This document shows, in pieces, positions 1 through 64,000 of a stretch of 64,000 nucleotides of DNA (its first letter is position 1; each line of letters starts with the position of its first letter). The notes under the pieces are model-generated. The model was not told the DNA's origin and searched no databases. It saw nothing but the letters and a program-made list of their open reading frames with translations. Both the position numbers and the translations under genes were made by a program. Source of the DNA: Clostridia bacterium (GTDB lineage Bacteria > Bacillota > Clostridia > Oscillospirales > CAG-272); NCBI GenBank assembly GCA_900767415.1, contig CAAFYZ010000052.1, positions 59,660 through 123,659 on the forward strand. The letters run 5' to 3'.

Positions 1-34
1 TCGGGTGTTATAAAATAATTTATATCGGAAAAAG

Positions 35-385
35 TCAAAGCCCCCCGCTCCCGCCGATTTTCGTAACATCTCCACCGAGCGTAACATCCTGATTGCAGAA
101 GTAGCAATGTGCGGTCATGGTACGCTGATCCCAACAGGATATATGCCCGCAGGAGCACAGGAAAAATCCTTTGGCGCCGCAATGTGGGCAACCGGGATAG
201 TTGGCGCCTTCCTCGAAGGTTCCCCGCATCGTGGTGGAAAAGCCCTGCTCACGGCGGTCTGCACCGTCTTTCAGCGGAAACGCCCACGCGTATTCCCATG
301 TGCGGCTGTTTATCTGATCAAAGCGGATCCCGAACAGTTTATTGTGCTTTGCGCATTTACATATCACTGCTACCATTTCCTTCAT
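35..385 (-). CDS. Small Cys/His-rich putative zinc-binding protein (possibly TerY-C-like, unverified)
   Basis: 116-aa ORF with clustered CKCAKH, CPHCG, CSCGHISC and HCYFC motifs. Its start lies 4 nt after the stop of the upstream transglutaminase-like gene. Confidence 0.6.
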   Translation of the reverse strand: MKEMVAVICKCAKHNKLFGIRFDQINSRTWEYAWAFPLKDGADRREQGFSTTMRGTFEEGANYPGCPHCGAKGFFLCSCGHISCWDQRTMTAHCYFCNQDVTLGGDVTKIGGSGGL

Positions 386-389
386 GCAG

Positions 390-1397
390 TTACCACCCCA
401 GTTCCATGATATTTTGACTTTGATTGACGGAAAACTGTACCCCGATCCTATCCCTTGACGGAAACAACACAGACAGCGTCTGTATAGCGGCTTGTACGAT
501 CTCTTGGTCTGTCATACCGGCACTGGTTTCTTTGCGAAAGCTGATACCATTCTGCCCGGAGCGAACCGCCGCCGAGAGAAGCCGTTGTAAGTCCTCCTTC
601 CGGCGCAGAATTGTTCTGGTATGTGTGTAATAATCCATATCGATAGTGGAACACAGCGGAAACACACCGTCTGCGACATGATCCCGCGCCATCTGCGCAT
701 CGGACAGATTGAAATAATCGTGCCGGATGCAGGACTTTCCGGAGAGATTTACATCCCATGTGACATCCAGCCAAGAGGGACGGTCGCCAATTTTTACAAG
801 ATTCCACGCATGAGACACATCGCCGGGCGCAGGATCATCGGGTCTGCTGGCTTTCCCTGTTACCACAACGCATTTGATATTCAGAGCGTTGAGAAGCAGT
901 TTTACGGTCTTGGCAATGCCCTCGCACACGGCAGATTTATAGAAAAGAACGCCGAGAATGGTATTGCTGCGATTTGCATAAGCGTCCAGGTTATTTGCCG
1001 CCACATGGTCATAAAGGACATTGCGAACCAAGATGTCGTGCAAAGACAATTCCCGTTCGTAATCGGTGCTGCCATTTACTTTGGAAAGAATCTTTTGCAG
1101 AATGGTTTGGATCTTCGCCTGCATCTGCTTCGCTTCCTGCGGTGTGTACAGATAGGATGGTTGCAGCACCTTCTCCAGTGCCGTTATGTGTCCGGGGATA
1201 TGCCGGAAATCTACATAAAACAAGTGCGGGTTGTCCATATCCACGGCATATAAAATCCTGACGGGATCAATGCCAAGCCCCGTGAGCGTCGGAATATGAA
1301 TTTCCGGTGCAAATGCTGTCAGCTCGTTGTAAATCGTCTTGTAGATTTTCTTTTCCCGGTCAGACAAGCGGGTGTAATAGTAGCGGTCGTAAACCAT
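390..1397 (-). CDS. Transglutaminase-like cysteine protease-fold protein
   Basis: Cys-His-Asp core pattern: AVCEGIAKTV ... SHAWNLVKI ... LDVTWD. The ORF extends to 1445, but the ATG at 1397 avoids overlap with the upstream gene stop at 1412. Confidence 0.7.
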   Translation of the reverse strand: MVYDRYYYTRLSDREKKIYKTIYNELTAFAPEIHIPTLTGLGIDPVRILYAVDMDNPHLFYVDFRHIPGHITALEKVLQPSYLYTPQEAKQMQAKIQTILQKILSKVNGSTDYERELSLHDILVRNVLYDHVAANNLDAYANRSNTILGVLFYKSAVCEGIAKTVKLLLNALNIKCVVVTGKASRPDDPAPGDVSHAWNLVKIGDRPSWLDVTWDVNLSGKSCIRHDYFNLSDAQMARDHVADGVFPLCSTIDMDYYTHTRTILRRKEDLQRLLSAAVRSGQNGISFRKETSAGMTDQEIVQAAIQTLSVLFPSRDRIGVQFSVNQSQNIMELGW

Positions 1398-1411
1398 ATA
1401 AACACACCAAA

Positions 1412-2854
1412 TTATTGATACCGCATCATTCGGTCGAATTCGCAAGATGCAACACCATCATCATGCTTGATTTCTTCTTCCAACTTGCGAATTTCTTCAC
1501 CATATTGTGCGCTACTTTTCTTTTTCAAAAGTTCCACCAGATTTTTCATTTCATATGTTTGATATCTGCGACTTGAATTACAAATGGCGTTCTTATACCA
1601 CTTATATGCATTTCCGAAAGATTCATCCGATTTTGTTTTCTCATACTCTTGTCTGTAGCGCTCGGCTAATTTACACTGAGTTTCATAATCGCCCATTTCT
1701 GCGTATTTCAATAGTATGCTTTCGTAGCTGGGATCGTTTTTATCTTCGTAATACCGCAACAGGAGTTTAATAAAATGAGCGTCGCCAGAGTCTGCCAACT
1801 CTGTCAAAGTTGGCAATACATCCTTCAGATAGTCCGTGTCCATCAATTCCGAAGCAATGCGATACACATTAACCATGCAAGATTTCATTTCTCTGGATTT
1901 AGATCGTCCATCTGCGAAAAACTCCAATGCTTTGTGAACATACTTCTCCCTGATTTCCGGGCTCGGTTCTTGGAGTTCAACTATATCTTCCGATTCAAGG
2001 GTATCATAGTCATCATCCATACAAATAATATCAAACCAAGGTTTTTCCTCATAGTCTCCGTAATTGACATCCCATTCTGTCATGTCTTGATAACTGCTTA
2101 CCCCGTAATCGCCATCAAGATCATATACATACAAATATGCCCGACATAGCGGCGGTATTGCTTTTTCGTATTCGCGGCGATTTGCAGCAAGCAACAATTT
2201 TTCCACGATAACATTACAATTGACCGTATCAATTTTTAGAAAGTTGCATAACTCTGTCCGGAGATTCCGGGATTTCTCCAATGCCTCTTGATATGCATTA
2301 TATGATTCTTCTGATTCAACATTATCTCTCCAGTCAGAGATGCTTCTTTCAATTTGACGCCAGATATCTGCCAAATGGTAGTACGCCATACCTACATAGT
2401 TATGATATTTGTTACACACATAAAGCCACTGTTCAAGTGCTGAAGCACTATCCAATGAGGTATTATCATATAGATTGGCATATAAATACTCTTCCAACGG
2501 CGTATCTGCGCCGAACCGACAATATTTACCTGTTTTCTGCTCGGCAAGCCATTTTAACGAATCCGCCCATAAGCCGATGCATTTATTAACAGTATCGCCG
2601 GACATACAATACTCCGATGCCAGTCTGGCTACCCATCTGCCTGTTTCCATCTTCCCAATTGAATCATGAGAAGCACTATTTTGAATCTCCTGTGCGATTC
2701 CGGACTTCGCAATGGTCACCATTACATTGAGAAATCCTTTTGATTCATCCGGAAAAAGATCAGTCAATATTGCTTTCAATTTGGCGGATTCCGTCATACA
2801 TTCGGGATAATCACTTAGGATGATTATCATATCAAGAACCTTCACCATTTTCAC
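1412..2854 (-). CDS. Protein with an island-specific N-terminal domain and C-terminal Sel1/TPR-like repeats
   Basis: 480-aa ORF. Sel1-like signatures occur near the C-terminus (LLKYAEMGDYETQCKLAERY, AYKWYKNA). The N-terminal ~95 aa align with the N-terminus of the 7637..8632 product. Start is GTG 2854 or ATG 2848. Confidence 0.65.
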   Translation of the reverse strand: MKMVKVLDMIIILSDYPECMTESAKLKAILTDLFPDESKGFLNVMVTIAKSGIAQEIQNSASHDSIGKMETGRWVARLASEYCMSGDTVNKCIGLWADSLKWLAEQKTGKYCRFGADTPLEEYLYANLYDNTSLDSASALEQWLYVCNKYHNYVGMAYYHLADIWRQIERSISDWRDNVESEESYNAYQEALEKSRNLRTELCNFLKIDTVNCNVIVEKLLLAANRREYEKAIPPLCRAYLYVYDLDGDYGVSSYQDMTEWDVNYGDYEEKPWFDIICMDDDYDTLESEDIVELQEPSPEIREKYVHKALEFFADGRSKSREMKSCMVNVYRIASELMDTDYLKDVLPTLTELADSGDAHFIKLLLRYYEDKNDPSYESILLKYAEMGDYETQCKLAERYRQEYEKTKSDESFGNAYKWYKNAICNSSRRYQTYEMKNLVELLKKKSSAQYGEEIRKLEEEIKHDDGVASCEFDRMMRYQ

Positions 2855-3035
2855 CTCTGTTTTTCATTTGTAATGATGCATTCCAACCCCAAAAAAACTT
2901 CTTAATTCACCTCATTCATAAAGATATCTCATATAACTCATGATAAAAGAGTTTAGACCGTACCCGCGTTCAGCTAATGTCTTTGCTTCCTCAACAAGGT
3001 CTTCTCCTGCAGATTCATACGAATAGCGATATATT

Positions 3036-3983
3036 TTAGAAGTTCCGCGAAACTTTACATCGATGTAAGTTCGAGTTAATAAACCTACAGATACTTGCCA
3101 AATCGGGAAATAGTTTTGGGGTAGTAATCTTCATTTCATTTAGCAACTCTCGTAGCTCTGCTTTATTTTCGTTTGGAATTACATAGATGTGCTTTATTTT
3201 GTCCTGTATTTCTTCAATCAAATGCTCCTTGATTTCTTCAAGTGAGGAGCAATATGTCTCGGGGGATAAAAAGCGACAAATCTGAAAAATTCCTTCCTGT
3301 GCTATGATTCGTGGATTGGCATCGTTTGTTTCTAAAAAACATAGGTTGCGGTCTATTTTAACTTTGATATCGAAATCGTTTTTGCTAATTGTGTTTTTGG
3401 GATTATCAGCGTGGCCTTGTTTATTTTCAGGGCAATCCATCCAGTCCAAATTTTTCTGTAGTTGCCACTTTCGCTTGTATGTAAATTCGTCTTCTTGTGC
3501 TGTTGTTTCCCTGAAATAGAAAAAATCGTTGATTGTATATTCAACATCGGCGGCTAAAATATATGAGTCAACTTCATTTTCCTCGTTATTGATCGCAAAG
3601 AACAAAGCGACCAAAGGGTTATATGTCCAATCAAGAAGTCTTGTTCTCAAACCGTAATGCTGTGCACTGGCGATCCAGTCTGCCAGACTTTCATAGTAAG
3701 GAAGATACTGTATTGAGTAGCGATTGTAGTCCTCATACAAACTGTTTTCGTATTTTCGTAATTCTGCGTGATTACTTATTTTATCCGAAAGACCTCTTAA
3801 TACTGTCGGAAACAATTCGTTATCATATGTAAGTCCTCGAAAGGCGATTTTACAATCGCTATCTTTAGAATGCCTTTCGAACATTACATCTTTGATATTA
3901 TCTTTTGTCAGAATTATATTTTCTTTGTTTTCCAGGAGCAACTGAATAATATCCTGTCTTTTATCCGGCACTTCTCTGCTCAT
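3036..3983 (-). CDS. FRG-domain protein
   Basis: 315-aa ORF with FRGLTYDNELFPTVLRG and AQHYGLRTRLLDWTYNPLVALFFA, which match the remembered FRG-domain signature. It lies 39 nt downstream of the PP2C gene. Confidence 0.7.
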   Translation of the reverse strand: MSREVPDKRQDIIQLLLENKENIILTKDNIKDVMFERHSKDSDCKIAFRGLTYDNELFPTVLRGLSDKISNHAELRKYENSLYEDYNRYSIQYLPYYESLADWIASAQHYGLRTRLLDWTYNPLVALFFAINNEENEVDSYILAADVEYTINDFFYFRETTAQEDEFTYKRKWQLQKNLDWMDCPENKQGHADNPKNTISKNDFDIKVKIDRNLCFLETNDANPRIIAQEGIFQICRFLSPETYCSSLEEIKEHLIEEIQDKIKHIYVIPNENKAELRELLNEMKITTPKLFPDLASICRFINSNLHRCKVSRNF

Positions 3984-4022
3984 GATTTTTTCTCCTTAGA
4001 CTTTTTGCATGTAGTTAAATTC

Positions 4023-4898
4023 TTATTTTGCTTTCCTACAAATAATCGCCACGCTGAGGTCATCGCCGCTTCCTTTTTCGGAAAGGCGGGGGAGAAATTC
4101 GGCAAGTTCGTCATGAGCATCCTTTCGCTGTTGCTCCCGGTAGCCCGCAAAGATGTTTTCAATGAAGCCGAGGTATGCCTGTTCGCTCTGATAGGAATTG
4201 ATTATTCCGTCCGTAGTCAGGATCAGTCCCTGCACATCCCGTCGATCATTCAGGCGGCAGAAACAATGCTTGAATGCCACATCTGCATCGCTATTGCAAA
4301 GAGAAGTTGTCAGATTGAACTGTAATTCATCGTCTTCCAGCTGTGGGAACAGATGATTTAACAATTGTGCGCGCAAATCCCGTGTCAAAAGACAGGCATT
4401 TCCGTCGCCGAGTTTCAGAACGAAAAAGCAGGAATCTGTCAGCACTGCCGCAATGAAGGTCGCGCCGTAGGCTTTGACGGGAGATTTCACCAATGCGGCG
4501 CGGTCACCTTTCTCCAGTGCCCGATAGCGGTCATCCATTTCTAACGGATGGTCGGCAAGGTCTGCCGCTACCCGTTCATGCCAATGCTGAATGATGGAAC
4601 GCTCCAGTTGCGAGAGCATTTTCTCCCGCTCCCCATTTTGCGTGTAGAACTCTCGGCGAAAATCCCGATTGTTCTCCAGTGTCGTCATGAAGGTGGAGAG
4701 AACCTCTTTTCCGACCTCGCAGGCAAAACGGGAGCCCGTTGCACTGCGGATATATTTCTCCCCGCCGTGTCCGTCACTGATGATGATTCCGTCGTATTTC
4801 TTCTCCTGCCAGCAGAGGGACGAATCCTGACATTCCTTTCCGGCACGGATATGCGAAAAGCCCTGTACGGACAAACAATCCGCTTTGTTTCGTTGCAT
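4023..4898 (-). CDS. PP2C-family Ser/Thr protein phosphatase
   Basis: Motifs CQDSSL, IIISDGHGGEKY, LGDGNACLL, LILTTDGI. The ATG at 4898 is preceded by GGAGG with ~8 nt spacing. Alternative starts are 4931 and 5012 (ORF track). Confidence 0.8.
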   Translation of the reverse strand: MQRNKADCLSVQGFSHIRAGKECQDSSLCWQEKKYDGIIISDGHGGEKYIRSATGSRFACEVGKEVLSTFMTTLENNRDFRREFYTQNGEREKMLSQLERSIIQHWHERVAADLADHPLEMDDRYRALEKGDRAALVKSPVKAYGATFIAAVLTDSCFFVLKLGDGNACLLTRDLRAQLLNHLFPQLEDDELQFNLTTSLCNSDADVAFKHCFCRLNDRRDVQGLILTTDGIINSYQSEQAYLGFIENIFAGYREQQRKDAHDELAEFLPRLSEKGSGDDLSVAIICRKAK

Positions 4899-4935
4899 CC
4901 CGTCGTCCTCCTGTTGCCAAAATAGTCCCATCGTA

Positions 4936-6081
4936 TCACCACTGGCTGTCGTCAATGTCCGGGATGTCCACCACAATCGGCTGATTGTCGTCGATGTTGG
5001 CGAGGGCTTCATTGACCGCCGTCTGCGGGTCTTTTCCGGCAGAGCTGGTGGTTCCGGTCTTGGAGACGGTTGCCGTTACGAATTTGATGTACTGCCGGAT
5101 CTTTTCGGGATCATCAATCGAAACCACCGCTTCCTTGGAGCCGCAGACCTCGCCGAGAATGTCCTTATTGGCGTCCTCACCGACCGCAAAAGCGACCTTG
5201 ACCGCCGCCTTGAACCAATTGTTCTTGCGAAGCTCGCACAGAGGCGTTTCCCAATCGTCGGTCGGCTCACCGTCGCTCAGAAGGATGATACCGGGAGCAA
5301 GATAGCCCATCGGGTTGTCACCGAGAAATGCCTTTCTCGACATTTTCTCATTGAGCGAACGCAATGCCGCACCGAGGGAGGTCAGCCCGCCTGCGCTGAT
5401 GTCGTGCCAGATGTTCATGAACTCGTCCGGCGACACCGGCTGCGGAGTGATCCAATTCACATCGTTCGAGAAGGATGCCGCCGCGACCACAATGTTGGCG
5501 TTCGGCGCACCGTCCGCCACATCCTTGATGATCTTCGGGATGTCCTTCATTGCATAATTGACCTGTCCGATCTTCGTACCGCTCATACTGCCCGATTGAT
5601 CGAACAGGTAAAAGAGTGCCATGGTTCTTGCCGCTACTTCTTCAATGTTATCGCCATCGTATCTGCTCATTTTTCTGTTACCGTCCTTTGTTGTTTTGTT
5701 TGTTATATTTTGGGGTTCTTTCTTGGGTTGTTCATTCTTTGATTCTTTTTTCGGCTGCGTTGCATCTGCCCGCGCCAGCTCCTGCACCTTGAAAAGCGTA
5801 GCGATAATGTGCTTGCACGCGCCGTCATACTTGGAGAATGCGGGGCAATCGCAGTCGCAGACCGCCAGTTTGTTGCCCCGGAATTCCAGATGCACGGTAT
5901 AAAAATCCATCCCTGCCACCTCTGCGTCAAAGGTGTGTCGATCCCGGCTTTCCCGCAGGGCGGTGATAAAATTCTTTTCGTAATAGTCCTTGCCCTTCGC
6001 ATAAGTGATCGCCTTGTCGGTCAGGGAGCGGATATACGAATCCGTGATGTTCGGATACTTCTCCATGTCAGCTCTGCGCAT
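4936..6081 (-). CDS. SWIM zinc-finger plus von Willebrand factor A (TerY-like vWA) protein
   Basis: N-terminal CDCDCPAFSKYDGACKH (SWIM CxCxnCxH). vWA MIDAS motif LFDQSGSMSG and ILLSDGEPTD. The alternative ATG at 6066 lies 1 nt after the kinase stop. Confidence 0.8.
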   Translation of the reverse strand: MRRADMEKYPNITDSYIRSLTDKAITYAKGKDYYEKNFITALRESRDRHTFDAEVAGMDFYTVHLEFRGNKLAVCDCDCPAFSKYDGACKHIIATLFKVQELARADATQPKKESKNEQPKKEPQNITNKTTKDGNRKMSRYDGDNIEEVAARTMALFYLFDQSGSMSGTKIGQVNYAMKDIPKIIKDVADGAPNANIVVAAASFSNDVNWITPQPVSPDEFMNIWHDISAGGLTSLGAALRSLNEKMSRKAFLGDNPMGYLAPGIILLSDGEPTDDWETPLCELRKNNWFKAAVKVAFAVGEDANKDILGEVCGSKEAVVSIDDPEKIRQYIKFVTATVSKTGTTSSAGKDPQTAVNEALANIDDNQPIVVDIPDIDDSQW

Positions 6082-7408
6082 CCGGTGCGGATGACAACAC
6101 CCGCACGGACTTGTTTCCGATCTGAATTATCGTTCCGGGAATCAGCGAAACGGTCTTGCCGGGCTCATAATTCATCATCGGCTTGCCGGGATAATTTACT
6201 GCCCAGATCTGCGAGGAATCGTTGCGCAGACCGAACGTACCGGGCGTTTTCTTGCTTTCCATAAAGGTGCCGACCACGGTTTCCCGACTGCCATAGGAAA
6301 TATGCGCCTCGGTCACGGTCTTTCCTTTTCCGGCAACGATCTCGGTGCCGCCGACTTCAATTTTTACGGGAACAGCCGCCCTCTTGCGGCATCCCGGCAC
6401 GGTGCAGGAGAATACGCCGTCTGTTGCCATGGACGCAAAATTGATCTCCCCGCAACCGGGGCAGATTACCGCATCGTCAAGCAGGCGATACAGCACCCGC
6501 TTCCACGCCATTTCGCTCAGACGCTTGGAACCGTTTTTCAGCCCGTCCTCCGAAAATGCCTGCTGAAAGGCATCATGCAGATATTCGGGGTAGATGGGCC
6601 ACAGGTTCATCAGATTGGAGCTTGTCCCTCTCACGGGGGCATTAGAGCGGTCGGTGTTACTGCACACGAACACCGGGTGAATGGCGTACAGATCCTTTTC
6701 GATCTGTTGCGTCAGGCAGGGGTATTTACAGCAGTTCGCCCCCTCAAGCGGATGCGCGAGGAAAAACAGTTCAAACAGAATGACCGAGAGTGAGAACAGG
6801 TCGGTGTCGGTGCTCGGCTTGCTTGTCCCCAACACCACTTCGGGCGCCATATAACCGGGTGTGCCGCCAACGCCGAGGTTGTCCCCGTTCGGTGCTACAT
6901 TGTCGTTATCGCAGATCAGCACATCTCCCGTCTTTTTGTCAATGAAGAAGTTGCCCGGACTCAGATCCTGATAGCTGAGCCCCTTTCTATGTAGCGCCTG
7001 GAAAGCTTCCACCACATGGATCGCCGCCGTGATGACCGCTTCCGTGCTGGCGAAATGCTCCTTTGCCTTGATGAACTTGGTAAACTCCGCATAATTCTGC
7101 GGGCGCAGATCCATGATGTAGCCGAAGCCCTTGCTGTGCGCCCCCGTGACCGCAACGGCTTTCATCCACAGGAATTGGTCGGACGGACTGCCGCTTGTCA
7201 CATTGTCCACAAGGTTCTGATAGAATTTGTTGCAGTTGGGCTTGAGCGACTTCAGGTAGGTCGGCAGATACCATTTCAGCGCATAGTCCTTGCCGTCGTA
7301 GTCCACCTTATAAACGCTGCCTTGCCCGCCCTCGCCGATTTTCGACTTGACCGTAACCGTCCCGCCGTTGGTTAGTTTAATTTTTGTGCCTGGTTTGAAG
7401 TCTGACAT
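6068..7408 (-). CDS. Hanks-type Ser/Thr protein kinase with C-terminal zinc ribbon and FHA-like domain
   Basis: Gly-loop GEGGQGSVY, lysine motif YALKW, catalytic loop YQDLSPGNF, DND (DFG-like) and GTPGYMAPE. Then CPGCGE..CTVPGC, followed by a tail of FHA-like pattern (FGLRNDSSQIW...GTIIQIG). Confidence 0.85.
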   Translation of the reverse strand: MSDFKPGTKIKLTNGGTVTVKSKIGEGGQGSVYKVDYDGKDYALKWYLPTYLKSLKPNCNKFYQNLVDNVTSGSPSDQFLWMKAVAVTGAHSKGFGYIMDLRPQNYAEFTKFIKAKEHFASTEAVITAAIHVVEAFQALHRKGLSYQDLSPGNFFIDKKTGDVLICDNDNVAPNGDNLGVGGTPGYMAPEVVLGTSKPSTDTDLFSLSVILFELFFLAHPLEGANCCKYPCLTQQIEKDLYAIHPVFVCSNTDRSNAPVRGTSSNLMNLWPIYPEYLHDAFQQAFSEDGLKNGSKRLSEMAWKRVLYRLLDDAVICPGCGEINFASMATDGVFSCTVPGCRKRAAVPVKIEVGGTEIVAGKGKTVTEAHISYGSRETVVGTFMESKKTPGTFGLRNDSSQIWAVNYPGKPMMNYEPGKTVSLIPGTIIQIGNKSVRVLSSAPDAQS

Positions 7409-7636
7409 GAGATGCTTGTCCTTTCGTTTGATGTATGCTTACTATATTTTGTATGCGGATTTAGTAACCTTGTTATATTATCTTTCATTCCGGAAAAGAA
7501 AACTTGATATCCACTTTTCTGAAGCATTGCTCAACCACATGAAGGCGGTTATATACGTGCTAACGCACCTCGGATAATGTGTTGACGCCCGCAACTTCGC
7601 ACCTTCTGTGCTGTGGAAGATTTTTGATTGGAAAAA

Positions 7637-8632
7637 CTAAGAGTTTAGCGTAATCCACAAAGCAGGGCGAACACAGCAGTCATCAGTACGGACATCGTGA
7701 TAAACTTTGGAACCGCTGATTGCACCGGCTGTGCCAACAAAGTCAGCACAAAACCGACTAACGCCGGGCGACCGCATCCACCACGAGCACCAAATAGCTG
7801 AACCGCCTTTGACATAATTGTCACTTGTATAAGCGCCGTTCGCTTTTGCATAGGCCGTTGGGACGCACTTTCTGGCGTCGTCATTTCCGAAATACTTATT
7901 TACCTCGTCAAAGCTGAGCAGAAACACCTTATCCATGGTAGCATTACCGGGATTGGTGCAAAATTTGGGATTCTTGTCCGCGGGGACGGTAGTACTGACA
8001 ATCTTTATCTGATCTGCGGCACTAAATGCGGCATTCAAAAAAGTACTATTCAGCCATTCGCGTAGAGAACATGTTTCCCATGTCACATCAGCGTAGGTGT
8101 CGTTATATTTCTGACAATCAAGAGCTTTTTCGCTGATCAAGAGAATTTTATTGTCCTCTTTCGCCAAAACAAGCCATTTGATTGGTTGCTTGCCGTTTGA
8201 GGTATTATTATCTTGTTGGTATGCCCCGAATGTATAAATGTCACCGACCTCAACAGACGATTGCTCACTTTGACTATTGTCATTTTGAACCTTGGAGCGA
8301 GCGGCGTTTGCTTTTTGCTCTGCACTTGCCTTTATCTCTAACTGCACCCCTACAGCACTACACCACAGTTGCAGGCAGTTTTCTGCCGTTTCACCGGTAA
8401 AACCATAGTCATCATCCAAAACCTTTTTCCATCGGCTCATATCCAATGCGGACGGATTTTTACTTGCCTGCATTTCCGAAACAATCCCACAATGTTGGAT
8501 AGCAACCAATATATTTACCATCCCGCGTTTACATTGAGGGTATAGGTCAAGGATGTATGCTTTTAGTTTTGTACCGTCCGTCAGCACTTCCGGATATTGC
8601 TCTATGAGCTGTTTCAAATCAATTTGTTCCAT
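7637..8632 (-). CDS. Protein with an island-specific N-terminal domain and a C-terminal DUF6273-like domain
   Basis: 331-aa ORF. The C-terminal pattern IKWLVL..ISEKALD..WETCSLREWLN..FLLS..E..WWMRSPG..VRPALWI is recalled as DUF6273-type. The N-terminus is homologous to the 1412..2854 product. RBS AGAGGT precedes the ATG. Confidence 0.6.
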   Translation of the reverse strand: MEQIDLKQLIEQYPEVLTDGTKLKAYILDLYPQCKRGMVNILVAIQHCGIVSEMQASKNPSALDMSRWKKVLDDDYGFTGETAENCLQLWCSAVGVQLEIKASAEQKANAARSKVQNDNSQSEQSSVEVGDIYTFGAYQQDNNTSNGKQPIKWLVLAKEDNKILLISEKALDCQKYNDTYADVTWETCSLREWLNSTFLNAAFSAADQIKIVSTTVPADKNPKFCTNPGNATMDKVFLLSFDEVNKYFGNDDARKCVPTAYAKANGAYTSDNYVKGGSAIWCSWWMRSPGVSRFCADFVGTAGAISGSKVYHDVRTDDCCVRPALWITLNS

Positions 8633-8650
8633 GTGAACCTCTGCGTTATT

Positions 8651-9145
8651 TCAAAGAATCAAATCCAATGCCGCTTTTGCAATGGTGCCATCGGGTAACA
8701 GCAAGGTAAAGGTCTTATTCCCGAATTGCAGTTCCATTCCGTTGGTATAGGGAGTGACCGCCGTCAGCTTGCTGATCTTTTGGTCAAAGCCGAATTTCCT
8801 TGCCACAAAGACAATTCGCCGACCGGTGAAATACAGTATGCCCTTCGTGTATTCCGGTTCCACCACTGGTACACTCTTGGTTTTTCCCATATGATAGGTA
8901 AAGCCCTTGAATACCCGATAACTTGCTCCGCGGTGTCGGCTTTCGTAATGCTTTTTCTCGGTAATGATGGCAGCGATATCGACGAAATGGCAGGTTTCAC
9001 CGCCATTCAAAATCAATTTATCCGTCTGTAAATTCGGAAGCATCCCGGCATAAATTTTTTGCGCCGCCTGCGGTGGCAAAATGGAAAGCAATACCGGCGG
9101 CTGAATCGGCGGGTCTATGCCGAAAAGATATGAAAAAAGTCCCAT
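8651..9145 (-). CDS. Hypothetical protein, possible bacterial PH/GRAM-like fold
   Basis: 164-aa ORF with strong RBS GGAGG 6 nt upstream. The GILYFTGRRIVFVA pattern resembles bPH/GRAM strands. It is the first gene downstream of the inverted-repeat switch. Confidence 0.5.
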   Translation of the reverse strand: MGLFSYLFGIDPPIQPPVLLSILPPQAAQKIYAGMLPNLQTDKLILNGGETCHFVDIAAIITEKKHYESRHRGASYRVFKGFTYHMGKTKSVPVVEPEYTKGILYFTGRRIVFVARKFGFDQKISKLTAVTPYTNGMELQFGNKTFTLLLPDGTIAKAALDLIL

Positions 9146-9260
9146 GTCGTCCTCCTGCTCTGTTTGTTTGCGTACCGTCTGGCGGCAACGAACACCGGCA
9201 AGATTCCATCCACATGGGACGATTACAGCTTTGCATAGGTGAAAAATGGGAAGGCTGTTT

Positions 9261-9282
9261 TTTTCACCTATTACTATAATAG
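9261..9282. repeat. Left arm of the 22-bp perfect inverted repeat (TTTTCACCTATTACTATAATAG)
   Basis: Exact reverse complement of 9416..9437. An additional copy of the ATAGGTGAAAA core at 9235..9245 forms a local hairpin with this arm. Confidence 0.9.
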
Positions 9283-9367
9283 ATGAAAAAATTGCGGCAA
9301 TTTCTCGTGCATTTCACGCATTTTTGAAAAAAGCCGCCTCTTTTGACAGTATAATGTTGGAATAATA

Positions 9368-9396
9368 TTGACTTTTCACTGTCATTTTGATATAAT
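9368..9396 (+). promoter_or_regulatory. Consensus sigma-A-type promoter inside the repeat-bracketed segment
   Basis: TTGACT (9368..9373), 17-nt spacer, TATAAT (9391..9396). In this assembly it points toward the 3' end of the recombinase gene (antisense) and away from the cargo genes. Confidence 0.6.
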
Positions 9397-9415
9397 TATA
9401 GAAGAAGTTGTGTAC

Positions 9416-9437
9416 CTATTATAGTAATAGGTGAAAA
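9416..9437. repeat. Right arm of the 22-bp perfect inverted repeat (CTATTATAGTAATAGGTGAAAA)
   Basis: Exact reverse complement of 9261..9282. It ends 2 nt before the recombinase stop codon (9440..9442). Confidence 0.9.
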
Positions 9438-9439
9438 TA

Positions 9440-10363
9440 TCAAAGCAGTTTCCCGAGGCGGTTCATCATCTCGTGTTTATGCGGCATCAAGCTGTGAACA
9501 TAGCGATTCAGCGTGACGGTCGGGTTCTTGTGACCGAGGATTTCCGACAGCGTTTTGACATCCATTCCGCACTCCAACGCGCGGGTGGCAAAGGTATGCC
9601 GCAGGGCGTGAAACCCGCGATGCGGAATGCCGACCCGACGGAGTAGCAAGCTAAAACTGTATTGATAAGAGCGCACCGTTTGCACCTTGTCCTCTCCGAC
9701 AACAAAGGCGGAGGAGGACTTTTTCTTTTGCTCCCGCAGAAGCGGCAACAGTTGCTTCGGAATCGGAACGATACGGCGGGAGGTCGGCGTTTTCGGCGCT
9801 TCTATAAGGCGGCAGTATCTGCCGTCTTTGTTGCTGTCGTGACAACTTTTATTTACGGAAATCTCGCCTTTTGCAAAATCGATGTCAGACCACTCAAGCG
9901 CGAGCAGTTCTCCGATGCGCAACCCCGTGTATAAACAAAGCACGATTCCGAACATCTTCGGGCGCCTGTCGGCAAGTACCGCCGCTACGATCTTTTTCTG
10001 TTCCTCTACCGTAAAACACTCGATTTGCTTTTCCGCCGCCTTCGGGCGCTTTACCTGATCGGCAGTATATTTCGGAAGATAGCCGAGATGATACGCCACC
10101 TGCAAAGCGACTTGTATCACCGTGACAATCGCATTCACCGTATTGGCAGACAGCCCGCCGCCGGTCCGAAGATTGCCATGCGCGGAAAGTTCCGTTACCA
10201 TTTGTTGCAGCGTCAGCGGCGTGACCTCCGACATCTCCGATTCTCCGATACGCGGTATCAAATGCTGTATCACGACCTCGGAATAACGAGTATAAGTTTT
10301 CTCTTTTGCCGTCGGTTTCACATAATTTTCAAGCCATACCGGTAACCATTCCTTGATTTTCAT
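9440..10363 (-). CDS. Tyrosine site-specific recombinase (integrase/invertase family)
   Basis: 307 aa. The C-terminal catalytic region is HALRHTFATRALECGMDVKTLSEILGHKNPTVTLNRYVH (R..HxxR..Y pattern), and the N-terminus is a SAM-like domain. Confidence 0.9.
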   Translation of the reverse strand: MKIKEWLPVWLENYVKPTAKEKTYTRYSEVVIQHLIPRIGESEMSEVTPLTLQQMVTELSAHGNLRTGGGLSANTVNAIVTVIQVALQVAYHLGYLPKYTADQVKRPKAAEKQIECFTVEEQKKIVAAVLADRRPKMFGIVLCLYTGLRIGELLALEWSDIDFAKGEISVNKSCHDSNKDGRYCRLIEAPKTPTSRRIVPIPKQLLPLLREQKKKSSSAFVVGEDKVQTVRSYQYSFSLLLRRVGIPHRGFHALRHTFATRALECGMDVKTLSEILGHKNPTVTLNRYVHSLMPHKHEMMNRLGKLL

Positions 10364-10387
10364 TTTTCAAAAATCCCCCTCTCTAAA

Positions 10388-10428
10388 AAAGAGCAGGATG
10401 CCTGTTACACAGCATCCTGCTCTTCTGT
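10388..10428 (-). terminator. Hairpin with T-tract on the minus strand
   Basis: AGAGCAGGATGC ... GCATCCTGCTCT, a 12-bp stem. On the minus strand it is followed by TTTTTT. It lies between the GH20 gene and the recombinase start. Confidence 0.6.
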
Positions 10429-10514
10429 TATGGTTTCATTGACATTTTTTCGAAATTTAGGATTTTTGTCCATTGGAATGATACCGCCCTTTCGGGCGGG
10501 TGCGGGGGAAAATA

Positions 10515-12905
10515 TCAGGATTTTTCGCGGGATACGACGCCGTCGATCCCGCGGATGTCGATCTCCGACACCTCTGCCGCATCCGTGTAATCCACGCGCA
10601 AAACGGGTTTTTCGGGGTGCGGGTTCTCCCATTCGTAAGAATAATAGGTCCGTATCGACCCGTCGGGGGATTTTTCCGTGCGGGCATCGGTAAAATAGGT
10701 GAAGAAATATCCCACGTGGCGGTAGTAGAAGTAGGGCGTGGGAGTCCCCTGCCTCGTGCCGCGGTATCCGATGCTGTACCCGTAGTCGGCGTCTATCATC
10801 TCTGTCGTGCCGTCCGCATAGGTCACCGTGTAACTGCCCGTCTTCAGACCCGCCGAGGGGCTGTCTGCATACGCGGGTTTCATGAACTCGCGCGTCGCGG
10901 CGTGGGTGAAAATCAGACTGTCAAACCGCCCGTCGCCGTCGCGGGGCGGCGTCATGCCGCACGTCCGATCTCCCGTAAACGGCAAGAGCCGTGCCCCACT
11001 CTTATGCGAGGGTGCCGTCCTGCCGCGCAGGCGGTCGCGGAGGGAGGGCATCATCGCCGAGAGGATGGCGTCATACGCATAGCGGAGCCGCTCGTCATAG
11101 TCCGCGCTCCACAGCATCTCCGCGGTATAAAGCATATCGTAAATCTTGCCGTTCGTGCCGAGCCGCTTCTCCTCGGTACCGCACCACATCGAAATCTGCG
11201 CACCGAGGACGCCGTCCTTGCTCACGCGGCGGCGAAAGCGCGGATAATGGCTCGAATACATATTCCCGAAGACCACGCGAAAGCCCTTTTCGAGCAGATT
11301 GTCCTCGATGTCCTGATCCACGTGGAAATACCAGATAAAATCGAGAATGACGATATCTTTCGGTATCCTGTCGATTGCGGCGGGCGTCCGGTATGTCGTC
11401 ACGGGCTGGAGCATATCGCCCCATATCATCATGCCGAGACCGCGCTCTTTCAGATAGTCGTGATAGCGGATCACGTCCTGCGCGTAAAGTGCGGCGGGGT
11501 CCTTCCCCCGACACCGCTTGCAGACGCCGATCTCGTAGACCTCGTCGTGTCCCATGTGCACGTATTTTTTCGGACGGATGACCTCTATGATCTCGTCCAG
11601 AAGATCGAAGACGATCCGATACGGCTCTTCGAGCGAGGGGCAGTAGCAATGCGGATAGAATTTTGCCGGGGGGATGTCCGCGGCGTTCTCGTCCGTCTTC
11701 GTCTGCGACTCTTCGCCGTCGGGGATCTCGGCAAGCTCCGGGTGAGCGACGGTGATCGTCTGGACGTGCCCGAGCGACTGCACCTCGGGAATGATGTCGA
11801 TGCCGAACGAACGGATATATGCCGCAAAATCGCGGACGGTCTCCTTGTCGACCGCCTCCCGTCCTCCGACGTCGGCGTGCGGGAAGGTCGGCCACAGCCC
11901 CTCCGCCGCCATCTTCTTCGCATGGTCCGTCGCCTCGTTGATCTCGGGGTGGCTGTCGAACTTCATGCCCGCGCCGATCTCCAGAATGACGGTATTGTAC
12001 CCCATCGGGGAGATGACGTATTTGATCAGCCGCTTCGCAAAGTCATATTGCCCGTACCCCGGCAGATAGAGATGCACCCCGCGGAAGGGCATACACGGGC
12101 GGTCGGCGATCTCGCACGCCGGCACCGTTTTGTCCCGCAGAAGTTTTACGACCGTCTCGGCACCCGAGACGAAGCCGCGCTCGTCCGCCGCCGAGATGAA
12201 AATGCCGTCCGTGCCGATCTTCAGGCGATAGCCGTTCTCCCCCACCGAAGGGTCGGGCGCAAAGACAATCCTGCCCTCCCCGCGCGAAAGTTCCGTCCCG
12301 CAGACCTCTTTTACCTTTTCGGTCAGGACGGCGGCAGCGCACGCCGCGGCGGCGGGGACGGAAGAGATGCCGCCGAAAGAGGCGATCTCATACCGCCCGT
12401 CGGAAAAGCGGCTCTCCGCAGGCGTCGGATACACGACGTTTTCATCCGTCACCGCACCGTAAATGCCGATGCCGGCCAGTTCGATGTGCGCGAAGGGGGA
12501 GGCGATCTCGAGCGTAAAGTCGCGCACTCTCTCTGCGACGGTCAGCCGCGCCTCCCCGCGTCGGATCGTGTGGTTCGTCTCCGCGTGATATTCGGCAAGG
12601 ACACCTTCTCCGTCGGCACGCAAAACGCGGAGCGAACGGATCCCGTCGCACGCAACGCGCACCGAGACCGTGTCGACGAAGCACTCTTCGGAGAGCGAAA
12701 CGCAAAGGCGGAGCGGCTCGTCGAAATACTCCGCCATATCCACGAAAAAGCGCGTGTCGGCGAAGGGGTTCGCCTCGGGCGGGAGCGTGATCTCACGCTG
12801 TGGGTATTTGCCCCGCAGTTTGTATTTTACCAAAACAGGCGAACGTTCGCCGTCGAGTCTACCGATAAACATATCCGTCTCCTTTGTAATGGAATAAAAT
12901 TGCAA
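10515..12905 (-). CDS. Glycoside hydrolase family 20-like beta-N-acetylhexosaminidase
   Basis: 796 aa. Motifs FRGVHLYLPG, IIPEVQSLGHV and YVHMGHDEVYEIG (the H-x-G-x-D-E catalytic motif of GH20). Confidence 0.7.
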   Translation of the reverse strand: MQFYSITKETDMFIGRLDGERSPVLVKYKLRGKYPQREITLPPEANPFADTRFFVDMAEYFDEPLRLCVSLSEECFVDTVSVRVACDGIRSLRVLRADGEGVLAEYHAETNHTIRRGEARLTVAERVRDFTLEIASPFAHIELAGIGIYGAVTDENVVYPTPAESRFSDGRYEIASFGGISSVPAAAACAAAVLTEKVKEVCGTELSRGEGRIVFAPDPSVGENGYRLKIGTDGIFISAADERGFVSGAETVVKLLRDKTVPACEIADRPCMPFRGVHLYLPGYGQYDFAKRLIKYVISPMGYNTVILEIGAGMKFDSHPEINEATDHAKKMAAEGLWPTFPHADVGGREAVDKETVRDFAAYIRSFGIDIIPEVQSLGHVQTITVAHPELAEIPDGEESQTKTDENAADIPPAKFYPHCYCPSLEEPYRIVFDLLDEIIEVIRPKKYVHMGHDEVYEIGVCKRCRGKDPAALYAQDVIRYHDYLKERGLGMMIWGDMLQPVTTYRTPAAIDRIPKDIVILDFIWYFHVDQDIEDNLLEKGFRVVFGNMYSSHYPRFRRRVSKDGVLGAQISMWCGTEEKRLGTNGKIYDMLYTAEMLWSADYDERLRYAYDAILSAMMPSLRDRLRGRTAPSHKSGARLLPFTGDRTCGMTPPRDGDGRFDSLIFTHAATREFMKPAYADSPSAGLKTGSYTVTYADGTTEMIDADYGYSIGYRGTRQGTPTPYFYYRHVGYFFTYFTDARTEKSPDGSIRTYYSYEWENPHPEKPVLRVDYTDAAEVSEIDIRGIDGVVSREKS

Positions 12906-13127
12906 TTGAATAAACGAGAGCCATCGGCGGTACCGTCATGAGTATACATGATTTTCGCAAAAAAAGCAATCCGCCGCCGCGCAAACCGCAAGGATCGCAA
13001 CGGCAGGGTGGAAAAAGCGCAACTTTTGCAATCCCGCAGCGTGGTTTTTCGTGTTTTTCCCGTTTCTGAAAAAAAGAACCGGGCGGCGGCTGTCGTTCGG
13101 TTCTTTTTTCGGACGCCGCGCGGGGCG

Positions 13128-13898
13128 TCAGTCTTCTTTGATCAGATCCTTTACCACCTCGCCGGCGAGCATCAGCCCGACGACGGGGGGGACGAAGGAA
13201 ATGCTGCCGGGCGGGACGCGCCCTTTGGTCGGGGCGGGTGCCCCCTGCGGCTTTTTCGGTATCTCTTCGGAATAGACCACTTTCAGCCGGCGGATGCCCC
13301 GCTTGCGAAGTTCGAGCCGCATCACGCGGGCGAGGGGGCAGACCGCCGTCGCCGAAATGTCCGCGACGCGGAAGGCGGCGGGATCGAGTTTATTCCCCGC
13401 GCCCATCGCCGAGATGATCGGCGTCCCGCACTTTTTCGCTTCTTCGACGAGAGAGAGTTTTGCCGCGACGGTATCGACGGCGTCGACGATGTAATCGTAA
13501 GAGGAAAAATCAAACGACCCCGCCGTCTCGGGAAGATAAAACACGGCGTGCGTGCGGACGGTGCAGTCGGGGCGGATCGAGAGGATCCGCGCCTTCGCCG
13601 CCTCGACCTTCGGCATACCGAGCGTGTCGCGCGTGGCGACGATCTGTCGGTTGAGATTGGAGAGTGCGACGGTGTCGGCGTCGATAAGGTCCAGTGCGCC
13701 GACCCCCGCGCGGGCGAGTGCCTCGACCGCGTATCCGCCGACGCCGCCGACGCCGAAGACGGCGACGCGTGCGCGGGCGAGTTTTTCCACCGCGGCGTCT
13801 CCGATCAGCATACGGGTGCGGATCAGGGGATCTTCTTCGGGAGACGCAGGGGCGGCTTTCTTATCTTTTTCGTCCATTTTGTCAATCATTCTTTGCAA
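13128..13898 (-). CDS. tcdA: tRNA threonylcarbamoyladenosine dehydratase (ThiF/HesA family)
   Basis: 256 aa. VAVFGVGGVGGYAVEALARAGVGALDLIDADTVALSNLNRQ is typical of TcdA/CsdL. Confidence 0.8.
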   Translation of the reverse strand: MQRMIDKMDEKDKKAAPASPEEDPLIRTRMLIGDAAVEKLARARVAVFGVGGVGGYAVEALARAGVGALDLIDADTVALSNLNRQIVATRDTLGMPKVEAAKARILSIRPDCTVRTHAVFYLPETAGSFDFSSYDYIVDAVDTVAAKLSLVEEAKKCGTPIISAMGAGNKLDPAAFRVADISATAVCPLARVMRLELRKRGIRRLKVVYSEEIPKKPQGAPAPTKGRVPPGSISFVPPVVGLMLAGEVVKDLIKED

Positions 13899-13904
13899 TA
13901 CGTG

Positions 13905-14696
13905 TTATTTTGCCTGTTTTTCTTCGGCTTTATTCTTTGCTTTTTCTTCCCTCTTCGCACGACGCCATGTGCCGAGGCGTTCCCGCAGGAGGTTTAACTG
14001 CTCGTTATGTTTCCCCGACGACATCGTGGGGAACGCATCCAGGATACGGCGGGCGGCACGCTGGGCTTTTGCCGACAGCTTCGTATACTGCTCTTCGAGC
14101 GCGACGGTGCCGCGATACACCTTGTCCCCGAGCGTGTTGCTCCCGCGGTGAAGCTCTTCCGCTATCTTATCCAGCGCACCAAGGCGACGGTTCAGACCGA
14201 TGACCGAGGCGACCGAGACGGAAAAGTCGATAAGAAGCACCGTGAAAAAGACGATCTCAATGAGGAGCGCGATGTGATCTCCGATCAGGGCATACAGCCC
14301 GTCGAAGAGAGGAAACAGCAGTTTTACCACGCCCGTGCAAAGAAGTCCCCAGATCAGGGAAAAGCGCAGGCAGATATAGCCGCCGATGTTGAACTTCTTC
14401 CCCGAATAGTCCCACCACTTGGTATGAAAGAGCTTGTCCATCAGAAATCCCGTCACAAGCTCGAGCGTGCTGGTCACGAGCACCGAGGCGAGAAAAAGCA
14501 GAATCCACTTGTCCCGCAGGACGCCGAGCGTCGCATAAATCGCCGCGACGCCCGCGCCGTAGATCGGGCAGACGGGACCGTTACAGAAGCCGCGGTTGAC
14601 GAACCTGCCGCTCTTCACCGCCGCGAACGCCACCTCGAGAATCCACCCGAGAAAGGCAAAAATCATGAAATAAAACAGAATGAGCGTAATCTTCAT
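13905..14696 (-). CDS. Membrane protein of the 'putative ABC-transporter type IV' (DUF1113-like) family
   Basis: The N-terminus FAFLGWILEVAFAAVKSGRFVNRGFCNGPVCPIYG matches the remembered family signature. It has multiple TM segments and a charged coiled-coil tail. Confidence 0.6.
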   Translation of the reverse strand: MKITLILFYFMIFAFLGWILEVAFAAVKSGRFVNRGFCNGPVCPIYGAGVAAIYATLGVLRDKWILLFLASVLVTSTLELVTGFLMDKLFHTKWWDYSGKKFNIGGYICLRFSLIWGLLCTGVVKLLFPLFDGLYALIGDHIALLIEIVFFTVLLIDFSVSVASVIGLNRRLGALDKIAEELHRGSNTLGDKVYRGTVALEEQYTKLSAKAQRAARRILDAFPTMSSGKHNEQLNLLRERLGTWRRAKREEKAKNKAEEKQAK

Positions 14697-14732
14697 GCGC
14701 CCCGTCTCTCCCTTCCGAACGTCCGACGGACG

Positions 14733-15422
14733 TCAGAGTTCCACCGCCCGGTACGGGAGGAAGATCATCGCATCGTCAAAGTCGAAGGTGCGGGGGTCGA
14801 TCTCGTCGAACAGACCGTAATGGACGGGGATCGCGTGCTTTGCCCCGATCTCGTACGCAAAGTCGGCGGCGTCGCGCGCGTTCATGTTGTTGCCGACCCC
14901 GTTGATCGGAAGGAACGCATAGTCCACGCCGTCCTCCACGAGTTCCAGCACTTCGTCGATGACGTCGTAATTATAGAGGGTGTCGCCGCCGATATAATAG
15001 GTCGCGTTCCCGTCGTCGATGATAAAGCCGACGGCACTCGGGTCGCTGTGCGCCGCCTTCACCGAATAGAAGGTGAGATTCTTCTCGCTCCAGACGGTGT
15101 GCGGGTTCATGAGGACGTAGTTGTGCCCGTGCCCGTATTTCACCAGTTCCCGCCATGCGTTCTCGGGGGCGAGGACCGTGATCTGACGGTCGGTATCGAG
15201 AAAATGCGCGAGCGTCTGCGGGTCGAGATGGTCGAGATGGTCGTGCGTGATGAGAAGGAAGTCGGGCTTCTTCTCAAAGAAGGATTCGTCGACGGGGACC
15301 CTGCGGTGCTTTGCGGGGTCGAGCGTCTCCCCTACCGAATCCGAGAGGTAGGGGTCGACGAGGACGGTAACCTTCCCGTTTTCAAACAGCAGACCTGCCT
15401 GTGTGAGCCATGTAACTTTCAT
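14733..15422 (-). CDS. MBL-fold metallo-hydrolase
   Basis: The ATG at 15422 gives MKVTWLTQAGLLFE... with the LITHDHLDHLD metal-binding motif. The upstream part of the ORF (to 15635) is Arg-rich and unlikely to be coding. Confidence 0.75.
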   Translation of the reverse strand: MKVTWLTQAGLLFENGKVTVLVDPYLSDSVGETLDPAKHRRVPVDESFFEKKPDFLLITHDHLDHLDPQTLAHFLDTDRQITVLAPENAWRELVKYGHGHNYVLMNPHTVWSEKNLTFYSVKAAHSDPSAVGFIIDDGNATYYIGGDTLYNYDVIDEVLELVEDGVDYAFLPINGVGNNMNARDAADFAYEIGAKHAIPVHYGLFDEIDPRTFDFDDAMIFLPYRAVEL

Positions 15423-15460
15423 ACCTTTTTCTCCTTTTCCGAGTCGCATATCGGATAAAA

Positions 15461-15964
15461 TCAAATAAAATGCAAAACGATAAGACCGACCGCCCCCGAA
15501 AGCACGCCGGCAAGATACCCGCACACGACGTCGCGCGGGAAGTGCAGACCGAGGAGCACGCGGTCGACGGCGAGCAGGGCGGCAAGCCCGAGCGAAATCC
15601 CGCCGAAGGTCGGGGAAAACGCGAGCATCACGCACCCGAGGAACGCGGCGGAAAAAACGTGGCGGCTCGGGAAGGCACCGTGGCGGATCTTCTTCTCCTT
15701 CCCCGAGGGGTGCCCGAGTCCGAACACCTCATACGGTCTCTGCGCGTGCAGAAGATGACGGATGCCCGTGACGACGGCAAACGGAAGTGCGAGAATCCCC
15801 GCGACTTTCAGCGCGAGCCACCCGTCTTTTTGCCACGCCGTGGCAATCATGTAAAGAAATGCGTACAAAGAGACGCAAACGGAGAAAAGATCGAAGACGC
15901 GCAGCCCTTCGGTCAGCGTCTCGTCCTCTCTGACCTTTCGCAAGGTCGCCTCCAGTTTTTCCAT
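15461..15964 (-). CDS. PAP2-family phosphatase membrane protein
   Basis: 167 aa with TM helices. PAP2 motifs are PSRHVFSAA and HFPRDVVCG. Confidence 0.7.
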   Translation of the reverse strand: MEKLEATLRKVREDETLTEGLRVFDLFSVCVSLYAFLYMIATAWQKDGWLALKVAGILALPFAVVTGIRHLLHAQRPYEVFGLGHPSGKEKKIRHGAFPSRHVFSAAFLGCVMLAFSPTFGGISLGLAALLAVDRVLLGLHFPRDVVCGYLAGVLSGAVGLIVLHFI

Positions 15965-16104
15965 CCGATGTCCCCTCCCCGCCGAAAGCGATGCGGTGCG
16001 GCGGCGTTTTTTCTTTTATTATACACGAAACCGAGAGATTTTGCAAGAGGTTTTGCGGGAATGGCGACTTTTCCGAAGAAAATCGGCGAAGAGGGGAAAA
16101 TCTC

Positions 16105-16134
16105 TTGACTTTTCCCGCCCGAATGTGCTAAAAT
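16105..16134 (+). promoter_or_regulatory. alaS promoter
   Basis: TTGACT (16105..16110), 18-nt spacer ending in TGc, TAAAAT (16129..16134), i.e. an extended -10. Confidence 0.55.
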
Positions 16135-16185
16135 ACAGTATTAGTAAATATTTTATGCAACATACCCTTCCGGAGGCCACAATTT

Positions 16186-18807
16186 ATGGAATGGACATCA
16201 CTCAACGATCTGCGCGAAAAGTTCCTCTCTTTCTTTGAATCGAAGGGACACCTTCGTCTCCCGAGCTTTTCCCTGATCCCGAACCACGACAAATCCCTGC
16301 TCCTCATCAACTCGGGCATGGCGCCGATGAAGAAGTTCTTCACGGGAGAAGAAGTCCCGCCCCGCCGCCGCGTGTGCACCTGTCAGAAGTGCATCCGTAC
16401 CCCCGACCTCGAGCGCGTCGGTCATACGGCACGGCACGGCACATATTTTGAGATGCTCGGCAACTTCTCTTTCGGCGATTATTTCAAAAAAGAAGCGATT
16501 CCGTGGGCATGGGAATTTCTGAACGGCGTCCTCGAGATCCCGAAGGATCTGCTCTGGCCGTCGGTCTACGAGAAGGACGAGGAGGCATACGCCATCTGGC
16601 GCGACGTCATCGGCATCTCCGAAGATCACATCGTCCGCCTCGGCAAAGAAGACAACTTCTGGGAGCACGGCTCGGGTCCCTGCGGCCCCTGCTCCGAGAT
16701 CTATTTCGACCGCGGCGAAAAGTACGGCTGCGGCTCTCCCGACTGTAAGCCGGGGTGCGACTGCGACCGCTTCATGGAGATCTGGAACAACGTGTTCTCC
16801 CAGTTCAATAACGACGGCCACGGCAACTACACCGAGTTGAAACAGAAGAACATCGACACCGGCATGGGTCTTGAGCGTCTCGCCTGCGTCATGCAGGGGG
16901 TGGACAACCTCTTCGAGGTGGACACCGTGCGCAGGATTCTCGATACCGTCTGCGGGATCGCCGGCAAAAAATACGGCGCGGACGCAAAAGACGATATTTC
17001 CATCCGTGTCGTGACCGACCATATCCGCAGTGCGACCTTCATGATTTCCGACGGCGTCATTCCGTCGAACGAGGGACGCGGCTACGTCCTGCGCCGCATC
17101 CTGCGCCGCGCCTGCCGCCACGGGAAACTGCTCGGCATCTCCCGTGCGTTCCTTCCCGAACTCTGCGAGGTGGTCATCTCGCAAAACGAAGGGGCGTACC
17201 CCGAGCTGAAAGAGAAGAAAGACTATCTTCTCAAGGTCATCGCACTGGAAGAGAGCCGTTTCTCGAAGACGATCGACGCGGGGCTCTCGATCCTCTCCTC
17301 GGTGATCGAAGACACGAAGAAAAAGGGCGAGCGCGTCCTCTCGGGTGCCGACGCCTTCAAACTCTACGATACCTACGGTTTCCCCGTCGATCTGACGCGG
17401 GAGATCGCGGCGGAAGCCGATCTTACCATCGACGACGCGGCGTTCTCTTCCCTGATGGAAGAACAGCGCGCCCGCGCCCGTGCCGCCCGCGGCAACATCT
17501 CGGGGTGGTCGGATTCGTCGAAGGATCTGCTCTCGCACCTGCCGAAGACCGACTTCGTCGGTTACGATAGCGACGAGTGCGAAGCGCGCGTGCTCTCGAT
17601 CCTCGCGGACGAAGAAGCCGTCGACGAGGCGAGCGAGGGAGAATGTTCTCTCGTCTTCGACCGCACCGTCTTCTACGGCGAGGGCGGCGGACAGGTCGGG
17701 GACACCGGCAAAATTACGGGCGGCGACGTCACGCTGACGGTACTTGACACGAAGAAGACGAACGACATCTACGTTCATCTGGTAAAAATCGAAAACGGCG
17801 TGGTCAGAGTCGGAGATACCCTCCGTCTCGCGATCGACAAAGAACGCCGCGCCGCCATCCGCAGAAACCATACGGCGGCACACCTTCTGCAGGCGGCTCT
17901 GCGCGAGGTGCTCGGCGCGCACGTCGAACAGGCGGGCTCGTATGTGGACGAGCGGGAAGTCCGTTTCGACTTCACGCACTTCCAGGGCATGAGTGCGGAA
18001 GAGATCGCCCGCACGGAAGAGATCGTGAACGGGCACATCCTCGCGGCAGAACCCTGCGAGACGGTCGTCACCGACGTGGAAAGTGCGAAGAAGACGGGCG
18101 CGACGGCTCTCTTCGGCGAAAAATACGGAGACAAGGTGCGCGTCGTGCGCGCGGGTGTCTCCTCCCTCGAACTCTGCGGCGGAACGCACGTCGCAAATAC
18201 CGGCAACATCGGACTGTTCCGTATTCTCTCCGAGACATCGGTCGCGGCGGGAGTACGCCGTATCGTGGGCGTGACGGGACTCGGCGTCCTTCGCCTGCTC
18301 TCGGAGCGGGAAGGACTGATCGCCGAGACGGCGCGCGAGCTGAAAGCACAGAACCCCGCCGACATCGCGAAAAAGGCGCACGCGCTCCAGGGCGAGATCA
18401 AAGAGGCGCACCGCGAGGCGGAATCTCTGCTCGCAAAGAATGCGGAGCTGGAAGCCGCGGGGCTCTTCGACCGTGTGAAGACGGTCGGCAAGATGAAACT
18501 CCTCACCGCAAAACTCTCCATGCGTCCCGACGCGGCACGCGGGCTTGCCGACACGGTCAAGGCAAAACTGCCGGACGGCGTCGCGGTCTTCGCCGTCGTC
18601 TCGGACGGGAAGCTGAATTTCATCGCCGCCGCGGGACCCGAGGCGGTCAAAGCCGGCGCACACGCCGGCAAGATCCTCTCCGAAGTCTCCGCCGTCACGG
18701 GCGGCAAAGGCGGCGGGCGTCCCGACAGCGCGATGAGCGGCGGACGCGACCTCGACAAGATCGACGCGGCACTGAAGAGAGCCGAAGAGATCGTCGCGGC
18801 ACTCTGA
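16186..18807 (+). CDS. alaS: Alanine--tRNA ligase
   Basis: 873 aa. MEWTSLNDLREKFLSFFESKGH, FTGEEVPP, CQKCIRT and a C-terminal DHHA1-type region. Full-length AlaRS architecture. Confidence 0.95.
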   Translation: MEWTSLNDLREKFLSFFESKGHLRLPSFSLIPNHDKSLLLINSGMAPMKKFFTGEEVPPRRRVCTCQKCIRTPDLERVGHTARHGTYFEMLGNFSFGDYFKKEAIPWAWEFLNGVLEIPKDLLWPSVYEKDEEAYAIWRDVIGISEDHIVRLGKEDNFWEHGSGPCGPCSEIYFDRGEKYGCGSPDCKPGCDCDRFMEIWNNVFSQFNNDGHGNYTELKQKNIDTGMGLERLACVMQGVDNLFEVDTVRRILDTVCGIAGKKYGADAKDDISIRVVTDHIRSATFMISDGVIPSNEGRGYVLRRILRRACRHGKLLGISRAFLPELCEVVISQNEGAYPELKEKKDYLLKVIALEESRFSKTIDAGLSILSSVIEDTKKKGERVLSGADAFKLYDTYGFPVDLTREIAAEADLTIDDAAFSSLMEEQRARARAARGNISGWSDSSKDLLSHLPKTDFVGYDSDECEARVLSILADEEAVDEASEGECSLVFDRTVFYGEGGGQVGDTGKITGGDVTLTVLDTKKTNDIYVHLVKIENGVVRVGDTLRLAIDKERRAAIRRNHTAAHLLQAALREVLGAHVEQAGSYVDEREVRFDFTHFQGMSAEEIARTEEIVNGHILAAEPCETVVTDVESAKKTGATALFGEKYGDKVRVVRAGVSSLELCGGTHVANTGNIGLFRILSETSVAAGVRRIVGVTGLGVLRLLSEREGLIAETARELKAQNPADIAKKAHALQGEIKEAHREAESLLAKNAELEAAGLFDRVKTVGKMKLLTAKLSMRPDAARGLADTVKAKLPDGVAVFAVVSDGKLNFIAAAGPEAVKAGAHAGKILSEVSAVTGGKGGGRPDSAMSGGRDLDKIDAALKRAEEIVAAL

Positions 18808-18821
18808 TAATATGGAAAGCA

Positions 18822-18853
18822 AAGCCCCCAGGCAGACCCCCCGGGGGCTTTTT
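18822..18853 (+). terminator. Rho-independent terminator after alaS
   Basis: AGCCCCC..GGGGGCT G+C-rich stem followed by TTTTT. Confidence 0.8.
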
Positions 18854-19140
18854 GTATGTATTTTGAAAAGAATTATTTGCCTTTTTCGTTTATCTAAGAT
18901 TGGCGTAAGAAACCTTTTTCATTCTTCTTTTGATTCGTCAGGTTCCGAAGACAGAGTAAGTCCTTTCTTACGGAAGAGATCTCCGACGCCGAAGCGCTTT
19001 TCGCAGGTGCCTCCTCCACCCCCCGACATAGATCAGTATGTCCTCGCCGCCTTTCTCTCATACAGATCTTCCAAGCGGTACCTTAACTGGGAGAAATAGA
19101 AAATGGAAACACAAAGTAATAAATCTTAAAAAGCGTTCTC

Positions 19141-19169
19141 TTGATTTCCTTGCTTTAACAGTGTATAAT
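19141..19169 (+). promoter_or_regulatory. Promoter of the low-G+C orphan gene
   Basis: TTGATT, 17-nt spacer, TATAAT. RBS GAGG lies 5 nt before the ATG at 19213. Confidence 0.55.
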
Positions 19170-19212
19170 ATTGTATATATAAATACAAACGAAAAACAAA
19201 TGTGAGGTTTAT

Positions 19213-20532
19213 ATGACACGGCAAGAAATATTAAAAGAAGCAAAAATGCCTTATTCAGTGCTGATTCAATATTTAATCCAAAAATACGGAGCAGCCGAGC
19301 ATGATTATTTTGCAACTGAAAGTCTCAAGTCAAAAAACAGGAAAGCGTCTCGCACCTCTGAGGGGCTTTATTGCCACCATATGGACGAAGATAAAGGAGG
19401 GAATCTTTCAACTCTTCCTCAAGCCAAAATGCAACCCTTTGCATGGCAAAAGAAAGAGCGCTTGGTATATTGCAATGCGATCGAACACTTAATTCTACAT
19501 ATAAAAATTTTAGTTATGCGATGGAGAGTAAAAGACATAGAAACCCCCGCCGATGTTTTTCGCTTTCATAGCACTGGAGGCGCTATGAGGATTGCAAGCG
19601 ATATCGATGATATGTTTATGACTGACGGAACCACTCTTTCGTGGAAGCAACATTGTTTTGCAGCAATAAAAGATAACTATATAGATTATGTTGATTTGAT
19701 AGCGGCTCTCATGAAATACATAGATATTAACTACACCGGGATAAGAAGTGCTACTTCGGTATTGCAAGAAAGAATCATAAACTTAGATAATTTAACGGAA
19801 ATTCCGAAATTCATTCCAAAGGAAGACCTTTATAACGATAAGAATACTACAAGTCTTCCGTATGCTGAGATGAGTTATGCTGATGTTTATGAACTTAATA
19901 TAAGAGATTTGGCGACTGGTTATAGTAACTTTTATCCAAGCATCTACTTTGATGTTAAAAATAACTCTTCTAAATTTGTGCAAGACTATGCTGAAGCATT
20001 TTCAGTAGATTTCATCGGTTATGGTTATCCTGAATTTTCCGACATCAAATTAGATACAAATTTTCACGCAAAAAATGCTGACGAATATATATCAAAAGCT
20101 CTGCCTATGTACAGTGAAACAAACTACGATTTCAAACAAAAGAAGTGTGTGTTTTGGCAAGGAGAAATTCCGGACTTCGTACTTAATGATGACAAAATGT
20201 TTTTCATCGTTAGATTGAGCGCTATGTTCAAAATAAAAGACGGTGAAACTCCGTTTGTCAGATACAGAGAATATGGGGATCTTCGCAGATTTCCAATGAC
20301 AATCAAACTTTCTGCCTCTCATAATTTTATTCATGACGACTATAAAATAATCGACACATCTTTACTATATGATAGCAAAACAAACAGTTGGTGTTCAAAA
20401 ATCAAGGACTTCTCCGGAAATATCAAAGACATAAGAGTGATATTAACTCTCGGGAAAGAAGATTTTTTCTTATTTCTAAAAACGCACACCATTTTTTCAC
20501 TTCAAACACTTGATGGCTGTTATTTTGTTTGA
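19213..20532 (+). CDS. Hypothetical protein with an N-terminal HNH-like (beta-beta-alpha-Me) motif; very low G+C
   Basis: 439-aa ORF. EGLYCHHMDEDKGGNLS ... LVYCNAIEHLILH resembles an HNH nuclease core. The remaining ~330 aa has no recognisable motif. Composition is far more AT-rich than the flanks. Confidence 0.6.
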   Translation: MTRQEILKEAKMPYSVLIQYLIQKYGAAEHDYFATESLKSKNRKASRTSEGLYCHHMDEDKGGNLSTLPQAKMQPFAWQKKERLVYCNAIEHLILHIKILVMRWRVKDIETPADVFRFHSTGGAMRIASDIDDMFMTDGTTLSWKQHCFAAIKDNYIDYVDLIAALMKYIDINYTGIRSATSVLQERIINLDNLTEIPKFIPKEDLYNDKNTTSLPYAEMSYADVYELNIRDLATGYSNFYPSIYFDVKNNSSKFVQDYAEAFSVDFIGYGYPEFSDIKLDTNFHAKNADEYISKALPMYSETNYDFKQKKCVFWQGEIPDFVLNDDKMFFIVRLSAMFKIKDGETPFVRYREYGDLRRFPMTIKLSASHNFIHDDYKIIDTSLLYDSKTNSWCSKIKDFSGNIKDIRVILTLGKEDFFLFLKTHTIFSLQTLDGCYFV

Positions 20533-20600
20533 ATGACGCTCGAACAAAAAAGTCTTTCAAGAAGTAAGAATTGTGGCTTTTTAATATAAACTACGTATAG

Positions 20601-20640
20601 CAGTAAAGGCAGTCCGTAAAACCACGGACTGCCTTTACTG
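20601..20640. terminator. Bidirectional hairpin between convergent genes
   Basis: AGTAAAGGCAGTCCGT ... ACGGACTGCCTTTACT, a 16-bp perfect stem that overlaps the stop of the 20635..21210 gene. Confidence 0.7.
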
Positions 20641-21210
20641 TTTCTCATCTTCCGTCGGGAGCGTTTTTCGGACGGGGAAAAATCTTCCTTTAATATCATA
20701 AAGCACGCGCGAGAGAGGCAAAAAGAGAAGCGGGAAAAGAACCGCATTGCACGCGAGTTCCACAAGATAAAACACGATCCCGCGGGCATAATAAATCGCG
20801 AAACGGTGAAAAAAGTCCTCGTAAAACCCGGTGAACAACCCGACGTCGACAAGCGAGCTGAACACGCCGAACCAGACGACAAGGAGTAGTGCGCTCGCCG
20901 TCAGGGGGACCCGCCGCTTCACGCCGAGGCGGGAAAGAAGGAAGAAGACGCCGCCGACGAGCGGCCAGTAGAGATAATAGGTGACGATCCACGTACCGAT
21001 GCCCCAAAGAAGCGGCTCGACCGACACGAAAACGAGGATCGCGAAGATCCCGAGCCACCCGAAGACATATCCGTACAGGGCGCAAAGAAGCGTGACGACC
21101 TCCACGTTCGGAATCATCGCGAGTGCGAGTTTTCCTCCCGTGAGAATGGCAGCCATCATTCCCATGAGAGCGATCTTCCGCACGGCGAGTGAAGTGTTGT
21201 TCCCCTTCAC
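20635..21210 (-). CDS. ECF-transporter S-component-like membrane protein (possible cobalamin-specific CbrT-type)
   Basis: 191 aa with ~6 TM helices. The GTG start immediately follows the stop of the DUF4430-like gene. The pair lies downstream of a cobalamin riboswitch. Confidence 0.5.
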   Translation of the reverse strand: MKGNNTSLAVRKIALMGMMAAILTGGKLALAMIPNVEVVTLLCALYGYVFGWLGIFAILVFVSVEPLLWGIGTWIVTYYLYWPLVGGVFFLLSRLGVKRRVPLTASALLLVVWFGVFSSLVDVGLFTGFYEDFFHRFAIYYARGIVFYLVELACNAVLFPLLFLPLSRVLYDIKGRFFPVRKTLPTEDEKQ

Positions 21211-21660
21211 TTAACCAAAGGTAATGGTACCGATATAGATCACGGCACCGTCCTTCACGTGCATATCCTTCGCGCCGACGCCGGCACTTGTAAGGGTCTG
21301 TCCCTTATACTCCACCGTCGACTTGTATTCCGACACGTCGAAGTCTTCTTCTACCGAAGTATAAAGATAAATATAGCGGTTTCCTTCCTGTTTCAGGTCG
21401 CCGACGGCAGTCAAAAAGCCGCCCGCCTCGGTGTAGTCAAGTCCCTTTTCCGCTTTCAGATACGCGAGAACGGAGAGCAGACCGTCCGAGCCCTCGACCT
21501 TGTCAAGATTCACCTTATATTCGGTCGGGGTCTCGGTCCCGATCACGAGGGTGGCGAATCCGGTTTTGCTGTTTTCCCCGCAGGACGCGAGCGCGCACAG
21601 CAGCATCGCGACGACGAGAACGACGGAAAGAATCCGTCCGATGTTTTTTTGCTTTGTCAT
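21211..21660 (-). CDS. Lipoprotein, DUF4430-like (transcobalamin-like B12-binding fold predicted)
   Basis: The ATG at 21660 gives MTKQKNIGRILSVVLVVAMLLCALASCG (lipobox). The longer ORF to 21867 would run through the riboswitch. Confidence 0.6.
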   Translation of the reverse strand: MTKQKNIGRILSVVLVVAMLLCALASCGENSKTGFATLVIGTETPTEYKVNLDKVEGSDGLLSVLAYLKAEKGLDYTEAGGFLTAVGDLKQEGNRYIYLYTSVEEDFDVSEYKSTVEYKGQTLTSAGVGAKDMHVKDGAVIYIGTITFG

Positions 21661-21859
21661 GTGTTGTCTCCTTTGATCAACAGATAAAATATTGAGACAT
21701 TCCGACAAAAAGAAAGATGGGGTCCCGCCCTCTGCCGCATGGCAGAGCCCCGGAGCTCCATCAAAAGGGTGCGCGGAAAAAGCCGTCGGAGAACCCCTCC
21801 GACAGACCCTGCGCGTGTCCCCCTTTGGTCTTCCTCCGTTTGCCCAAGGAATGTGTGCC

Positions 21860-21980
21860 AAAGTCACGGTCGGCAGGCCTTCCGACTGGGCGGGTGACTG
21901 CTCCCGCGTAACGGCAATGGCTGTTGCTGCGGATTCTCACCGCATTTCCCTGCTTGAAGAAAGGGCGCACCGTCTCCCGA
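21860..21980 (-). promoter_or_regulatory. Cobalamin (B12) riboswitch aptamer
   Basis: The minus strand reads ACGGTGCGCCC..AAGCAGGGAAATGCGGTGAGAATCCGCAGC..GCCGTTACGCGGGAGC..AGTCGGAAGGCCTGCCGACCGT. This includes the conserved AGGGAA/GGTGAGAATCC core, a B12-box-like AGTCGGAAGGCCTGCC and a closing ACGGT/ACCGT stem. Confidence 0.8.
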
Positions 21981-22170
21981 CGGCGTCTCCTCTTATCGAC
22001 CGATCCTGACAAGGTCTATTATAATAAAAAGGGAGAGAAAAGTCAAGATGCCGCGAAGAAAAAGGCAAAATGGCAATCGCCGCCGCTCGTCCCCCGCTCC
22101 CTTCGTTAGCACTTTGCCGCTCGGTATGCGAGAGTTAACAAAAAATTCACAACTTTTTTTGAAAAAACCC

Positions 22171-22199
22171 TTGACAATAGAGGGAAAAAGGGATATATT
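22171..22199 (+). promoter_or_regulatory. hrcA operon promoter
   Basis: TTGACA, 17-nt spacer, TATATT, immediately upstream of CIRCE. Confidence 0.65.
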
Positions 22200-22213
22200 A
22201 TAGGCATAAGAGA

Positions 22214-22240
22214 TTAGCACTCTGCTACTTCAAGTGCTAA
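22214..22240. promoter_or_regulatory. CIRCE operator (HrcA binding site)
   Basis: TTAGCACTC-N9-AAGTGCTAA, one mismatch to the consensus TTAGCACTC-N9-GAGTGCTAA. Confidence 0.9.
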
Positions 22241-22263
22241 AACGAAGAAAAGAGGTGAGATTT

Positions 22264-23358
22264 TTGGATGACGAAAGACTGACACCGCGTAAGCGCAGAA
22301 TCCTCCGCGCGATCGTGGACGCTCATATTTCCCACGGAGAACCCGTCGGCTCCAAATATCTCGCAAACGACGTGCAGATCTCTTGTTCCCCCGCGACCAT
22401 CCGCAACGAGATGGCGGATCTCGAAAACATGGGATACCTGATTCAGCCGCACACCTCGGCGGGGCGCGTCCCCTCCGAACTCGGATACCGCTTCTACGTC
22501 GATTCTCTCGTGCAGCAGTACAGCAACACGCGCGCCGAGATCGGCGAGATGAGCGAAAAACTCCGTTACAAACTGACCGAGATGGACGAGATCCTCTCCG
22601 AAGTCTCGCGACTGGCGACGGCGTTTACCGATTATACCGGCATCGCCTTCAAGGCGGGAAGCGGCAACGTCCGCCTCTCCAAAGTCGATGCGGTCTATAT
22701 CTCCCCGCGTGAGTTCCTCCTCGTGATGATGTTCGCCTCCGGGATCGTGAAGACGAAGACGGTCTGTCTCTCCTTCTCCCTTCTGCCCGACGACTTAAAA
22801 CGCTTTACCGAGATCGCGAATATCTACCTCGTCAATCTGACGAGCGACGGTCTGTCGATGTCGGTGATTGCGAAACTCGAGCAGTTGATGGGGTCGGCGA
22901 GCGCGATGGTGCATCCGGTCATCAAACTCATCTACGAGACGATGAACGAGATCGACACCGCCGACGTCAAGGTGGACGGCGTCAACAAACTTCTTCAATA
23001 CCCCGAGTATTCCGACGTCTCCCGCCTGCGCGAGCTTTTGCAGATCATCGAAGAGAAGGACCCCCTGCTCGACCTGATCGAGGCGCACGCCAAGGACACG
23101 GAAGGGGACATTCATGTGGTCATCGGTACGGAGAACGAATCCGACGCGATGAGCGACACGACCCTGATCTACCGCGACGTAAGAGTCGGCGGCAAGAAGA
23201 TCTCGGTCGGCATCATCGGACCGAAGCGCATGAACTACTCAAAAGCCATCGACACGATCAACCGCCTCGCGGCGGGGATCGAGCAGGTCTTCGGCCCCTC
23301 GGAAGAGCGCGGACTCCCGCCCCCGAGAGAGCACAATCAAAACGGAAAGGAACCCTGA
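22264..23358 (+). CDS. hrcA: Heat-inducible transcription repressor HrcA
   Basis: RKRRILRAIVDAHISHGEPVGSKYL is an HrcA N-terminus. The TTG at 22264 is preceded by AGAGGTGAG. The ORF-track start at 22234 lies inside CIRCE. Confidence 0.9.
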   Translation: MDDERLTPRKRRILRAIVDAHISHGEPVGSKYLANDVQISCSPATIRNEMADLENMGYLIQPHTSAGRVPSELGYRFYVDSLVQQYSNTRAEIGEMSEKLRYKLTEMDEILSEVSRLATAFTDYTGIAFKAGSGNVRLSKVDAVYISPREFLLVMMFASGIVKTKTVCLSFSLLPDDLKRFTEIANIYLVNLTSDGLSMSVIAKLEQLMGSASAMVHPVIKLIYETMNEIDTADVKVDGVNKLLQYPEYSDVSRLRELLQIIEEKDPLLDLIEAHAKDTEGDIHVVIGTENESDAMSDTTLIYRDVRVGGKKISVGIIGPKRMNYSKAIDTINRLAAGIEQVFGPSEERGLPPPREHNQNGKEP

Positions 23359-23363
23359 GAGAC

Positions 23364-23915
23364 GTGAAGGATAAACAGACAGAACCGACGGTGAACGTCG
23401 ACGAAGCGTTCGGCGAAGAACTTGCCGAAGAGGTCAAAGTGACCGAAGAGGCGGCGGAAAAGCCGGAAGACTTCCTCAAAAAAGAACTCGATCGTCTGAA
23501 CGGCGAGATCAAAGAAAAAGACGACCGCTTCCTCCGCATGGCGGCGGAATACGACAACTTCCGCAGACGCTCCCGCGAGGAGAAGGAAAGCGTCTATGAC
23601 TCTGCCGTCTCCGATACGCTCTCTTCTCTGCTCCCCGTAATCGACAATCTCGAGCGCGCCGCGCAATACGACGACGGAGAGAAGGTCAAAGAAGGAGTGC
23701 AGATGACGGCGAAAACGGTGGCGTCCGCCCTCGCAAAACTCGGGATCGAAGAATTCGGCAAGCCGGGTGACATCTTCGACCCGACCATTCACAACGCGGT
23801 CATGCACACCGAAGACGAGAACGCAAAAGAAGGCGAGATCGTCGAAGTATTCCAGAAGGGATACAGAAAAGGCAAGCGGATTATTCGTTTTGCCACGGTG
23901 AAAACCGCAAATTAA
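23364..23915 (+). CDS. grpE: Nucleotide exchange factor GrpE
   Basis: 183 aa. FLRMAAEYDNFRRRSREE and a C-terminal FDPTIHNAVMH..GYRKGKRIIRFATV. Confidence 0.9.
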   Translation: MKDKQTEPTVNVDEAFGEELAEEVKVTEEAAEKPEDFLKKELDRLNGEIKEKDDRFLRMAAEYDNFRRRSREEKESVYDSAVSDTLSSLLPVIDNLERAAQYDDGEKVKEGVQMTAKTVASALAKLGIEEFGKPGDIFDPTIHNAVMHTEDENAKEGEIVEVFQKGYRKGKRIIRFATVKTAN

Positions 23916-23941
23916 CCTGTTAAAAATTTAGTTTAATATAG

Positions 23942-25813
<1,872 letters not shown>

Positions 25814-25986
25814 TCAATAGTGCAAACCTTTGTTTGCAAAACAACCGCACAGACCGCCAAAAACCGGGAATACGATCTTCAGGGTCTCTTCCCCGGTGCG
25901 GCGGTCAAAGATAAGAATATACCCGTCTTCTGCTCTGTCGGAGGACGGGTATATCCGAGAAATCCACCCAAAGGATATGAGACACT

Positions 25987-27144
25987 ATGGCAGATACCAA
26001 GCGCGACTATTATGAAGTCCTCGGCGTCGCAAAAGACGCGGGCGCGGACGAAATCAAAAAGGCATACCGCACGCTGGCGAAAAAGTATCACCCGGATATG
26101 AACCCGGGGGACAAGGCGGCGGAGGCAAAGTTCAAAGAGGTGAACGAGGCATACGACGTCCTCTCCGACGCGGACAAACGGGCGAAGTATGACCGGTTCG
26201 GTCACGCGGCATTCGACCCCACGGCGGGCGCGGGTGCGGGCGGCTTCGGCGGTTTCGGCGGAGACGGCGGCTTTGACTTCGGTGATATTTTCTCCTCCTT
26301 CTTCGGCGGCGGAGGCGGGACTTCCTCGCGCTCCCGCGCCAACATGGCGGTGGACGGCGACGACGTGGCGACACGGATCACCATCACCTTTGAAGAGGCG
26401 GCGTTCGGCTGTAAGAAAGAGGTCAACTTCGCAAGAATCGAGGCGTGCCCCGAATGCGGAGCGACCGGTGCGGCGAAAGGAACGAAGCCCGAGACCTGCT
26501 CGGTCTGCCACGGCACGGGACGCGTGACGGTTCAGCAACAGACCATGCTCGGCTATATGCAGTCCCAGCGTGCCTGCTCCGCCTGCCGCGGAACGGGTAA
26601 GATCGTCAAGACCCCCTGCAAAAACTGCAACGGCAAGGGTTATATCAAGGTCAACAAAAAACTGGAAGTCAACATCCCCGCCGGTATCGACTCGATGCAG
26701 AGAATCATTCTCCGTCGCGAGGGCAGTGCCGGACGCGGCGGCGGGGCAAACGGCGATCTGATCATCGAAGTGCAGGTCAAGCCACATCCCCTCTTCGAGC
26801 GGGACGGGAACGATCTGTATTGCGACATTCCGATCACCTTCGCCGAGGCGGCTCTCGGTGCGGAGATCAACGTCCCCGTTCTCTCCCCCGACAAGAAGAA
26901 CGCCACCGAAAAATACACGATCCCCGAAGGAACGCAGACGGGCTCCCGCTTCACTCTGCGCGGCAAGGGAATCCAGGATATCAACACGAAGCGGCGGGGC
27001 GATCTGATCTTTACGGTCGTCGTCGATACCCCGCAGAATCTGAATGCCGAACAGAAGAACCTGCTCCGCAGTTTCGCCTCTTCTCTCGGAGAGACGAACA
27101 ACAAGAAGACGGGCGCTTTCTTCAAAAAGTTCTTCAACCGATAA
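25987..27144 (+). CDS. dnaJ: Molecular chaperone DnaJ
   Basis: J-domain [22 protein letters not shown], a G/F region and four CxxCxGxG zinc motifs. Confidence 0.95.
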
Positions 27145-27153
27145 TGCAGAACG

Positions 27154-27193
27154 AAAAACCGCATCTCCCCTTTTGGGAAGATGCGGTTTTTTT
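27154..27193 (+). terminator. Rho-independent terminator after dnaJ
   Basis: CCGCATCT ... AGATGCGG stem followed by TTTTTTT. Confidence 0.8.
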
Positions 27194-27299
27194 ATGAGAA
27201 GAGGACGGCATAACGCCCCGCAGGGTAAGAAAGACGCCGCGTCGGCACGGCGTTTTCACACTCTGCGGGCGAAAAACCGTCCTTTCGCCGCGGGTACGC

Positions 27300-28808
27300 T
27301 CAGAGCGTTTCGCCGCCGACCGAAGAGACGAAGCGGAGGAAGGCGTCGGTGCCTTCTTCGGTATCTTTATAGACACCGGCGTCGCGCAGGACATTCACGA
27401 AGGTATTGCCGATCTCGGCTTTGAGAATTTCTTCGACGTTCTCTTCCGTGAAGGTATACCGATCGCGGAAGGCGGAGAACCACGCATAGTGCTTCCCGAT
27501 CTTTTCGTCTTCGGAAAAATCCTCGTCGGCGAGGATCGCGCGGGAGAGAAGCGCGATCTCCTCTTTCAGTCTCGCGGGCAGGACGGCAAGTCCCATGACC
27601 TCGATCAGACCGATGTTCTCTTTTTTGATGTTGTGATATTCGGCGTGCGGATGATAGACGCCGAGGGGATGCTCTTTTGTGGTGATATTGTTGCGTAAGA
27701 CGAGATCGAGTTCAAAATCTTCGCCGCGGCGACGGGCGATCGGGGTGATCGTGTTGTGCTTTTCCCCGTCCGTCTCTGCAAAAACGAACGCCCCCTCGTC
27801 GGTATAGGCGCGCCACGCGAGAAGAATTTTATCCGCGAGGTCGGTAAGACGCTCGGGATCGGACCCCGTCAGGCGGATCACCGACATCGGCCAGCGGACG
27901 ATGCCCGCACGGATGTCGGGATAGCCGTCGAAGCGAAGCGGGAGACGCACTCCCGCACGCTCCATCGCGAAGGTGTAATGCCCGCCCTGCATGTGGTCGT
28001 GCGTCAGGATCGACCCGCCGACGATCGGCAGATCGGCGTTCTGTCCGATGAAATAGTGCGGGAAGTGCCCGACGAAGGCAAGTGCCTTGCGAAAACTCTC
28101 GCGGTCGATCTTCATCGGCGTATGCTCCGCCGAAAGGGCGATGCAATGCTCGTTGTAATACACATAGGGAGAATACTGGAGATACCACATCGCCCCCGCC
28201 ATCTCGAAGGGGATCTGCCGCAGGTTCTGTCTCGCGGGCTTCGAGAGCGTGCCGGCATACCCTTCGTTCTCGTGGCAGAGCAGGCATTTCGGATATCCCG
28301 AGGGGGGCAGAAGTTTTGCCGCGGCGATCGCCTTCGGGTCTTTCTCCGGTTTCGAGAGGTTGACGGTGATGTCGATCTCTCCGTAGGGAGACGGCACCTT
28401 CCACTTCATGTCTTTCGCGATACGGTCGGTGCGGATATAGTTCGTGTCCTTCGCGAGATTGTAAAAATAGGCAGTCGCCAACCGAGGATCTTTTTCATAC
28501 AGCACGCGGAAGATCGCTGTCACATCGGACGGACGGGGCGTGAAAATCCCCATCAGTTCGGTGTCGAAAAGATCGCGGTATACGACGCTCTTCTCCGCGA
28601 GTTTCCCGTTTTCAAACGCCGCGTCGCAAAGGTCGGAGAGAATCGCGGCGAGCGGGCGTCTCTCTTCCGGGAGAGCCGTCGGGGTAAAGTCGGAGAGACC
28701 GAGCGTATAGAGGACGCGGTTCGTCGCGTAGGCGGCGTCCTCCTTTTCAATCAGTCTTTTCTCCAGTGCATAACGAATCAGTTCGGAAATGCAAACGTTT
28801 GTGTTCAT
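27300..28808 (-). CDS. galT: UDP-glucose--hexose-1-phosphate uridylyltransferase (long Firmicute type)
   Basis: 502 aa. GGSILTHDHMQGG catalytic region. The length and N-terminus are typical of class-II GalT. It is directly downstream of lacZ. Confidence 0.8.
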   Translation of the reverse strand: MNTNVCISELIRYALEKRLIEKEDAAYATNRVLYTLGLSDFTPTALPEERRPLAAILSDLCDAAFENGKLAEKSVVYRDLFDTELMGIFTPRPSDVTAIFRVLYEKDPRLATAYFYNLAKDTNYIRTDRIAKDMKWKVPSPYGEIDITVNLSKPEKDPKAIAAAKLLPPSGYPKCLLCHENEGYAGTLSKPARQNLRQIPFEMAGAMWYLQYSPYVYYNEHCIALSAEHTPMKIDRESFRKALAFVGHFPHYFIGQNADLPIVGGSILTHDHMQGGHYTFAMERAGVRLPLRFDGYPDIRAGIVRWPMSVIRLTGSDPERLTDLADKILLAWRAYTDEGAFVFAETDGEKHNTITPIARRRGEDFELDLVLRNNITTKEHPLGVYHPHAEYHNIKKENIGLIEVMGLAVLPARLKEEIALLSRAILADEDFSEDEKIGKHYAWFSAFRDRYTFTEENVEEILKAEIGNTFVNVLRDAGVYKDTEEGTDAFLRFVSSVGGETL

Positions 28809-28822
28809 TTTCTCTTCCTTTA

Positions 28823-31993
<3,171 letters not shown>

Positions 31994-32208
31994 TCAATGG
32001 ACTTTCCTTAAATTCTCTGTAATTATCTTGCGCGTTTTATAAGGATCTTGCGACTTTCCCGAAAAACGGAAGATTTGCTCTTTTTTCCGTACGTCAAAAA
32101 TTTTTGCCGATTGTTTGCAAAGAATCCTTTTTTTCGTCATTGCCGTTTCATAAAATGGAAGTATACTAAAAACAATCCGAAAAAGGAACATTCCATCCGA
32201 CGAAAGGC

Positions 32209-33486
32209 GTGTCTATGAAAACAAGAACCAAGCTCCTCTCCCTTTTTCTCGCTCTGACCCTTCTCCTCTCTCTGCCGGTGCTGACCTCCTGTGACCTCTC
32301 GGGCAACAAGACGGCGGAGCTGGAAGAGACGCTGAAATCCTATGTCGACGAAAAGGTCAACGCGAGCAGCGATGTCAACAACTACGACATCAACATCACA
32401 AGCGACAGCACCGTCTCTCTTCTCGCGGCGAGCAAGGGTCTTCTCTCCTCGGTGAGCGTCTATTGCAATTTCGTCATCAAACGCTCTTACGGCTGGGGAC
32501 CGAACGCCTCGACCTATGAACAGCAGACGCAGTCCGCCGGCTCGGGCGTCATCTATCGGATCGACAAGAAAAACGGCGACGCCTATATCATCACCAATTA
32601 TCATGTCGTCTATAACTCGCAGGCGAGCACGAAAAACCATATCAGCGACGAGATCAACCTCTATCTTTACGGAAAAGAGAGCAGTGCCTACGCAATCCCC
32701 GCGACCTACATCGGCGGGTCGATGCTCTACGACATCGCCGTCCTGAAAGTGGAAAACAGCGATGTCCTGCGCGCCTCGAACGCGAGAGCGGCGGACTTCG
32801 AAGACTCGAACGAAGTCTCCGTCCTCGATACGGCGATCGTCATCGGCAACCCCGAGGCGAAGGGAATCTCGGCGACCGTCGGACACGTCAACGTGCAGAG
32901 CGAATATATCCAGATGACGGCGGCGGACGACACCACCCCGATCGAAATGCGGGTCATGCGTATCGACGCGGCGGTCAACAGCGGCAACTCGGGCGGCGGA
33001 CTGTTTAACGACAAGGGCGAACTCATCGGTATCGTCAATGCGAAAATGTCCAGTTCTTCCATCGACAACATCGGCTACGCCATTCCGTCGAACATCGCAA
33101 AATACGTCGCGGACAACATCCTCTACTACTGCGACGGTAAGGAAAACGAAAGCGTCTATCGCTGTCTGCTCGGCATCACGGTGGCGGCGGCGGCGTCCGA
33201 TACCGTCTACGACACCGAGACGGGGAAGGTGCACATCGTGGAGAGCGTCGCCGTGAAGGAAGTCGGCAGTACCTCTCCCGCACTGAACGTGCTGAAAGAG
33301 GGAGACGTCATCCGCTCGATTACCATCGGTGAGAAGACCTATGAGGTCACGCGCATCTTCCACATCGTCGACATCATGCTGAACGCGAGAGTCGGCGACA
33401 CCGTGACGATCGCCGTCACGCGGGACGGCGCGGAGCAGTCAGTCTCCCTGACCATCAAGGAGTCCTCGCTGACAAAGTGCAGTTGA
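32209..33486 (+). CDS. Trypsin-like serine protease (S1C/HtrA-like) lipoprotein
   Basis: Lipobox LTSC. Catalytic triad contexts are ITNYHVV, YDIAVLKV and GNSGGGLF. Confidence 0.8.
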   Translation: MSMKTRTKLLSLFLALTLLLSLPVLTSCDLSGNKTAELEETLKSYVDEKVNASSDVNNYDINITSDSTVSLLAASKGLLSSVSVYCNFVIKRSYGWGPNASTYEQQTQSAGSGVIYRIDKKNGDAYIITNYHVVYNSQASTKNHISDEINLYLYGKESSAYAIPATYIGGSMLYDIAVLKVENSDVLRASNARAADFEDSNEVSVLDTAIVIGNPEAKGISATVGHVNVQSEYIQMTAADDTTPIEMRVMRIDAAVNSGNSGGGLFNDKGELIGIVNAKMSSSSIDNIGYAIPSNIAKYVADNILYYCDGKENESVYRCLLGITVAAAASDTVYDTETGKVHIVESVAVKEVGSTSPALNVLKEGDVIRSITIGEKTYEVTRIFHIVDIMLNARVGDTVTIAVTRDGAEQSVSLTIKESSLTKCS

Positions 33487-33511
33487 TTTTCGCCCCTTTA
33501 TAAAGATTTCT

Positions 33512-33549
33512 GCCCCGAAAGACGGCGCGCCGTCTTTCGGGGCTTTTTT
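33512..33549 (+). terminator. Rho-independent terminator
   Basis: GCCCCGAAAGACGGCGC/GCGCCGTCTTTCGGGGC perfect palindrome followed by TTTTTT. Confidence 0.85.
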
Positions 33550-33644
33550 CCGAAGTTTTCGCTTTTTCTCCCGCCCGCCTTGCAATCGGGGAACGGATAT
33601 GATAAAATAGAAGAAACACAACGGATACGGAAGGACTGAAGAGG

Positions 33645-34538
33645 ATGGACGCCGTCACGGGAATTTTTATTCTGAACAAAGAAGAGGGGCTGACCTCGCA
33701 GAGTGCGGTCAACCGCGTAAAACGCCTGTTCGGCGCGGAAAAAGCGGGACATACCGGCACGCTCGACCCGATGGCGACGGGGGTCTTGCCCGTCCTGCTC
33801 GGCAGAGCGGTGAAGGCGAGCGAGTTCATGCTCTCCTCCGACAAGCACTACCGCGCGACCCTGCGCCTCGGCATGACGACCGACACCGAGGACACGACGG
33901 GCGAGGTCCTCTCACGTGCCGACACCCTCCCGACGGCAGAAGAAGTCTTCGCCGCGGCGGACGCCTTCCGCGGGGAGATCCTGCAGACCCCGCCCATGTA
34001 TTCGGCACTCAAACAAAACGGAAAAAAACTCGTCGATCTCGCCCGTGCGGGCATCACCGTCGAGCGGGAGGCGCGGCAGATAGCCGTCCGCCGCCTGACC
34101 CTCAGACAGCTCTCTCCCTCCGACTACGAGATGGACGTCGTCTGCTCCAAGGGCACCTATATCCGCACCCTGTGCGCCGACATCGGCGCGTCCCTCGGCG
34201 TCGGCGGAGTGATGGCATCCCTCTGTCGGACGGAGGCGGCGGGGTTTTCGCTCTCCGACGCGCATACGCTGAAAGAGGCGGAGGCACTGTCTGACGAGGG
34301 GCGGCGCGCCCTTCTCTTCCCCGTCGAGCGCATCTTCCTCTCTTTGCCGAAAGTGACGCTCCCTCCCTTTTTCGCCCGTCTCGCGCGCAACGGCACGCCG
34401 ATCTATCAGAAGAAGATCGGCATCTCCATGCCGGAGAAGAGCCGCGTCCGCCTTTCGGACGCAGACGGATTTTTTGCCGTGGCAGAATCCAGAGAGACGG
34501 CAGACGGCATGGCGTTTTGCCTTCTGAAACTCTTTTAA
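33645..34538 (+). CDS. truB: tRNA pseudouridine(55) synthase
   Basis: GHTGTLDPMATGVLPV catalytic Asp motif; 297 aa. Confidence 0.9.
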   Translation: MDAVTGIFILNKEEGLTSQSAVNRVKRLFGAEKAGHTGTLDPMATGVLPVLLGRAVKASEFMLSSDKHYRATLRLGMTTDTEDTTGEVLSRADTLPTAEEVFAAADAFRGEILQTPPMYSALKQNGKKLVDLARAGITVEREARQIAVRRLTLRQLSPSDYEMDVVCSKGTYIRTLCADIGASLGVGGVMASLCRTEAAGFSLSDAHTLKEAEALSDEGRRALLFPVERIFLSLPKVTLPPFFARLARNGTPIYQKKIGISMPEKSRVRLSDADGFFAVAESRETADGMAFCLLKLF

Positions 34539-34568
34539 TTCCTTGTTTTTGTAAAGAAAGGTTGTCTT

Positions 34569-37500
34569 ATGGCAGAAAGAACCTTTACGGAAGAACAAAA
34601 AAGCGCGATCGAGACGCGGGGTAAGACGCTCCTCGTCTCCGCGGCAGCCGGCTCCGGAAAGACCGCGACGCTGACCGAGCGGATCATCCGCACCCTGCTC
34701 GACGAAGAAGACCCCGTCGGCATCTGCGACCTTCTGATCGTCACCTTTACCAATGCGGCGGTCGGAGAGATGCGGGAGAGAATCCGCGCGGCACTCACCG
34801 CCGCCGTCGCAAAGCACCCCGAGAACCGTCGGCTCGAAAAACAGCTCTATCTTCTCCCCGCGGCGAACATTCTGACGATCGACGCATTCTGCAACCGTCT
34901 TTTGCGCGAATGTGCCGCCGACGCGGGACTGCCGCCGAACTATCGGATCGCCGACCCGACCGAGGGAGAACTGCTCGCCCGCACGATGATCGAAGAGTTA
35001 ATCGAGAGCGTCTACGACGGCAACTTCGAAGACGCTCTGACCCCCGCGCGCCTTTCCGCGCTCTCCGACTGCCTGACCAATGCCAAGTCGGACGGTGCGC
35101 TCGGCGAGACGCTCTTCTTCCTCTATCGGCAGATCGAGAGCACCGAGCGCGGCGTGGCGTCGCTTTCGGATGCGGCGGCGTCCTATGCGCACTTTTCTTC
35201 GGTCGAAAAGACGACAGCGGGGGAAAAAATCCTCACCCACGCAAGAAGGACGCTCCTGCATTATCGCGACGCCTACGACGCCCGTCTCGCCGCACTGGAA
35301 GACGAGGGGGGCGAGGACGCCGAAAAATACGTTGCCTTTTTCACGCCCGAGCGGGACGCCCTCGACGCCGCCCTCCGGTGTAAAACCTATGCCGCGCTGA
35401 AAGACGCGCTCGCCTCCTTCCCCTTCGGCAAGCGGATCCCCGCCGTCCCGAAGGACAAAAAGACCGACGCCCACGTCTTCGCCAAAGCGACGCGGGACGC
35501 CCTCAAAAAAGACCTGCCCGCCCTTTCGCAAAAATTCTTTTCCTACACCCCGGAAGAATGGGAAACGCTCTATCGGGACCTGCACGAAAAGACGGCGACC
35601 CTCGCCGCCTTCCTCTCCGTATACGACACCCTCTTCCGCGCGGAAAAGAGACGGCGGGGGATCGCGGAATACGCCGACATCGAACGGTACGTCGCCGACG
35701 CCCTCTGGCAGGACGGGAAGAAAACGCCCTTTGCCGAGGCGGTCGCCGCCCGCTTCCGCGCGGTGTACATCGACGAGTTTCAGGACGTCAGCCCCCTGCA
35801 GGCGCACATCTTCTCCGCGGTGGTCAGAGAGGACAACTGCTTTTCCGTCGGAGACATCAAGCAGAGCATCTACGGCTTCCGCGGGGCGGACCCCACCGTC
35901 TTCGCGCGGGCAAAAGAAAGTTATCCCCCGCTCGCGACAGCGGAAGATTCCGATACCGCCGCCGTCTTCATGTCGAAGAACTTCCGCTCCGACCCCGGGG
36001 TAATCGACTTCGTCAACGGTGTCTTCGACCCCGCCTTTTCCCTGCTCGGCGAGAGCATCGGCTATCGGGAAGAAGACCGCCTGACCTCGGGAAAGACGGG
36101 AGATCCCCCCTATCGGAAGACCGAGATCCTTCTCGTCTCTCTCCCGAGAATCTCGCGGAAAGAGGAGGAAGAGGAAGAGCCGATCGACGCAAAAGAAGCC
36201 GAAGCCGCGGCGGTCGCAAAAAAGATCCGCTATCTTCTCGACAACGAAAAAAGAGACGACGGCTCGCCGATCCGCCCCTCGGACATCGCCATTCTTTTCC
36301 GCAAGATGAAGGGGAACGCCGAGGTCTATACCAAGGCACTCGCAAAGAGAGGCATCCGATGCGAGGTGCCCGAGGAGAAAAACTTCTTCTATAACGCCGA
36401 CGTCCTCCTCGTCCTCTCCCTTCTAAACGTCATCGACAACCCGCGCCGCGACGTCCATCTCGCGGGGCTTCTCTGTTCTCCTCTGTTCGGTTTTTGTGCC
36501 GACGATCTCGTCGCCGTGCGCAAAGAGGGAGAAGGGAGAAGTCTGTACGACGCCCTGAAATTCTATTGCAAATGTCATGAAGAGTTTACAAAAGGCGTCG
36601 ATTTTCTCAAAAAGCTCGAACATTTTCGTGAGATTGCGGAGGGGTGCAACATCGACCGCCTTCTCGCCCGTCTGTATGCGGAGTGCGGACTGGAAGCCCT
36701 CGCGGCGAAGAACGGCGGCACCGACAATCTCCGTCTCTTCTACGAATACGCCCGCCGTTTCGAAGCGTCCTCGTATCAGGGACTGTACGGCTTTCTCCAT
36801 TATATCAACCGCCTGATCGAATCGGGCGCGAACTTTGAAAAGGCGGGGGTCGCGGAGCGTCCCGACTGCGTGCGTCTTGTGACGGTGCACGCCTCGAAGG
36901 GACTGGAATATCCCGTCTGCTTCTTTGCCGAGACGGGCGGCTCTCTCTCCGACAGCGACAGCAGAAAAGCCGTCCTCCTCGACCCCCTGCTCGGTCCCGC
37001 CTTCCGTCTTTGCGACCCCGAGGGACTGGTCTTTCTGAACAATCCCGTGCGCGCCCTCGCGGAAGAGAGACACCGCCGCCTCGCGTGCGAAGAAAATCTG
37101 CGCGTCCTCTACGTCGCCCTGACGCGGGCGGGCGAGCGGCTCTATATCTCGGGAAGAATCCGCGCGGAGGCAGACGACTTCCTCGAAGAGATGCGCCGCG
37201 AAAAAGAATGTGCGACGCCCTATTCCGCCGAAAAACGCAAGAGTTTTCTCGAATGGATTCTCGCATCCGGTGCACCCGCCGACCTCCGTCTCTTTTCCGT
37301 CACGGAAGAGGAGACGGAACAGCGTCCGACCGAAAAACCGGAGACGGACGAAAAAGCGTCGGACGTCCCCACGCCCTCCGGAGAGCGGGCGGAAAAGACC
37401 CCGACGGACGAAATCTCGGAAGAGGCGGTCGGCGACTACCTTTCCCGCTTTTCCTACCGCTATCCCGAAGAGGTTCTCACGCATATCCCGGCAAAACTCT

Positions 37501-38222
37501 CCGTCTCTCTTCTCTCCCCCGCCATTCTCGGCGAAGAGGAAGAAGAGGAGCGGCTGAGTGTCGGGGGGAGCGGAGAGAGAGTCGAGAAAATCCGCGCGCT
37601 TCTTCGCGAAAAACCCGGCATTTTACCGAGATTCATTACCAGAAACGACCAAAAAGAGAGCGCGAAACGCGGAATCGCGACGCACCGTTTTTTGCAGTTC
37701 TGCGATTTTGAAAAGCTCGCGGCAACCGACGCCGAGGCCGAGCTGTCCCGCCTTCTGCGTGAAAAATATCTGACGGGAGAGGACGGACGCCTGATCCGTA
37801 AAAACGAGATCGCCCTCTTTTCTTCCTCCGACCTCTTTTCCCGTTTCCTCTCGGCGAAGAAGATCTTTCGCGAGTTCCGCTTTCATGCACGCCTCCCGGC
37901 AAAGGCGTTTACCGAAGACCCCGCCCTCGCCGCCGCGCTCGGGGACGAGGTGCTCTTCATTCAGGGCGTGATGGACGCCGTGTTCGTTGATGAGAGCGGC
38001 GCGCTCTGCCTCGTGGACTACAAGACCGACCGCCTGCCGAAAGACGCCCTGCACGACGAAGAAAAAGCGCGCGCCTTCCTCGCCGAAAAGCATACGCGCC
38101 AGCTCTCCTATTACGCCGCCGCGATCCGCAAGATCTTCGGCAAAGCCCCCGACTTCGTCGGAATCTATTCTCTCCCCCTCGGAAAGACGCTCGAAATCTC
38201 CGTCTTCCCGATCTCCGACTGA
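34569..38222 (+). CDS. addA: AddA-like UvrD-family helicase fused to a PD-(D/E)XK nuclease
   Basis: 1217 aa. Walker A VSAAAGSGKT, DEFQD, and the C-terminal nuclease motif GVMDAVFVD..LVDYKTD. Confidence 0.8.
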   Translation: MAERTFTEEQKSAIETRGKTLLVSAAAGSGKTATLTERIIRTLLDEEDPVGICDLLIVTFTNAAVGEMRERIRAALTAAVAKHPENRRLEKQLYLLPAANILTIDAFCNRLLRECAADAGLPPNYRIADPTEGELLARTMIEELIESVYDGNFEDALTPARLSALSDCLTNAKSDGALGETLFFLYRQIESTERGVASLSDAAASYAHFSSVEKTTAGEKILTHARRTLLHYRDAYDARLAALEDEGGEDAEKYVAFFTPERDALDAALRCKTYAALKDALASFPFGKRIPAVPKDKKTDAHVFAKATRDALKKDLPALSQKFFSYTPEEWETLYRDLHEKTATLAAFLSVYDTLFRAEKRRRGIAEYADIERYVADALWQDGKKTPFAEAVAARFRAVYIDEFQDVSPLQAHIFSAVVREDNCFSVGDIKQSIYGFRGADPTVFARAKESYPPLATAEDSDTAAVFMSKNFRSDPGVIDFVNGVFDPAFSLLGESIGYREEDRLTSGKTGDPPYRKTEILLVSLPRISRKEEEEEEPIDAKEAEAAAVAKKIRYLLDNEKRDDGSPIRPSDIAILFRKMKGNAEVYTKALAKRGIRCEVPEEKNFFYNADVLLVLSLLNVIDNPRRDVHLAGLLCSPLFGFCADDLVAVRKEGEGRSLYDALKFYCKCHEEFTKGVDFLKKLEHFREIAEGCNIDRLLARLYAECGLEALAAKNGGTDNLRLFYEYARRFEASSYQGLYGFLHYINRLIESGANFEKAGVAERPDCVRLVTVHASKGLEYPVCFFAETGGSLSDSDSRKAVLLDPLLGPAFRLCDPEGLVFLNNPVRALAEERHRRLACEENLRVLYVALTRAGERLYISGRIRAEADDFLEEMRREKECATPYSAEKRKSFLEWILASGAPADLRLFSVTEEETEQRPTEKPETDEKASDVPTPSGERAEKTPTDEISEEAVGDYLSRFSYRYPEEVLTHIPAKLSVSLLSPAILGEEEEEERLSVGGSGERVEKIRALLREKPGILPRFITRNDQKESAKRGIATHRFLQFCDFEKLAATDAEAELSRLLREKYLTGEDGRLIRKNEIALFSSSDLFSRFLSAKKIFREFRFHARLPAKAFTEDPALAAALGDEVLFIQGVMDAVFVDESGALCLVDYKTDRLPKDALHDEEKARAFLAEKHTRQLSYYAAAIRKIFGKAPDFVGIYSLPLGKTLEISVFPISD

Positions 38223-38368
38223 ATCCGTCTGTTTTTCCCCCGCTCGGAATCTTTTCTTCCTTCCCGTTTTCCTTTATAATGAACGAAGAAGCAGGACCGC
38301 GCCGCATCTGCCGCGTCGGTTCTTTCGCCCCCGTCCCGCGCGGAGACCCCTCCGCCGACCGTCAAGAC

Positions 38369-39601
38369 ATGAACATTCTTTCTTTCGGTTCCTGTAATAT
38401 TGACCTCGTCTACCGTCTGCCGCACATCACCTCCCCCGGCGAGACGAACCGCGCCGCCTCTCTCGACACCTTCCCCGGCGGGAAGGGACTGAACCAGTCG
38501 GTCGCCGTCGCGCGGGCGGGTCTGCCCGTCCGCCACGCGGGAAAGATCGGCGAAGACGGTGCGTTTTTGCTCGACTTTATGAAGGAGAGCGGCATCGACA
38601 CCACCCTCGTCCGCCCCTCGCACCTGCCGACGGGACACGCCGTCATCCAGGTGGACGACGAAGGGAACAACGCGATTTTTATCCTCAACGGCGCAAACTT
38701 TGACATCAAAAAAGCCGAAATCGACGAGGTTCTCTCCCGTTTTTCCGAAGGGGACATTCTCACGGTGCAAAACGAGATTTCCGAAGTCCCCTATCTCATC
38801 TCCCGCGCCGCCGCGCGGGGCATGAAAGTCTTCTATAACCCCTCCCCGATCGGAGAGGGGAATGTCGCGACGGATCTCTCCGACGTCTTCTGCCTGATTG
38901 TCAACGAGACGGAGGCGCGGTACTTTTCCGACTTTTCCGTCGAAGAGGAGTTTTTCGGTGCGATGCGGGAACGCTATCCGCACCTGCACGTTCTTCTGAC
39001 GCTCGGCAGTCGCGGTTGCCTTTATTTTTCGGAAGGGAACGTCACGCGCGCACCCGCCTTCCTTGTCGAGGCGGCGGATACCACGGCGGCGGGCGATACC
39101 TTCACGGGATATTTTATCGCCTCGTTTGCCCGCGGGCTTGACCTTACGATGTCGCTGAAAATCGCGAGTGCCGCGGCGGCTCTCGCCGTATCGAAGCGAG
39201 GCGCCGCCTCCTCGATACCGACCCTCGCGGAGGTGGAAAACGCCCTTTCTTCTCTCTCCCCCCGCCCGACGGAAGAGGACTTTCCGACACGCCTTTTCCG
39301 CTATCTCGACGCCTCTCTCCGGGACGCGACGATCGAAGGTGCCGCCGCGGCACTCGGGTACAGTAAATTCTCCGTCGGGAAGACGGTAAAGGAAAAGACG
39401 GGGGAAAACTTCTCCGCCCTTCTCCGAACACGCCGATGCGAAAAGGCCGCCTCTCTCCTTCTCTCCACCGACCTGCCGATCGGGGAGATCATCGCCGAGG
39501 TCGGCTACCAAAACGAGAGTTTCTTCCGTCGTGCTTTTTACGACGTCTATCAAAAGACGCCGTCGGAGTATCGTAAATGTGCAAAAAGAAAAGTTCTCTG
39601 A
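38369..39601 (+). CDS. PfkB-family ribokinase fused to a C-terminal AraC-type HTH domain
   Basis: GGKGLNQSVA and DTTAAGDTFTG ribokinase motifs (aa 1-~300). The last ~100 aa carry an AraC signature (IAEVGYQNESFFRRAFYDVYQKTPSEYR). The ATG at 38369 is preferred over the ORF-track start. Confidence 0.75.
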   Translation: MNILSFGSCNIDLVYRLPHITSPGETNRAASLDTFPGGKGLNQSVAVARAGLPVRHAGKIGEDGAFLLDFMKESGIDTTLVRPSHLPTGHAVIQVDDEGNNAIFILNGANFDIKKAEIDEVLSRFSEGDILTVQNEISEVPYLISRAAARGMKVFYNPSPIGEGNVATDLSDVFCLIVNETEARYFSDFSVEEEFFGAMRERYPHLHVLLTLGSRGCLYFSEGNVTRAPAFLVEAADTTAAGDTFTGYFIASFARGLDLTMSLKIASAAAALAVSKRGAASSIPTLAEVENALSSLSPRPTEEDFPTRLFRYLDASLRDATIEGAAAALGYSKFSVGKTVKEKTGENFSALLRTRRCEKAASLLLSTDLPIGEIIAEVGYQNESFFRRAFYDVYQKTPSEYRKCAKRKVL

Positions 39602-39677
39602 AAAAGAGAAGTTTTTGCGTTTTCCCCGTCTTTTTTGTAAAGAATTCTTTCTATATTAAATATAAAGGAGAAGCAAA

Positions 39678-40583
39678 ATGACCCGTGAAAAAATCCGCGA
39701 CGTCGTCATCGACACCGACGCCTTCAACGAAGTGGACGACCAGTTCGCCATCTCCTATCTCCTCTCGCACGCCGAGGAGCTTTCTACCGTGGCTCTTTAC
39801 GCCGCCCCTTTCTTCAACGGGAATTCCACCTCTCCCGCCGACGGGATGGAGAAAAGCTATCGCGAGCTGTCGCACATTCTGACCCTTGCAAAACGAGAAG
39901 ACCTTATCCCCGTCTCCTACCGCGGCTCCGACCGGTATCTCCCCGATGAGAAGACGCCCGTGCCCTCGGATGCGGCGCGCGACCTCGCCGCGCGGGCGAT
40001 GAAGTACAGCGCGGAGAACCCCTTGACCGTGCTCGCCATCGGCGCAATTACGAACGTCGCCTCGGCACTTCTCCTCGAACCGAAAATCGCCGAGCGACTG
40101 CACGTCATCTGGCTCGGCGGTCACGCACACTCCTACTCGGATACGAAGGAATTCAATATGCACCAGGACATCGCCGCCGCGCGCGTCGTCATGCGTCTTG
40201 CGGGGCGGATGACGCAGATCCCCTGCAACGGCGTGACCCACGCCCTCACGATCTCAAAGCAGGAGCTCGAACATTTCTTCCTCGGGAAGAATCCCCTTGC
40301 CGACTACCTCGCGAAAAACACGATCCGCGCGGCGGACAGTTATGCCGCGGGCAAGGACTGGACGCGCCCGCTCTGGGACATCTCCTCCGTCGCCTGCGCG
40401 CTGAACCGGGACGAGAACTTCGCGAAGGTGCGCACCGTAAAAACCCTTCTGCCGTCCTATGAAGGCGTCTACGAAGACACCCCCATCGACAAACCGATGG
40501 ACTACGTGTATTTTATCAAAAGGGACGCCGTCTTCTTCGATCTTGTCGACCGACTGACAAAAAAAGACGCCCCTCTTTCCTGA
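39678..40583 (+). CDS. Nucleoside hydrolase (IUNH family)
   Basis: N-terminal VVIDTDAFNEVDDQFA (DxDxxxDD calcium/ribose-binding motif); 301 aa. Confidence 0.8.
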   Translation: MTREKIRDVVIDTDAFNEVDDQFAISYLLSHAEELSTVALYAAPFFNGNSTSPADGMEKSYRELSHILTLAKREDLIPVSYRGSDRYLPDEKTPVPSDAARDLAARAMKYSAENPLTVLAIGAITNVASALLLEPKIAERLHVIWLGGHAHSYSDTKEFNMHQDIAAARVVMRLAGRMTQIPCNGVTHALTISKQELEHFFLGKNPLADYLAKNTIRAADSYAAGKDWTRPLWDISSVACALNRDENFAKVRTVKTLLPSYEGVYEDTPIDKPMDYVYFIKRDAVFFDLVDRLTKKDAPLS

Positions 40584-40756
40584 GAAAAGGAACGCCTTCG
40601 TTACTTTTTCTAAAAAGAAAAAACCGCGGACAGATTTTTCGCCAAAACCCCATAAGGATGTTTTTGGCAGGGATACGGTGTAACCCCACAATCGGGGTTG
40701 CACCGCTTTCTCTTTTTCAGGCGGTAAGCCCTGTATTCCTGCGGGTTTGCTTTGAT

Positions 40757-40905
40757 CAATCCAAGGGCATATTCATCCGGGGTCCCCGACAAAACAAGCA
40801 AAGCGGTTTTGTTTTGGAGAGGAGACACAGCACCGTGATTGACGCCTGCCGCTTACGGCGGGCGGAAAGATACAAAGCTTGTGTCGACGATATGCCCTTG
40901 GATTG
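40757..40905. repeat. 16-bp perfect inverted repeat enclosing a 117-nt hairpin-rich segment (unclassified structured element or MITE-like)
   Basis: CAATCCAAGGGCATAT (40757..40772) pairs with ATATGCCCTTGGATTG (40890..40905). Internal hairpins are CAAAACAA..TTGTTTTG and GCCTGCCG-cttaCGGCGGGC. A further hairpin, CCCCTCCACCcgaaGGTGGAGGGG, follows at 40906..40929. Confidence 0.6.
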
Positions 40906-40945
40906 CCCCTCCACCCGAAGGTGGAGGGGACTTGAAAATCAGAAT

Positions 40946-42112
40946 TTATTCGGGAACAACATTGTACCAGTCGCCGTTCTGAACGACCTTGTAGCCGTCA
41001 GCAATGAAGATTTCACCTTCGCCGACAGTGACATTGGACGGGTCAAACTTGTAGAACGAGCCGCCCTTGACGGTGATAGTGGCAGTGTCGCTGTCATTGC
41101 AGTTCAGCGTCCAAGCCGGGCTGACGCACTTGAAGGTGCCGCCTTCGATGGTGATCTTCGCATTGTCCTCTGCATAAATCAGGGACAGCGCGGAACCTGC
41201 AGGAGCCTGGTTTGCAAATTCGCCGCCCCTGATGATAATCTCGGATCTACCGGAGGCGCAGACGGCCATCGCGTAGTCGCTGACATAGGTGCCGTAAACC
41301 GTTGTAGCATCTACGGTAATCTGTGCGGTACCCGTTCCGTGAATTGCGCCGACTTGGCCGTTTGCCTGAATGTTGCCGGTCACTGTATGCTTGCCGTCAG
41401 TATATTCCACGCGTTTGAGAATGGTAGCCGAATTTGCATCGTAATCGGTGCCGAAGCTGTCGCTTTCCACAGTCGCCTGAGTAGCGCGCACCTCAATGCC
41501 GAGACCGGAAACAGAGGAAGGTCTGAGCCTTGAAGCATTGGCTTCGTTGCCGACTGAGGTGGGCATGTAGATCGCCATAGCGAAGGGCTTGGACGATTCT
41601 CCGGCCTTCAGCGTGATCCATCCGTCGGTGAGCATAACATCCTTCGCCAAAGTCTTTTCGGTGGCGGCAATGGCAGACCAAACATCCTCGCGGTTTGCAA
41701 ACTTGGTCGTGGTCTCGGCAGTGCCGATCTTCAGATAATTGTCCACACGGTACCAATCGCCGTTAACATTTTTCCCTCTGTTGGAGGTGTAGTTTTTGGA
41801 GAAGCCGGCCTCATATTTCAGAGCCAGATTGCCGGCGTTTACAATCTTCAGATAGACCACCTGTGTGTAACCCGGCTCCCACAGGGCTTTGTCTTCAAAG
41901 AGCTTGGTCTGATCGGTGGCTTCCTTCCATGTCTGCATATCGGTGCTGTACATGAGCTTGACATCCAGATTCCCCGCCTGAATCTTGTTGACACCGGTGG
42001 ATGCGGTGTCGGTGAACCACGCAAAGGTGGTACCGATGAGCATTGCCACACACATAAGGATAGCCAGTGTACTGGAAATCAATGCCCGCTTGGTAGAGTT
42101 ACTGCTTGTCAT
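40946..42112 (-). CDS. Secreted protein with a SipW-dependent (TasA/camelysin-type) signal peptide
   Basis: N-terminus KRALISSTLAILMCVAMLIGTTFAWFTDTASTG. The C-terminal half has repetitive G/T/V-rich beta-strand patterns. G+C is lower than in the flanking genes. Confidence 0.7.
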   Translation of the reverse strand: MTSSNSTKRALISSTLAILMCVAMLIGTTFAWFTDTASTGVNKIQAGNLDVKLMYSTDMQTWKEATDQTKLFEDKALWEPGYTQVVYLKIVNAGNLALKYEAGFSKNYTSNRGKNVNGDWYRVDNYLKIGTAETTTKFANREDVWSAIAATEKTLAKDVMLTDGWITLKAGESSKPFAMAIYMPTSVGNEANASRLRPSSVSGLGIEVRATQATVESDSFGTDYDANSATILKRVEYTDGKHTVTGNIQANGQVGAIHGTGTAQITVDATTVYGTYVSDYAMAVCASGRSEIIIRGGEFANQAPAGSALSLIYAEDNAKITIEGGTFKCVSPAWTLNCNDSDTATITVKGGSFYKFDPSNVTVGEGEIFIADGYKVVQNGDWYNVVPE

Positions 42113-42332
42113 TGTTGTTTTTCCCCCTTATCGTATTTTTTCAATGGCAATATGTAAAACACGGTTTTCCCGTGATTACACCGTATGGGTGTCGGACGGT
42201 GTTTCGTCCGTTTTCGGCGTTTCGCCGCCAACTTTGGGTCGCTGAAATTCTGCATCCCCCCCCGACAGAAACAAAATGCTGCGTCGTTGAGTCAGTCACT
42301 CTGTGAGGGGTATTCCCCCATTAAGCGGAAAT

Positions 42333-42361
42333 ATTATAGCACCGTTCTGCGAAAAAATCAA
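42333..42361 (-). promoter_or_regulatory. Promoter of the SipW-type-signal protein gene
   Basis: Minus strand: TTGATT, 17-nt spacer ending in TGc, TATAAT (extended -10). It leaves a ~210-nt leader. Confidence 0.6.
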
Positions 42362-42617
42362 CGGGTTTTTGCCATTTTTTCAAAAAAGTTCGGGTTTTGG
42401 TTGTCAAAAAGCGTTACGCAATCATCAAGTACGGCTTTTGTTATGGCAAAACCTATAAGGAAGCAAAGGAAAAAAGATGCGATTATATTATGTATAGATA
42501 ACAAAAAGGCTCCGACCTTTTGAGTCAGAGCCTGATTGATCGCCTTTGCAAATGCCATTTTTCCGTGTTTTGAAAGTATCGCCTTACCGGGCTGTGGCAT
42601 TCTGTCCGCGGTTTTTT

Positions 42618-43079
42618 TCAGAACTGATTGTTGATATCTCCACCCGGGGCGTTCGGCGGATTTTCTCCCCAGATATTCTCCCAGAAATCCCCGACGAAGG
42701 AAAGAATCCCTATCAGAAGTCCGAGGACGGCACCGACGATGCCGCAGGTCATGCCGGCAATCGACATTCCGTCAAAATAGCCGAGGTGGCGACGGGCAAC
42801 GATAGCGAAGACGATGGCGAGAACCCCGAAGGCAAAACTGACGAACCCTCCGCAGCAGCAGACGAGCGACAGAATCCCGAGCACCAGCGACGCGATCGAA
42901 AAGGCGCGCGTCTTCGGCTTCGAGAGGTCGCCGAGCGACTCGAAGGCATAGTTCGGGCGCTGCGTATCTTCTCTGCCGTACTCGTGAAAACTGTTCCCCT
43001 CAAAACCGTTAGAATCTCCGCTTTCTTCCGGGGACTGTTCCGTTTCCCGACGGTCGTTTTCATCAAAATCTTGATACAT
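42618..43079 (-). CDS. DUF4190-like small membrane protein
   Basis: 153 aa with an acidic disordered N-terminus and two TM helices (SIASLVLGILSLVCCCGGF...). Confidence 0.6.
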   Translation of the reverse strand: MYQDFDENDRRETEQSPEESGDSNGFEGNSFHEYGREDTQRPNYAFESLGDLSKPKTRAFSIASLVLGILSLVCCCGGFVSFAFGVLAIVFAIVARRHLGYFDGMSIAGMTCGIVGAVLGLLIGILSFVGDFWENIWGENPPNAPGGDINNQF

Positions 43080-43189
43080 AAAGAATCCTTTCCGAGAGAC
43101 ACCCTCTTTTTTCTGCTTTCATTATAGCATTCCCGTGTCGCAAAATCAAGAGGCGTGACGAGAATTTACGAATTATGCAAAATCCGCCG

Positions 43190-43663
43190 CTATCCGAACG
43201 GGCGGGCAGACAGATCGCCGAGTGCGTCGACTCCGAAGCCAAACCACAGAAGACCCCGCACAAGGAAGGTGAGAAGGACGATAGCGAGCACCGCGTAAAA
43301 CGCGCGGAAGCGAAACGACCCGACGACTCTTCCGTCCCCCGTCACGGAGGTAACGACGAGACGCACATACAGGTCAAAAAGCAAAAGTGCCGTAGGGATC
43401 ATCGCGGGATAGAAATAAAACGAAGAGAAAAAGTCTCCGCGCAAAAGAGACAGAAGGGCGCGCGAGCCGCCGCACCCCGGGCAATAGATGCCGAATTTCT
43501 CCTTCAATACACAGCGGAAGAGGGGGATCCCCCGCCTCTCGCAAAAGAGAAAGAGGGATGCATAGCCGAAAATGACCACTGCCGCGAAGAGGGGGAGAAG
43601 AAAAGAGAGAAGGCGCGCCCTTTTCCGGATTCTCTTTTCTCTTTCCGACAAAAGGCGTCTCAT
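43190..43663 (-). CDS. DUF2752-like membrane protein
   Basis: [22 protein letters not shown] signature. The start overlaps the pyrR stop (ATGA). Confidence 0.65.
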
Positions 43664-44214
43664 TCTTCGGGGGAGAGAATGGAGACGGAATCTTCACCGT
43701 CGATTTTTTCGACCTTGACCGAGACGACCTCGGAGCGGGAGGTCGGAATGTTCTTCCCTACGTAGTCGGGCTTGAAAGGAAGCTCGCGCAGTCCCCTGTC
43801 GATCAGGACGGCGAGCTGTACCGTCGCGGGTCGCCCCTGACGGAAGACGCCCTCCATGGCGGCACGCACCGTGCGCCCCGTGTAGATGACGTCGTCGATC
43901 AAAATCACGTTCTTCCCGTCCACCGTCGGAAGGTCCGAGCCGTGGAGCACCGGCTGTACGTTGATGCGCGAGAGGTCGTCGCGGTAGAAGGTGATGTCGA
44001 GAGAGCCGACCGGCGGGCGCACCCCTTCTATCTTCTCGATGTTGTCCGCGATCTTCTGTGCGATCGGGACGCCGCGGCGGATAATGCCGACAAGGACAAG
44101 GTCACTCGCCCCGCGGTTATGCTCGGTAATCTCGTGCGCGATCCGCACGAGGGCGCGCGACATCGCCGCCTCGTCAAGGATCTTCGCCTTTACCTTCATC
44201 TTCTGCTCGTTCAT
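43660..44214 (-). CDS. pyrR: Bifunctional pyrimidine operon regulator / uracil phosphoribosyltransferase PyrR
   Basis: 184 aa. [14 protein letters not shown] and PRPP-binding [18 protein letters not shown]. Confidence 0.9.
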
Positions 44215-44285
44215 CGTGTCTCCCTCTGCCGCGGCGCGGCACGACCGACTTTTTTCTTTTTCGTCGGTCTTTTTTCTTCTCTTCC

Positions 44286-44314
44286 ATTATATAAGAAAAC
44301 AAGAAAAAAATCAA
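44286..44314 (-). promoter_or_regulatory. pyrR promoter
   Basis: Minus strand: TTGATT, 17-nt spacer, TATAAT. Confidence 0.6.
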
Positions 44315-44462
44315 GTCCCGTCTTCTCTTTTTTCTTTTCTTCTTTTTTACATAGAACGCGCCGTTTCGGGAAAAATGAGTTTTGTAAGGTTTTCTTTGCT
44401 TTTTCTTTTTGTTTTTCCGAAAAAGAGAAAGCAAAGTTATCATTTCATTCAAAGGTGGCGTC

Positions 44463-44906
44463 ATGAATCTCGAAAATTACAAAAACAAAGTGAAAGAACT
44501 CTCTCCCCGCTCTCCTCTTTTTACCGACTGTATCAAGGCGTTTTTCTTCGGCGGCTTTCTCTGTTTTCTCGGGCAGTGGCTCTTTTTTCTCTTTTCTTTT
44601 CTCGGTGCGGAAGAAAAGACGGCGGGGACGCTCGTGACCGTAACGCTGATTTTCTTCTCGGCACTTCTGACGGGGCTTGGCGTCTTCGACCGGATCGCGC
44701 GGCACGCGGGGGCGGGGACGCTCGTGCCGGTCACCGGCTTTGCCAATGCGGTCGTCTCCCCCGCCCTCGATACGAAGAGCGAGGGACTCGTCGTCGGGGT
44801 GGGGTCGAAAATCTTCACGGTAGCGGGACCCGTCATTCTGTTCGGAATTCTCTCGGGGGCACTCTACGGCGTGATCTATTATTTTGTTTCTCTTTTTCTC
44901 AGGTGA
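44463..44906 (+). CDS. spoVAC: Stage V sporulation protein AC
   Basis: The ATG at 44463 follows AAAGGTGG. CIKAFFFGGFLCFLGQ and GAGTLVPVTGFANAV are SpoVAC signatures. Confidence 0.85.
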   Translation: MNLENYKNKVKELSPRSPLFTDCIKAFFFGGFLCFLGQWLFFLFSFLGAEEKTAGTLVTVTLIFFSALLTGLGVFDRIARHAGAGTLVPVTGFANAVVSPALDTKSEGLVVGVGSKIFTVAGPVILFGILSGALYGVIYYFVSLFLR

Positions 44907-44920
44907 AGGGGTAATTGTCC

Positions 44921-45940
44921 ATGCAAAAATATCTTTCGTTTTCCGAGCCGCCCGTCTTCCTGTCCTATGCTTCCGTCGTCGGGCGGGAAGAGCGGCGCGG
45001 TCCGCTCGGCGAGGCCTTCGACCTTCATGACGAGCGGGATCTTTTCGGTCAGAAGACGTGGGAAAAGGCGGAGGGGGAGATCGGCAGGTGCGCGCTGAAT
45101 CTCGCGCTGAAAAAGGCGCGTCTCTCCCCCGACGCCGTCGATCTTCTCCTTGCCGGGGATCTGCAGAACCAGTGCGTCGCCTCCTCTTACGGTCTTTCTT
45201 CTTTTTCGATCCCTTTCCTCGGCTTATACGGTGCGTGCTCCACCTGTACCGAAGGTCTTTTTTCTCTTGCCTCCTTCCTCTCGGGGTGTCCCGCCTATCG
45301 CGTGGGCGCGGTGGTTACCACCTCTCATAACTGTGCGGCGGAAAGACAGTTCCGTCTCCCCGTCGAATACGGCGGACAGCGACCCCCAACGGCACAGTGG
45401 ACGGCGACGGCGGGCGGTGCTTTTCTCCTCTCCCGCAGAAAAAAAGAAGAAGGCGGGGTCTTCGTCCTCGGGGGCATGGCGGGGAAAATCGTCGACGGAC
45501 AGATCTCGGACGGCGCGAACATGGGAGCCGCCATGGCACCCGCCGCGGCGGACACTCTTCTCTCCTACTTTTCGCAAAGCGGGGCGTCCCCCGCCGACTT
45601 CGACTCCGTCGTCACGGGAGATCTCGGCACGCTCGGCAGCCGCCTTCTCCTCTCCCTTCTCAAAGAACACTCGCTCGACCTCTCCGCCGTCCATGTCGAC
45701 TGCGGCACGCTCCTTTACGACACCTCCGTGCAGGACGCGCACTGCGGTGCGTCGGGGTGCGGCTGTTCCGCCGCCGCCCTCGCGTCCTATTTTCTCCCCC
45801 TTCTCGCGGCGGGAAAAATGAAAAACATCCTCTTTCTCTCCACCGGTGCGCTGATGAGCCCCACCTCCCTTCTGCAGGGAGAGAACATTCTCGGCGTCGC
45901 GCCCCTTCTCCGTCTCTCTTCTTATCCCCCTTTTTCGTGA
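44921..45940 (+). CDS. spoVAD: Stage V sporulation protein AD
   Basis: Thiolase-like SpoVAD pattern: REERRGPLGEAFD, LLAGDLQNQ, LGLYGACST. The ATG at 44921 lies 10 nt after AGGTGAAGGGG. Confidence 0.85.
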   Translation: MQKYLSFSEPPVFLSYASVVGREERRGPLGEAFDLHDERDLFGQKTWEKAEGEIGRCALNLALKKARLSPDAVDLLLAGDLQNQCVASSYGLSSFSIPFLGLYGACSTCTEGLFSLASFLSGCPAYRVGAVVTTSHNCAAERQFRLPVEYGGQRPPTAQWTATAGGAFLLSRRKKEEGGVFVLGGMAGKIVDGQISDGANMGAAMAPAAADTLLSYFSQSGASPADFDSVVTGDLGTLGSRLLLSLLKEHSLDLSAVHVDCGTLLYDTSVQDAHCGASGCGCSAAALASYFLPLLAAGKMKNILFLSTGALMSPTSLLQGENILGVAPLLRLSSYPPFS

Positions 45941-45950
45941 AAGGAGTTTT

Positions 45951-46322
45951 ATGTCTCTTCTTCTTTCTTCTCTTCTTTCTTTTGCGGTCGGCGGACTTTT
46001 CTGCGTCGCGGCGCAGATTCTCATCGACCTCACCTCCCTCACCCCCGCCCGCATCCTCGTCCTCTACGTGACGGGCGGCGTGCTTCTCGGGGCGACGGGT
46101 CTTTACGACCCCCTCTTCTCTTTTGCCGGGTGCGGCGCGTCCGTCCCCCTTGTCGGCTTCGGCGCGAACATCGCGCGCGGGGTGCGTGAGGCGATCGACA
46201 GAGAGGGGGCACTCGGAATTCTGACCGGCGGGTTTTCCGCCGCGTCGGCGGGGTGTTCCGCCGCGCTGATTTTCGGCTATCTCTCGGCTCTTCTCTTCTC
46301 GGGAAAGCCGAAAAAACTCTGA
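45951..46322 (+). CDS. spoVAE: Stage V sporulation protein AE (AEB)
   Basis: 123 aa. VPLVGFGANIARGVREAI and the membrane topology are typical of SpoVAEB. Confidence 0.8.
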   Translation: MSLLLSSLLSFAVGGLFCVAAQILIDLTSLTPARILVLYVTGGVLLGATGLYDPLFSFAGCGASVPLVGFGANIARGVREAIDREGALGILTGGFSAASAGCSAALIFGYLSALLFSGKPKKL

Positions 46323-46430
46323 CGAGGACTTTTTTCTTCTCTTCCGGGTCTTCTTTTTTCTGCGTTTTTCGGTAGGGAGCCGCTCTTTTGCGACCCCTAC
46401 TTTTCTTTACATGAAATTTAGAAAAATCCC

Positions 46431-46459
46431 TTGCTTTTTCTTTTATTTTATGCTATAAT
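46431..46459 (+). promoter_or_regulatory. dnaA promoter
   Basis: TTGCTT, 17-nt spacer ending in TGc, TATAAT (extended -10). Confidence 0.6.
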
Positions 46460-46501
46460 ACCTTTAAGGTTTAATAATATATAAGAAAGGGTGCGGTGTT
46501 T

Positions 46502-47878
46502 ATGACGGAGGAACTCTCGGAGATCTTGCATCAGATGCTCCCCATTTTACAGAAAAAACTCAATTACACCGACGCGGTCTTCAACCTCTGGTTCTCCGAT
46601 CTGACCCTTCCCGTTCTCACCGATATGAACGCGATCTTTCTCACCTCGACGAAACTCAGAAAGAAGATCCTCTCCACGAAATACAAAAAAGAGATCGAAG
46701 AGTCTCTTGCGGAAGTGATCGGCTTTACGGTGGAAGTCTCGTTCGAGTCGGCGGACGAAGGGGAGATCAAGGTACACGAAGAAGAACCTATAGAACCGCC
46801 CGATCCCGAAAAGGACAGAAAAGACAAGGAGAGAATGGAAGAGCTTCTCAGCGATACGAAGGGCTCTCTTCTCGACGAATACACCTTCGACAACTTCATC
46901 GAAGGAGAATCCAACAAATTCGCCCGCGCCGCCTGTCTCGCCGTGGCAAAAGAGCCGACGACCTACAATCCCCTCTTCATCTACGGACAGTCGGGACTCG
47001 GGAAGACGCATCTTCTCTATGCGGTCATCAACTACATACGGAAAAATCATCCGACGCAGAAAATCGTCTACAAAAAGAGCGAAGAATTCATCAACGAGCT
47101 GATCGCGAGCATCTCGACGGGTACGACCCAAGCGTTCAAGGCGAAGTACCGCTCGGCGGATATTCTCCTGATCGACGACATTCAGTTCATCGCGGGAAAA
47201 GAATCCACGCAAGAAGAGTTTTTCCACACCTTCTCCGCACTCTACGAGGCGGAAAAACAGATCATTCTCACCTCCGACCGTCCGCCGAAGGACATCCGCC
47301 CACTGGAAGACCGTCTGCGCACCCGCTTTGAGGGCGGGCTGATCGCCGACGTACAACCCCCTTCCTTCGAGCTTCGCACCGCGATTATTTCCAAAAAGAG
47401 CGAAGACATGGGCATGGAGATCCCGCCCGAGATGATAAACTACATGGCAGAACGCCTGCAGAACAACATCCGACAGATCGAAGGCGTGCTGAAAAAACTC
47501 TATGCCTTCGTCTCCCTTGCGAAAGGGACGATTTCCAAAGAAAAAATCGACGAGATCATCTCGATTATCGACCCCGGGAATATCCCCGCCTCCGTGATGG
47601 TGGAGAGGATCATCGCCGCGGTCGCGGAAGAATACGACGTCACGACGGCGGACATCATGTCGAAGAAGAAGACCGAGAACATCGCGAACGCGCGACACGT
47701 CGCCATCTATCTCGTAAAACGGATGACCGGTGCCACGCTGAAATCCATCGGCGACACCTTCAAGAGGGATCACACGACCGTCCTCTCTTCCTGCAACAAG
47801 GTGGAACTCAACATCAAGACCAAAAAAGGAGCGGAAGACGAAATCAACCGCCTGATACGGAAGATCAAAGGGATCTGA
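46502..47878 (+). CDS. dnaA: Chromosomal replication initiator DnaA
   Basis: YTFDNFIEGESNKFA, Walker A GQSGLGKTHLL, NIRQIEGVL and the C-terminal DNA-binding region ARHVAIYL..GDTFKRDHTTV. Confidence 0.97.
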   Translation: MTEELSEILHQMLPILQKKLNYTDAVFNLWFSDLTLPVLTDMNAIFLTSTKLRKKILSTKYKKEIEESLAEVIGFTVEVSFESADEGEIKVHEEEPIEPPDPEKDRKDKERMEELLSDTKGSLLDEYTFDNFIEGESNKFARAACLAVAKEPTTYNPLFIYGQSGLGKTHLLYAVINYIRKNHPTQKIVYKKSEEFINELIASISTGTTQAFKAKYRSADILLIDDIQFIAGKESTQEEFFHTFSALYEAEKQIILTSDRPPKDIRPLEDRLRTRFEGGLIADVQPPSFELRTAIISKKSEDMGMEIPPEMINYMAERLQNNIRQIEGVLKKLYAFVSLAKGTISKEKIDEIISIIDPGNIPASVMVERIIAAVAEEYDVTTADIMSKKKTENIANARHVAIYLVKRMTGATLKSIGDTFKRDHTTVLSSCNKVELNIKTKKGAEDEINRLIRKIKGI

Positions 47879-47910
47879 TTTTCCCCCTTTCTCTTTTCTC
47901 CCCATTCTTC

Positions 47911-48081
47911 TGTGGAAATGTGGAAAAATCACCCCCTTTTTCCCTGTGGAAAAGATGTTGACACCGTGGGGGAAGTTATCAAAAATTCCGTCCAACGAAA
48001 ATACTCCGAAAATGTGGAGAACGCGGGGAGAAAAAACCTCGGATTTTCCTTTCAAAAAAGGACTTTTCCACCGTATCCACA
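47911..48081. other. DnaA-box cluster (oriC, dnaA-dnaN intergenic part)
   Basis: Boxes are TGTGGAAAT 47911, TGTGGAAAA 47919, TGTGGAAAA 47945, TGTGGAGAA 48013, TTTTCCACC 48064 and GTATCCACA 48073, each with 0-2 mismatches to TTWTCCACA or its complement. An A-rich tract follows at 48180..48360. Confidence 0.8.
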
Positions 48082-48390
48082 AACACTATTACAACTACCC
48101 CTACCTACTAATCTTTTTCTCTTTCTTCCGCTGCGCGGAGGGAGACAGGAGAAAACGTCCCTGCTCTCCCCTTTCCTCTTCTTAAAATTCCGAAAAAGAA
48201 GAAAAGAGAGAAAAAGAAAAGGCAAAGAAAAAAACGCGAAAGTCCCCCCGCGTCGAAAAAACAAAAAAACCGGGAAAATGTGTGCCGCGAAAATCCGAAA
48301 ACCCAAAGAAAAAAAATCGCAAGTCCTCTTTTTATAAAAAATCCGTTTTTCATTCATTTACGATCGTTTAATTTAGGGAAGGTTCTCATT

Positions 48391-49548
48391 ATGAAATTCA
48401 TTGTACAAAAATCGGTATTTCTGAACGCTCTGACCCCCGCCATGGGGACGGTATCCAACAAGAATACCATCGCCTCGATAGAAGGCGTGCTGATGGAGAC
48501 CATGAAGGACGGGAAGATCCGGATCTCCACCTACGATATGAACAAAGGTATCCGCGCGATCTTCGAGCCGATCTCCATCGAAAGAGAAGGAAAATACATC
48601 GTCAACGCGCAACGCCTCTATCAGACCGTGCGCGTCATGCCGGAAGACGATCTTACCGTCGACATCGGCGAGAACTGCAACTGCACGCTCACCTGCGGGA
48701 AATCCACGTTTTCCATGTTCGCGATGCGGGGAGAAGACTTCCCCAATATGCCCGAGCTGATGACCGAGCGCGGCTTTACCGTTCCTTCGGGGATTCTCCG
48801 CAAGATGATTACGAAGACCATTCATTCGGTCGCCGACCAGGACAACCGTCCGATGCTCTGCGGCACCTTCTTCAAGATCAGCCCGAGCGGGCTTACCGCA
48901 GTTTCCTGTGATAGTTTTACCCTTTCGATCTGTCGTCAGACGTGCGAGATCGGTGCTCTCGGATCGAGAGGGGAGAGAGAATTTTCCTTTATTCTTCCGG
49001 GGCACGCCCTGCCCGAACTTCTGAAGATCATTCCCGAAAAGGAAGAGGACCTTGTCAACATCTACCTTTCGAGAAAACACGCGATTTTCCGCGGCGAGAC
49101 GATTATTTTCTTCACGCGGACCATCGACAGCGAATATATCGACTATGAGAGAATCATTCCGAAGGATCTGAATATTACGGTAACGGTCGACAGAGAGCGT
49201 CTTCTCGCCGGTCTTGAGCGTGCGAACATCATCGCGGAAGAAAAAATTCAGGGCAGCGGCAGAAGTTACGTAAAAATCAACCTCGAAGATCAGTCCCTTC
49301 ACCTGACGTCCGTCTCGGTCAACGGAAAGGTCTACGACGAGATGGATTGCGTGCATGAAGGAGAGGATCTCGAAATCGGATTCAACTGCCGTTATCTCAT
49401 CAACAGCATCAAGGCGGCGGAGGGAGAAAACATCGTCATCCACATGAAGAGCCCGACGCAGGCGATCACGGTAGAACCGGCGGAAGAAGACGAGAATTTC
49501 TCCTACTTCTATATGATACTGCCGGTCAGAATGAATAAGGCGGAATGA
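48391..49548 (+). CDS. dnaN: DNA polymerase III beta sliding clamp
   Basis: The ATG at 48391 gives MKFIVQKSVFLNAL... The length (385 aa) and the position after dnaA fit dnaN. Confidence 0.93.
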   Translation: MKFIVQKSVFLNALTPAMGTVSNKNTIASIEGVLMETMKDGKIRISTYDMNKGIRAIFEPISIEREGKYIVNAQRLYQTVRVMPEDDLTVDIGENCNCTLTCGKSTFSMFAMRGEDFPNMPELMTERGFTVPSGILRKMITKTIHSVADQDNRPMLCGTFFKISPSGLTAVSCDSFTLSICRQTCEIGALGSRGEREFSFILPGHALPELLKIIPEKEEDLVNIYLSRKHAIFRGETIIFFTRTIDSEYIDYERIIPKDLNITVTVDRERLLAGLERANIIAEEKIQGSGRSYVKINLEDQSLHLTSVSVNGKVYDEMDCVHEGEDLEIGFNCRYLINSIKAAEGENIVIHMKSPTQAITVEPAEEDENFSYFYMILPVRMNKAE

Positions 49549-50657
49549 AAATCACCCGTTTTCAGGCGGAGAATTTTCGGAATATCAAAGAATGTGATCT
49601 TTCCTTTTCCGACGGGGTGAATCTCTTCTTCGGAGAGAACGCCCAGGGGAAAACCAATGCGATGGAAGGAATCTATCTCTTCTCCCGTGGGAAATCCTTT
49701 CGTAAGATCCCCGAAAAAAATCTCATTCGTTTCGGCGAAGAGGGATTTTCTCTCGGGATAGAATACGAAGACAGGACGGGGAAAAATTCTCTTTCCTATA
49801 CCGTCTTCGGCGGGGAAAGAAAGAGAACGAAGAACGGATACCCCATCGAGAGAGTGTCCGAGATGATAGGGTCTTTCCGTGCCGTCCTCTTTTATCCCGA
49901 TCACCTTCTGCTTATCAAAGAGGGACCCGAGGAAAGACGCAATTTTTTAGACGTGGCGATCTCTCAGTGTTATCCCGTCTATCTCCGCGCATACAGCGAC
50001 TATAAGAGGACGGTGGAACAGCGAAACTGCCTTCTCCGTCTGTCTTCCAAAGGGATTCCCGTCGACAGAGAAGAACTCGTCGCGTGGTCGGAGTCTCTTT
50101 CGGAATACGCCGCGACGCTCTATCTCTATCGGAAACAATATATCGAAGCCCTGGAAGGATATACGTCTTCTTTTATGAAGGAGATCTCCGACGGGCGGGA
50201 AGAAGTCTCTTTGAAGTATCAATGCGACATTCGGGAGACGGCGAAAAAAGAAGAGGCGAAAGAAAGATACCGCGAGGTATTCTTGTCCGATCTCGACCAT
50301 GAGATGAACGCGGGAACGACTCTGTACGGAATGATGCGGGACGACCTCTCCGTCCGTCTGAACGGGAAGAGCGCACGGCTCTTCGCCTCGCAGGGACAGC
50401 AGCGTTCTCTCGTTCTGGCTCTCAAAATGGCGGAAGGAGAAGTCTCGCGCGATCTGTCGGGAGAATACCCGGTCTTCCTTTTGGACGACGTTTTGAGCGA
50501 GCTGGACGGCAGGCGGCGGGAGTTTTTGCTCGGCGGAAGCGGAGAAAAACAGATTCTCATTACTTCCTGCTCCAAAAAAGAGACGGAAGGGGTCACGGAT
50601 CATATCATCGAAGTGAGGGAAGGCGGGTTTTATCCCCTGACGGAAAACGGAACGTAA
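49545..50657 (+). CDS. recF: DNA replication and repair protein RecF
   Basis: FRNIKECDLSF..GVNLFFGENAQGKTN (Walker A), SQGQQRSLVLALK and FLLDDVLSELD. Confidence 0.93.
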   Translation: MKITRFQAENFRNIKECDLSFSDGVNLFFGENAQGKTNAMEGIYLFSRGKSFRKIPEKNLIRFGEEGFSLGIEYEDRTGKNSLSYTVFGGERKRTKNGYPIERVSEMIGSFRAVLFYPDHLLLIKEGPEERRNFLDVAISQCYPVYLRAYSDYKRTVEQRNCLLRLSSKGIPVDREELVAWSESLSEYAATLYLYRKQYIEALEGYTSSFMKEISDGREEVSLKYQCDIRETAKKEEAKERYREVFLSDLDHEMNAGTTLYGMMRDDLSVRLNGKSARLFASQGQQRSLVLALKMAEGEVSRDLSGEYPVFLLDDVLSELDGRRREFLLGGSGEKQILITSCSKKETEGVTDHIIEVREGGFYPLTENGT

Positions 50658-50669
50658 AGAAGGAATTTT

Positions 50670-50933
50670 ATGTATCTTCATATCGGAAAAGGAGAGAGTG
50701 TCAGAGAAGACAGGATCATCGGGATCTTCGACCTCGATACCGCGACGGTCTCTTCCATTACCAAAAATTTTATCGCGACCGAAGAAAAGAAGAAAAACGT
50801 GGAGTACGCGGACACCGATCTTCCGAGAAGTTTTCTTCTCTACGAAGACAGGGAAAAGAAGGCAAGAATAAAACTCTCGCGCATTTCGACATTTTCTCTC
50901 GTCTCGCGCTCGGAAAACAATTCGACGGAATAA
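50670..50933 (+). CDS. remB: DUF370 protein (RemB/YaaB-like)
   Basis: MYLHIGKGESVREDRIIGIFDLD resembles B. subtilis RemB. It occupies the conserved recF-gyrB position. Confidence 0.75.
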   Translation: MYLHIGKGESVREDRIIGIFDLDTATVSSITKNFIATEEKKKNVEYADTDLPRSFLLYEDREKKARIKLSRISTFSLVSRSENNSTE

Positions 50934-52928
<1,995 letters not shown>

Positions 52929-53190
52929 GGTGTGAAGTGTGAAAGAAAAAGTTTTATAAAAGGGAAAGATTCCTTATTCCACACATGAATTTCCCTCAAA
53001 AAGGGTCCCTGCCCCGTTTTGGTTTCCTGTCGGAAACATCGGAAAATTCTTAAACGTAAAAAGAAAAGTTCCAAGCGAAGAGAAAAAATCAATATAGAGG
53101 AAACTTTCTTTATTTCACACAAACCTAAAAAAATATTCTGTATGGAAAGAAAAGTTTACAAATCTGCACGAAAGGAAAGAAAAAAGATCA

Positions 53191-55767
53191 ATGGAACATA
53201 CATATAAAAGCCAGGACATCGAGTTTCCCGATCAGCACATAGAAGAAAAAGACATGGAAAAAGAGGTCAAGAGCGCATTCATTGAGTATTCGATGAGCGT
53301 TATCACCTCCCGTGCCCTTCCCGATGTGCGCGACGGTATGAAACCCGGTCAGCGGCGTATCCTCTACGCAATGTACGAGGACAATCTGACGTATGACAAA
53401 CCCTTCCGTAAGTCGGCGACGACGGTCGGTAACGTGCTCGGTCGCTATCACCCGCACGGCGACTCCGCCGTCTATCAGGCGATGGTAAGAATGGCACAGA
53501 ACTTCTCCCTCCGCTATCCCCTCGTCGAAGGACACGGAAACTTCGGTAACGTCGACGGCGACGGTGCCGCCGCCTACCGTTATACCGAGGCGAGAATGAG
53601 CAAGATCGCCGATCAGATGATGCGCGACATCGAGAAAAAAGTCGTCCCGATGACCCGCAACTTCGACAACACGCGCGACGAGCCGGAAGTACTTCCTTCC
53701 CGCTTCCCGAACCTGCTTGTCAACGGTTCGGTCGGTATCGCCGTCGGTATGGCGACGAATATCCCACCCCACAACCTCTCCGAGGTCATCGAAGGGACGA
53801 TTTTCCGCATGGAGAATCCCGAGTGTACCGTCGACGACATTCTCCCTTATATCAAGGGACCCGACTTCCCCACCGCGGCGCTGATCTACGGCACGCGCGG
53901 AATCAGAGAGGCATACGAGACGGGCAAGGGGCGCATCTACGTGCGTGCCCGCGGGACGATAGACGAAGAGCATCGCCGCATCGTCTTCACCGAGATCCCT
54001 TATATGGTAAACAAGGCACTTCTGATCGAGAGCATCGCGAATCTTTATAAAGAGAAAAAGATCGAAGGAATCTCCGGTCTTCGCGACGAGTCGGGCAGAG
54101 GGGGAATGCGGATCGTCGTCGAATATAAGAAAGAGGCGAACGGCGAGGTCATCATGAACCAGCTCTATAAGTACACCCAGTTGCAGGACACCTGCTCGGT
54201 GAATATGCTGGTCATCGACGGCGGAGAGCCGAAGATCCTTCCCCTTCTCTCCATTCTCGACAATTACATCGCCTTCCAGAAATCCGTCATCGTCAAGCGG
54301 ACGCAGTTCGACCTTGACAAGGCACTGAAAGAACTCCATATCCTCGAAGGATACCGTATCGCGACCGACAACATCGACGAGGTCATCGAGATCATCAAGA
54401 AGAGCGAGTCGATCCCCTCGGCAAAAGAAAGTCTGAAAGAACGCTTCGGTCTCTCCGACGAGCAGGCACAGGCAATCGTCGATATGACCCTCGGTAAACT
54501 CTCGGGACTTGAGAGACAGAAGGTCGAAGACAGAATCGAAAAACTGACCGCTATCGTCGCGGATCTGCGCGACATTCTCGAAAGCGAAGGACGGGTCGAA
54601 GAGATCCTCAAAAACGAGCTGACAGAGATCAAGACGAAGTTCGGCGACAAGCGTCGGACCGAGATCGTCGAGGCGACCGAAGAGATCGACCTCGAAGACC
54701 TGATCGAGCGGCACACCTGCGTTATCACGATGAGCCACACCGGTTACATCAAGAGACAGAGAGCCGACACCTACACGGCGCAGAACCGCGGCGGCAAGGG
54801 TATCATCGGCATGACGACGAAGGAAGACGACTACGTCGAGAACCTGATCGTCGTCGACAGCCATTCCACCCTTCTCTTCTTCACCAACTTCGGTAAGGTC
54901 TACGCGAAGAAGGCGTATCGGATTCCCGAGGCGTCGAGAACCGCGAAGGGATCGAACATCGTCAATATCCTCGACGTCGAAAAGGACGAAAAGGTGACGG
55001 CGATTCTGCCCGTGACCGAGTTCAACGAAGGCGAGTACCTCACGATGATCACCCGCTTCGGCGTCATCAAGAGGACGCGCCTCACCGACTTCTCCTACCA
55101 GAGAAAGGGAGGGAAAATCGCCATTACGCTTGACGAGGGCGACGAACTTCTCTTTGTCAGACATACCACGGGCGGAGAGAATCTGCTCATTGCCACAAAG
55201 GACGGCAACGCCGTCCGCTTCACCGAAGAGAATGTCCGCGTGATGGGCAGAGGAGCGCGCGGCGTGCGCGGTATCACCCTGTCCGACGGGGACGAGGTCG
55301 TCGGTGTCGCCGTGGTCGACGATACGAAGATGCTCCTCACCATCACGGAAAAGGGGCTTGGCAAGAGAACGCCCTTCTCCGAGTTCCGCGAGATGAAGAA
55401 TCGTGGCGGACACGGTATCATCTGCCACCACATCACCGAGCGGTCGGGTAAACTCTCGTCCATCGCCGCCGTGGCGGAAGACGACGACGTCATGCTGATC
55501 ACCGACGAAGGTACGATTATCCGTATCCCCGTCTCGGGCATCAACGTCTATTCGAGAGGTGCGTCGGGCATTATCGTCATGCGCCTTGCCGAAGGAAGCT
55601 CCATCATTCACTTCGCGAGAATCGAGAAGGAAGAGGAGATCGAGCGGGAGAGCGAGACGATCGACAAGACCATCGCCGAGTCGCCGAAGCCCGCACCCGA
55701 AAGAGAGGCACTCGACGACGATACCGACGAAGAGCCGACGGACGACGGGGAAGGATCGGAAGAATGA
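53191..55767 (+). CDS. gyrA: DNA gyrase subunit A
   Basis: [50 protein letters not shown] (active-site Tyr) and an acidic C-terminal tail. Confidence 0.97.
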
Positions 55768-56417
55768 GACGCGTCGTTTCGGGACTTCTGATTTGCGCGC
55801 TGACCCTTCTTTCCCTTCTCTCCTGCGGGGAGAAGAACCGCACCTATGACGAAGGAGAAGTCCTCGCCGCGGCGCGGACGCTCCTTCCCGCCGCCGAGGC
55901 ACTCAACGAAATCTACTACGGAGACGGGATTCGCCCGGACACCGAGCGCACGGAAGAAAAAAACGGGGTCTACTACCCCGCCCTTGCCGAAGACCTTGCG
56001 CGCTATTCCCTTTCGACGGTCGACGAACTGAAAGAGAGAACCCGCGCGACCTTTTCCGCCTCCCTTTCTTCCCTTCTCTTCTCCACGAAACTTTCTTCCG
56101 TCTCGGACGGAGAAAGTATCACGTCCTTTTCGCGGTTTTATCAGGCGTATGAAGGAAAAGGCGAAGAGAAAAAGCCGACCTTCTTCATGGTAAATTCCGA
56201 GACGAAGGGACTCCTCACCGATAAACTTACGTACGATTACGAGAACCTTTCGGTCGAAGGTGCCGAGGGACAGACGGTCTATGTTACCCTGTCCGTCGTC
56301 GCCGAGAACGAAAAGGGAGAGCGTGCGACCGTCTCTTTGCGCGTCGGACTGTTGGAAGAGGCGGACGGATGGCGGATCGACACGCCGACCTACGCGAGAT
56401 ACCCACTTACCAAATAA
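55764..56417 (+). CDS. Hypothetical lipoprotein
   Basis: [15 protein letters not shown] lipobox. The start overlaps the gyrA stop (ATGA). Confidence 0.7.
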
Positions 56418-56777
56418 GATTGCGGAATGATCTGTATTCGACACGCCTATGAGTCGCCGCGGCGCTTCTTTTTGTAGGGGTCGGCGCCCCCGACGACCCG
56501 CAAAAGGGTGGCGAATCGACACACCGACCTATGCGAGATACCCGATAAATCATTAAAAAAATATCATTGAGGGTTCTCTTCTCTCGCTGAAAGCGAATTT
56601 CACATGACGCAGTCATATTTCACGCGAGGAGCGCATTTCACCCGACCGCAGGTCGGATTTCGTTCCTACGCGAGATACCCCATCCACCGATAAGAAAAAC
56701 GCTTTCTTATCGACCTTACTTATTTTGTTTTCTTTTGAAAAAATATAAAAAACTTTTTGAAAAGCGAGGTTTTTCAC

Positions 56778-57398
56778 ATGAAATTCAAGGAAAAAATCGT
56801 CAAGCTCAGAAAACTGAAGGGTCTGACCCAGGACGAGTTTGCCAGCGCCGTCGGCGTCTCCCGCCAGGCAGTCTACAAGTGGGAGTGCGGACAGTCCTAC
56901 CCCGAAGTGGCAAAACTTCTTGAAATCAAGATGCTCTTCGGTATCAGCATCGACGATCTTCTCGACGAGAGCTACGAAGTCATCGTCCCCGAAAAGAAGA
57001 AGAGAAAGAGAAGACCGAAGACCGAAGAAGAACTTGCCGCCGCGGCAGCCGCCAAGGCAGCGAGAGCAGAAGCCAACAAGGAAAAGAGCGAGTACGAAAA
57101 GTACTTCTCCGAGCCGACGATGGACGATGCCGCCATCCGCAAGGAGATTCTCAGCGTAAACGAAGAGAAAAAGGAAGAGGCACCGAAGGCGGAAGCACCG
57201 AAGGTCGAAGTCAAGCCGGAAGTCAAGCCGGAAGTAAAACCCGAGCCGAAACCCGAAGCAAAGCCCGCACCGAAGGCAGAAGCACCGAAGGTCGAAAAGA
57301 AACCCGAAGAGCCGAAGCCCGCGCCCAAGGCGGAAGAAAAACCCGCCGAGAAAGAAGTCAAGGGCGGACTCTTCAGCCGTCTGTTCGGTAAGAAATAA
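56778..57398 (+). CDS. XRE-family HTH protein with a Lys/Pro/Glu/Ala-rich repetitive tail
   Basis: LRKLKGLTQDEFASAVGVSRQAVYKWECGQSYP HTH. The tail carries KPEVKPEVKPEPKPEAKPAPKAEAPK repeats. The ATG at 56778 is preferred. Confidence 0.8.
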   Translation: MKFKEKIVKLRKLKGLTQDEFASAVGVSRQAVYKWECGQSYPEVAKLLEIKMLFGISIDDLLDESYEVIVPEKKKRKRRPKTEEELAAAAAAKAARAEANKEKSEYEKYFSEPTMDDAAIRKEILSVNEEKKEEAPKAEAPKVEVKPEVKPEVKPEPKPEAKPAPKAEAPKVEKKPEEPKPAPKAEEKPAEKEVKGGLFSRLFGKK

Positions 57399-57645
57399 GA
57401 CGGATTTTGTAAATTTTCATTTACATTCATTGATTTTTTGAGGAAAAATGTCGGAATCGGACAAAAAGGATCCCGATAATCCTCTCACGCGCCCTTTTTC
57501 AAAAAAGGGAAAAATTGCATAAAATGCCCCGTTTTGTTTACAATGAGAAAAACGAGAAAAGACGCGTCTTTTTCTTCTTCGGAGACAAGAGAGAAAAAGA
57601 GCGATCCTGCCGCCCCAAAAAAGGCGGCGGGAAGACGGGGGATCT

Positions 57646-57927
57646 ATGGTACGCGGGACACAGAAAAGAATCGTCTATGTGAAAAACACGGGAGGAGCCG
57701 TCTTCGAAGAGGCGTTTTTCGTCGTGAAGGACGGAAAAGAGTCCGGACTCTCCGACGGCGATATGTTAGGAGAGGCGACCCGCATCATAGAAGAACACGC
57801 CGTGCGGGGCGGGCGGAGGGAAGAAGAGCGAAGGAAAAATTTTCCGGCGTGGCTTTTCTTCCTTTTCGGCATGCTGCTCTCCCTCGCCGTCAGCGCGTGC
57901 GCATACTTTTTTGCCGTCGTCCGATAG
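57646..57927 (+). CDS. Small hypothetical protein with a C-terminal TM anchor
   Basis: 93 aa with RBS GGGGGA. A globular-looking N-terminus (KRIVYVKNTGGAVFEEAFFVVKDG) is followed by the hydrophobic stretch WLFFLFGMLLSLAVSACAYFF. Confidence 0.5.
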   Translation: MVRGTQKRIVYVKNTGGAVFEEAFFVVKDGKESGLSDGDMLGEATRIIEEHAVRGGRREEERRKNFPAWLFFLFGMLLSLAVSACAYFFAVVR

Positions 57928-58322
57928 ACGCCGCACAGCGGAAAAAGAAAAAAGGAAGACGGCGCAACGAAACGATTTGCTTTCCCCACGGGAAAGAGAG
58001 CCGCGGCGTTCGCGGCATAGATTACGGAGTAAAACTTTTGACAAACAATAAAAACAGAAACGATTACAGAAAGGCGAAGGGAGAAGAGGACGTTTTCGAG
58101 CCGTTTGAAAAGAACGGGAAAAAGAAGAAACCTTCCTTCTCCGACGCCAAAAGAGGGACGAGAGAAAAAGGCGGAAAAGAAAGAATCTCCCGCGGGGACA
58201 GACGCCCCTTCCCCACCGAGAAAAAAGCGGGAAACACGAACCCCCACCCGCACCGCTCCCCCGCCCCGCAAAAAGCCGCCGAAGAGCGTAAAGGGACGGG
58301 CGAAAAGAAGAAAAACGCCGCC

Positions 58323-60062
58323 ATGGCGAAGTCCTCTCCCCGCCTCTCTCTTGCGAAGCCGATGACGAAGACGGCAAAAGGGACCTATCGCCCCGCAGAC
58401 CACGGCGGAAAACTGAAGATCATGTCCCTCGGCGGGCTGCAGGAAATCGGCAAGAACATGACCGTCCTCGAATACGGGAACGATATCATCGTGGTGGACT
58501 GCGGCATGGCGTTCCCCGACGAGGAGATGCCGGGCGTCGACTATGTGATTCCCGATGTCTCCTACCTTGTCAAAAACGCCGACAAGGTGCGCGGCATCCT
58601 CATCACGCACGGGCACGAAGACCATATCGGCGCAATCCCCTACGTCCTCGCGCAGGTGCGCACGCCCATCTACGGCACGCGCCTCTCTCTCGGGATCATC
58701 GAAGGGAAACTTGCCGAGAATCACCCGGACTACGAGCCGGACCTCTATACGGTGGAGGCGGGCGACACGGTCGATCTCGGCGTCTTCCGCGTGGAATTCG
58801 TCCACGTCAACCATTCCATCGCGGACGCCTGTGCCCTCGCGATCCGCACGCCGGTCGCCACGGTGTTCCACACCGGGGACTTCAAGATCGACGTCTCCCC
58901 GATCGACGGCAAAATGATAGACCTCACGAGAATCGGCGAGATCGGGCGCGAAGGGGTGGATCTTCTCCTGTGCGAATCGACGAACGCGGAGCGCGCGGGC
59001 TTTACCCCGTCGGAGCGCACCGTCGGCAGTTCGCTCGAGCGCATTTTCATGCAGTACGTAGACCGCAGAATCCTCATCGCGACCTTCTCTTCCAACGTGC
59101 ACCGAGTGCAGCAGATCATCGACGCAAGTTACAGCCACGGCAGAAAAGTCGCCGTCATGGGGCGCAGCATGGTGAACGTCATCGGCGCGGCGACCGAACT
59201 CGGATACATGGACTTTCCCGAGGGTGTCCTGATCGACATCTCGGAGATCAAACGCTATAAGCCCGAACAGATTACCATCATCACGACGGGGAGTCAGGGC
59301 GAGCCGATGTCCGCCCTCTACCGCATCGCCTTCTCCGAAAATGAGAAGGTAAAAATCGACCCGCGCGACGTCGTGATTTTAAGTTCCAGTGCCATTCCCG
59401 GCAACGAAAAACTGATCGGCAAGATCATCAACGCCCTCGTCAAGAGCGGCGTCCGCGTCGTCAACGACTCGGTCGAAGAAGTGCACGTCTCGGGACACGC
59501 CTGCCGCGAGGAGATCAAGATGCTGATCGGACTTCTGAAGCCGAAATACTTCGTTCCGATCCACGGCGAGTACCGCCATCTTTACGCCAACAAGGACAAC
59601 GCCGAGTTTATGGGAATCCCCGCGGAGAACATTCTGATCTCCGAGATCGGCAAGGTCATCGAGCTTGACAAAAACGGCATCCGCTTCCACGGCACCGTCC
59701 CTTCGGGCAACGTGCTGGTGGACGGCTCGGGCGTCGGCGACATCGGCTCGGTCGTCCTGCGGGACAGAAAGCACCTCTCCGAGGACGGTCTTGTCGTCGT
59801 CGTGGCGACGGTGGATCTCGCGGGAGGGAATCTCCTCTCGGGTCCCGACATCGTCTCCCGCGGCTTCGTCTACGTCAAGGAGTCGGAGGAACTGATGGAG
59901 GCATCGCGGCGGATCGTCGCGGACGCACTCACGGACGCACTCGACCGCCATATCACCGACTGGGCAGAACTCAAGAGCGTGATCCGCGACTGCCTTGCAA
60001 AATTTATTTTCGCAAAAACCAAGAGAAAACCGATGATTCTTCCTGTCATCATGGAGATCTGA
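58323..60062 (+). CDS. rnj: Ribonuclease J (beta-CASP metallo-beta-lactamase)
   Basis: KLKIMSLGGLQEIGKNMTVLEY, ILITHGHEDHIG, beta-CASP and C-terminal domains. The start is uncertain: ATG 58323, or TTG 58038 preceded by GGAG. The frame is open back to 57534. Confidence 0.85.
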   Translation: MAKSSPRLSLAKPMTKTAKGTYRPADHGGKLKIMSLGGLQEIGKNMTVLEYGNDIIVVDCGMAFPDEEMPGVDYVIPDVSYLVKNADKVRGILITHGHEDHIGAIPYVLAQVRTPIYGTRLSLGIIEGKLAENHPDYEPDLYTVEAGDTVDLGVFRVEFVHVNHSIADACALAIRTPVATVFHTGDFKIDVSPIDGKMIDLTRIGEIGREGVDLLLCESTNAERAGFTPSERTVGSSLERIFMQYVDRRILIATFSSNVHRVQQIIDASYSHGRKVAVMGRSMVNVIGAATELGYMDFPEGVLIDISEIKRYKPEQITIITTGSQGEPMSALYRIAFSENEKVKIDPRDVVILSSSAIPGNEKLIGKIINALVKSGVRVVNDSVEEVHVSGHACREEIKMLIGLLKPKYFVPIHGEYRHLYANKDNAEFMGIPAENILISEIGKVIELDKNGIRFHGTVPSGNVLVDGSGVGDIGSVVLRDRKHLSEDGLVVVVATVDLAGGNLLSGPDIVSRGFVYVKESEELMEASRRIVADALTDALDRHITDWAELKSVIRDCLAKFIFAKTKRKPMILPVIMEI

Positions 60063-60117
60063 TTTTTCGGAAAAAGAACCGAAACAAACCTCATTTTATA
60101 AACGAAAGTTTACAATT

Positions 60118-60753
60118 ATGATGATTTTTGCTTACGCCGATCTTTCGCCGGCGTTGCACGGCGAGACCGATCGGAAGACGATCGCGGGGGTACAGCACGT
60201 AGAGGCATACCGACTGCTCGCCGATCTCTACCGCATCGTGTACCAAAAGGACCTTCCCGCTCTTCGGCGCGCGGAGGGCGGAAAGCCCTATCTTTGCGGG
60301 CGGGAGGTCCCCTTCTTTTCCGTCTCGCACGAGGGGTGCGTGGTCGGCGTCTTTCTCTCCTCTTCTCACGAGGCGGGACTGGACATCAACCGCACGACGA
60401 GAGCGGCGAACGAGCGCGCCTGCCGTCGCTTTCTCGGTGCCATGCGGGAGAGCGACCGCCTCCCGTCCGAGGACGTGACGTTTTACCGTGCGGCATACAG
60501 AGAAGGAAGACGGTACGTGCCGACGCCCTTTTCCCCCGTTTTTTCGGAAGAAGAAGAGGTGGCGACGCGCTTTTCCCGTGCCGAGGCGTGTCTGAAACTG
60601 TCGGGCGGCGGCTTCGCCGATCTATCGCGCCTTGCGGAGATTTCGGCGCGCGCGCAGGTGCTGTCCTTTTTCCTTCCGCCCCCGCTCTCTTCCTATACCG
60701 TATCGCTCGCCGTCGATCCGACGGAAAAGACCCCGCGGGATCTTCGCGGGTAA
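60118..60753 (+). CDS. 4'-phosphopantetheinyl transferase superfamily-like protein
   Basis: GGKPYL..FFSVSHEGCVVGVF..AGLDIN and FSRAEACLKLSGGG resemble Sfp-type motifs, but the usual G-x-D-x-E reads GLDIN. Confidence 0.45.
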   Translation: MMIFAYADLSPALHGETDRKTIAGVQHVEAYRLLADLYRIVYQKDLPALRRAEGGKPYLCGREVPFFSVSHEGCVVGVFLSSSHEAGLDINRTTRAANERACRRFLGAMRESDRLPSEDVTFYRAAYREGRRYVPTPFSPVFSEEEEVATRFSRAEACLKLSGGGFADLSRLAEISARAQVLSFFLPPPLSSYTVSLAVDPTEKTPRDLRG

Positions 60754-60781
60754 CGGACCTTTAAGAAGAAAGGAGACTCCG

Positions 60782-61456
60782 ATGTTCAAAATTCTGATTG
60801 TGGAGGACGACTCCGAGCTGCGCGGACTTTTTAAGCGCGTGCTCGTCAAGAACGGATATTCCGTCCGCACGGCATCGAACGGCGCCGAGGCACTCGACCT
60901 TGTCGGTGCGGAATACATCGACCTGATTATCTCGGACATTATGATGCCGGTGATGGACGGCTACGCGATGGTCTCTTCCCTGCGGGAGTCGGGCTATCAG
61001 ATGCCCGTCATGATGATTACGGCGAAGGACGCCTTTGACGATATGAAACTCGGCTTTCTCTCCGGGACGGACGATTATATGGTAAAGCCGATCAACGTCA
61101 ACGAGATGGTTCTCCGCGTCGGTGCGCTTCTTCGCCGCGCCGAGATGATGAACGAGAGACGGCAGACTTTCGGCTCGACCGAACTCGACTGCGACTCTCT
61201 CACCGTGACGACGAACGGACAGTCCGTCACGCTCCCGCAGAAGGAATTCATGCTTCTTTACAAAATGGCGTCCTTCCCCGGGAAGATTTTTACAAGACAG
61301 CAACTGATGGACGACATCTGGGGGTACGACACGGAGACCGACCGTCATACCGTCGATGTCCACATCGGGAGACTGCGCGACAGATTCCGCGACAACCCCG
61401 ACTTTCAGATCACGACCATCCGCGGCGTCGGTTATAAGGTGACGAAGACAACATGA
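60782..61456 (+). CDS. OmpR-family response regulator
   Basis: MFKILIVEDD, DLIISDIMMP, MITAKD and the winged-helix end TIRGVGYKV. Confidence 0.9.
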   Translation: MFKILIVEDDSELRGLFKRVLVKNGYSVRTASNGAEALDLVGAEYIDLIISDIMMPVMDGYAMVSSLRESGYQMPVMMITAKDAFDDMKLGFLSGTDDYMVKPINVNEMVLRVGALLRRAEMMNERRQTFGSTELDCDSLTVTTNGQSVTLPQKEFMLLYKMASFPGKIFTRQQLMDDIWGYDTETDRHTVDVHIGRLRDRFRDNPDFQITTIRGVGYKVTKTT

Positions 61457-62535
61457 AAACGTCGAGAATCCGCATTTCCGCCTTTTTTATCCGCCTGTTT
61501 CGCCGTCGGGGAAACGAAAAACGGACGATCACCCTGCGCTACTATTTCTTTTGGGTCAGCGCGCTGATCCTGATCGGTGCTATTCTGTTCTCGAGTCTTC
61601 TGAACTCTCTTTTTTCCTATTTTTTCGGAGATGGCGTCGAACTCTCGATCTATTGGTATGCCATTATCGCGGGGAGTATCGCGGGCGTTATCACGCTGAT
61701 CTTCGTCAGTAAAATGGTCGCCCGCCCGATCGTTTCGCTGAATGCGGCGATGAAAAAAGTCTCGCAGGGCGACTTTACGCCAAAGCTCGACAGCCACTCC
61801 AGCGGCATTCACGAGATTCGCGAGTCCTACGAGAGTTTCAACCGCATGACCAAAGAACTCGCGTCGACCGAGATTTTGCAGACGGATTTTGTCTCCAACG
61901 TCTCGCATGAATTCAAGACGCCGATCAACGCGATTGAAGGGTATACCATGCTCTTGCAGGATACCGTCGTCTCGGAGGAACAAAACGAATACGTTGAGAA
62001 GATCCTCTACAATACGAAGAGACTTTCCGAGTTGGTCGGGAGCATTCTTCTCCTCTCAAAACTTGAGAACAAGGGGATTCAGAACCGCTTTGAATTCTTC
62101 TGTCTTGACGAGCAGATACGAAAGGCGATCGTGTCGCTCGAGCACAAGTGGACGGTGAAAAATATCGAATTTGACGTCGATATGGAAACAATTGTTTACC
62201 GCGGGAACGAATCTCTTCTCTACCACGTCTTTGCCAACCTGATTGACAACGCGATTAAATTCAATCGCGAGGGTGGGAAAATTACCGTCCGTCTCGAAAA
62301 GAGGGAGACGAATATCGTCTTCTCCGTCTCGGACGAGGGACCCGGCATCGACGACAACGCGAAGCATCATATCTTCGATAAATTCTATCAGGCGAACAAC
62401 TCGCACAGCGGCGAGGGGAACGGACTCGGGCTTGCACTTGTCAAGCGGATATTGGATATTCACAAGGGGAGTATCGAAGTCAACAACAACGAAGACGGCA
62501 TCGGCTGTACCTTCACGGTTACTCTGCCGCGCTGA
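61453..62535 (+). CDS. Sensor histidine kinase (HAMP-HisKA-HATPase)
   Basis: Two TM segments, H-box SHEFKTPINAIEGY, N-box NLIDNAIKF and G-boxes DEGPGI, GLGLALV. It overlaps the response regulator stop. Confidence 0.9.
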   Translation: MKTSRIRISAFFIRLFRRRGNEKRTITLRYYFFWVSALILIGAILFSSLLNSLFSYFFGDGVELSIYWYAIIAGSIAGVITLIFVSKMVARPIVSLNAAMKKVSQGDFTPKLDSHSSGIHEIRESYESFNRMTKELASTEILQTDFVSNVSHEFKTPINAIEGYTMLLQDTVVSEEQNEYVEKILYNTKRLSELVGSILLLSKLENKGIQNRFEFFCLDEQIRKAIVSLEHKWTVKNIEFDVDMETIVYRGNESLLYHVFANLIDNAIKFNREGGKITVRLEKRETNIVFSVSDEGPGIDDNAKHHIFDKFYQANNSHSGEGNGLGLALVKRILDIHKGSIEVNNNEDGIGCTFTVTLPR

Positions 62536-62567
62536 ATGTCCCGCGCCTTTTTTGAAAGGGATTTCCT

Positions 62568-63554
62568 ATGAAAAAAATTATCGTCGACCTCCTCGGTGCC
62601 GATCACGCCGAGGAGGAACTTTTGGACGGTGCGCTCGCCGCTCTTGCGGACGACGCGTCGCTGTCTTTGATTCTGGTCGGGAGCGAGGCACTCTCGGCAA
62701 AAGACCTCGCCGCACGCGGCGCGGATCTTTCCCGCGTGGAGATTCTCACCGCGACGGACGCCATCACGGGCGAGGATTCTCCCGTTGTCGTCGCCCGCGG
62801 GCGGGAGGGTTCTTCGATGGCGATCGCCTTCTCCGCATTGAAAAACCGTGAAGACGCCGCGGCGCTTGTCTCGGCGGGGAACACGGGCGCGATGCTCGTC
62901 GCCTCGCTCTACCGTCTCGGACTTTTGCGCGGCGTGCGTCGCCCGGCACTTGCCACCGCCCTTCTGACCCCCGGCGGGGAGCACGTCTGTCTTCTCGACT
63001 GCGGGGCGAACGTCGATTGCCGCGCGGAACTGCTCGAGGGATTCGCCTATCTCGGTGCCGCGTTTTCTTCCGCGGCGTGCGGAAAAGAGAATCCCCGCGT
63101 CGGACTGTTTTCGGTCGGCAAAGAGGAGCACAAGGGCAACGCCGTCACGCACGAAGTGTTCGATCTTCTGAAAAACGGCAAACTGAATTTTATCGGCAAT
63201 ATCGAAGGGTATGACGTCTTTTCGGGCGACGTCGACGTCGTCGTGTGCGACGGCTTCGTCGGCAATGCGATTCTGAAGGTCGCCGAATCGGTCGGAAAGG
63301 GCGCCGCCTCGCACATGGCGGCTCTCCTGCGCGGAAAGGTCGAAGACGAACCCCTCACGGAAGCGGCGGCGAGCACCTATCGCCTCTTCGATTACAATAC
63401 CGAGGGCGGCGCCGTCATGCTCGGCACGAAGAAGGTCGTCGTCAAGGCGCACGGCGCCGCCACGGCGCCCACCCTCCGCGCCTGCATCCGCGAGGCAAAA
63501 GCCCTCGCCGACGCTGACCTCCCCGCGAAGATCTCGTCCCTGCTCGGAGAATAA
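62568..63554 (+). CDS. plsX: Phosphate acyltransferase PlsX
   Basis: 328 aa. VSAGNTGAM, DCGANVDC, GNIEG.D..G..DVVVCDGFVGN. Confidence 0.9.
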   Translation: MKKIIVDLLGADHAEEELLDGALAALADDASLSLILVGSEALSAKDLAARGADLSRVEILTATDAITGEDSPVVVARGREGSSMAIAFSALKNREDAAALVSAGNTGAMLVASLYRLGLLRGVRRPALATALLTPGGEHVCLLDCGANVDCRAELLEGFAYLGAAFSSAACGKENPRVGLFSVGKEEHKGNAVTHEVFDLLKNGKLNFIGNIEGYDVFSGDVDVVVCDGFVGNAILKVAESVGKGAASHMAALLRGKVEDEPLTEAAASTYRLFDYNTEGGAVMLGTKKVVVKAHGAATAPTLRACIREAKALADADLPAKISSLLGE

Positions 63555-63599
63555 CAGCCGAGAAATCCGATTGTTCGGACACTCTATTCCCTATCGACC

Positions 63600-63735
63600 T
63601 CCCGACGAACCAACCCCCGACGAACCAAACCCCGACGAACCAAACCCCGACGAACCAACCCCCGACGAACCAAACCGGACGAATCAACCCCCGATGAACC
63701 AGACCCCGATGAACCAACCCCGGACGGAAAAACGG
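63600..63735. repeat. Tandem repeat, ~9 copies of a 15-bp unit CCCCGACGAACCAA[A/C]
   Basis: The core GACGAACCAA recurs at 63604, 63619, 63634, 63649 and 63664. Degenerate copies (GACGAATCAA, GATGAACCAG, GATGAACCAA, GACGGAAAAA) follow at 63678, 63693, 63708 and 63723. Confidence 0.9.
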
Positions 63736-63769
63736 TCGTGCGGGTTTCGCATCCTTTCTTATCACAAAA

Positions 63770-63818
63770 AGGCATGGTCAAACATTGCATTTGTTGACCA
63801 TGCCTCTTTGTGTTTTTT
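63770..63818 (+). terminator. Rho-independent terminator downstream of plsX and the tandem repeat
   Basis: AGGCATGGTCAA ... TTGACCATGCCT, a 12-bp stem followed by CTTTGTGTTTTTT. Confidence 0.7.
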
Positions 63819-64000
63819 CTTTTCCCATGAAAAGGAGAAAAGAAGAGCATACGCTCGGCATGACATAACGGGTCGGCGCAAGGGCAACCCGCAAGCAATA
63901 CAAAGACGAAGATTTACCTATCCCGAGAAACCCACCTTATATTGGTCGCCCGCTTCCGTTGTCTCTCACCACGCCGGAGAAGTTACAACGCTAAAAAAGA

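Follow-up and report, generated by a model that had tools for sequence, protein, structure and literature searches.

The TerY-P (TerY-phosphorylation) triad of ter clusters (Anantharaman, Iyer & Aravind, 2012, as summarised in PMC11090510 and PMC4978471) has been described as a phospho-switch, for which a metal-sensing role connected with tellurite resistance has been proposed, and TerY-P-like modules have also been described as stand-alone anti-phage systems (Gao et al., 2020, as cited in PMC11090510). In the canonical ter-plasmid cluster the genes are ordered vWA, TerD, vWA, vWA+TerY-C, PP2C and kinase, and the PGAP annotation of a Prevotella plasmid places TerY-C, STK, VWA and PP2C in a row. 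Here we analyzed a window of 64,000 nt from a Clostridia bacterium, in which nine minus-strand open reading frames (35-9145), located at one edge of an integrative element of phage-like type, adjoin its tyrosine integrase (Table 1). The best reading of this locus is as a variant of TerY-P, not a new kind of system, and we put at about 0.55 the probability that the region is a mobile sensor–switch–effector cassette assembled on a TerY-P core, most likely with an anti-phage role of the abortive-infection type.

Table 1. Positions of the nine genes (g1-g9), the two spacers and the adjoining integrase in the window.
Feature	Position	Strand	Description
Tyrosine integrase	9440-10363	-	Phage_integrase (2.8e-25) and Phage_int_SAM_3 (Pfam)
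Integrase–g1 spacer	9146-9439	-	Hairpin, promoter-like site, inverted repeat
g1	8651-9145	-	164 aa; PH/GRAM-like small protein
g2	7637-8632	-	331 aa; N-dom (residues 1-~99, 8336-8632) and C-terminal DUF6273
g2/g3 spacer	7409-7636	-	228 nt; variable upstream genes on one side, conserved backbone on the other
g3	6068-7408	-	TerY-P-type STK kinase; Pkinase 6e-20 (Pfam)
g4	4936-6081 (376-aa call starts 6066)	-	SWIM zinc finger and vWA
g5	4023-5012 (291-aa call starts 4898)	-	PP2C phosphatase
g6	3036-3983	-	315 aa; FRG-domain protein
g7	1412-2854 (478-aa call starts 2848)	-	N-dom and helical-repeat C-terminal region
g8	390-1445 (335-aa call starts 1397)	-	Transglutaminase-like (TGase) cysteine peptidase
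g9	35-385	-	116 aa; stand-alone TerY-C metal-binding domain

All nine co-directional reading frames described in the earlier note are present, and genes called independently on an ENA contig with the same locus are the same nine. The only gaps above 100 nt among them (2855-3035 and 7409-7636) and the spacings of 4 nt from the TGase to the Cys-rich gene and 39 nt from PP2C to FRG also agree with that description. Its domain labels were upheld by Pfam for DUF6273, kinase, SWIM-vWA, PP2C, FRG, transglutaminase and the Cys-rich protein, with the PH/GRAM label loosely backed and the Sel1 label left unconfirmed. The genes of the locus are real, since dN/dS values of 0.03-0.32 for six backbone genes across four related loci reveal purifying selection on all six; the kinase, the vWA MIDAS, PP2C and TGase all retain their catalytic residues. 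GC3 is 0.57-0.70 in the triad and 0.38-0.40 in the FRG gene (0.38) and g7. Because the integrase and the next host gene also lie on the minus strand, co-directionality alone sets no upstream boundary to the module.

Judged from domain content and homology, g3-g5 constitute a TerY-P-type triad, a known core. The kinase shares 26.5% identity with its counterpart in the canonical ter-plasmid TerY-P cluster (residues 73-439, 82% of length); its G-loop, K45, D148, N153, D167 and APE are invariant across 30 homologues, its AF2 model (pLDDT 91.9) matches the kinase fold, and its tail comprises a Zn ribbon and a beta-rich domain. The second protein, with an N-terminal SWIM (8.8e-8) and a VWA match (1.8e-5, both Pfam) and a MIDAS that reads as intact in the sequence (DQSGS…T…D), is the TerY-like component of the triad, and the third carries PP2C_2 (1.7e-30, Pfam) and the DGHGG motif; in homologous loci PP2C always follows the vWA gene. 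No TerY-named PADLOC model matched any of the three core proteins. The core is not an undescribed one: the Pfam matches, the homology to the ter-plasmid kinase and the Prevotella plasmid identify the triad as TerY-P and the Cys-rich protein as TerY-C.

The locus resembles TerY-P in combining a MIDAS-bearing vWA protein, PP2C, a Hanks-type kinase with a C-terminal extension and TerY-C, and in being mobile and found in conflict-type contexts. It differs in gene order (STK–vWA–PP2C, against vWA(+TerY-C)–PP2C–STK on the ter plasmid), in encoding TerY-C as a separate gene at the far end, in the N-terminal SWIM finger of its vWA protein and in the addition of conserved g7 and TGase genes and of variable slots. 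Only the close clade has the SWIM fusion, most triad vWA proteins being ~245 aa long. An OB fold is described for the defence versions of TerY-P; the g3 tail, with its Zn ribbon and beta-rich domain, may differ from them in fold. Conflict operons with McrBC/CnuH/HEPN or GTPase partners likewise use the triad as an add-on switch, with the kinase fused to a Zn ribbon and, in an actinobacterial theme, also to a beta-strand-rich domain, but the cassette lacks those partners and instead has N-dom repeat proteins together with a TGase-like peptidase and an ART-like protein.

We surveyed 84 homologous triad loci from several phyla, counting as near any gene within four genes of the triad. N-dom genes were near the triad in 35 loci (49 ORFs near versus 7 far, p=4e-10), stand-alone TerY-C in 18 (18 versus 3, p=5e-4) and TGase in 13 (13 versus 0, p=6e-5), nearly all on the triad strand. 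None of the accessories is universal, many of the 84 triads stand alone, and TerD adjoins two scanned triads. A sequence search with g6 over the 84 loci matched only the query locus, and in a Pfam census of 96 unlabelled triad neighbours FRG and DUF2971 were not among the families matched by at least two members. Recurrent linkage to the triad was recovered for N-dom, TerY-C and TGase, which are concentrated by triads, and not for FRG, which was not found beyond the close clade. The check named beforehand was linkage beyond the triad, and the triad proved to be embedded in a larger, recurrently linked set.

Close relatives (~95% nucleotide identity) inherit STK–SWIM-vWA–PP2C–(slot)–g7–TGase–TerY-C en bloc. 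Nucleotide identity in the backbone is 91-97%, homology breaks where PP2C and TerY-C stop and where g7 starts, and g7–TGase–TerY-C accompany the triad at ~95% nucleotide identity in no fewer than four distinct flanking contexts. The homologous block has its left junction in the g2/g3 spacer: backbone homology with loci L105 and L111 sets in 21-71 nt before the start codon of the kinase, and the spacer contains no Rfam family and no minus-strand terminator-like site. Fusions of N-dom to vWA (L056) and of STK to vWA (L069) tie parts of the cassette together. The nine-gene module is better described as a triad linked to g7–TGase–TerY-C, with g1, g2 and the FRG position as variable slots and not parts of a fixed unit.

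The slot after PP2C is occupied here by g6, which matches FRG (7.3e-21, Pfam) and PADLOC PDC-S15 (7.3e-43), in L111-L114 by an FRG protein 77% identical to it, in L105/L106 by a DUF2971 protein (matching PDC-S31 in L105), and in L109/L110 by a 357-aa protein with no recognisable domain. Slot genes overlap or abut their neighbours (spacings of -8, -4 and +39 nt), and those of L105 and L109 overlap PP2C and g7 by a few nt. FRG and DUF2971 are both described in the literature as ART-like, as families of the ADP-ribosyltransferase superfamily (PMC9503650; PMC12522546). The candidate effector is g6. We regard PDC-S15 and PDC-S31 as candidates of the single-gene kind; in the cassette their counterparts do not stand alone and occupy a fixed slot inside a kinase/phosphatase operon. 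As FRG and DUF2971 match PADLOC candidate families by themselves, the slot may be a mere insertion hotspot.

The N-terminal domain that the earlier note had seen in both g2 and g7 is indeed common to them (32% identity over 94 aa, E=5e-21). This helical N-dom of ~95 aa, with an invariant Asp within an L-x-D-L-x-P motif, has no match among the models of Pfam, NCBIfam or PHROG or, by sequence, among solved structures. It occurs in 1,219 representative clusters, almost always at residues 1-100, and the C-termini behind it vary and are mostly of repeat type (LRR_5 in 67/121, DUF6273 in 11, Sel1 in 4 and RCC1 in 3), the fusion partners in relatives including BspA-type LRR, Sel1, WG, RCC1, vWA and helicase domains. 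These architectures suggest that N-dom is an undescribed adaptor domain on sensor-like proteins. The C-terminal region of g7 yielded no Pfam Sel1 match, TPR-S (0.0054) being the only hit, and was modelled as helical-hairpin repeats with weak matches to TPR/HAT-type folds (pLDDT 71-93, and 73-91 for its N-dom). Only 8 homologues of g7 were found among 5.8 billion proteins. With a dN/dS of ~0.3, g7 is the fastest-evolving backbone gene, faster than the triad. Immune proteins with repeat sensors (STAND/NLR-like Avs) and the effector-associated adaptor domains (EADs; Kaur et al., 2020; PMC7159879) offer a parallel in pairing a small helical adaptor with diversified repeat arrays (LRR, TPR/Sel1 and beta-propellers) and in placing the adaptor on several proteins of one locus; unlike them, the cassette has no STAND NTPase, and homotypic or heterotypic binding by N-dom is putative.

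Downstream of g7, the TGase-like peptidase (Transglut_core, 8.7e-9, Pfam) carries a Cys-His-Asp triad whose C158, H196 and D211 are invariant in the TGase alignment. TGase co-occurs with N-dom (12/14 versus 26/70, p=0.001) and is fused in L072 to a kinase-type Zn-ribbon/beta module; its homologues on viral contigs (~30% identity) occur mostly without the triad. The final gene matches TerY_C (PF15616, 1.8e-9, Pfam), is 97-98% identical in close relatives and closes the conserved block on its 3' side, with homology running up to the stop codon of this gene. The tight pairing of TGase with this Cys-rich protein, predicted to form a sub-module, is kept throughout the close clade.

The variable upstream part comprises g1 and g2. 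The g2 C-terminus matches DUF6273 (3.7e-28, Pfam), a target domain of DGRs in Faecalibacterium prophages (PMC11792537), and N-dom–LRR_5 proteins take the place of N-dom–DUF6273 in close relatives; DUF6273 is a ligand-binding domain and g2 a candidate sensor or adaptor. No Pfam, NCBIfam or PHROG model matched g1. GRAM is weakly matched by 4/8 of its relatives (best 0.0036), and others match Voldacs, Vps36 or bPH_3, all PH-like. Homologues of g1 are 93% identical in L105 and L109, and in L002-L004 (56-59% identity) one lies upstream of the kinase, either adjacent or with one N-dom gene between; the PH-like family is near the triad in only 4 of the 84 loci.

The integrase represents the host-proximal end of the carrying mobile element, outside the signalling module itself, with the host genes GH20, ThiF and AlaS beyond it. 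In L105, g1 is linked to an integrase that is 90% identical to this one, and the N-dom remnant of L119 adjoins a 307-aa integrase bearing both of these Pfam domains. Visible in the integrase–g1 spacer, as matches to consensus, are a terminator-like hairpin (9349-9334) that follows the integrase gene, a promoter-like site (9300-9273) and a palindromic ~38-nt motif in two inverted copies (9256-9293 and 9405-9442; pair I1, 82% complementary), features by which this spacer is predicted to be the likely promoter/operator region of the module. The cassette is positioned between the integrase and the early or regulatory genes of the element, and its flanks vary among relatives from phage-like to ParB/NikA-type or helicase-type, with an MkoA-like helicase adjoining it in L111. 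Taken together, PDC-S15 (FRG), PDC-S31 (DUF2971), the MkoA-like helicase and the integrase-side position suggest a defence-like setting.

In the mechanism that we favor, signalling would run from sensor through switch to effector. The variable parts of the N-dom proteins would bind invader-derived ligands, and N-dom would dock these sensors onto the switch, formed by the kinase with its Zn ribbon and beta domain, the SWIM-vWA protein with its MIDAS, and PP2C. Following the published TerY-P proposal, the kinase would set a phosphorylation-dependent state that PP2C resets. The slot gene after PP2C would act as effector, here an FRG protein predicted to be an NADase or ADP-ribosylating enzyme, and the TGase-like thiol peptidase and TerY-C may form a processing or regulatory sub-module.

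Somewhat unlikely, yet the nearest competitor, is a defence islet of independent units, in which a stand-alone TerY-P, perhaps with TerY-C, sits in the integrase-proximal hotspot of a mobile element together with cargo unrelated to it (repeat proteins, TGase and a single-gene FRG system) that shares its orientation only through transcription of the element. The accessories are indeed optional in the 84 loci, upstream and slot genes are swapped among close relatives, GC3 is heterogeneous across the module, N-dom and TGase exist without the triad (also together, in clusters without kinase, vWA or PP2C), and FRG and DUF2971 match presumed single-gene candidates. Published anti-phage TerY-P-like modules are, moreover, described as stand-alone (PMC11090510). 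Independent units would not be expected to share one inherited block with sharp breakpoints, however, nor slot genes that overlap PP2C and g7, nor the enrichment of N-dom, TerY-C and TGase by triads across phyla; the fusions of N-dom to vWA and of TGase to ZnR/beta speak for physical coupling, and one slot accommodates two different ART-like families.

A circuit serving the element instead of immunity, in which the repeat proteins sense host state or surface/ligand cues and control lysogeny, excision or transfer, appears improbable. It would resemble the KKP (kinase-kinase-phosphatase) module of Pf phages, a prophage-borne Ser/Thr kinase and phosphatase pair for which PMC11341870 reports control of both lysogeny and defence, although KKP is unrelated in composition and lacks vWA, TerY-C, N-dom, TGase and ART-like genes. 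Such a circuit fits the palindromic operator-like repeat and the location of the cassette, which adjoins the integrase and precedes early or regulatory genes; yet triads with the same accessories often have no integrase within 10 kb (6/84 have one) and also occur on plasmids, the slot occupants are toxin-like ART-family enzymes, and the differing flanks point to portable cargo rather than a core regulator. We give very little credence to stress or metal sensing with a physiological output, as in the original Ter system, in which TerY-C, SWIM and the vWA MIDAS would bind metal, even though TerY-P has been proposed as a metal-sensing switch (PMC11090510) and TerD is found by two of the scanned triads and in the canonical plasmid cluster: TerD, TerC and TerB are absent from the cassette and its close relatives, repeat-type binding proteins and ART-like enzymes of a sort typical for conflict systems make up the accessories, and mobile elements carry the cassette. 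For a mobile sensor–switch–effector cassette, the swappable toxin slot that its relatives suggest could make the mechanism of the switch testable.

An independent gene call on the ENA contig that carries this locus (L001) returned the same nine minus-strand open reading frames that had initially been placed here, although it sets the starts of g4, g5, g7 and g8 a little later. The spacing described in the earlier note was also reproduced: the only spacers longer than 100 nt lie at 2855-3035 and 7409-7636, with 4 nt between the TGase-like gene (g8) and the Cys-rich gene (g9), and 39 nt between PP2C (g5) and FRG (g6). Seven of the labels assigned from sequence inspection are backed by Pfam: DUF6273 (g2), Pkinase (g3), SWIM and VWA (g4), PP2C_2 (g5), FRG (g6), Transglut_core (g8) and TerY_C (PF15616), the last corresponding to the Cys-rich protein. 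The ~95 aa N-terminal domain (N-dom) postulated for g2 and g7 is indeed common to both (32% identity, E=5e-21). The Sel1 label of g7 was not confirmed: Pfam returned no Sel1 match at E<=0.1 and the protein matched TPR-S only (0.0054); its predicted model shows helical hairpin repeats with weak TPR/HAT fold matches, none at E<=0.001. True Sel1 repeats are present in other N-dom proteins. The PH/GRAM-like label of g1 is tentative: g1 itself has no match and its PDB profile search gave chance matches only. Its relatives weakly match PH-like families; four of eight match GRAM (best 0.0036), and the scores for Voldacs, Vps36 and bPH_3 are lower.

The dN/dS values of six backbone genes across four related loci (0.03-0.32) indicate that these genes are real and constrained. 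Third-position GC content (GC3) is 0.57-0.70 in the triad (g3-g4-g5), 0.57-0.61 in the TGase-like and TerY-C genes, 0.38 in FRG, 0.40 in g7 and 0.46 in g2, a spread that is consistent with a mosaic origin. In g8, which matches Transglut_core at 8.7e-9, the Cys-His-Asp triad (C158, H196 and D211) does not vary among the 15 sequences aligned. The DUF6273 gene g2 was considered and rejected as a DGR target, with no template-like repeat and no RT found: the 21-kb L001 locus contains no direct repeats >=25 nt involving the 3' end of g2, and its called genes include no reverse transcriptase.

The core of the region is a TerY-P triad, an already known kind of module comprising a TerY-like vWA protein, PP2C and STK, for which a phosphorylation-dependent switch has been proposed and to whose relatives stand-alone anti-phage activity has been ascribed (PMC11090510, PMC4978471). 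The three corresponding genes are adjacent; the K/D/N/D columns are invariant in the kinase alignment, and the DGHGG motif of PP2C and the vWA MIDAS (DxSxS…T…D) are intact in the translations. The g9 product matches PF15616 at 1.8e-9, above the gathering score, and is encoded here by a stand-alone gene, whereas on the ter plasmid TerY-C is fused to a vWA protein. A tblastn search with the kinase identified enterobacterial ter plasmids (24.6-26.5% identity over residues 73-439, E ~1e-13 to 1e-15), the alignment taking in the C-terminal extension of the window kinase, and the match that was inspected lies among terW, VWA, TerD, VWA, a vWA+TerY-C protein and PP2C. The phage isolate genomes searched returned a sole kinase match, at 24% identity. 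A Prevotella plasmid annotated with PGAP encodes HTH, stand-alone TerY-C, STK, VWA and PP2C consecutively. In L117, a Prevotella sp. E2-28 plasmid (coordinates 1106-5730 and 14318-15382), a TerY-C/STK/VWA/PP2C cluster is closely preceded by two oppositely oriented ADP-ribosylglycohydrolase genes, and genes for a formylglycine-generating-enzyme-family protein and a 3'-5' exonuclease follow downstream in the cluster's own orientation.

Modelled with AF2 (pLDDT 91.9), the kinase has a Hanks kinase domain followed by a Zn ribbon and a beta-rich domain, in agreement with the kinases with a "zinc ribbon and beta-strand-rich domain" described beside PP2C and vWA genes (PMC7159879). An FHA or OB identity of the kinase tail was considered and not adopted: Pfam gave only a weak Zn-ribbon match on residues 300-446 and the fold search was swamped by kinase-domain matches, and we therefore label the tail simply as a Zn ribbon plus beta-rich domain. 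PADLOC-DB includes TerY-P models. No PADLOC model named TerY matched the core proteins, the kinase matching mad6 and PD-T4-6, the vWA protein matching PDC-S62 only, via its SWIM region, and PP2C matching none, so the TerY-P assignment is based on architecture and on the ter-plasmid kinase homology.

Only eight homologues of g7 were found in a 5.8-billion-protein collection, no close relatives of g6 or g7 were detected in IMG/VR, and a metagenome scan revealed none of g6. The contigs carrying the g7 homologues share the backbone STK(446)–SWIM-vWA(376)–PP2C(~291)–[slot]–g7(~478)–TGase(335)–TerY-C(116), which is inherited as a block at 91-97% nucleotide identity to L001. Homology to L001 starts just upstream of the kinase and runs to the PP2C stop codon; a second stretch extends from the g7 start to the TerY-C stop. 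Upstream of the kinase, the window and L109 carry the PH-like gene and N-dom–DUF6273, L105 carries PH-like and N-dom–LRR_5, and L111 carries LRR proteins and a 121-aa gene; the shared part of this variable region is confined to the N-dom-coding stretch (~80% identity).

The slot between PP2C and g7 is occupied in the window by FRG (PF08867 at 7.3e-21, PDC-S15 at 7.3e-43, with AFRGL at residues 47-51) and in L111-L114 by a 77%-identical FRG followed by an N-dom–LRR_5 gene. In L105 and L106 it holds a 266-aa DUF2971 protein with PDC-S31 matches, and in L109 and L110 a 357-aa protein with no recognisable domain. The slot gene overlaps PP2C by 8 nt in L105 and by 4 nt in L109, where it also overlaps g7 by 14 nt. 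FRG has been described as an ART-superfamily domain, predicted to be an anti-viral effector and possibly a NADase (PMC9503650), and DUF2971 as a DarT/AbiGi-like ART family (PMC12522546). BLASTP revealed no similarity between FRG and either DUF2971 or the 357-aa protein, and the link between FRG and DUF2971 is drawn from these published superfamily assignments. Occupation of the same tight position by non-orthologous enzymes of one superfamily is what would be expected if the slot held effectors; alternatively, the position could be an insertion hotspot. The 357-aa protein is uninformative in this respect. The first 60 FRG residues of the window are also those of the L111-L114 protein; between the window (3804-3983) and L111 (7510-7689) the remainder is ~72% identical, which suggests a recombination breakpoint inside the slot gene.

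Distant triad neighbourhoods were collected with a 30-sequence kinase alignment, yielding 80 genome loci and 7 viral loci (87 fetched) from Firmicutes, Bacteroidota, Spirochaetota, Synergistota and others. The STK>vWA>PP2C order is kept in almost all of them with a long enough contig. Accessory families were sought with iterated HMMs on called ORFs in 84 loci, defining as near those within four genes of the triad. Three families cluster near the triad, almost always on its strand: N-dom (35/84 loci; 49 ORFs near vs 7 far, p=4e-10), TerY-C (18 loci, p=5e-4; most commonly directly upstream of the kinase) and TGase-like (13 loci; 13 near vs 0 far, p=6e-5). N-dom and TGase-like genes also co-occur (12/14 vs 26/70 loci, p=0.001). 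PH-like proteins near triads were found in 4 loci, a non-significant number, and sequence searches of the distant loci with FRG, SWIM and the g7 C-terminal region found the query locus only. The 96 other neighbours contain no dominant family, although TPR, Sel1, Ank and LRR repeat proteins recur and TerD appears twice. Three fusions, N-dom–vWA (L056), STK–vWA (L069) and TGase with a kinase-type Zn-ribbon/beta module (L072), tie the components together. The last is a 498-aa protein (L072 1863-3359), encoded directly upstream of the triad kinase, in which Transglut_core is followed by a C-terminal module corresponding to positions 269-427 (Zn ribbon and beta-rich domain) of the triad-kinase profile.

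The proposal that the triad is embedded in a larger system holds in part: conserved linkage does extend beyond the triad, but the nine genes are modular and do not form one fixed unit.

The N-dom is helical, and a single Asp, within an L-x-D-L-x-P motif, is invariant. Searches of Pfam, NCBIfam and PHROGs gave no match for the domain; a PDB sequence-profile search returned nothing informative, only designed helical-repeat artefacts, and the whole-protein fold search with g7, in which the N-dom fold was sought, gave no match at E<=0.001. Exhaustive HMMER searches identified it in 1,219 representative clusters (defined at 50% identity) at E<=1e-3, and in 287 at E<=1e-10, almost always at residues 1-100 of proteins of 100-976 aa. 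Among 121 representatives, the C-termini comprise LRR_5 (67), DUF6273 (11), Sel1 (4), RCC1 (3), RNA polymerase alpha-CTD (3), tubulin (2) and FtsK, HIRAN, VWA and S1 (1 each), and fusions of N-dom with WG repeats and with DEAD helicases occur next to triads as well. Five anchors chosen independently of the triad, from 13 short proteins of a word-indexed profile search, fell into three settings: two with a triad (L118, L120), two in one triad-less cluster type (L089-L095) and one as a remnant beside an integrase (L119). The N-dom is therefore linked to triads often, not exclusively.

The triad-less cluster (L089 4359-12256; L090-L095) is a conserved, co-directional set of ~11 genes, almost devoid of Pfam matches, that lacks kinase, vWA and PP2C. 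Its products include a Sel1 protein of 542 aa, a short protein with the N-dom and a strong g8 homologue (E ~1e-102 to the TGase profile), and its neighbour is PemK or a serine recombinase/relaxase. The cluster may represent another, triad-less system using N-dom and TGase. In L119 (4809-6820), a 307-aa integrase has the same Pfam domains as the window integrase. Behind it come an ORF of 55 aa and an N-dom fragment of 175 aa that shares 80% identity with that of g2; there is no triad, and PrgI and VirB4-like conjugation genes lie upstream. The arrangement has the appearance of a cassette copy that decayed or recombined on an ICE-like element.

The genomic setting of the module is defined by the tyrosine integrase and host genes on one side and, downstream of g9 in L001, beyond the window, by an HTH protein, small ORFs, Sipho_Gp157 and a Rad52-like gene. 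The module is therefore the cargo of a phage-like integrative element, lying at its integrase end. Relatives carry the same cassette between other flanks, NikA/ParB-type genes in L105 and, in L111, genes for an MkoA-like helicase of 1,499 aa, a protein of 684 aa and an FtsH-like ATPase, then an ImmA/XRE pair, which makes it portable between elements. The three L111 genes (12876-20799, also in L112 and L113) lie directly 3' of TerY-C: the SF1 helicase is MkoA/MkoC-like (2e-53), the 684-aa coiled-coil protein has weak JetC/SMC-like matches, and the third is a soluble AAA+/Peptidase_M41 protein resembling IetA (1.6e-22). Together they may extend the cassette or form a defence unit of their own.

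Coordinates of features flanking g1 and elsewhere in the window
Feature	Position	Length	Description
Integrase–g1 spacer		294 nt	between g1 and tyrosine integrase
Tyrosine integrase	9440-10363		upstream of g1; then host genes GH20, ThiF, AlaS
Inverted motif copies	9256-9293 and 9405-9442	38 nt	82% complementary; contain palindrome CCTATTACTATAATAGG
Promoter-like site	9368-9396		plus strand, strong (TTGACT-17-TATAAT, TG-extended), antisense into integrase gene
Lower-GC patches	18001-22000 and 48001-50000		GC 0.49; background 0.55-0.60
ORF	19213-20532	439 aa	plus strand, inside patch 18001-22000

Rfam searches of the two long spacers revealed nothing credible for a structured RNA, and promoter and terminator scans did not exceed shuffled expectation. 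The two inverted motif copies flank a terminator-like hairpin of the integrase, and an extra TTTTCACCTAT half-site lies nearer g1; these may be operator or arm-type sites.

We favour, with a probability of roughly 0.55, a model in three layers, in which N-dom repeat proteins would act as sensors or adaptors, the kinase, SWIM-vWA protein and PP2C would constitute a resettable phospho-switch, and the slot enzyme would be toxic and provide the output; the conserved pair of TGase-like peptidase and TerY-C would have a processing or regulatory role. The analysis shows the composition of the cassette, its linkage, its inheritance as a block and the selection on it. We infer the interactions among these proteins, the direction of signalling and an anti-phage role from what has been proposed for TerY-P in the literature, from the location on a mobile element and from the listing of FRG and DUF2971 among PADLOC candidates. 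We regard as unlikely that the same genes are instead a defence islet of independent units, a reading that the modularity of the nine genes would favour and that the near-triad clustering of N-dom, TerY-C and TGase-like families speaks against. Less probable still is a KKP-like regulator of lysogeny or transfer serving the element itself; the cassette does sit beside an integrase, but its recurrence between different flanks argues for portable cargo. A Ter-type metal or stress system, recalling the TerD genes beside two triads and in the ter-plasmid cluster, appears very improbable next to the ART-like slot enzymes.

A more far-reaching extension of the three-layer model, which we advance tentatively and consider doubtful as a whole, makes TerY-P triads the hub of a receptor-kinase-like immune pathway. 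The N-dom would plug diverse cytoplasmic repeat sensors (BspA-LRR, Sel1/TPR, DUF6273 lectin-like, WG and RCC1) into the switch, the switch would license interchangeable FRG/DUF2971 ART effectors, and TGase and TerY-C would supply a processing step. The contact between N-dom and switch might involve the invariant Asp as a ligand of the vWA MIDAS, which is speculation.

The literature examined on TerY-P-like modules only proposes a role for them, without identifying what triggers them, what the kinase phosphorylates or which protein is the effector. Relative to the literature examined, the N-dom family and its association with the triad, the conserved g7–TGase–TerY-C extension and the ART-like slot all appear to be new, and the original 2012 description of TerY-P may already list some of these associations. 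If the accessories were independent cargo, the locus would reduce to an ordinary TerY-P triad in a defence islet. The N-dom family is in itself large and lacks annotation, and its members are common among the Firmicutes and Bacteroidota of the gut. Together with its relatives, the locus offers candidates for all three layers, in the form of N-dom repeat sensors, thiol-peptidase/TerY-C processing and an ART-like effector slot, and would open a three-gene system that has been hard to interpret to tests of specific interactions.

Follow-up and report, generated by a model that had tools for sequence, protein, structure and literature searches.

The locus between a tyrosine recombinase gene and the genes that follow it is, with high confidence, a phase-variation switch (inverton) in which a promoter segment is flipped by the neighbouring recombinase. 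It lies in the window, that is, the whole 64,000-nt stretch of Clostridia bacterium contig CAAFYZ010000052.1 that was analysed. There was little doubt that the locus is an invertible-promoter switch and that its family undergoes inversion in nature, and the window copy itself likely still switches. The preliminary description had read the segment as a fim-type invertible promoter; this reading was supported by related contigs, which carried the interior both ways between conserved flanks.

Inverted repeat and core sites

The 22-bp perfect inverted repeat described earlier was confirmed: 9261..9282 (TTTTCACCTATTACTATAATAG) was the exact reverse complement of 9416..9437, with 133 bp between the arms (9283..9415). 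In an exhaustive search it was the longest perfect inverted repeat with a loop of at most 500 bp in the 64-kb window, the runner-up being 17 bp long. When the sequence was shuffled 100 times in composition-preserving blocks, the longest inverted repeat was 11-15 bp, and 18 bp in one shuffle. Each arm proved to be part of a complete, nearly palindromic 29-bp core site with an 11-7-11 layout (Table 1), and the centres of the two sites (9275 and 9423) were 148 bp apart. With asymmetric 7-bp spacers that are exact reverse complements of each other, the core sites are in inverted orientation. No further full core site was found anywhere in the window, and half-site matches numbered 6 vs 0.71 expected by chance.

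A third copy of the repeat core had been reported at 9235..9245. ATAGGTGAAAA was indeed present there, pairing with 9260..9271 as a 12-bp perfect hairpin. The proposal that it is an extra recombinase site gained support from a half-site at the equivalent position in four diverged subfamilies (window-type, L022, L024/L043 and L033), downstream of the cargo-proximal site. It was absent from L006 and L008, in which other cargo begins directly after the core site. This putative half-site is probably an accessory binding site. Rfam searches at gathering thresholds returned nothing in the switch or the leader.

Table 1. Coordinates of the switch, the recombinase gene and the cargo genes in the window.
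Feature	Position	Strand	Remarks
FRG-domain protein	3036-3983	-	Pfam; PADLOC match to PDC-S15 (7e-43)
PP2C phosphatase	4023-5012	-	Pfam
SWIM-vWA protein	4936-6081	-	Pfam; PADLOC match to PDC-S62
Ser/Thr kinase	6068-7408	-	Pfam; PADLOC match to PD-T4-6/mad6 models
DUF6273 protein	7637-8632	-	Pfam
First cargo gene, 164 aa	8651..9145	-	Accompanies the switch in many loci
Leader of first cargo gene	9146..9234	-	Conserved in relatives; RNA fold z-score -2.96
Accessory half-site (putative)	9235..9245	.	ATAGGTGAAAA; outside the invertible segment, cargo side
Cargo-proximal core site	9261..9289	.	TTTTCACCTAT-TACTATA-ATAGATGAAAA; spacer 9272-9278
Invertible segment, spacer to spacer	9272..9426	.	Interior 9283-9415 (133 bp); homologous interiors reversed in relatives
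Recombinase-proximal core site	9409..9437	.	TGTGTACCTAT-TATAGTA-ATAGGTGAAAA; spacer 9420-9426
Tyrosine recombinase, 307 aa, presumed invertase	9440..10363	-	Pfam Phage_integrase 2.8e-25, Phage_int_SAM_3 9.8e-11
Terminator (putative)	10389..10424	-	13-bp GC-rich hairpin then T run; ends ~25 nt upstream of the recombinase start codon

Predicted promoter and proposed mechanism

The promoter was found as described, TTGACT-17-TATAAT on the plus strand at 9368..9396, matching the consensus at 11 of 12 positions. A TG before the -10 made it an extended -10 promoter (TGATATAAT), predicted to be of the sigma-70 type. Sites scoring at least 11/12 were rare: the two strands of the window together held only 5, and when the AT-rich interior was shuffled, a promoter of this grade arose in about 1% of cases. 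A chance reading was rejected, alongside the att-site and operator/RNA readings.

As claimed, the predicted promoter in the assembled orientation (OFF) ran antisense to the recombinase gene, entering it at the 3' end; its transcription start is predicted near 9403/9404 on the promoter strand. The geometry of the flipped state also held: on the minus strand the -10 would land at approximately 9302..9307, placing it about 150 nt ahead of the ATG at 9145, and an AGGAGG ribosome binding site precedes this ATG. The predicted ON junctions are TTTTCACCTATTACTATAATAGGTACAC on the cargo side and CATCTATTATAGTAATAGGTGAAAATATCA on the recombinase side; reads across the ON junction would show the cargo flank followed by TTTTCACCTATTACTATAATAG and GTACACAACTTC. 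A weaker minus-strand promoter had also been noted in the assembled orientation. The hexamers were present (TTGCCG-16-TATAGT, 9300..9273, 9/12); as a promoter the match is probably fortuitous. The L010-type interior lacks its -35, and what reads as its -10 is the conserved spacer of the core site, so that it was not accepted as a conserved feature. With a 9/12 match facing the cargo, the OFF state may not be fully silent.

In the mechanism that we propose, the 307-aa recombinase would bind the two 29-bp sites, each with 11-bp half-sites (TTTTCACCTAT) around the asymmetric TACTATA spacer, and strand exchange in the identical spacers would invert the segment between the core sites. In the OFF state the near-consensus promoter would fire against the end of the recombinase gene. 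When ON, it would read through the cargo-proximal site and the leader of about 150 nt into the 164-aa gene, and transcription would probably continue into the DUF6273, kinase, SWIM-vWA, PP2C and FRG genes. We infer that the adjacent recombinase is the flipping enzyme, that the promoter is active and that all the cargo genes form a single transcription unit; within the cargo array, no strong promoter or terminator was found on the minus strand. A 148-bp loop is short for synapsis, so that DNA bending or a host factor would be needed.

A second conserved interior motif, TTGACAGTATAAT, was observed at 9343-9356, 11 nt upstream of the -35. It contained abutting -35-like and -10-like hexamers, incapable of forming a normal promoter, and may be bound by a protein that bends DNA or has a regulatory role.

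Both orientations in related loci

Searching public genomes and metagenomes for the repeat, and looking up contigs that encode close relatives of the recombinase, yielded about 50 loci. The conserved flanks used in the comparison were the recombinase 3' end on one side and the 164-aa gene on the other. Between L015 and L017, the left flank matched at 94 of 100 positions and the right flank at 95 of 100; the interior matched at 84 of 133 positions when read forward and at 131 of 133 as the reverse complement. The interior was likewise reversed between matching flanks when L010 or L019 was compared with L017. L017, L051-54, L056 and L058-60 were reversed with respect to L010, L015, L019, L055 and L057, and the inversion breakpoints fell within the repeats. 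Recombinases of relatives with both orientations and the same flanks were 86-95% identical. Further, one identical recombinase (P0168, in the same 90% cluster as the window recombinase) was found in a single conjugative-element context with the promoter toward the cargo in 8 contigs and toward the recombinase in 2. In-silico evidence of this kind, namely a strain with the reverse complement, led to the first recognition of the flagellar switch of C. difficile (PMC5386303).

These reversals bear on the reading that no DNA is rearranged and that the palindromes are operator sites or RNA structures regulating a fixed promoter. Each site is a near-perfect palindrome of the type bound by dimeric repressors, and the transcribed leader folds into stable hairpins. 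However, reverse-complemented interiors between conserved flanks in independent assemblies are unexplained by a fixed promoter, as is the covariation of asymmetric spacers between partner sites, and no Rfam family was matched. We consider this reading extremely improbable.

Some contigs stopped inside or beside the switch: L003 (19 nt from the repeat), L042 (20 nt after the recombinase stop codon), L062 and L063. Mixed orientations would break metagenomic assemblies at such a place, and the contig ends are weak evidence for them.

The recombinase

The recombinase stop codon (9440-9442) was 2 nt from the end of the repeat arm at 9437, in agreement with the adjacency described earlier. The open reading frame was intact, and R149, K191, H252, R255, H278 and Y288 were invariant in an alignment of 18 family sequences. 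A phmmer search showed its product to be the sole tyrosine recombinase in the window. Among the NCBIfam models, the score for the FimB/FimE-type model NF007371 was 23.9 bits vs a cutoff of 222, and the scores for XerA (93 bits vs 220), XerC (66 vs 335) and XerD (51 vs 330) fell below the equivalog cutoffs, as did those for the integron integrase models TIGR02249 / NF011946 (56.8 bits vs 265 and 36.3 vs 435). The resemblance to Xer proteins thus appears to be at the superfamily level only. The closest solved structure was the catalytic domain of the Tn1549 integrase. Relatives formed 1,407 clusters at 50% identity (E <= 1e-30), counted by recombinase match alone, and the recombinase family is abundant in gut Clostridia. 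Scans of viral contigs with the 22-mer and with the recombinase protein returned nothing relevant, giving no sign of phage origin.

The strong hairpin upstream of the recombinase gene, which immediately precedes the recombinase ribosome binding site, would terminate transcription of the upstream GH20 gene. It leaves no space for a dedicated recombinase promoter, suggesting that the recombinase is expressed only by read-through.

Conservation, spacer covariation and probable locked variants

Four recombinase subfamilies, with identities from 95% down to 65%, kept the core sites, the spacing and the promoter. The first core site followed the recombinase stop codon by 2-9 nt across all four. The centre-to-centre distance was 148 bp in 22 of the 26 tabulated two-site loci, with 148-bp loci present in every subfamily; the exceptions were 147 bp (L006, L014 and L016) and 149 bp (L003). 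A distance held at 148 bp, approximately 14 helical turns, suggests that synapsis of so short a loop depends on helical phasing. The position and direction of the promoter relative to the nearer core site were conserved in the four subfamilies: TTGNNN-17-TATAAT, often with TG, was directed outward through that site, while the remaining interior diverged.

The spacers were TACTATA, TGTTATA, TGTTGTA or TGCTGTA depending on the subfamily, and partner sites matched in inverted orientation within each. Matching crossover regions are expected of tyrosine-recombinase sites. Spacers that match within loci and differ between subfamilies are the hallmark of a crossover region that functions. One subfamily, L041, with 73% recombinase identity and a methyltransferase as cargo, had a promoter in the expected place but sites that did not fit the 11-7-11 layout, and it was left out of the counts. 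In relatives at 40-45% identity, the half-site after the stop codon was still recognisable and the contigs broke inside the switch. L061, with a 51%-identical recombinase, had no switch, showing that not every member of the wider protein family has this architecture.

Changes that should lock the switch were seen in several loci. L002 (7085-7140) had a 37-bp deletion between the accessory half-site and the direct-repeat half of the core site, keeping one full core site only, in the OFF orientation. Spacer substitutions affecting one site of the pair occurred in L017, L006 and the L051 group (ON) and in L045 (OFF), and these should have the same effect. Among distinct two-site OFF types, 13 had perfectly matching spacers and L045 had one mismatch. 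Four distinct ON types were found, of which the L051 group, the L006 group and L017 (about 250-270) had 1-2 spacer mismatches and L022 was perfect. The association of ON with spacer mismatch (one-sided Fisher ~0.02, hand calculation) is only suggestive, given the non-independence of the loci. It fits a switch whose resting state is OFF and in which a majority of ON arises mostly when locked; a plausible cause of the OFF rest state is the strong promoter converging on the recombinase gene. With mismatches in three of the four ON types, some ON states may be old fixed inversions rather than active switching. With its covarying spacers, spacing within 1 bp and locked ON/OFF variants, the family is an unusually clean natural data set, in which the inversion of a very short DNA loop by a simple tyrosine recombinase can be examined.

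These data also bear on whether the window copy is a relic, with the family inverting and this copy permanently OFF or flipping too rarely to matter, for example where the recombinase is barely expressed behind the 10389-10424 terminator and is opposed by the convergent strong promoter. All three contigs of the species were OFF: the window, L001 (its duplicate) and L003 (the species representative). Of 14 distinct sequence types whose sites are intact, 13 were assembled OFF; most ON assemblies had spacer mutations, and the lack of space for a recombinase promoter points the same way. However, the window core-site spacers are identical and the 22-bp repeat is perfect, the recombinase frame and catalytic residues are intact, and L022 was ON with perfect sites. 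Moreover, an assembly shows the majority orientation only, so that an OFF consensus is compatible with a switching minority. We regard a relic as unlikely and favour a copy that still inverts.

Mobility of the recombinase-switch unit

The recombinase and switch were found beside type IV secretion system (T4SS) genes on conjugative elements (L018, L019 and L051) as well as in other chromosomal contexts. The cargo behind the unit varied, including LRR_5 surface proteins, WHH and Sel1 proteins, an Eco57I-like methyltransferase and the kinase/vWA/PP2C set. Homology of the window to the conjugative-element copies began at approximately 10390, about 27 nt upstream of the recombinase ATG; as this is where the 10389-10424 terminator lies, the terminator marks the upstream edge of the transferred module. 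At the other end, homology between L017 and L006 stopped at the outer edge of the cargo-proximal site (interior 128/133, right flank 55/100). The varied contexts and cargo, together with these homology edges, indicate that the recombinase-switch unit behaves as a portable cassette.

Such mobility would also be expected if the sites served mainly for attachment or cassette exchange, moving the module or swapping its cargo with inversion as a side reaction. The occurrence of the unit in unrelated contexts (the chromosome here, conjugative elements elsewhere), both homology edges, and the L002 deletion between two direct half-sites agree with this. However, the full sites are inverted, not direct, and 148 bp apart; the conserved promoter position and the spacing within 1 bp suit a switch and not att sites, and no second full-site copy exists elsewhere in the 64-kb window. 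This reading was judged very unlikely, and the two roles are not mutually exclusive. Assignment of the sites as attL and attR of an integrated element was rejected, since direct repeats at the element ends would be required.

As a tentative synthesis built on an invertible promoter, the 1.1-kb unit of recombinase gene and 148-bp inverton (~9261-10390) might be a portable cassette that travels on conjugative elements and places interchangeable cargo under stochastic control. It would be tuned by the fixed spacing (synapsis), the accessory half-site and convergent transcription in OFF that silences its own recombinase, with intact switches resting OFF and ON reached mainly via spacer locking mutations. 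Taken as a whole, this joint proposal is somewhat doubtful. Its cargo would include LRR surface proteins and a methyltransferase elsewhere, and here a candidate anti-phage kinase/SWIM-vWA/PP2C/FRG system.

Cargo island and surroundings

The cargo lay on the recombinase strand, with two more genes listed downstream after the FRG gene. For the 164-aa protein, Pfam at E <= 10 was uninformative, and the AlphaFold model (pLDDT 48) was unusable. Upstream of the recombinase were a GH20 glycosidase gene and then housekeeping genes, e.g., alanyl-tRNA synthetase. The island at about 3-9 kb (kinase, SWIM-vWA, PP2C, FRG and DUF6273 genes, with PADLOC candidate-defence matches) is probably expressed only in a subpopulation of cells, which affects the study of such systems in metagenomes and isolates.

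In the leader, GUCCCAUG (9216-9224) was complementary to CAUGGGAC (9139-9147, minus strand), which spans the start codon of the 164-aa gene, and the pairing occurred in the minimum-free-energy fold. In this predicted structure the pairing may act as a translational brake on read-through transcripts. The DUF6273 domain comes up in the literature on diversity-generating retroelements and on prophages and phages of Faecalibacterium; the window held no template repeat of such a retroelement for the DUF6273 gene.

Comparison with known systems

The switch is of a known device type, a fim-like inverton with a cis-encoded tyrosine recombinase, and the family member is new; as the device is a textbook one, the conceptual advance is modest. 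As in E. coli fimS, a short invertible segment, here with a predicted promoter, is served by a cis-encoded tyrosine recombinase, the recombinase gene reads toward the switch with the regulated genes next on the same strand, and in OFF the promoter is directed at the recombinase gene. Recombinase expression may therefore vary with orientation, as described for fimE in the fim literature. The fimS element measures 314 bp, its inverted repeats are 9 bp long, and it is served by two small dedicated recombinases (FimB/FimE) together with IHF and Lrp. By contrast, the window has one 307-aa recombinase with a SAM-like N-terminal domain, 29-bp palindromic sites and a spacing of 148 bp.

The core sites of simple tyrosine recombinases (dif, 11-6-11; loxP and FRT, 13-8-13) have inverted half-sites and an asymmetric spacer that matches between partners. 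The sites described here resemble them in having a half-site pair around a short asymmetric spacer, with an 11-7-11 layout and covarying spacers. Whereas dif, loxP and FRT serve in resolution, excision or integration, the two sites here are fixed in inverted orientation 148 bp apart and are accompanied by an accessory half-site. Invertible promoters of Bacteroides (Mpi, Tsr) lie upstream of surface or accessory loci, sometimes beside a tyrosine recombinase, and Mpi is a serine recombinase acting globally. The window switch differs from them in phylum, promoter consensus and repeat motifs.

The RecV-dependent switches of C. difficile are similar in size (flgB, 154 bp with 21-bp repeats; cwpV, 195 bp with 21-bp repeats), and naturally locked variants caused by repeat changes have been reported for them (PMC5386303, PMC2784873). 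They share with the window switch the class Clostridia and a XerC/D-like tyrosine recombinase. RecV acts on several switches from a gene located elsewhere in the genome, the region inverted at cwpV does not include the promoter, and the flagellar switch acts after transcription initiation (PMC5386303, PMC2784873). By contrast, the recombinase is adjacent here and the segment carries a predicted consensus promoter.

In the 2025 study of the defined gut community hCom2, Clostridia inverton group 139 was tightly linked to adjacent tyrosine recombinases of 'invertase group 35', and its orientation ratios shifted with passage and surface attachment (PMC11892184). The group has in common with the window the habitat and an adjacent tyrosine recombinase/integrase in gut Clostridia. 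However, the repeats of its two quoted examples are 231 and 241 bp apart start to start, vs 148 bp here (PMC11892184). Judged by span alone, group 139 is probably a sister family, its identity with the window family being somewhat unlikely.

Other observations

A second, far larger inversion was seen downstream of a related switch. A 1,470-bp segment containing the whole gene for a 381-aa integrase was reversed between L034 (1553-3022) and L035 (1514-2983), contigs that were otherwise identical; it was flanked by an inverted repeat of approximately 28 bp (GTGTAATGAAGCTTTGTACTTCACAAT).

Elsewhere in the window, a 16-bp perfect inverted repeat (40757-40772 and 40890-40905) surrounded a 117-nt intergenic segment and was followed by a GC-rich hairpin at approximately 40908-40930 (CCCCTCCACC..GGTGGAGGGG). 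This region (40757-40930) looks like a structured RNA or leader, and it matched no Rfam family at gathering score. A 32-bp perfect GC-rich palindrome followed by a T run at 33512-33543 was an ordinary intrinsic terminator. A match to Gut-1 RNA (Rfam RF01706) lay on the minus strand at 56592-56665, with 65.8 bits vs a gathering score of 50 (E = 7e-11).
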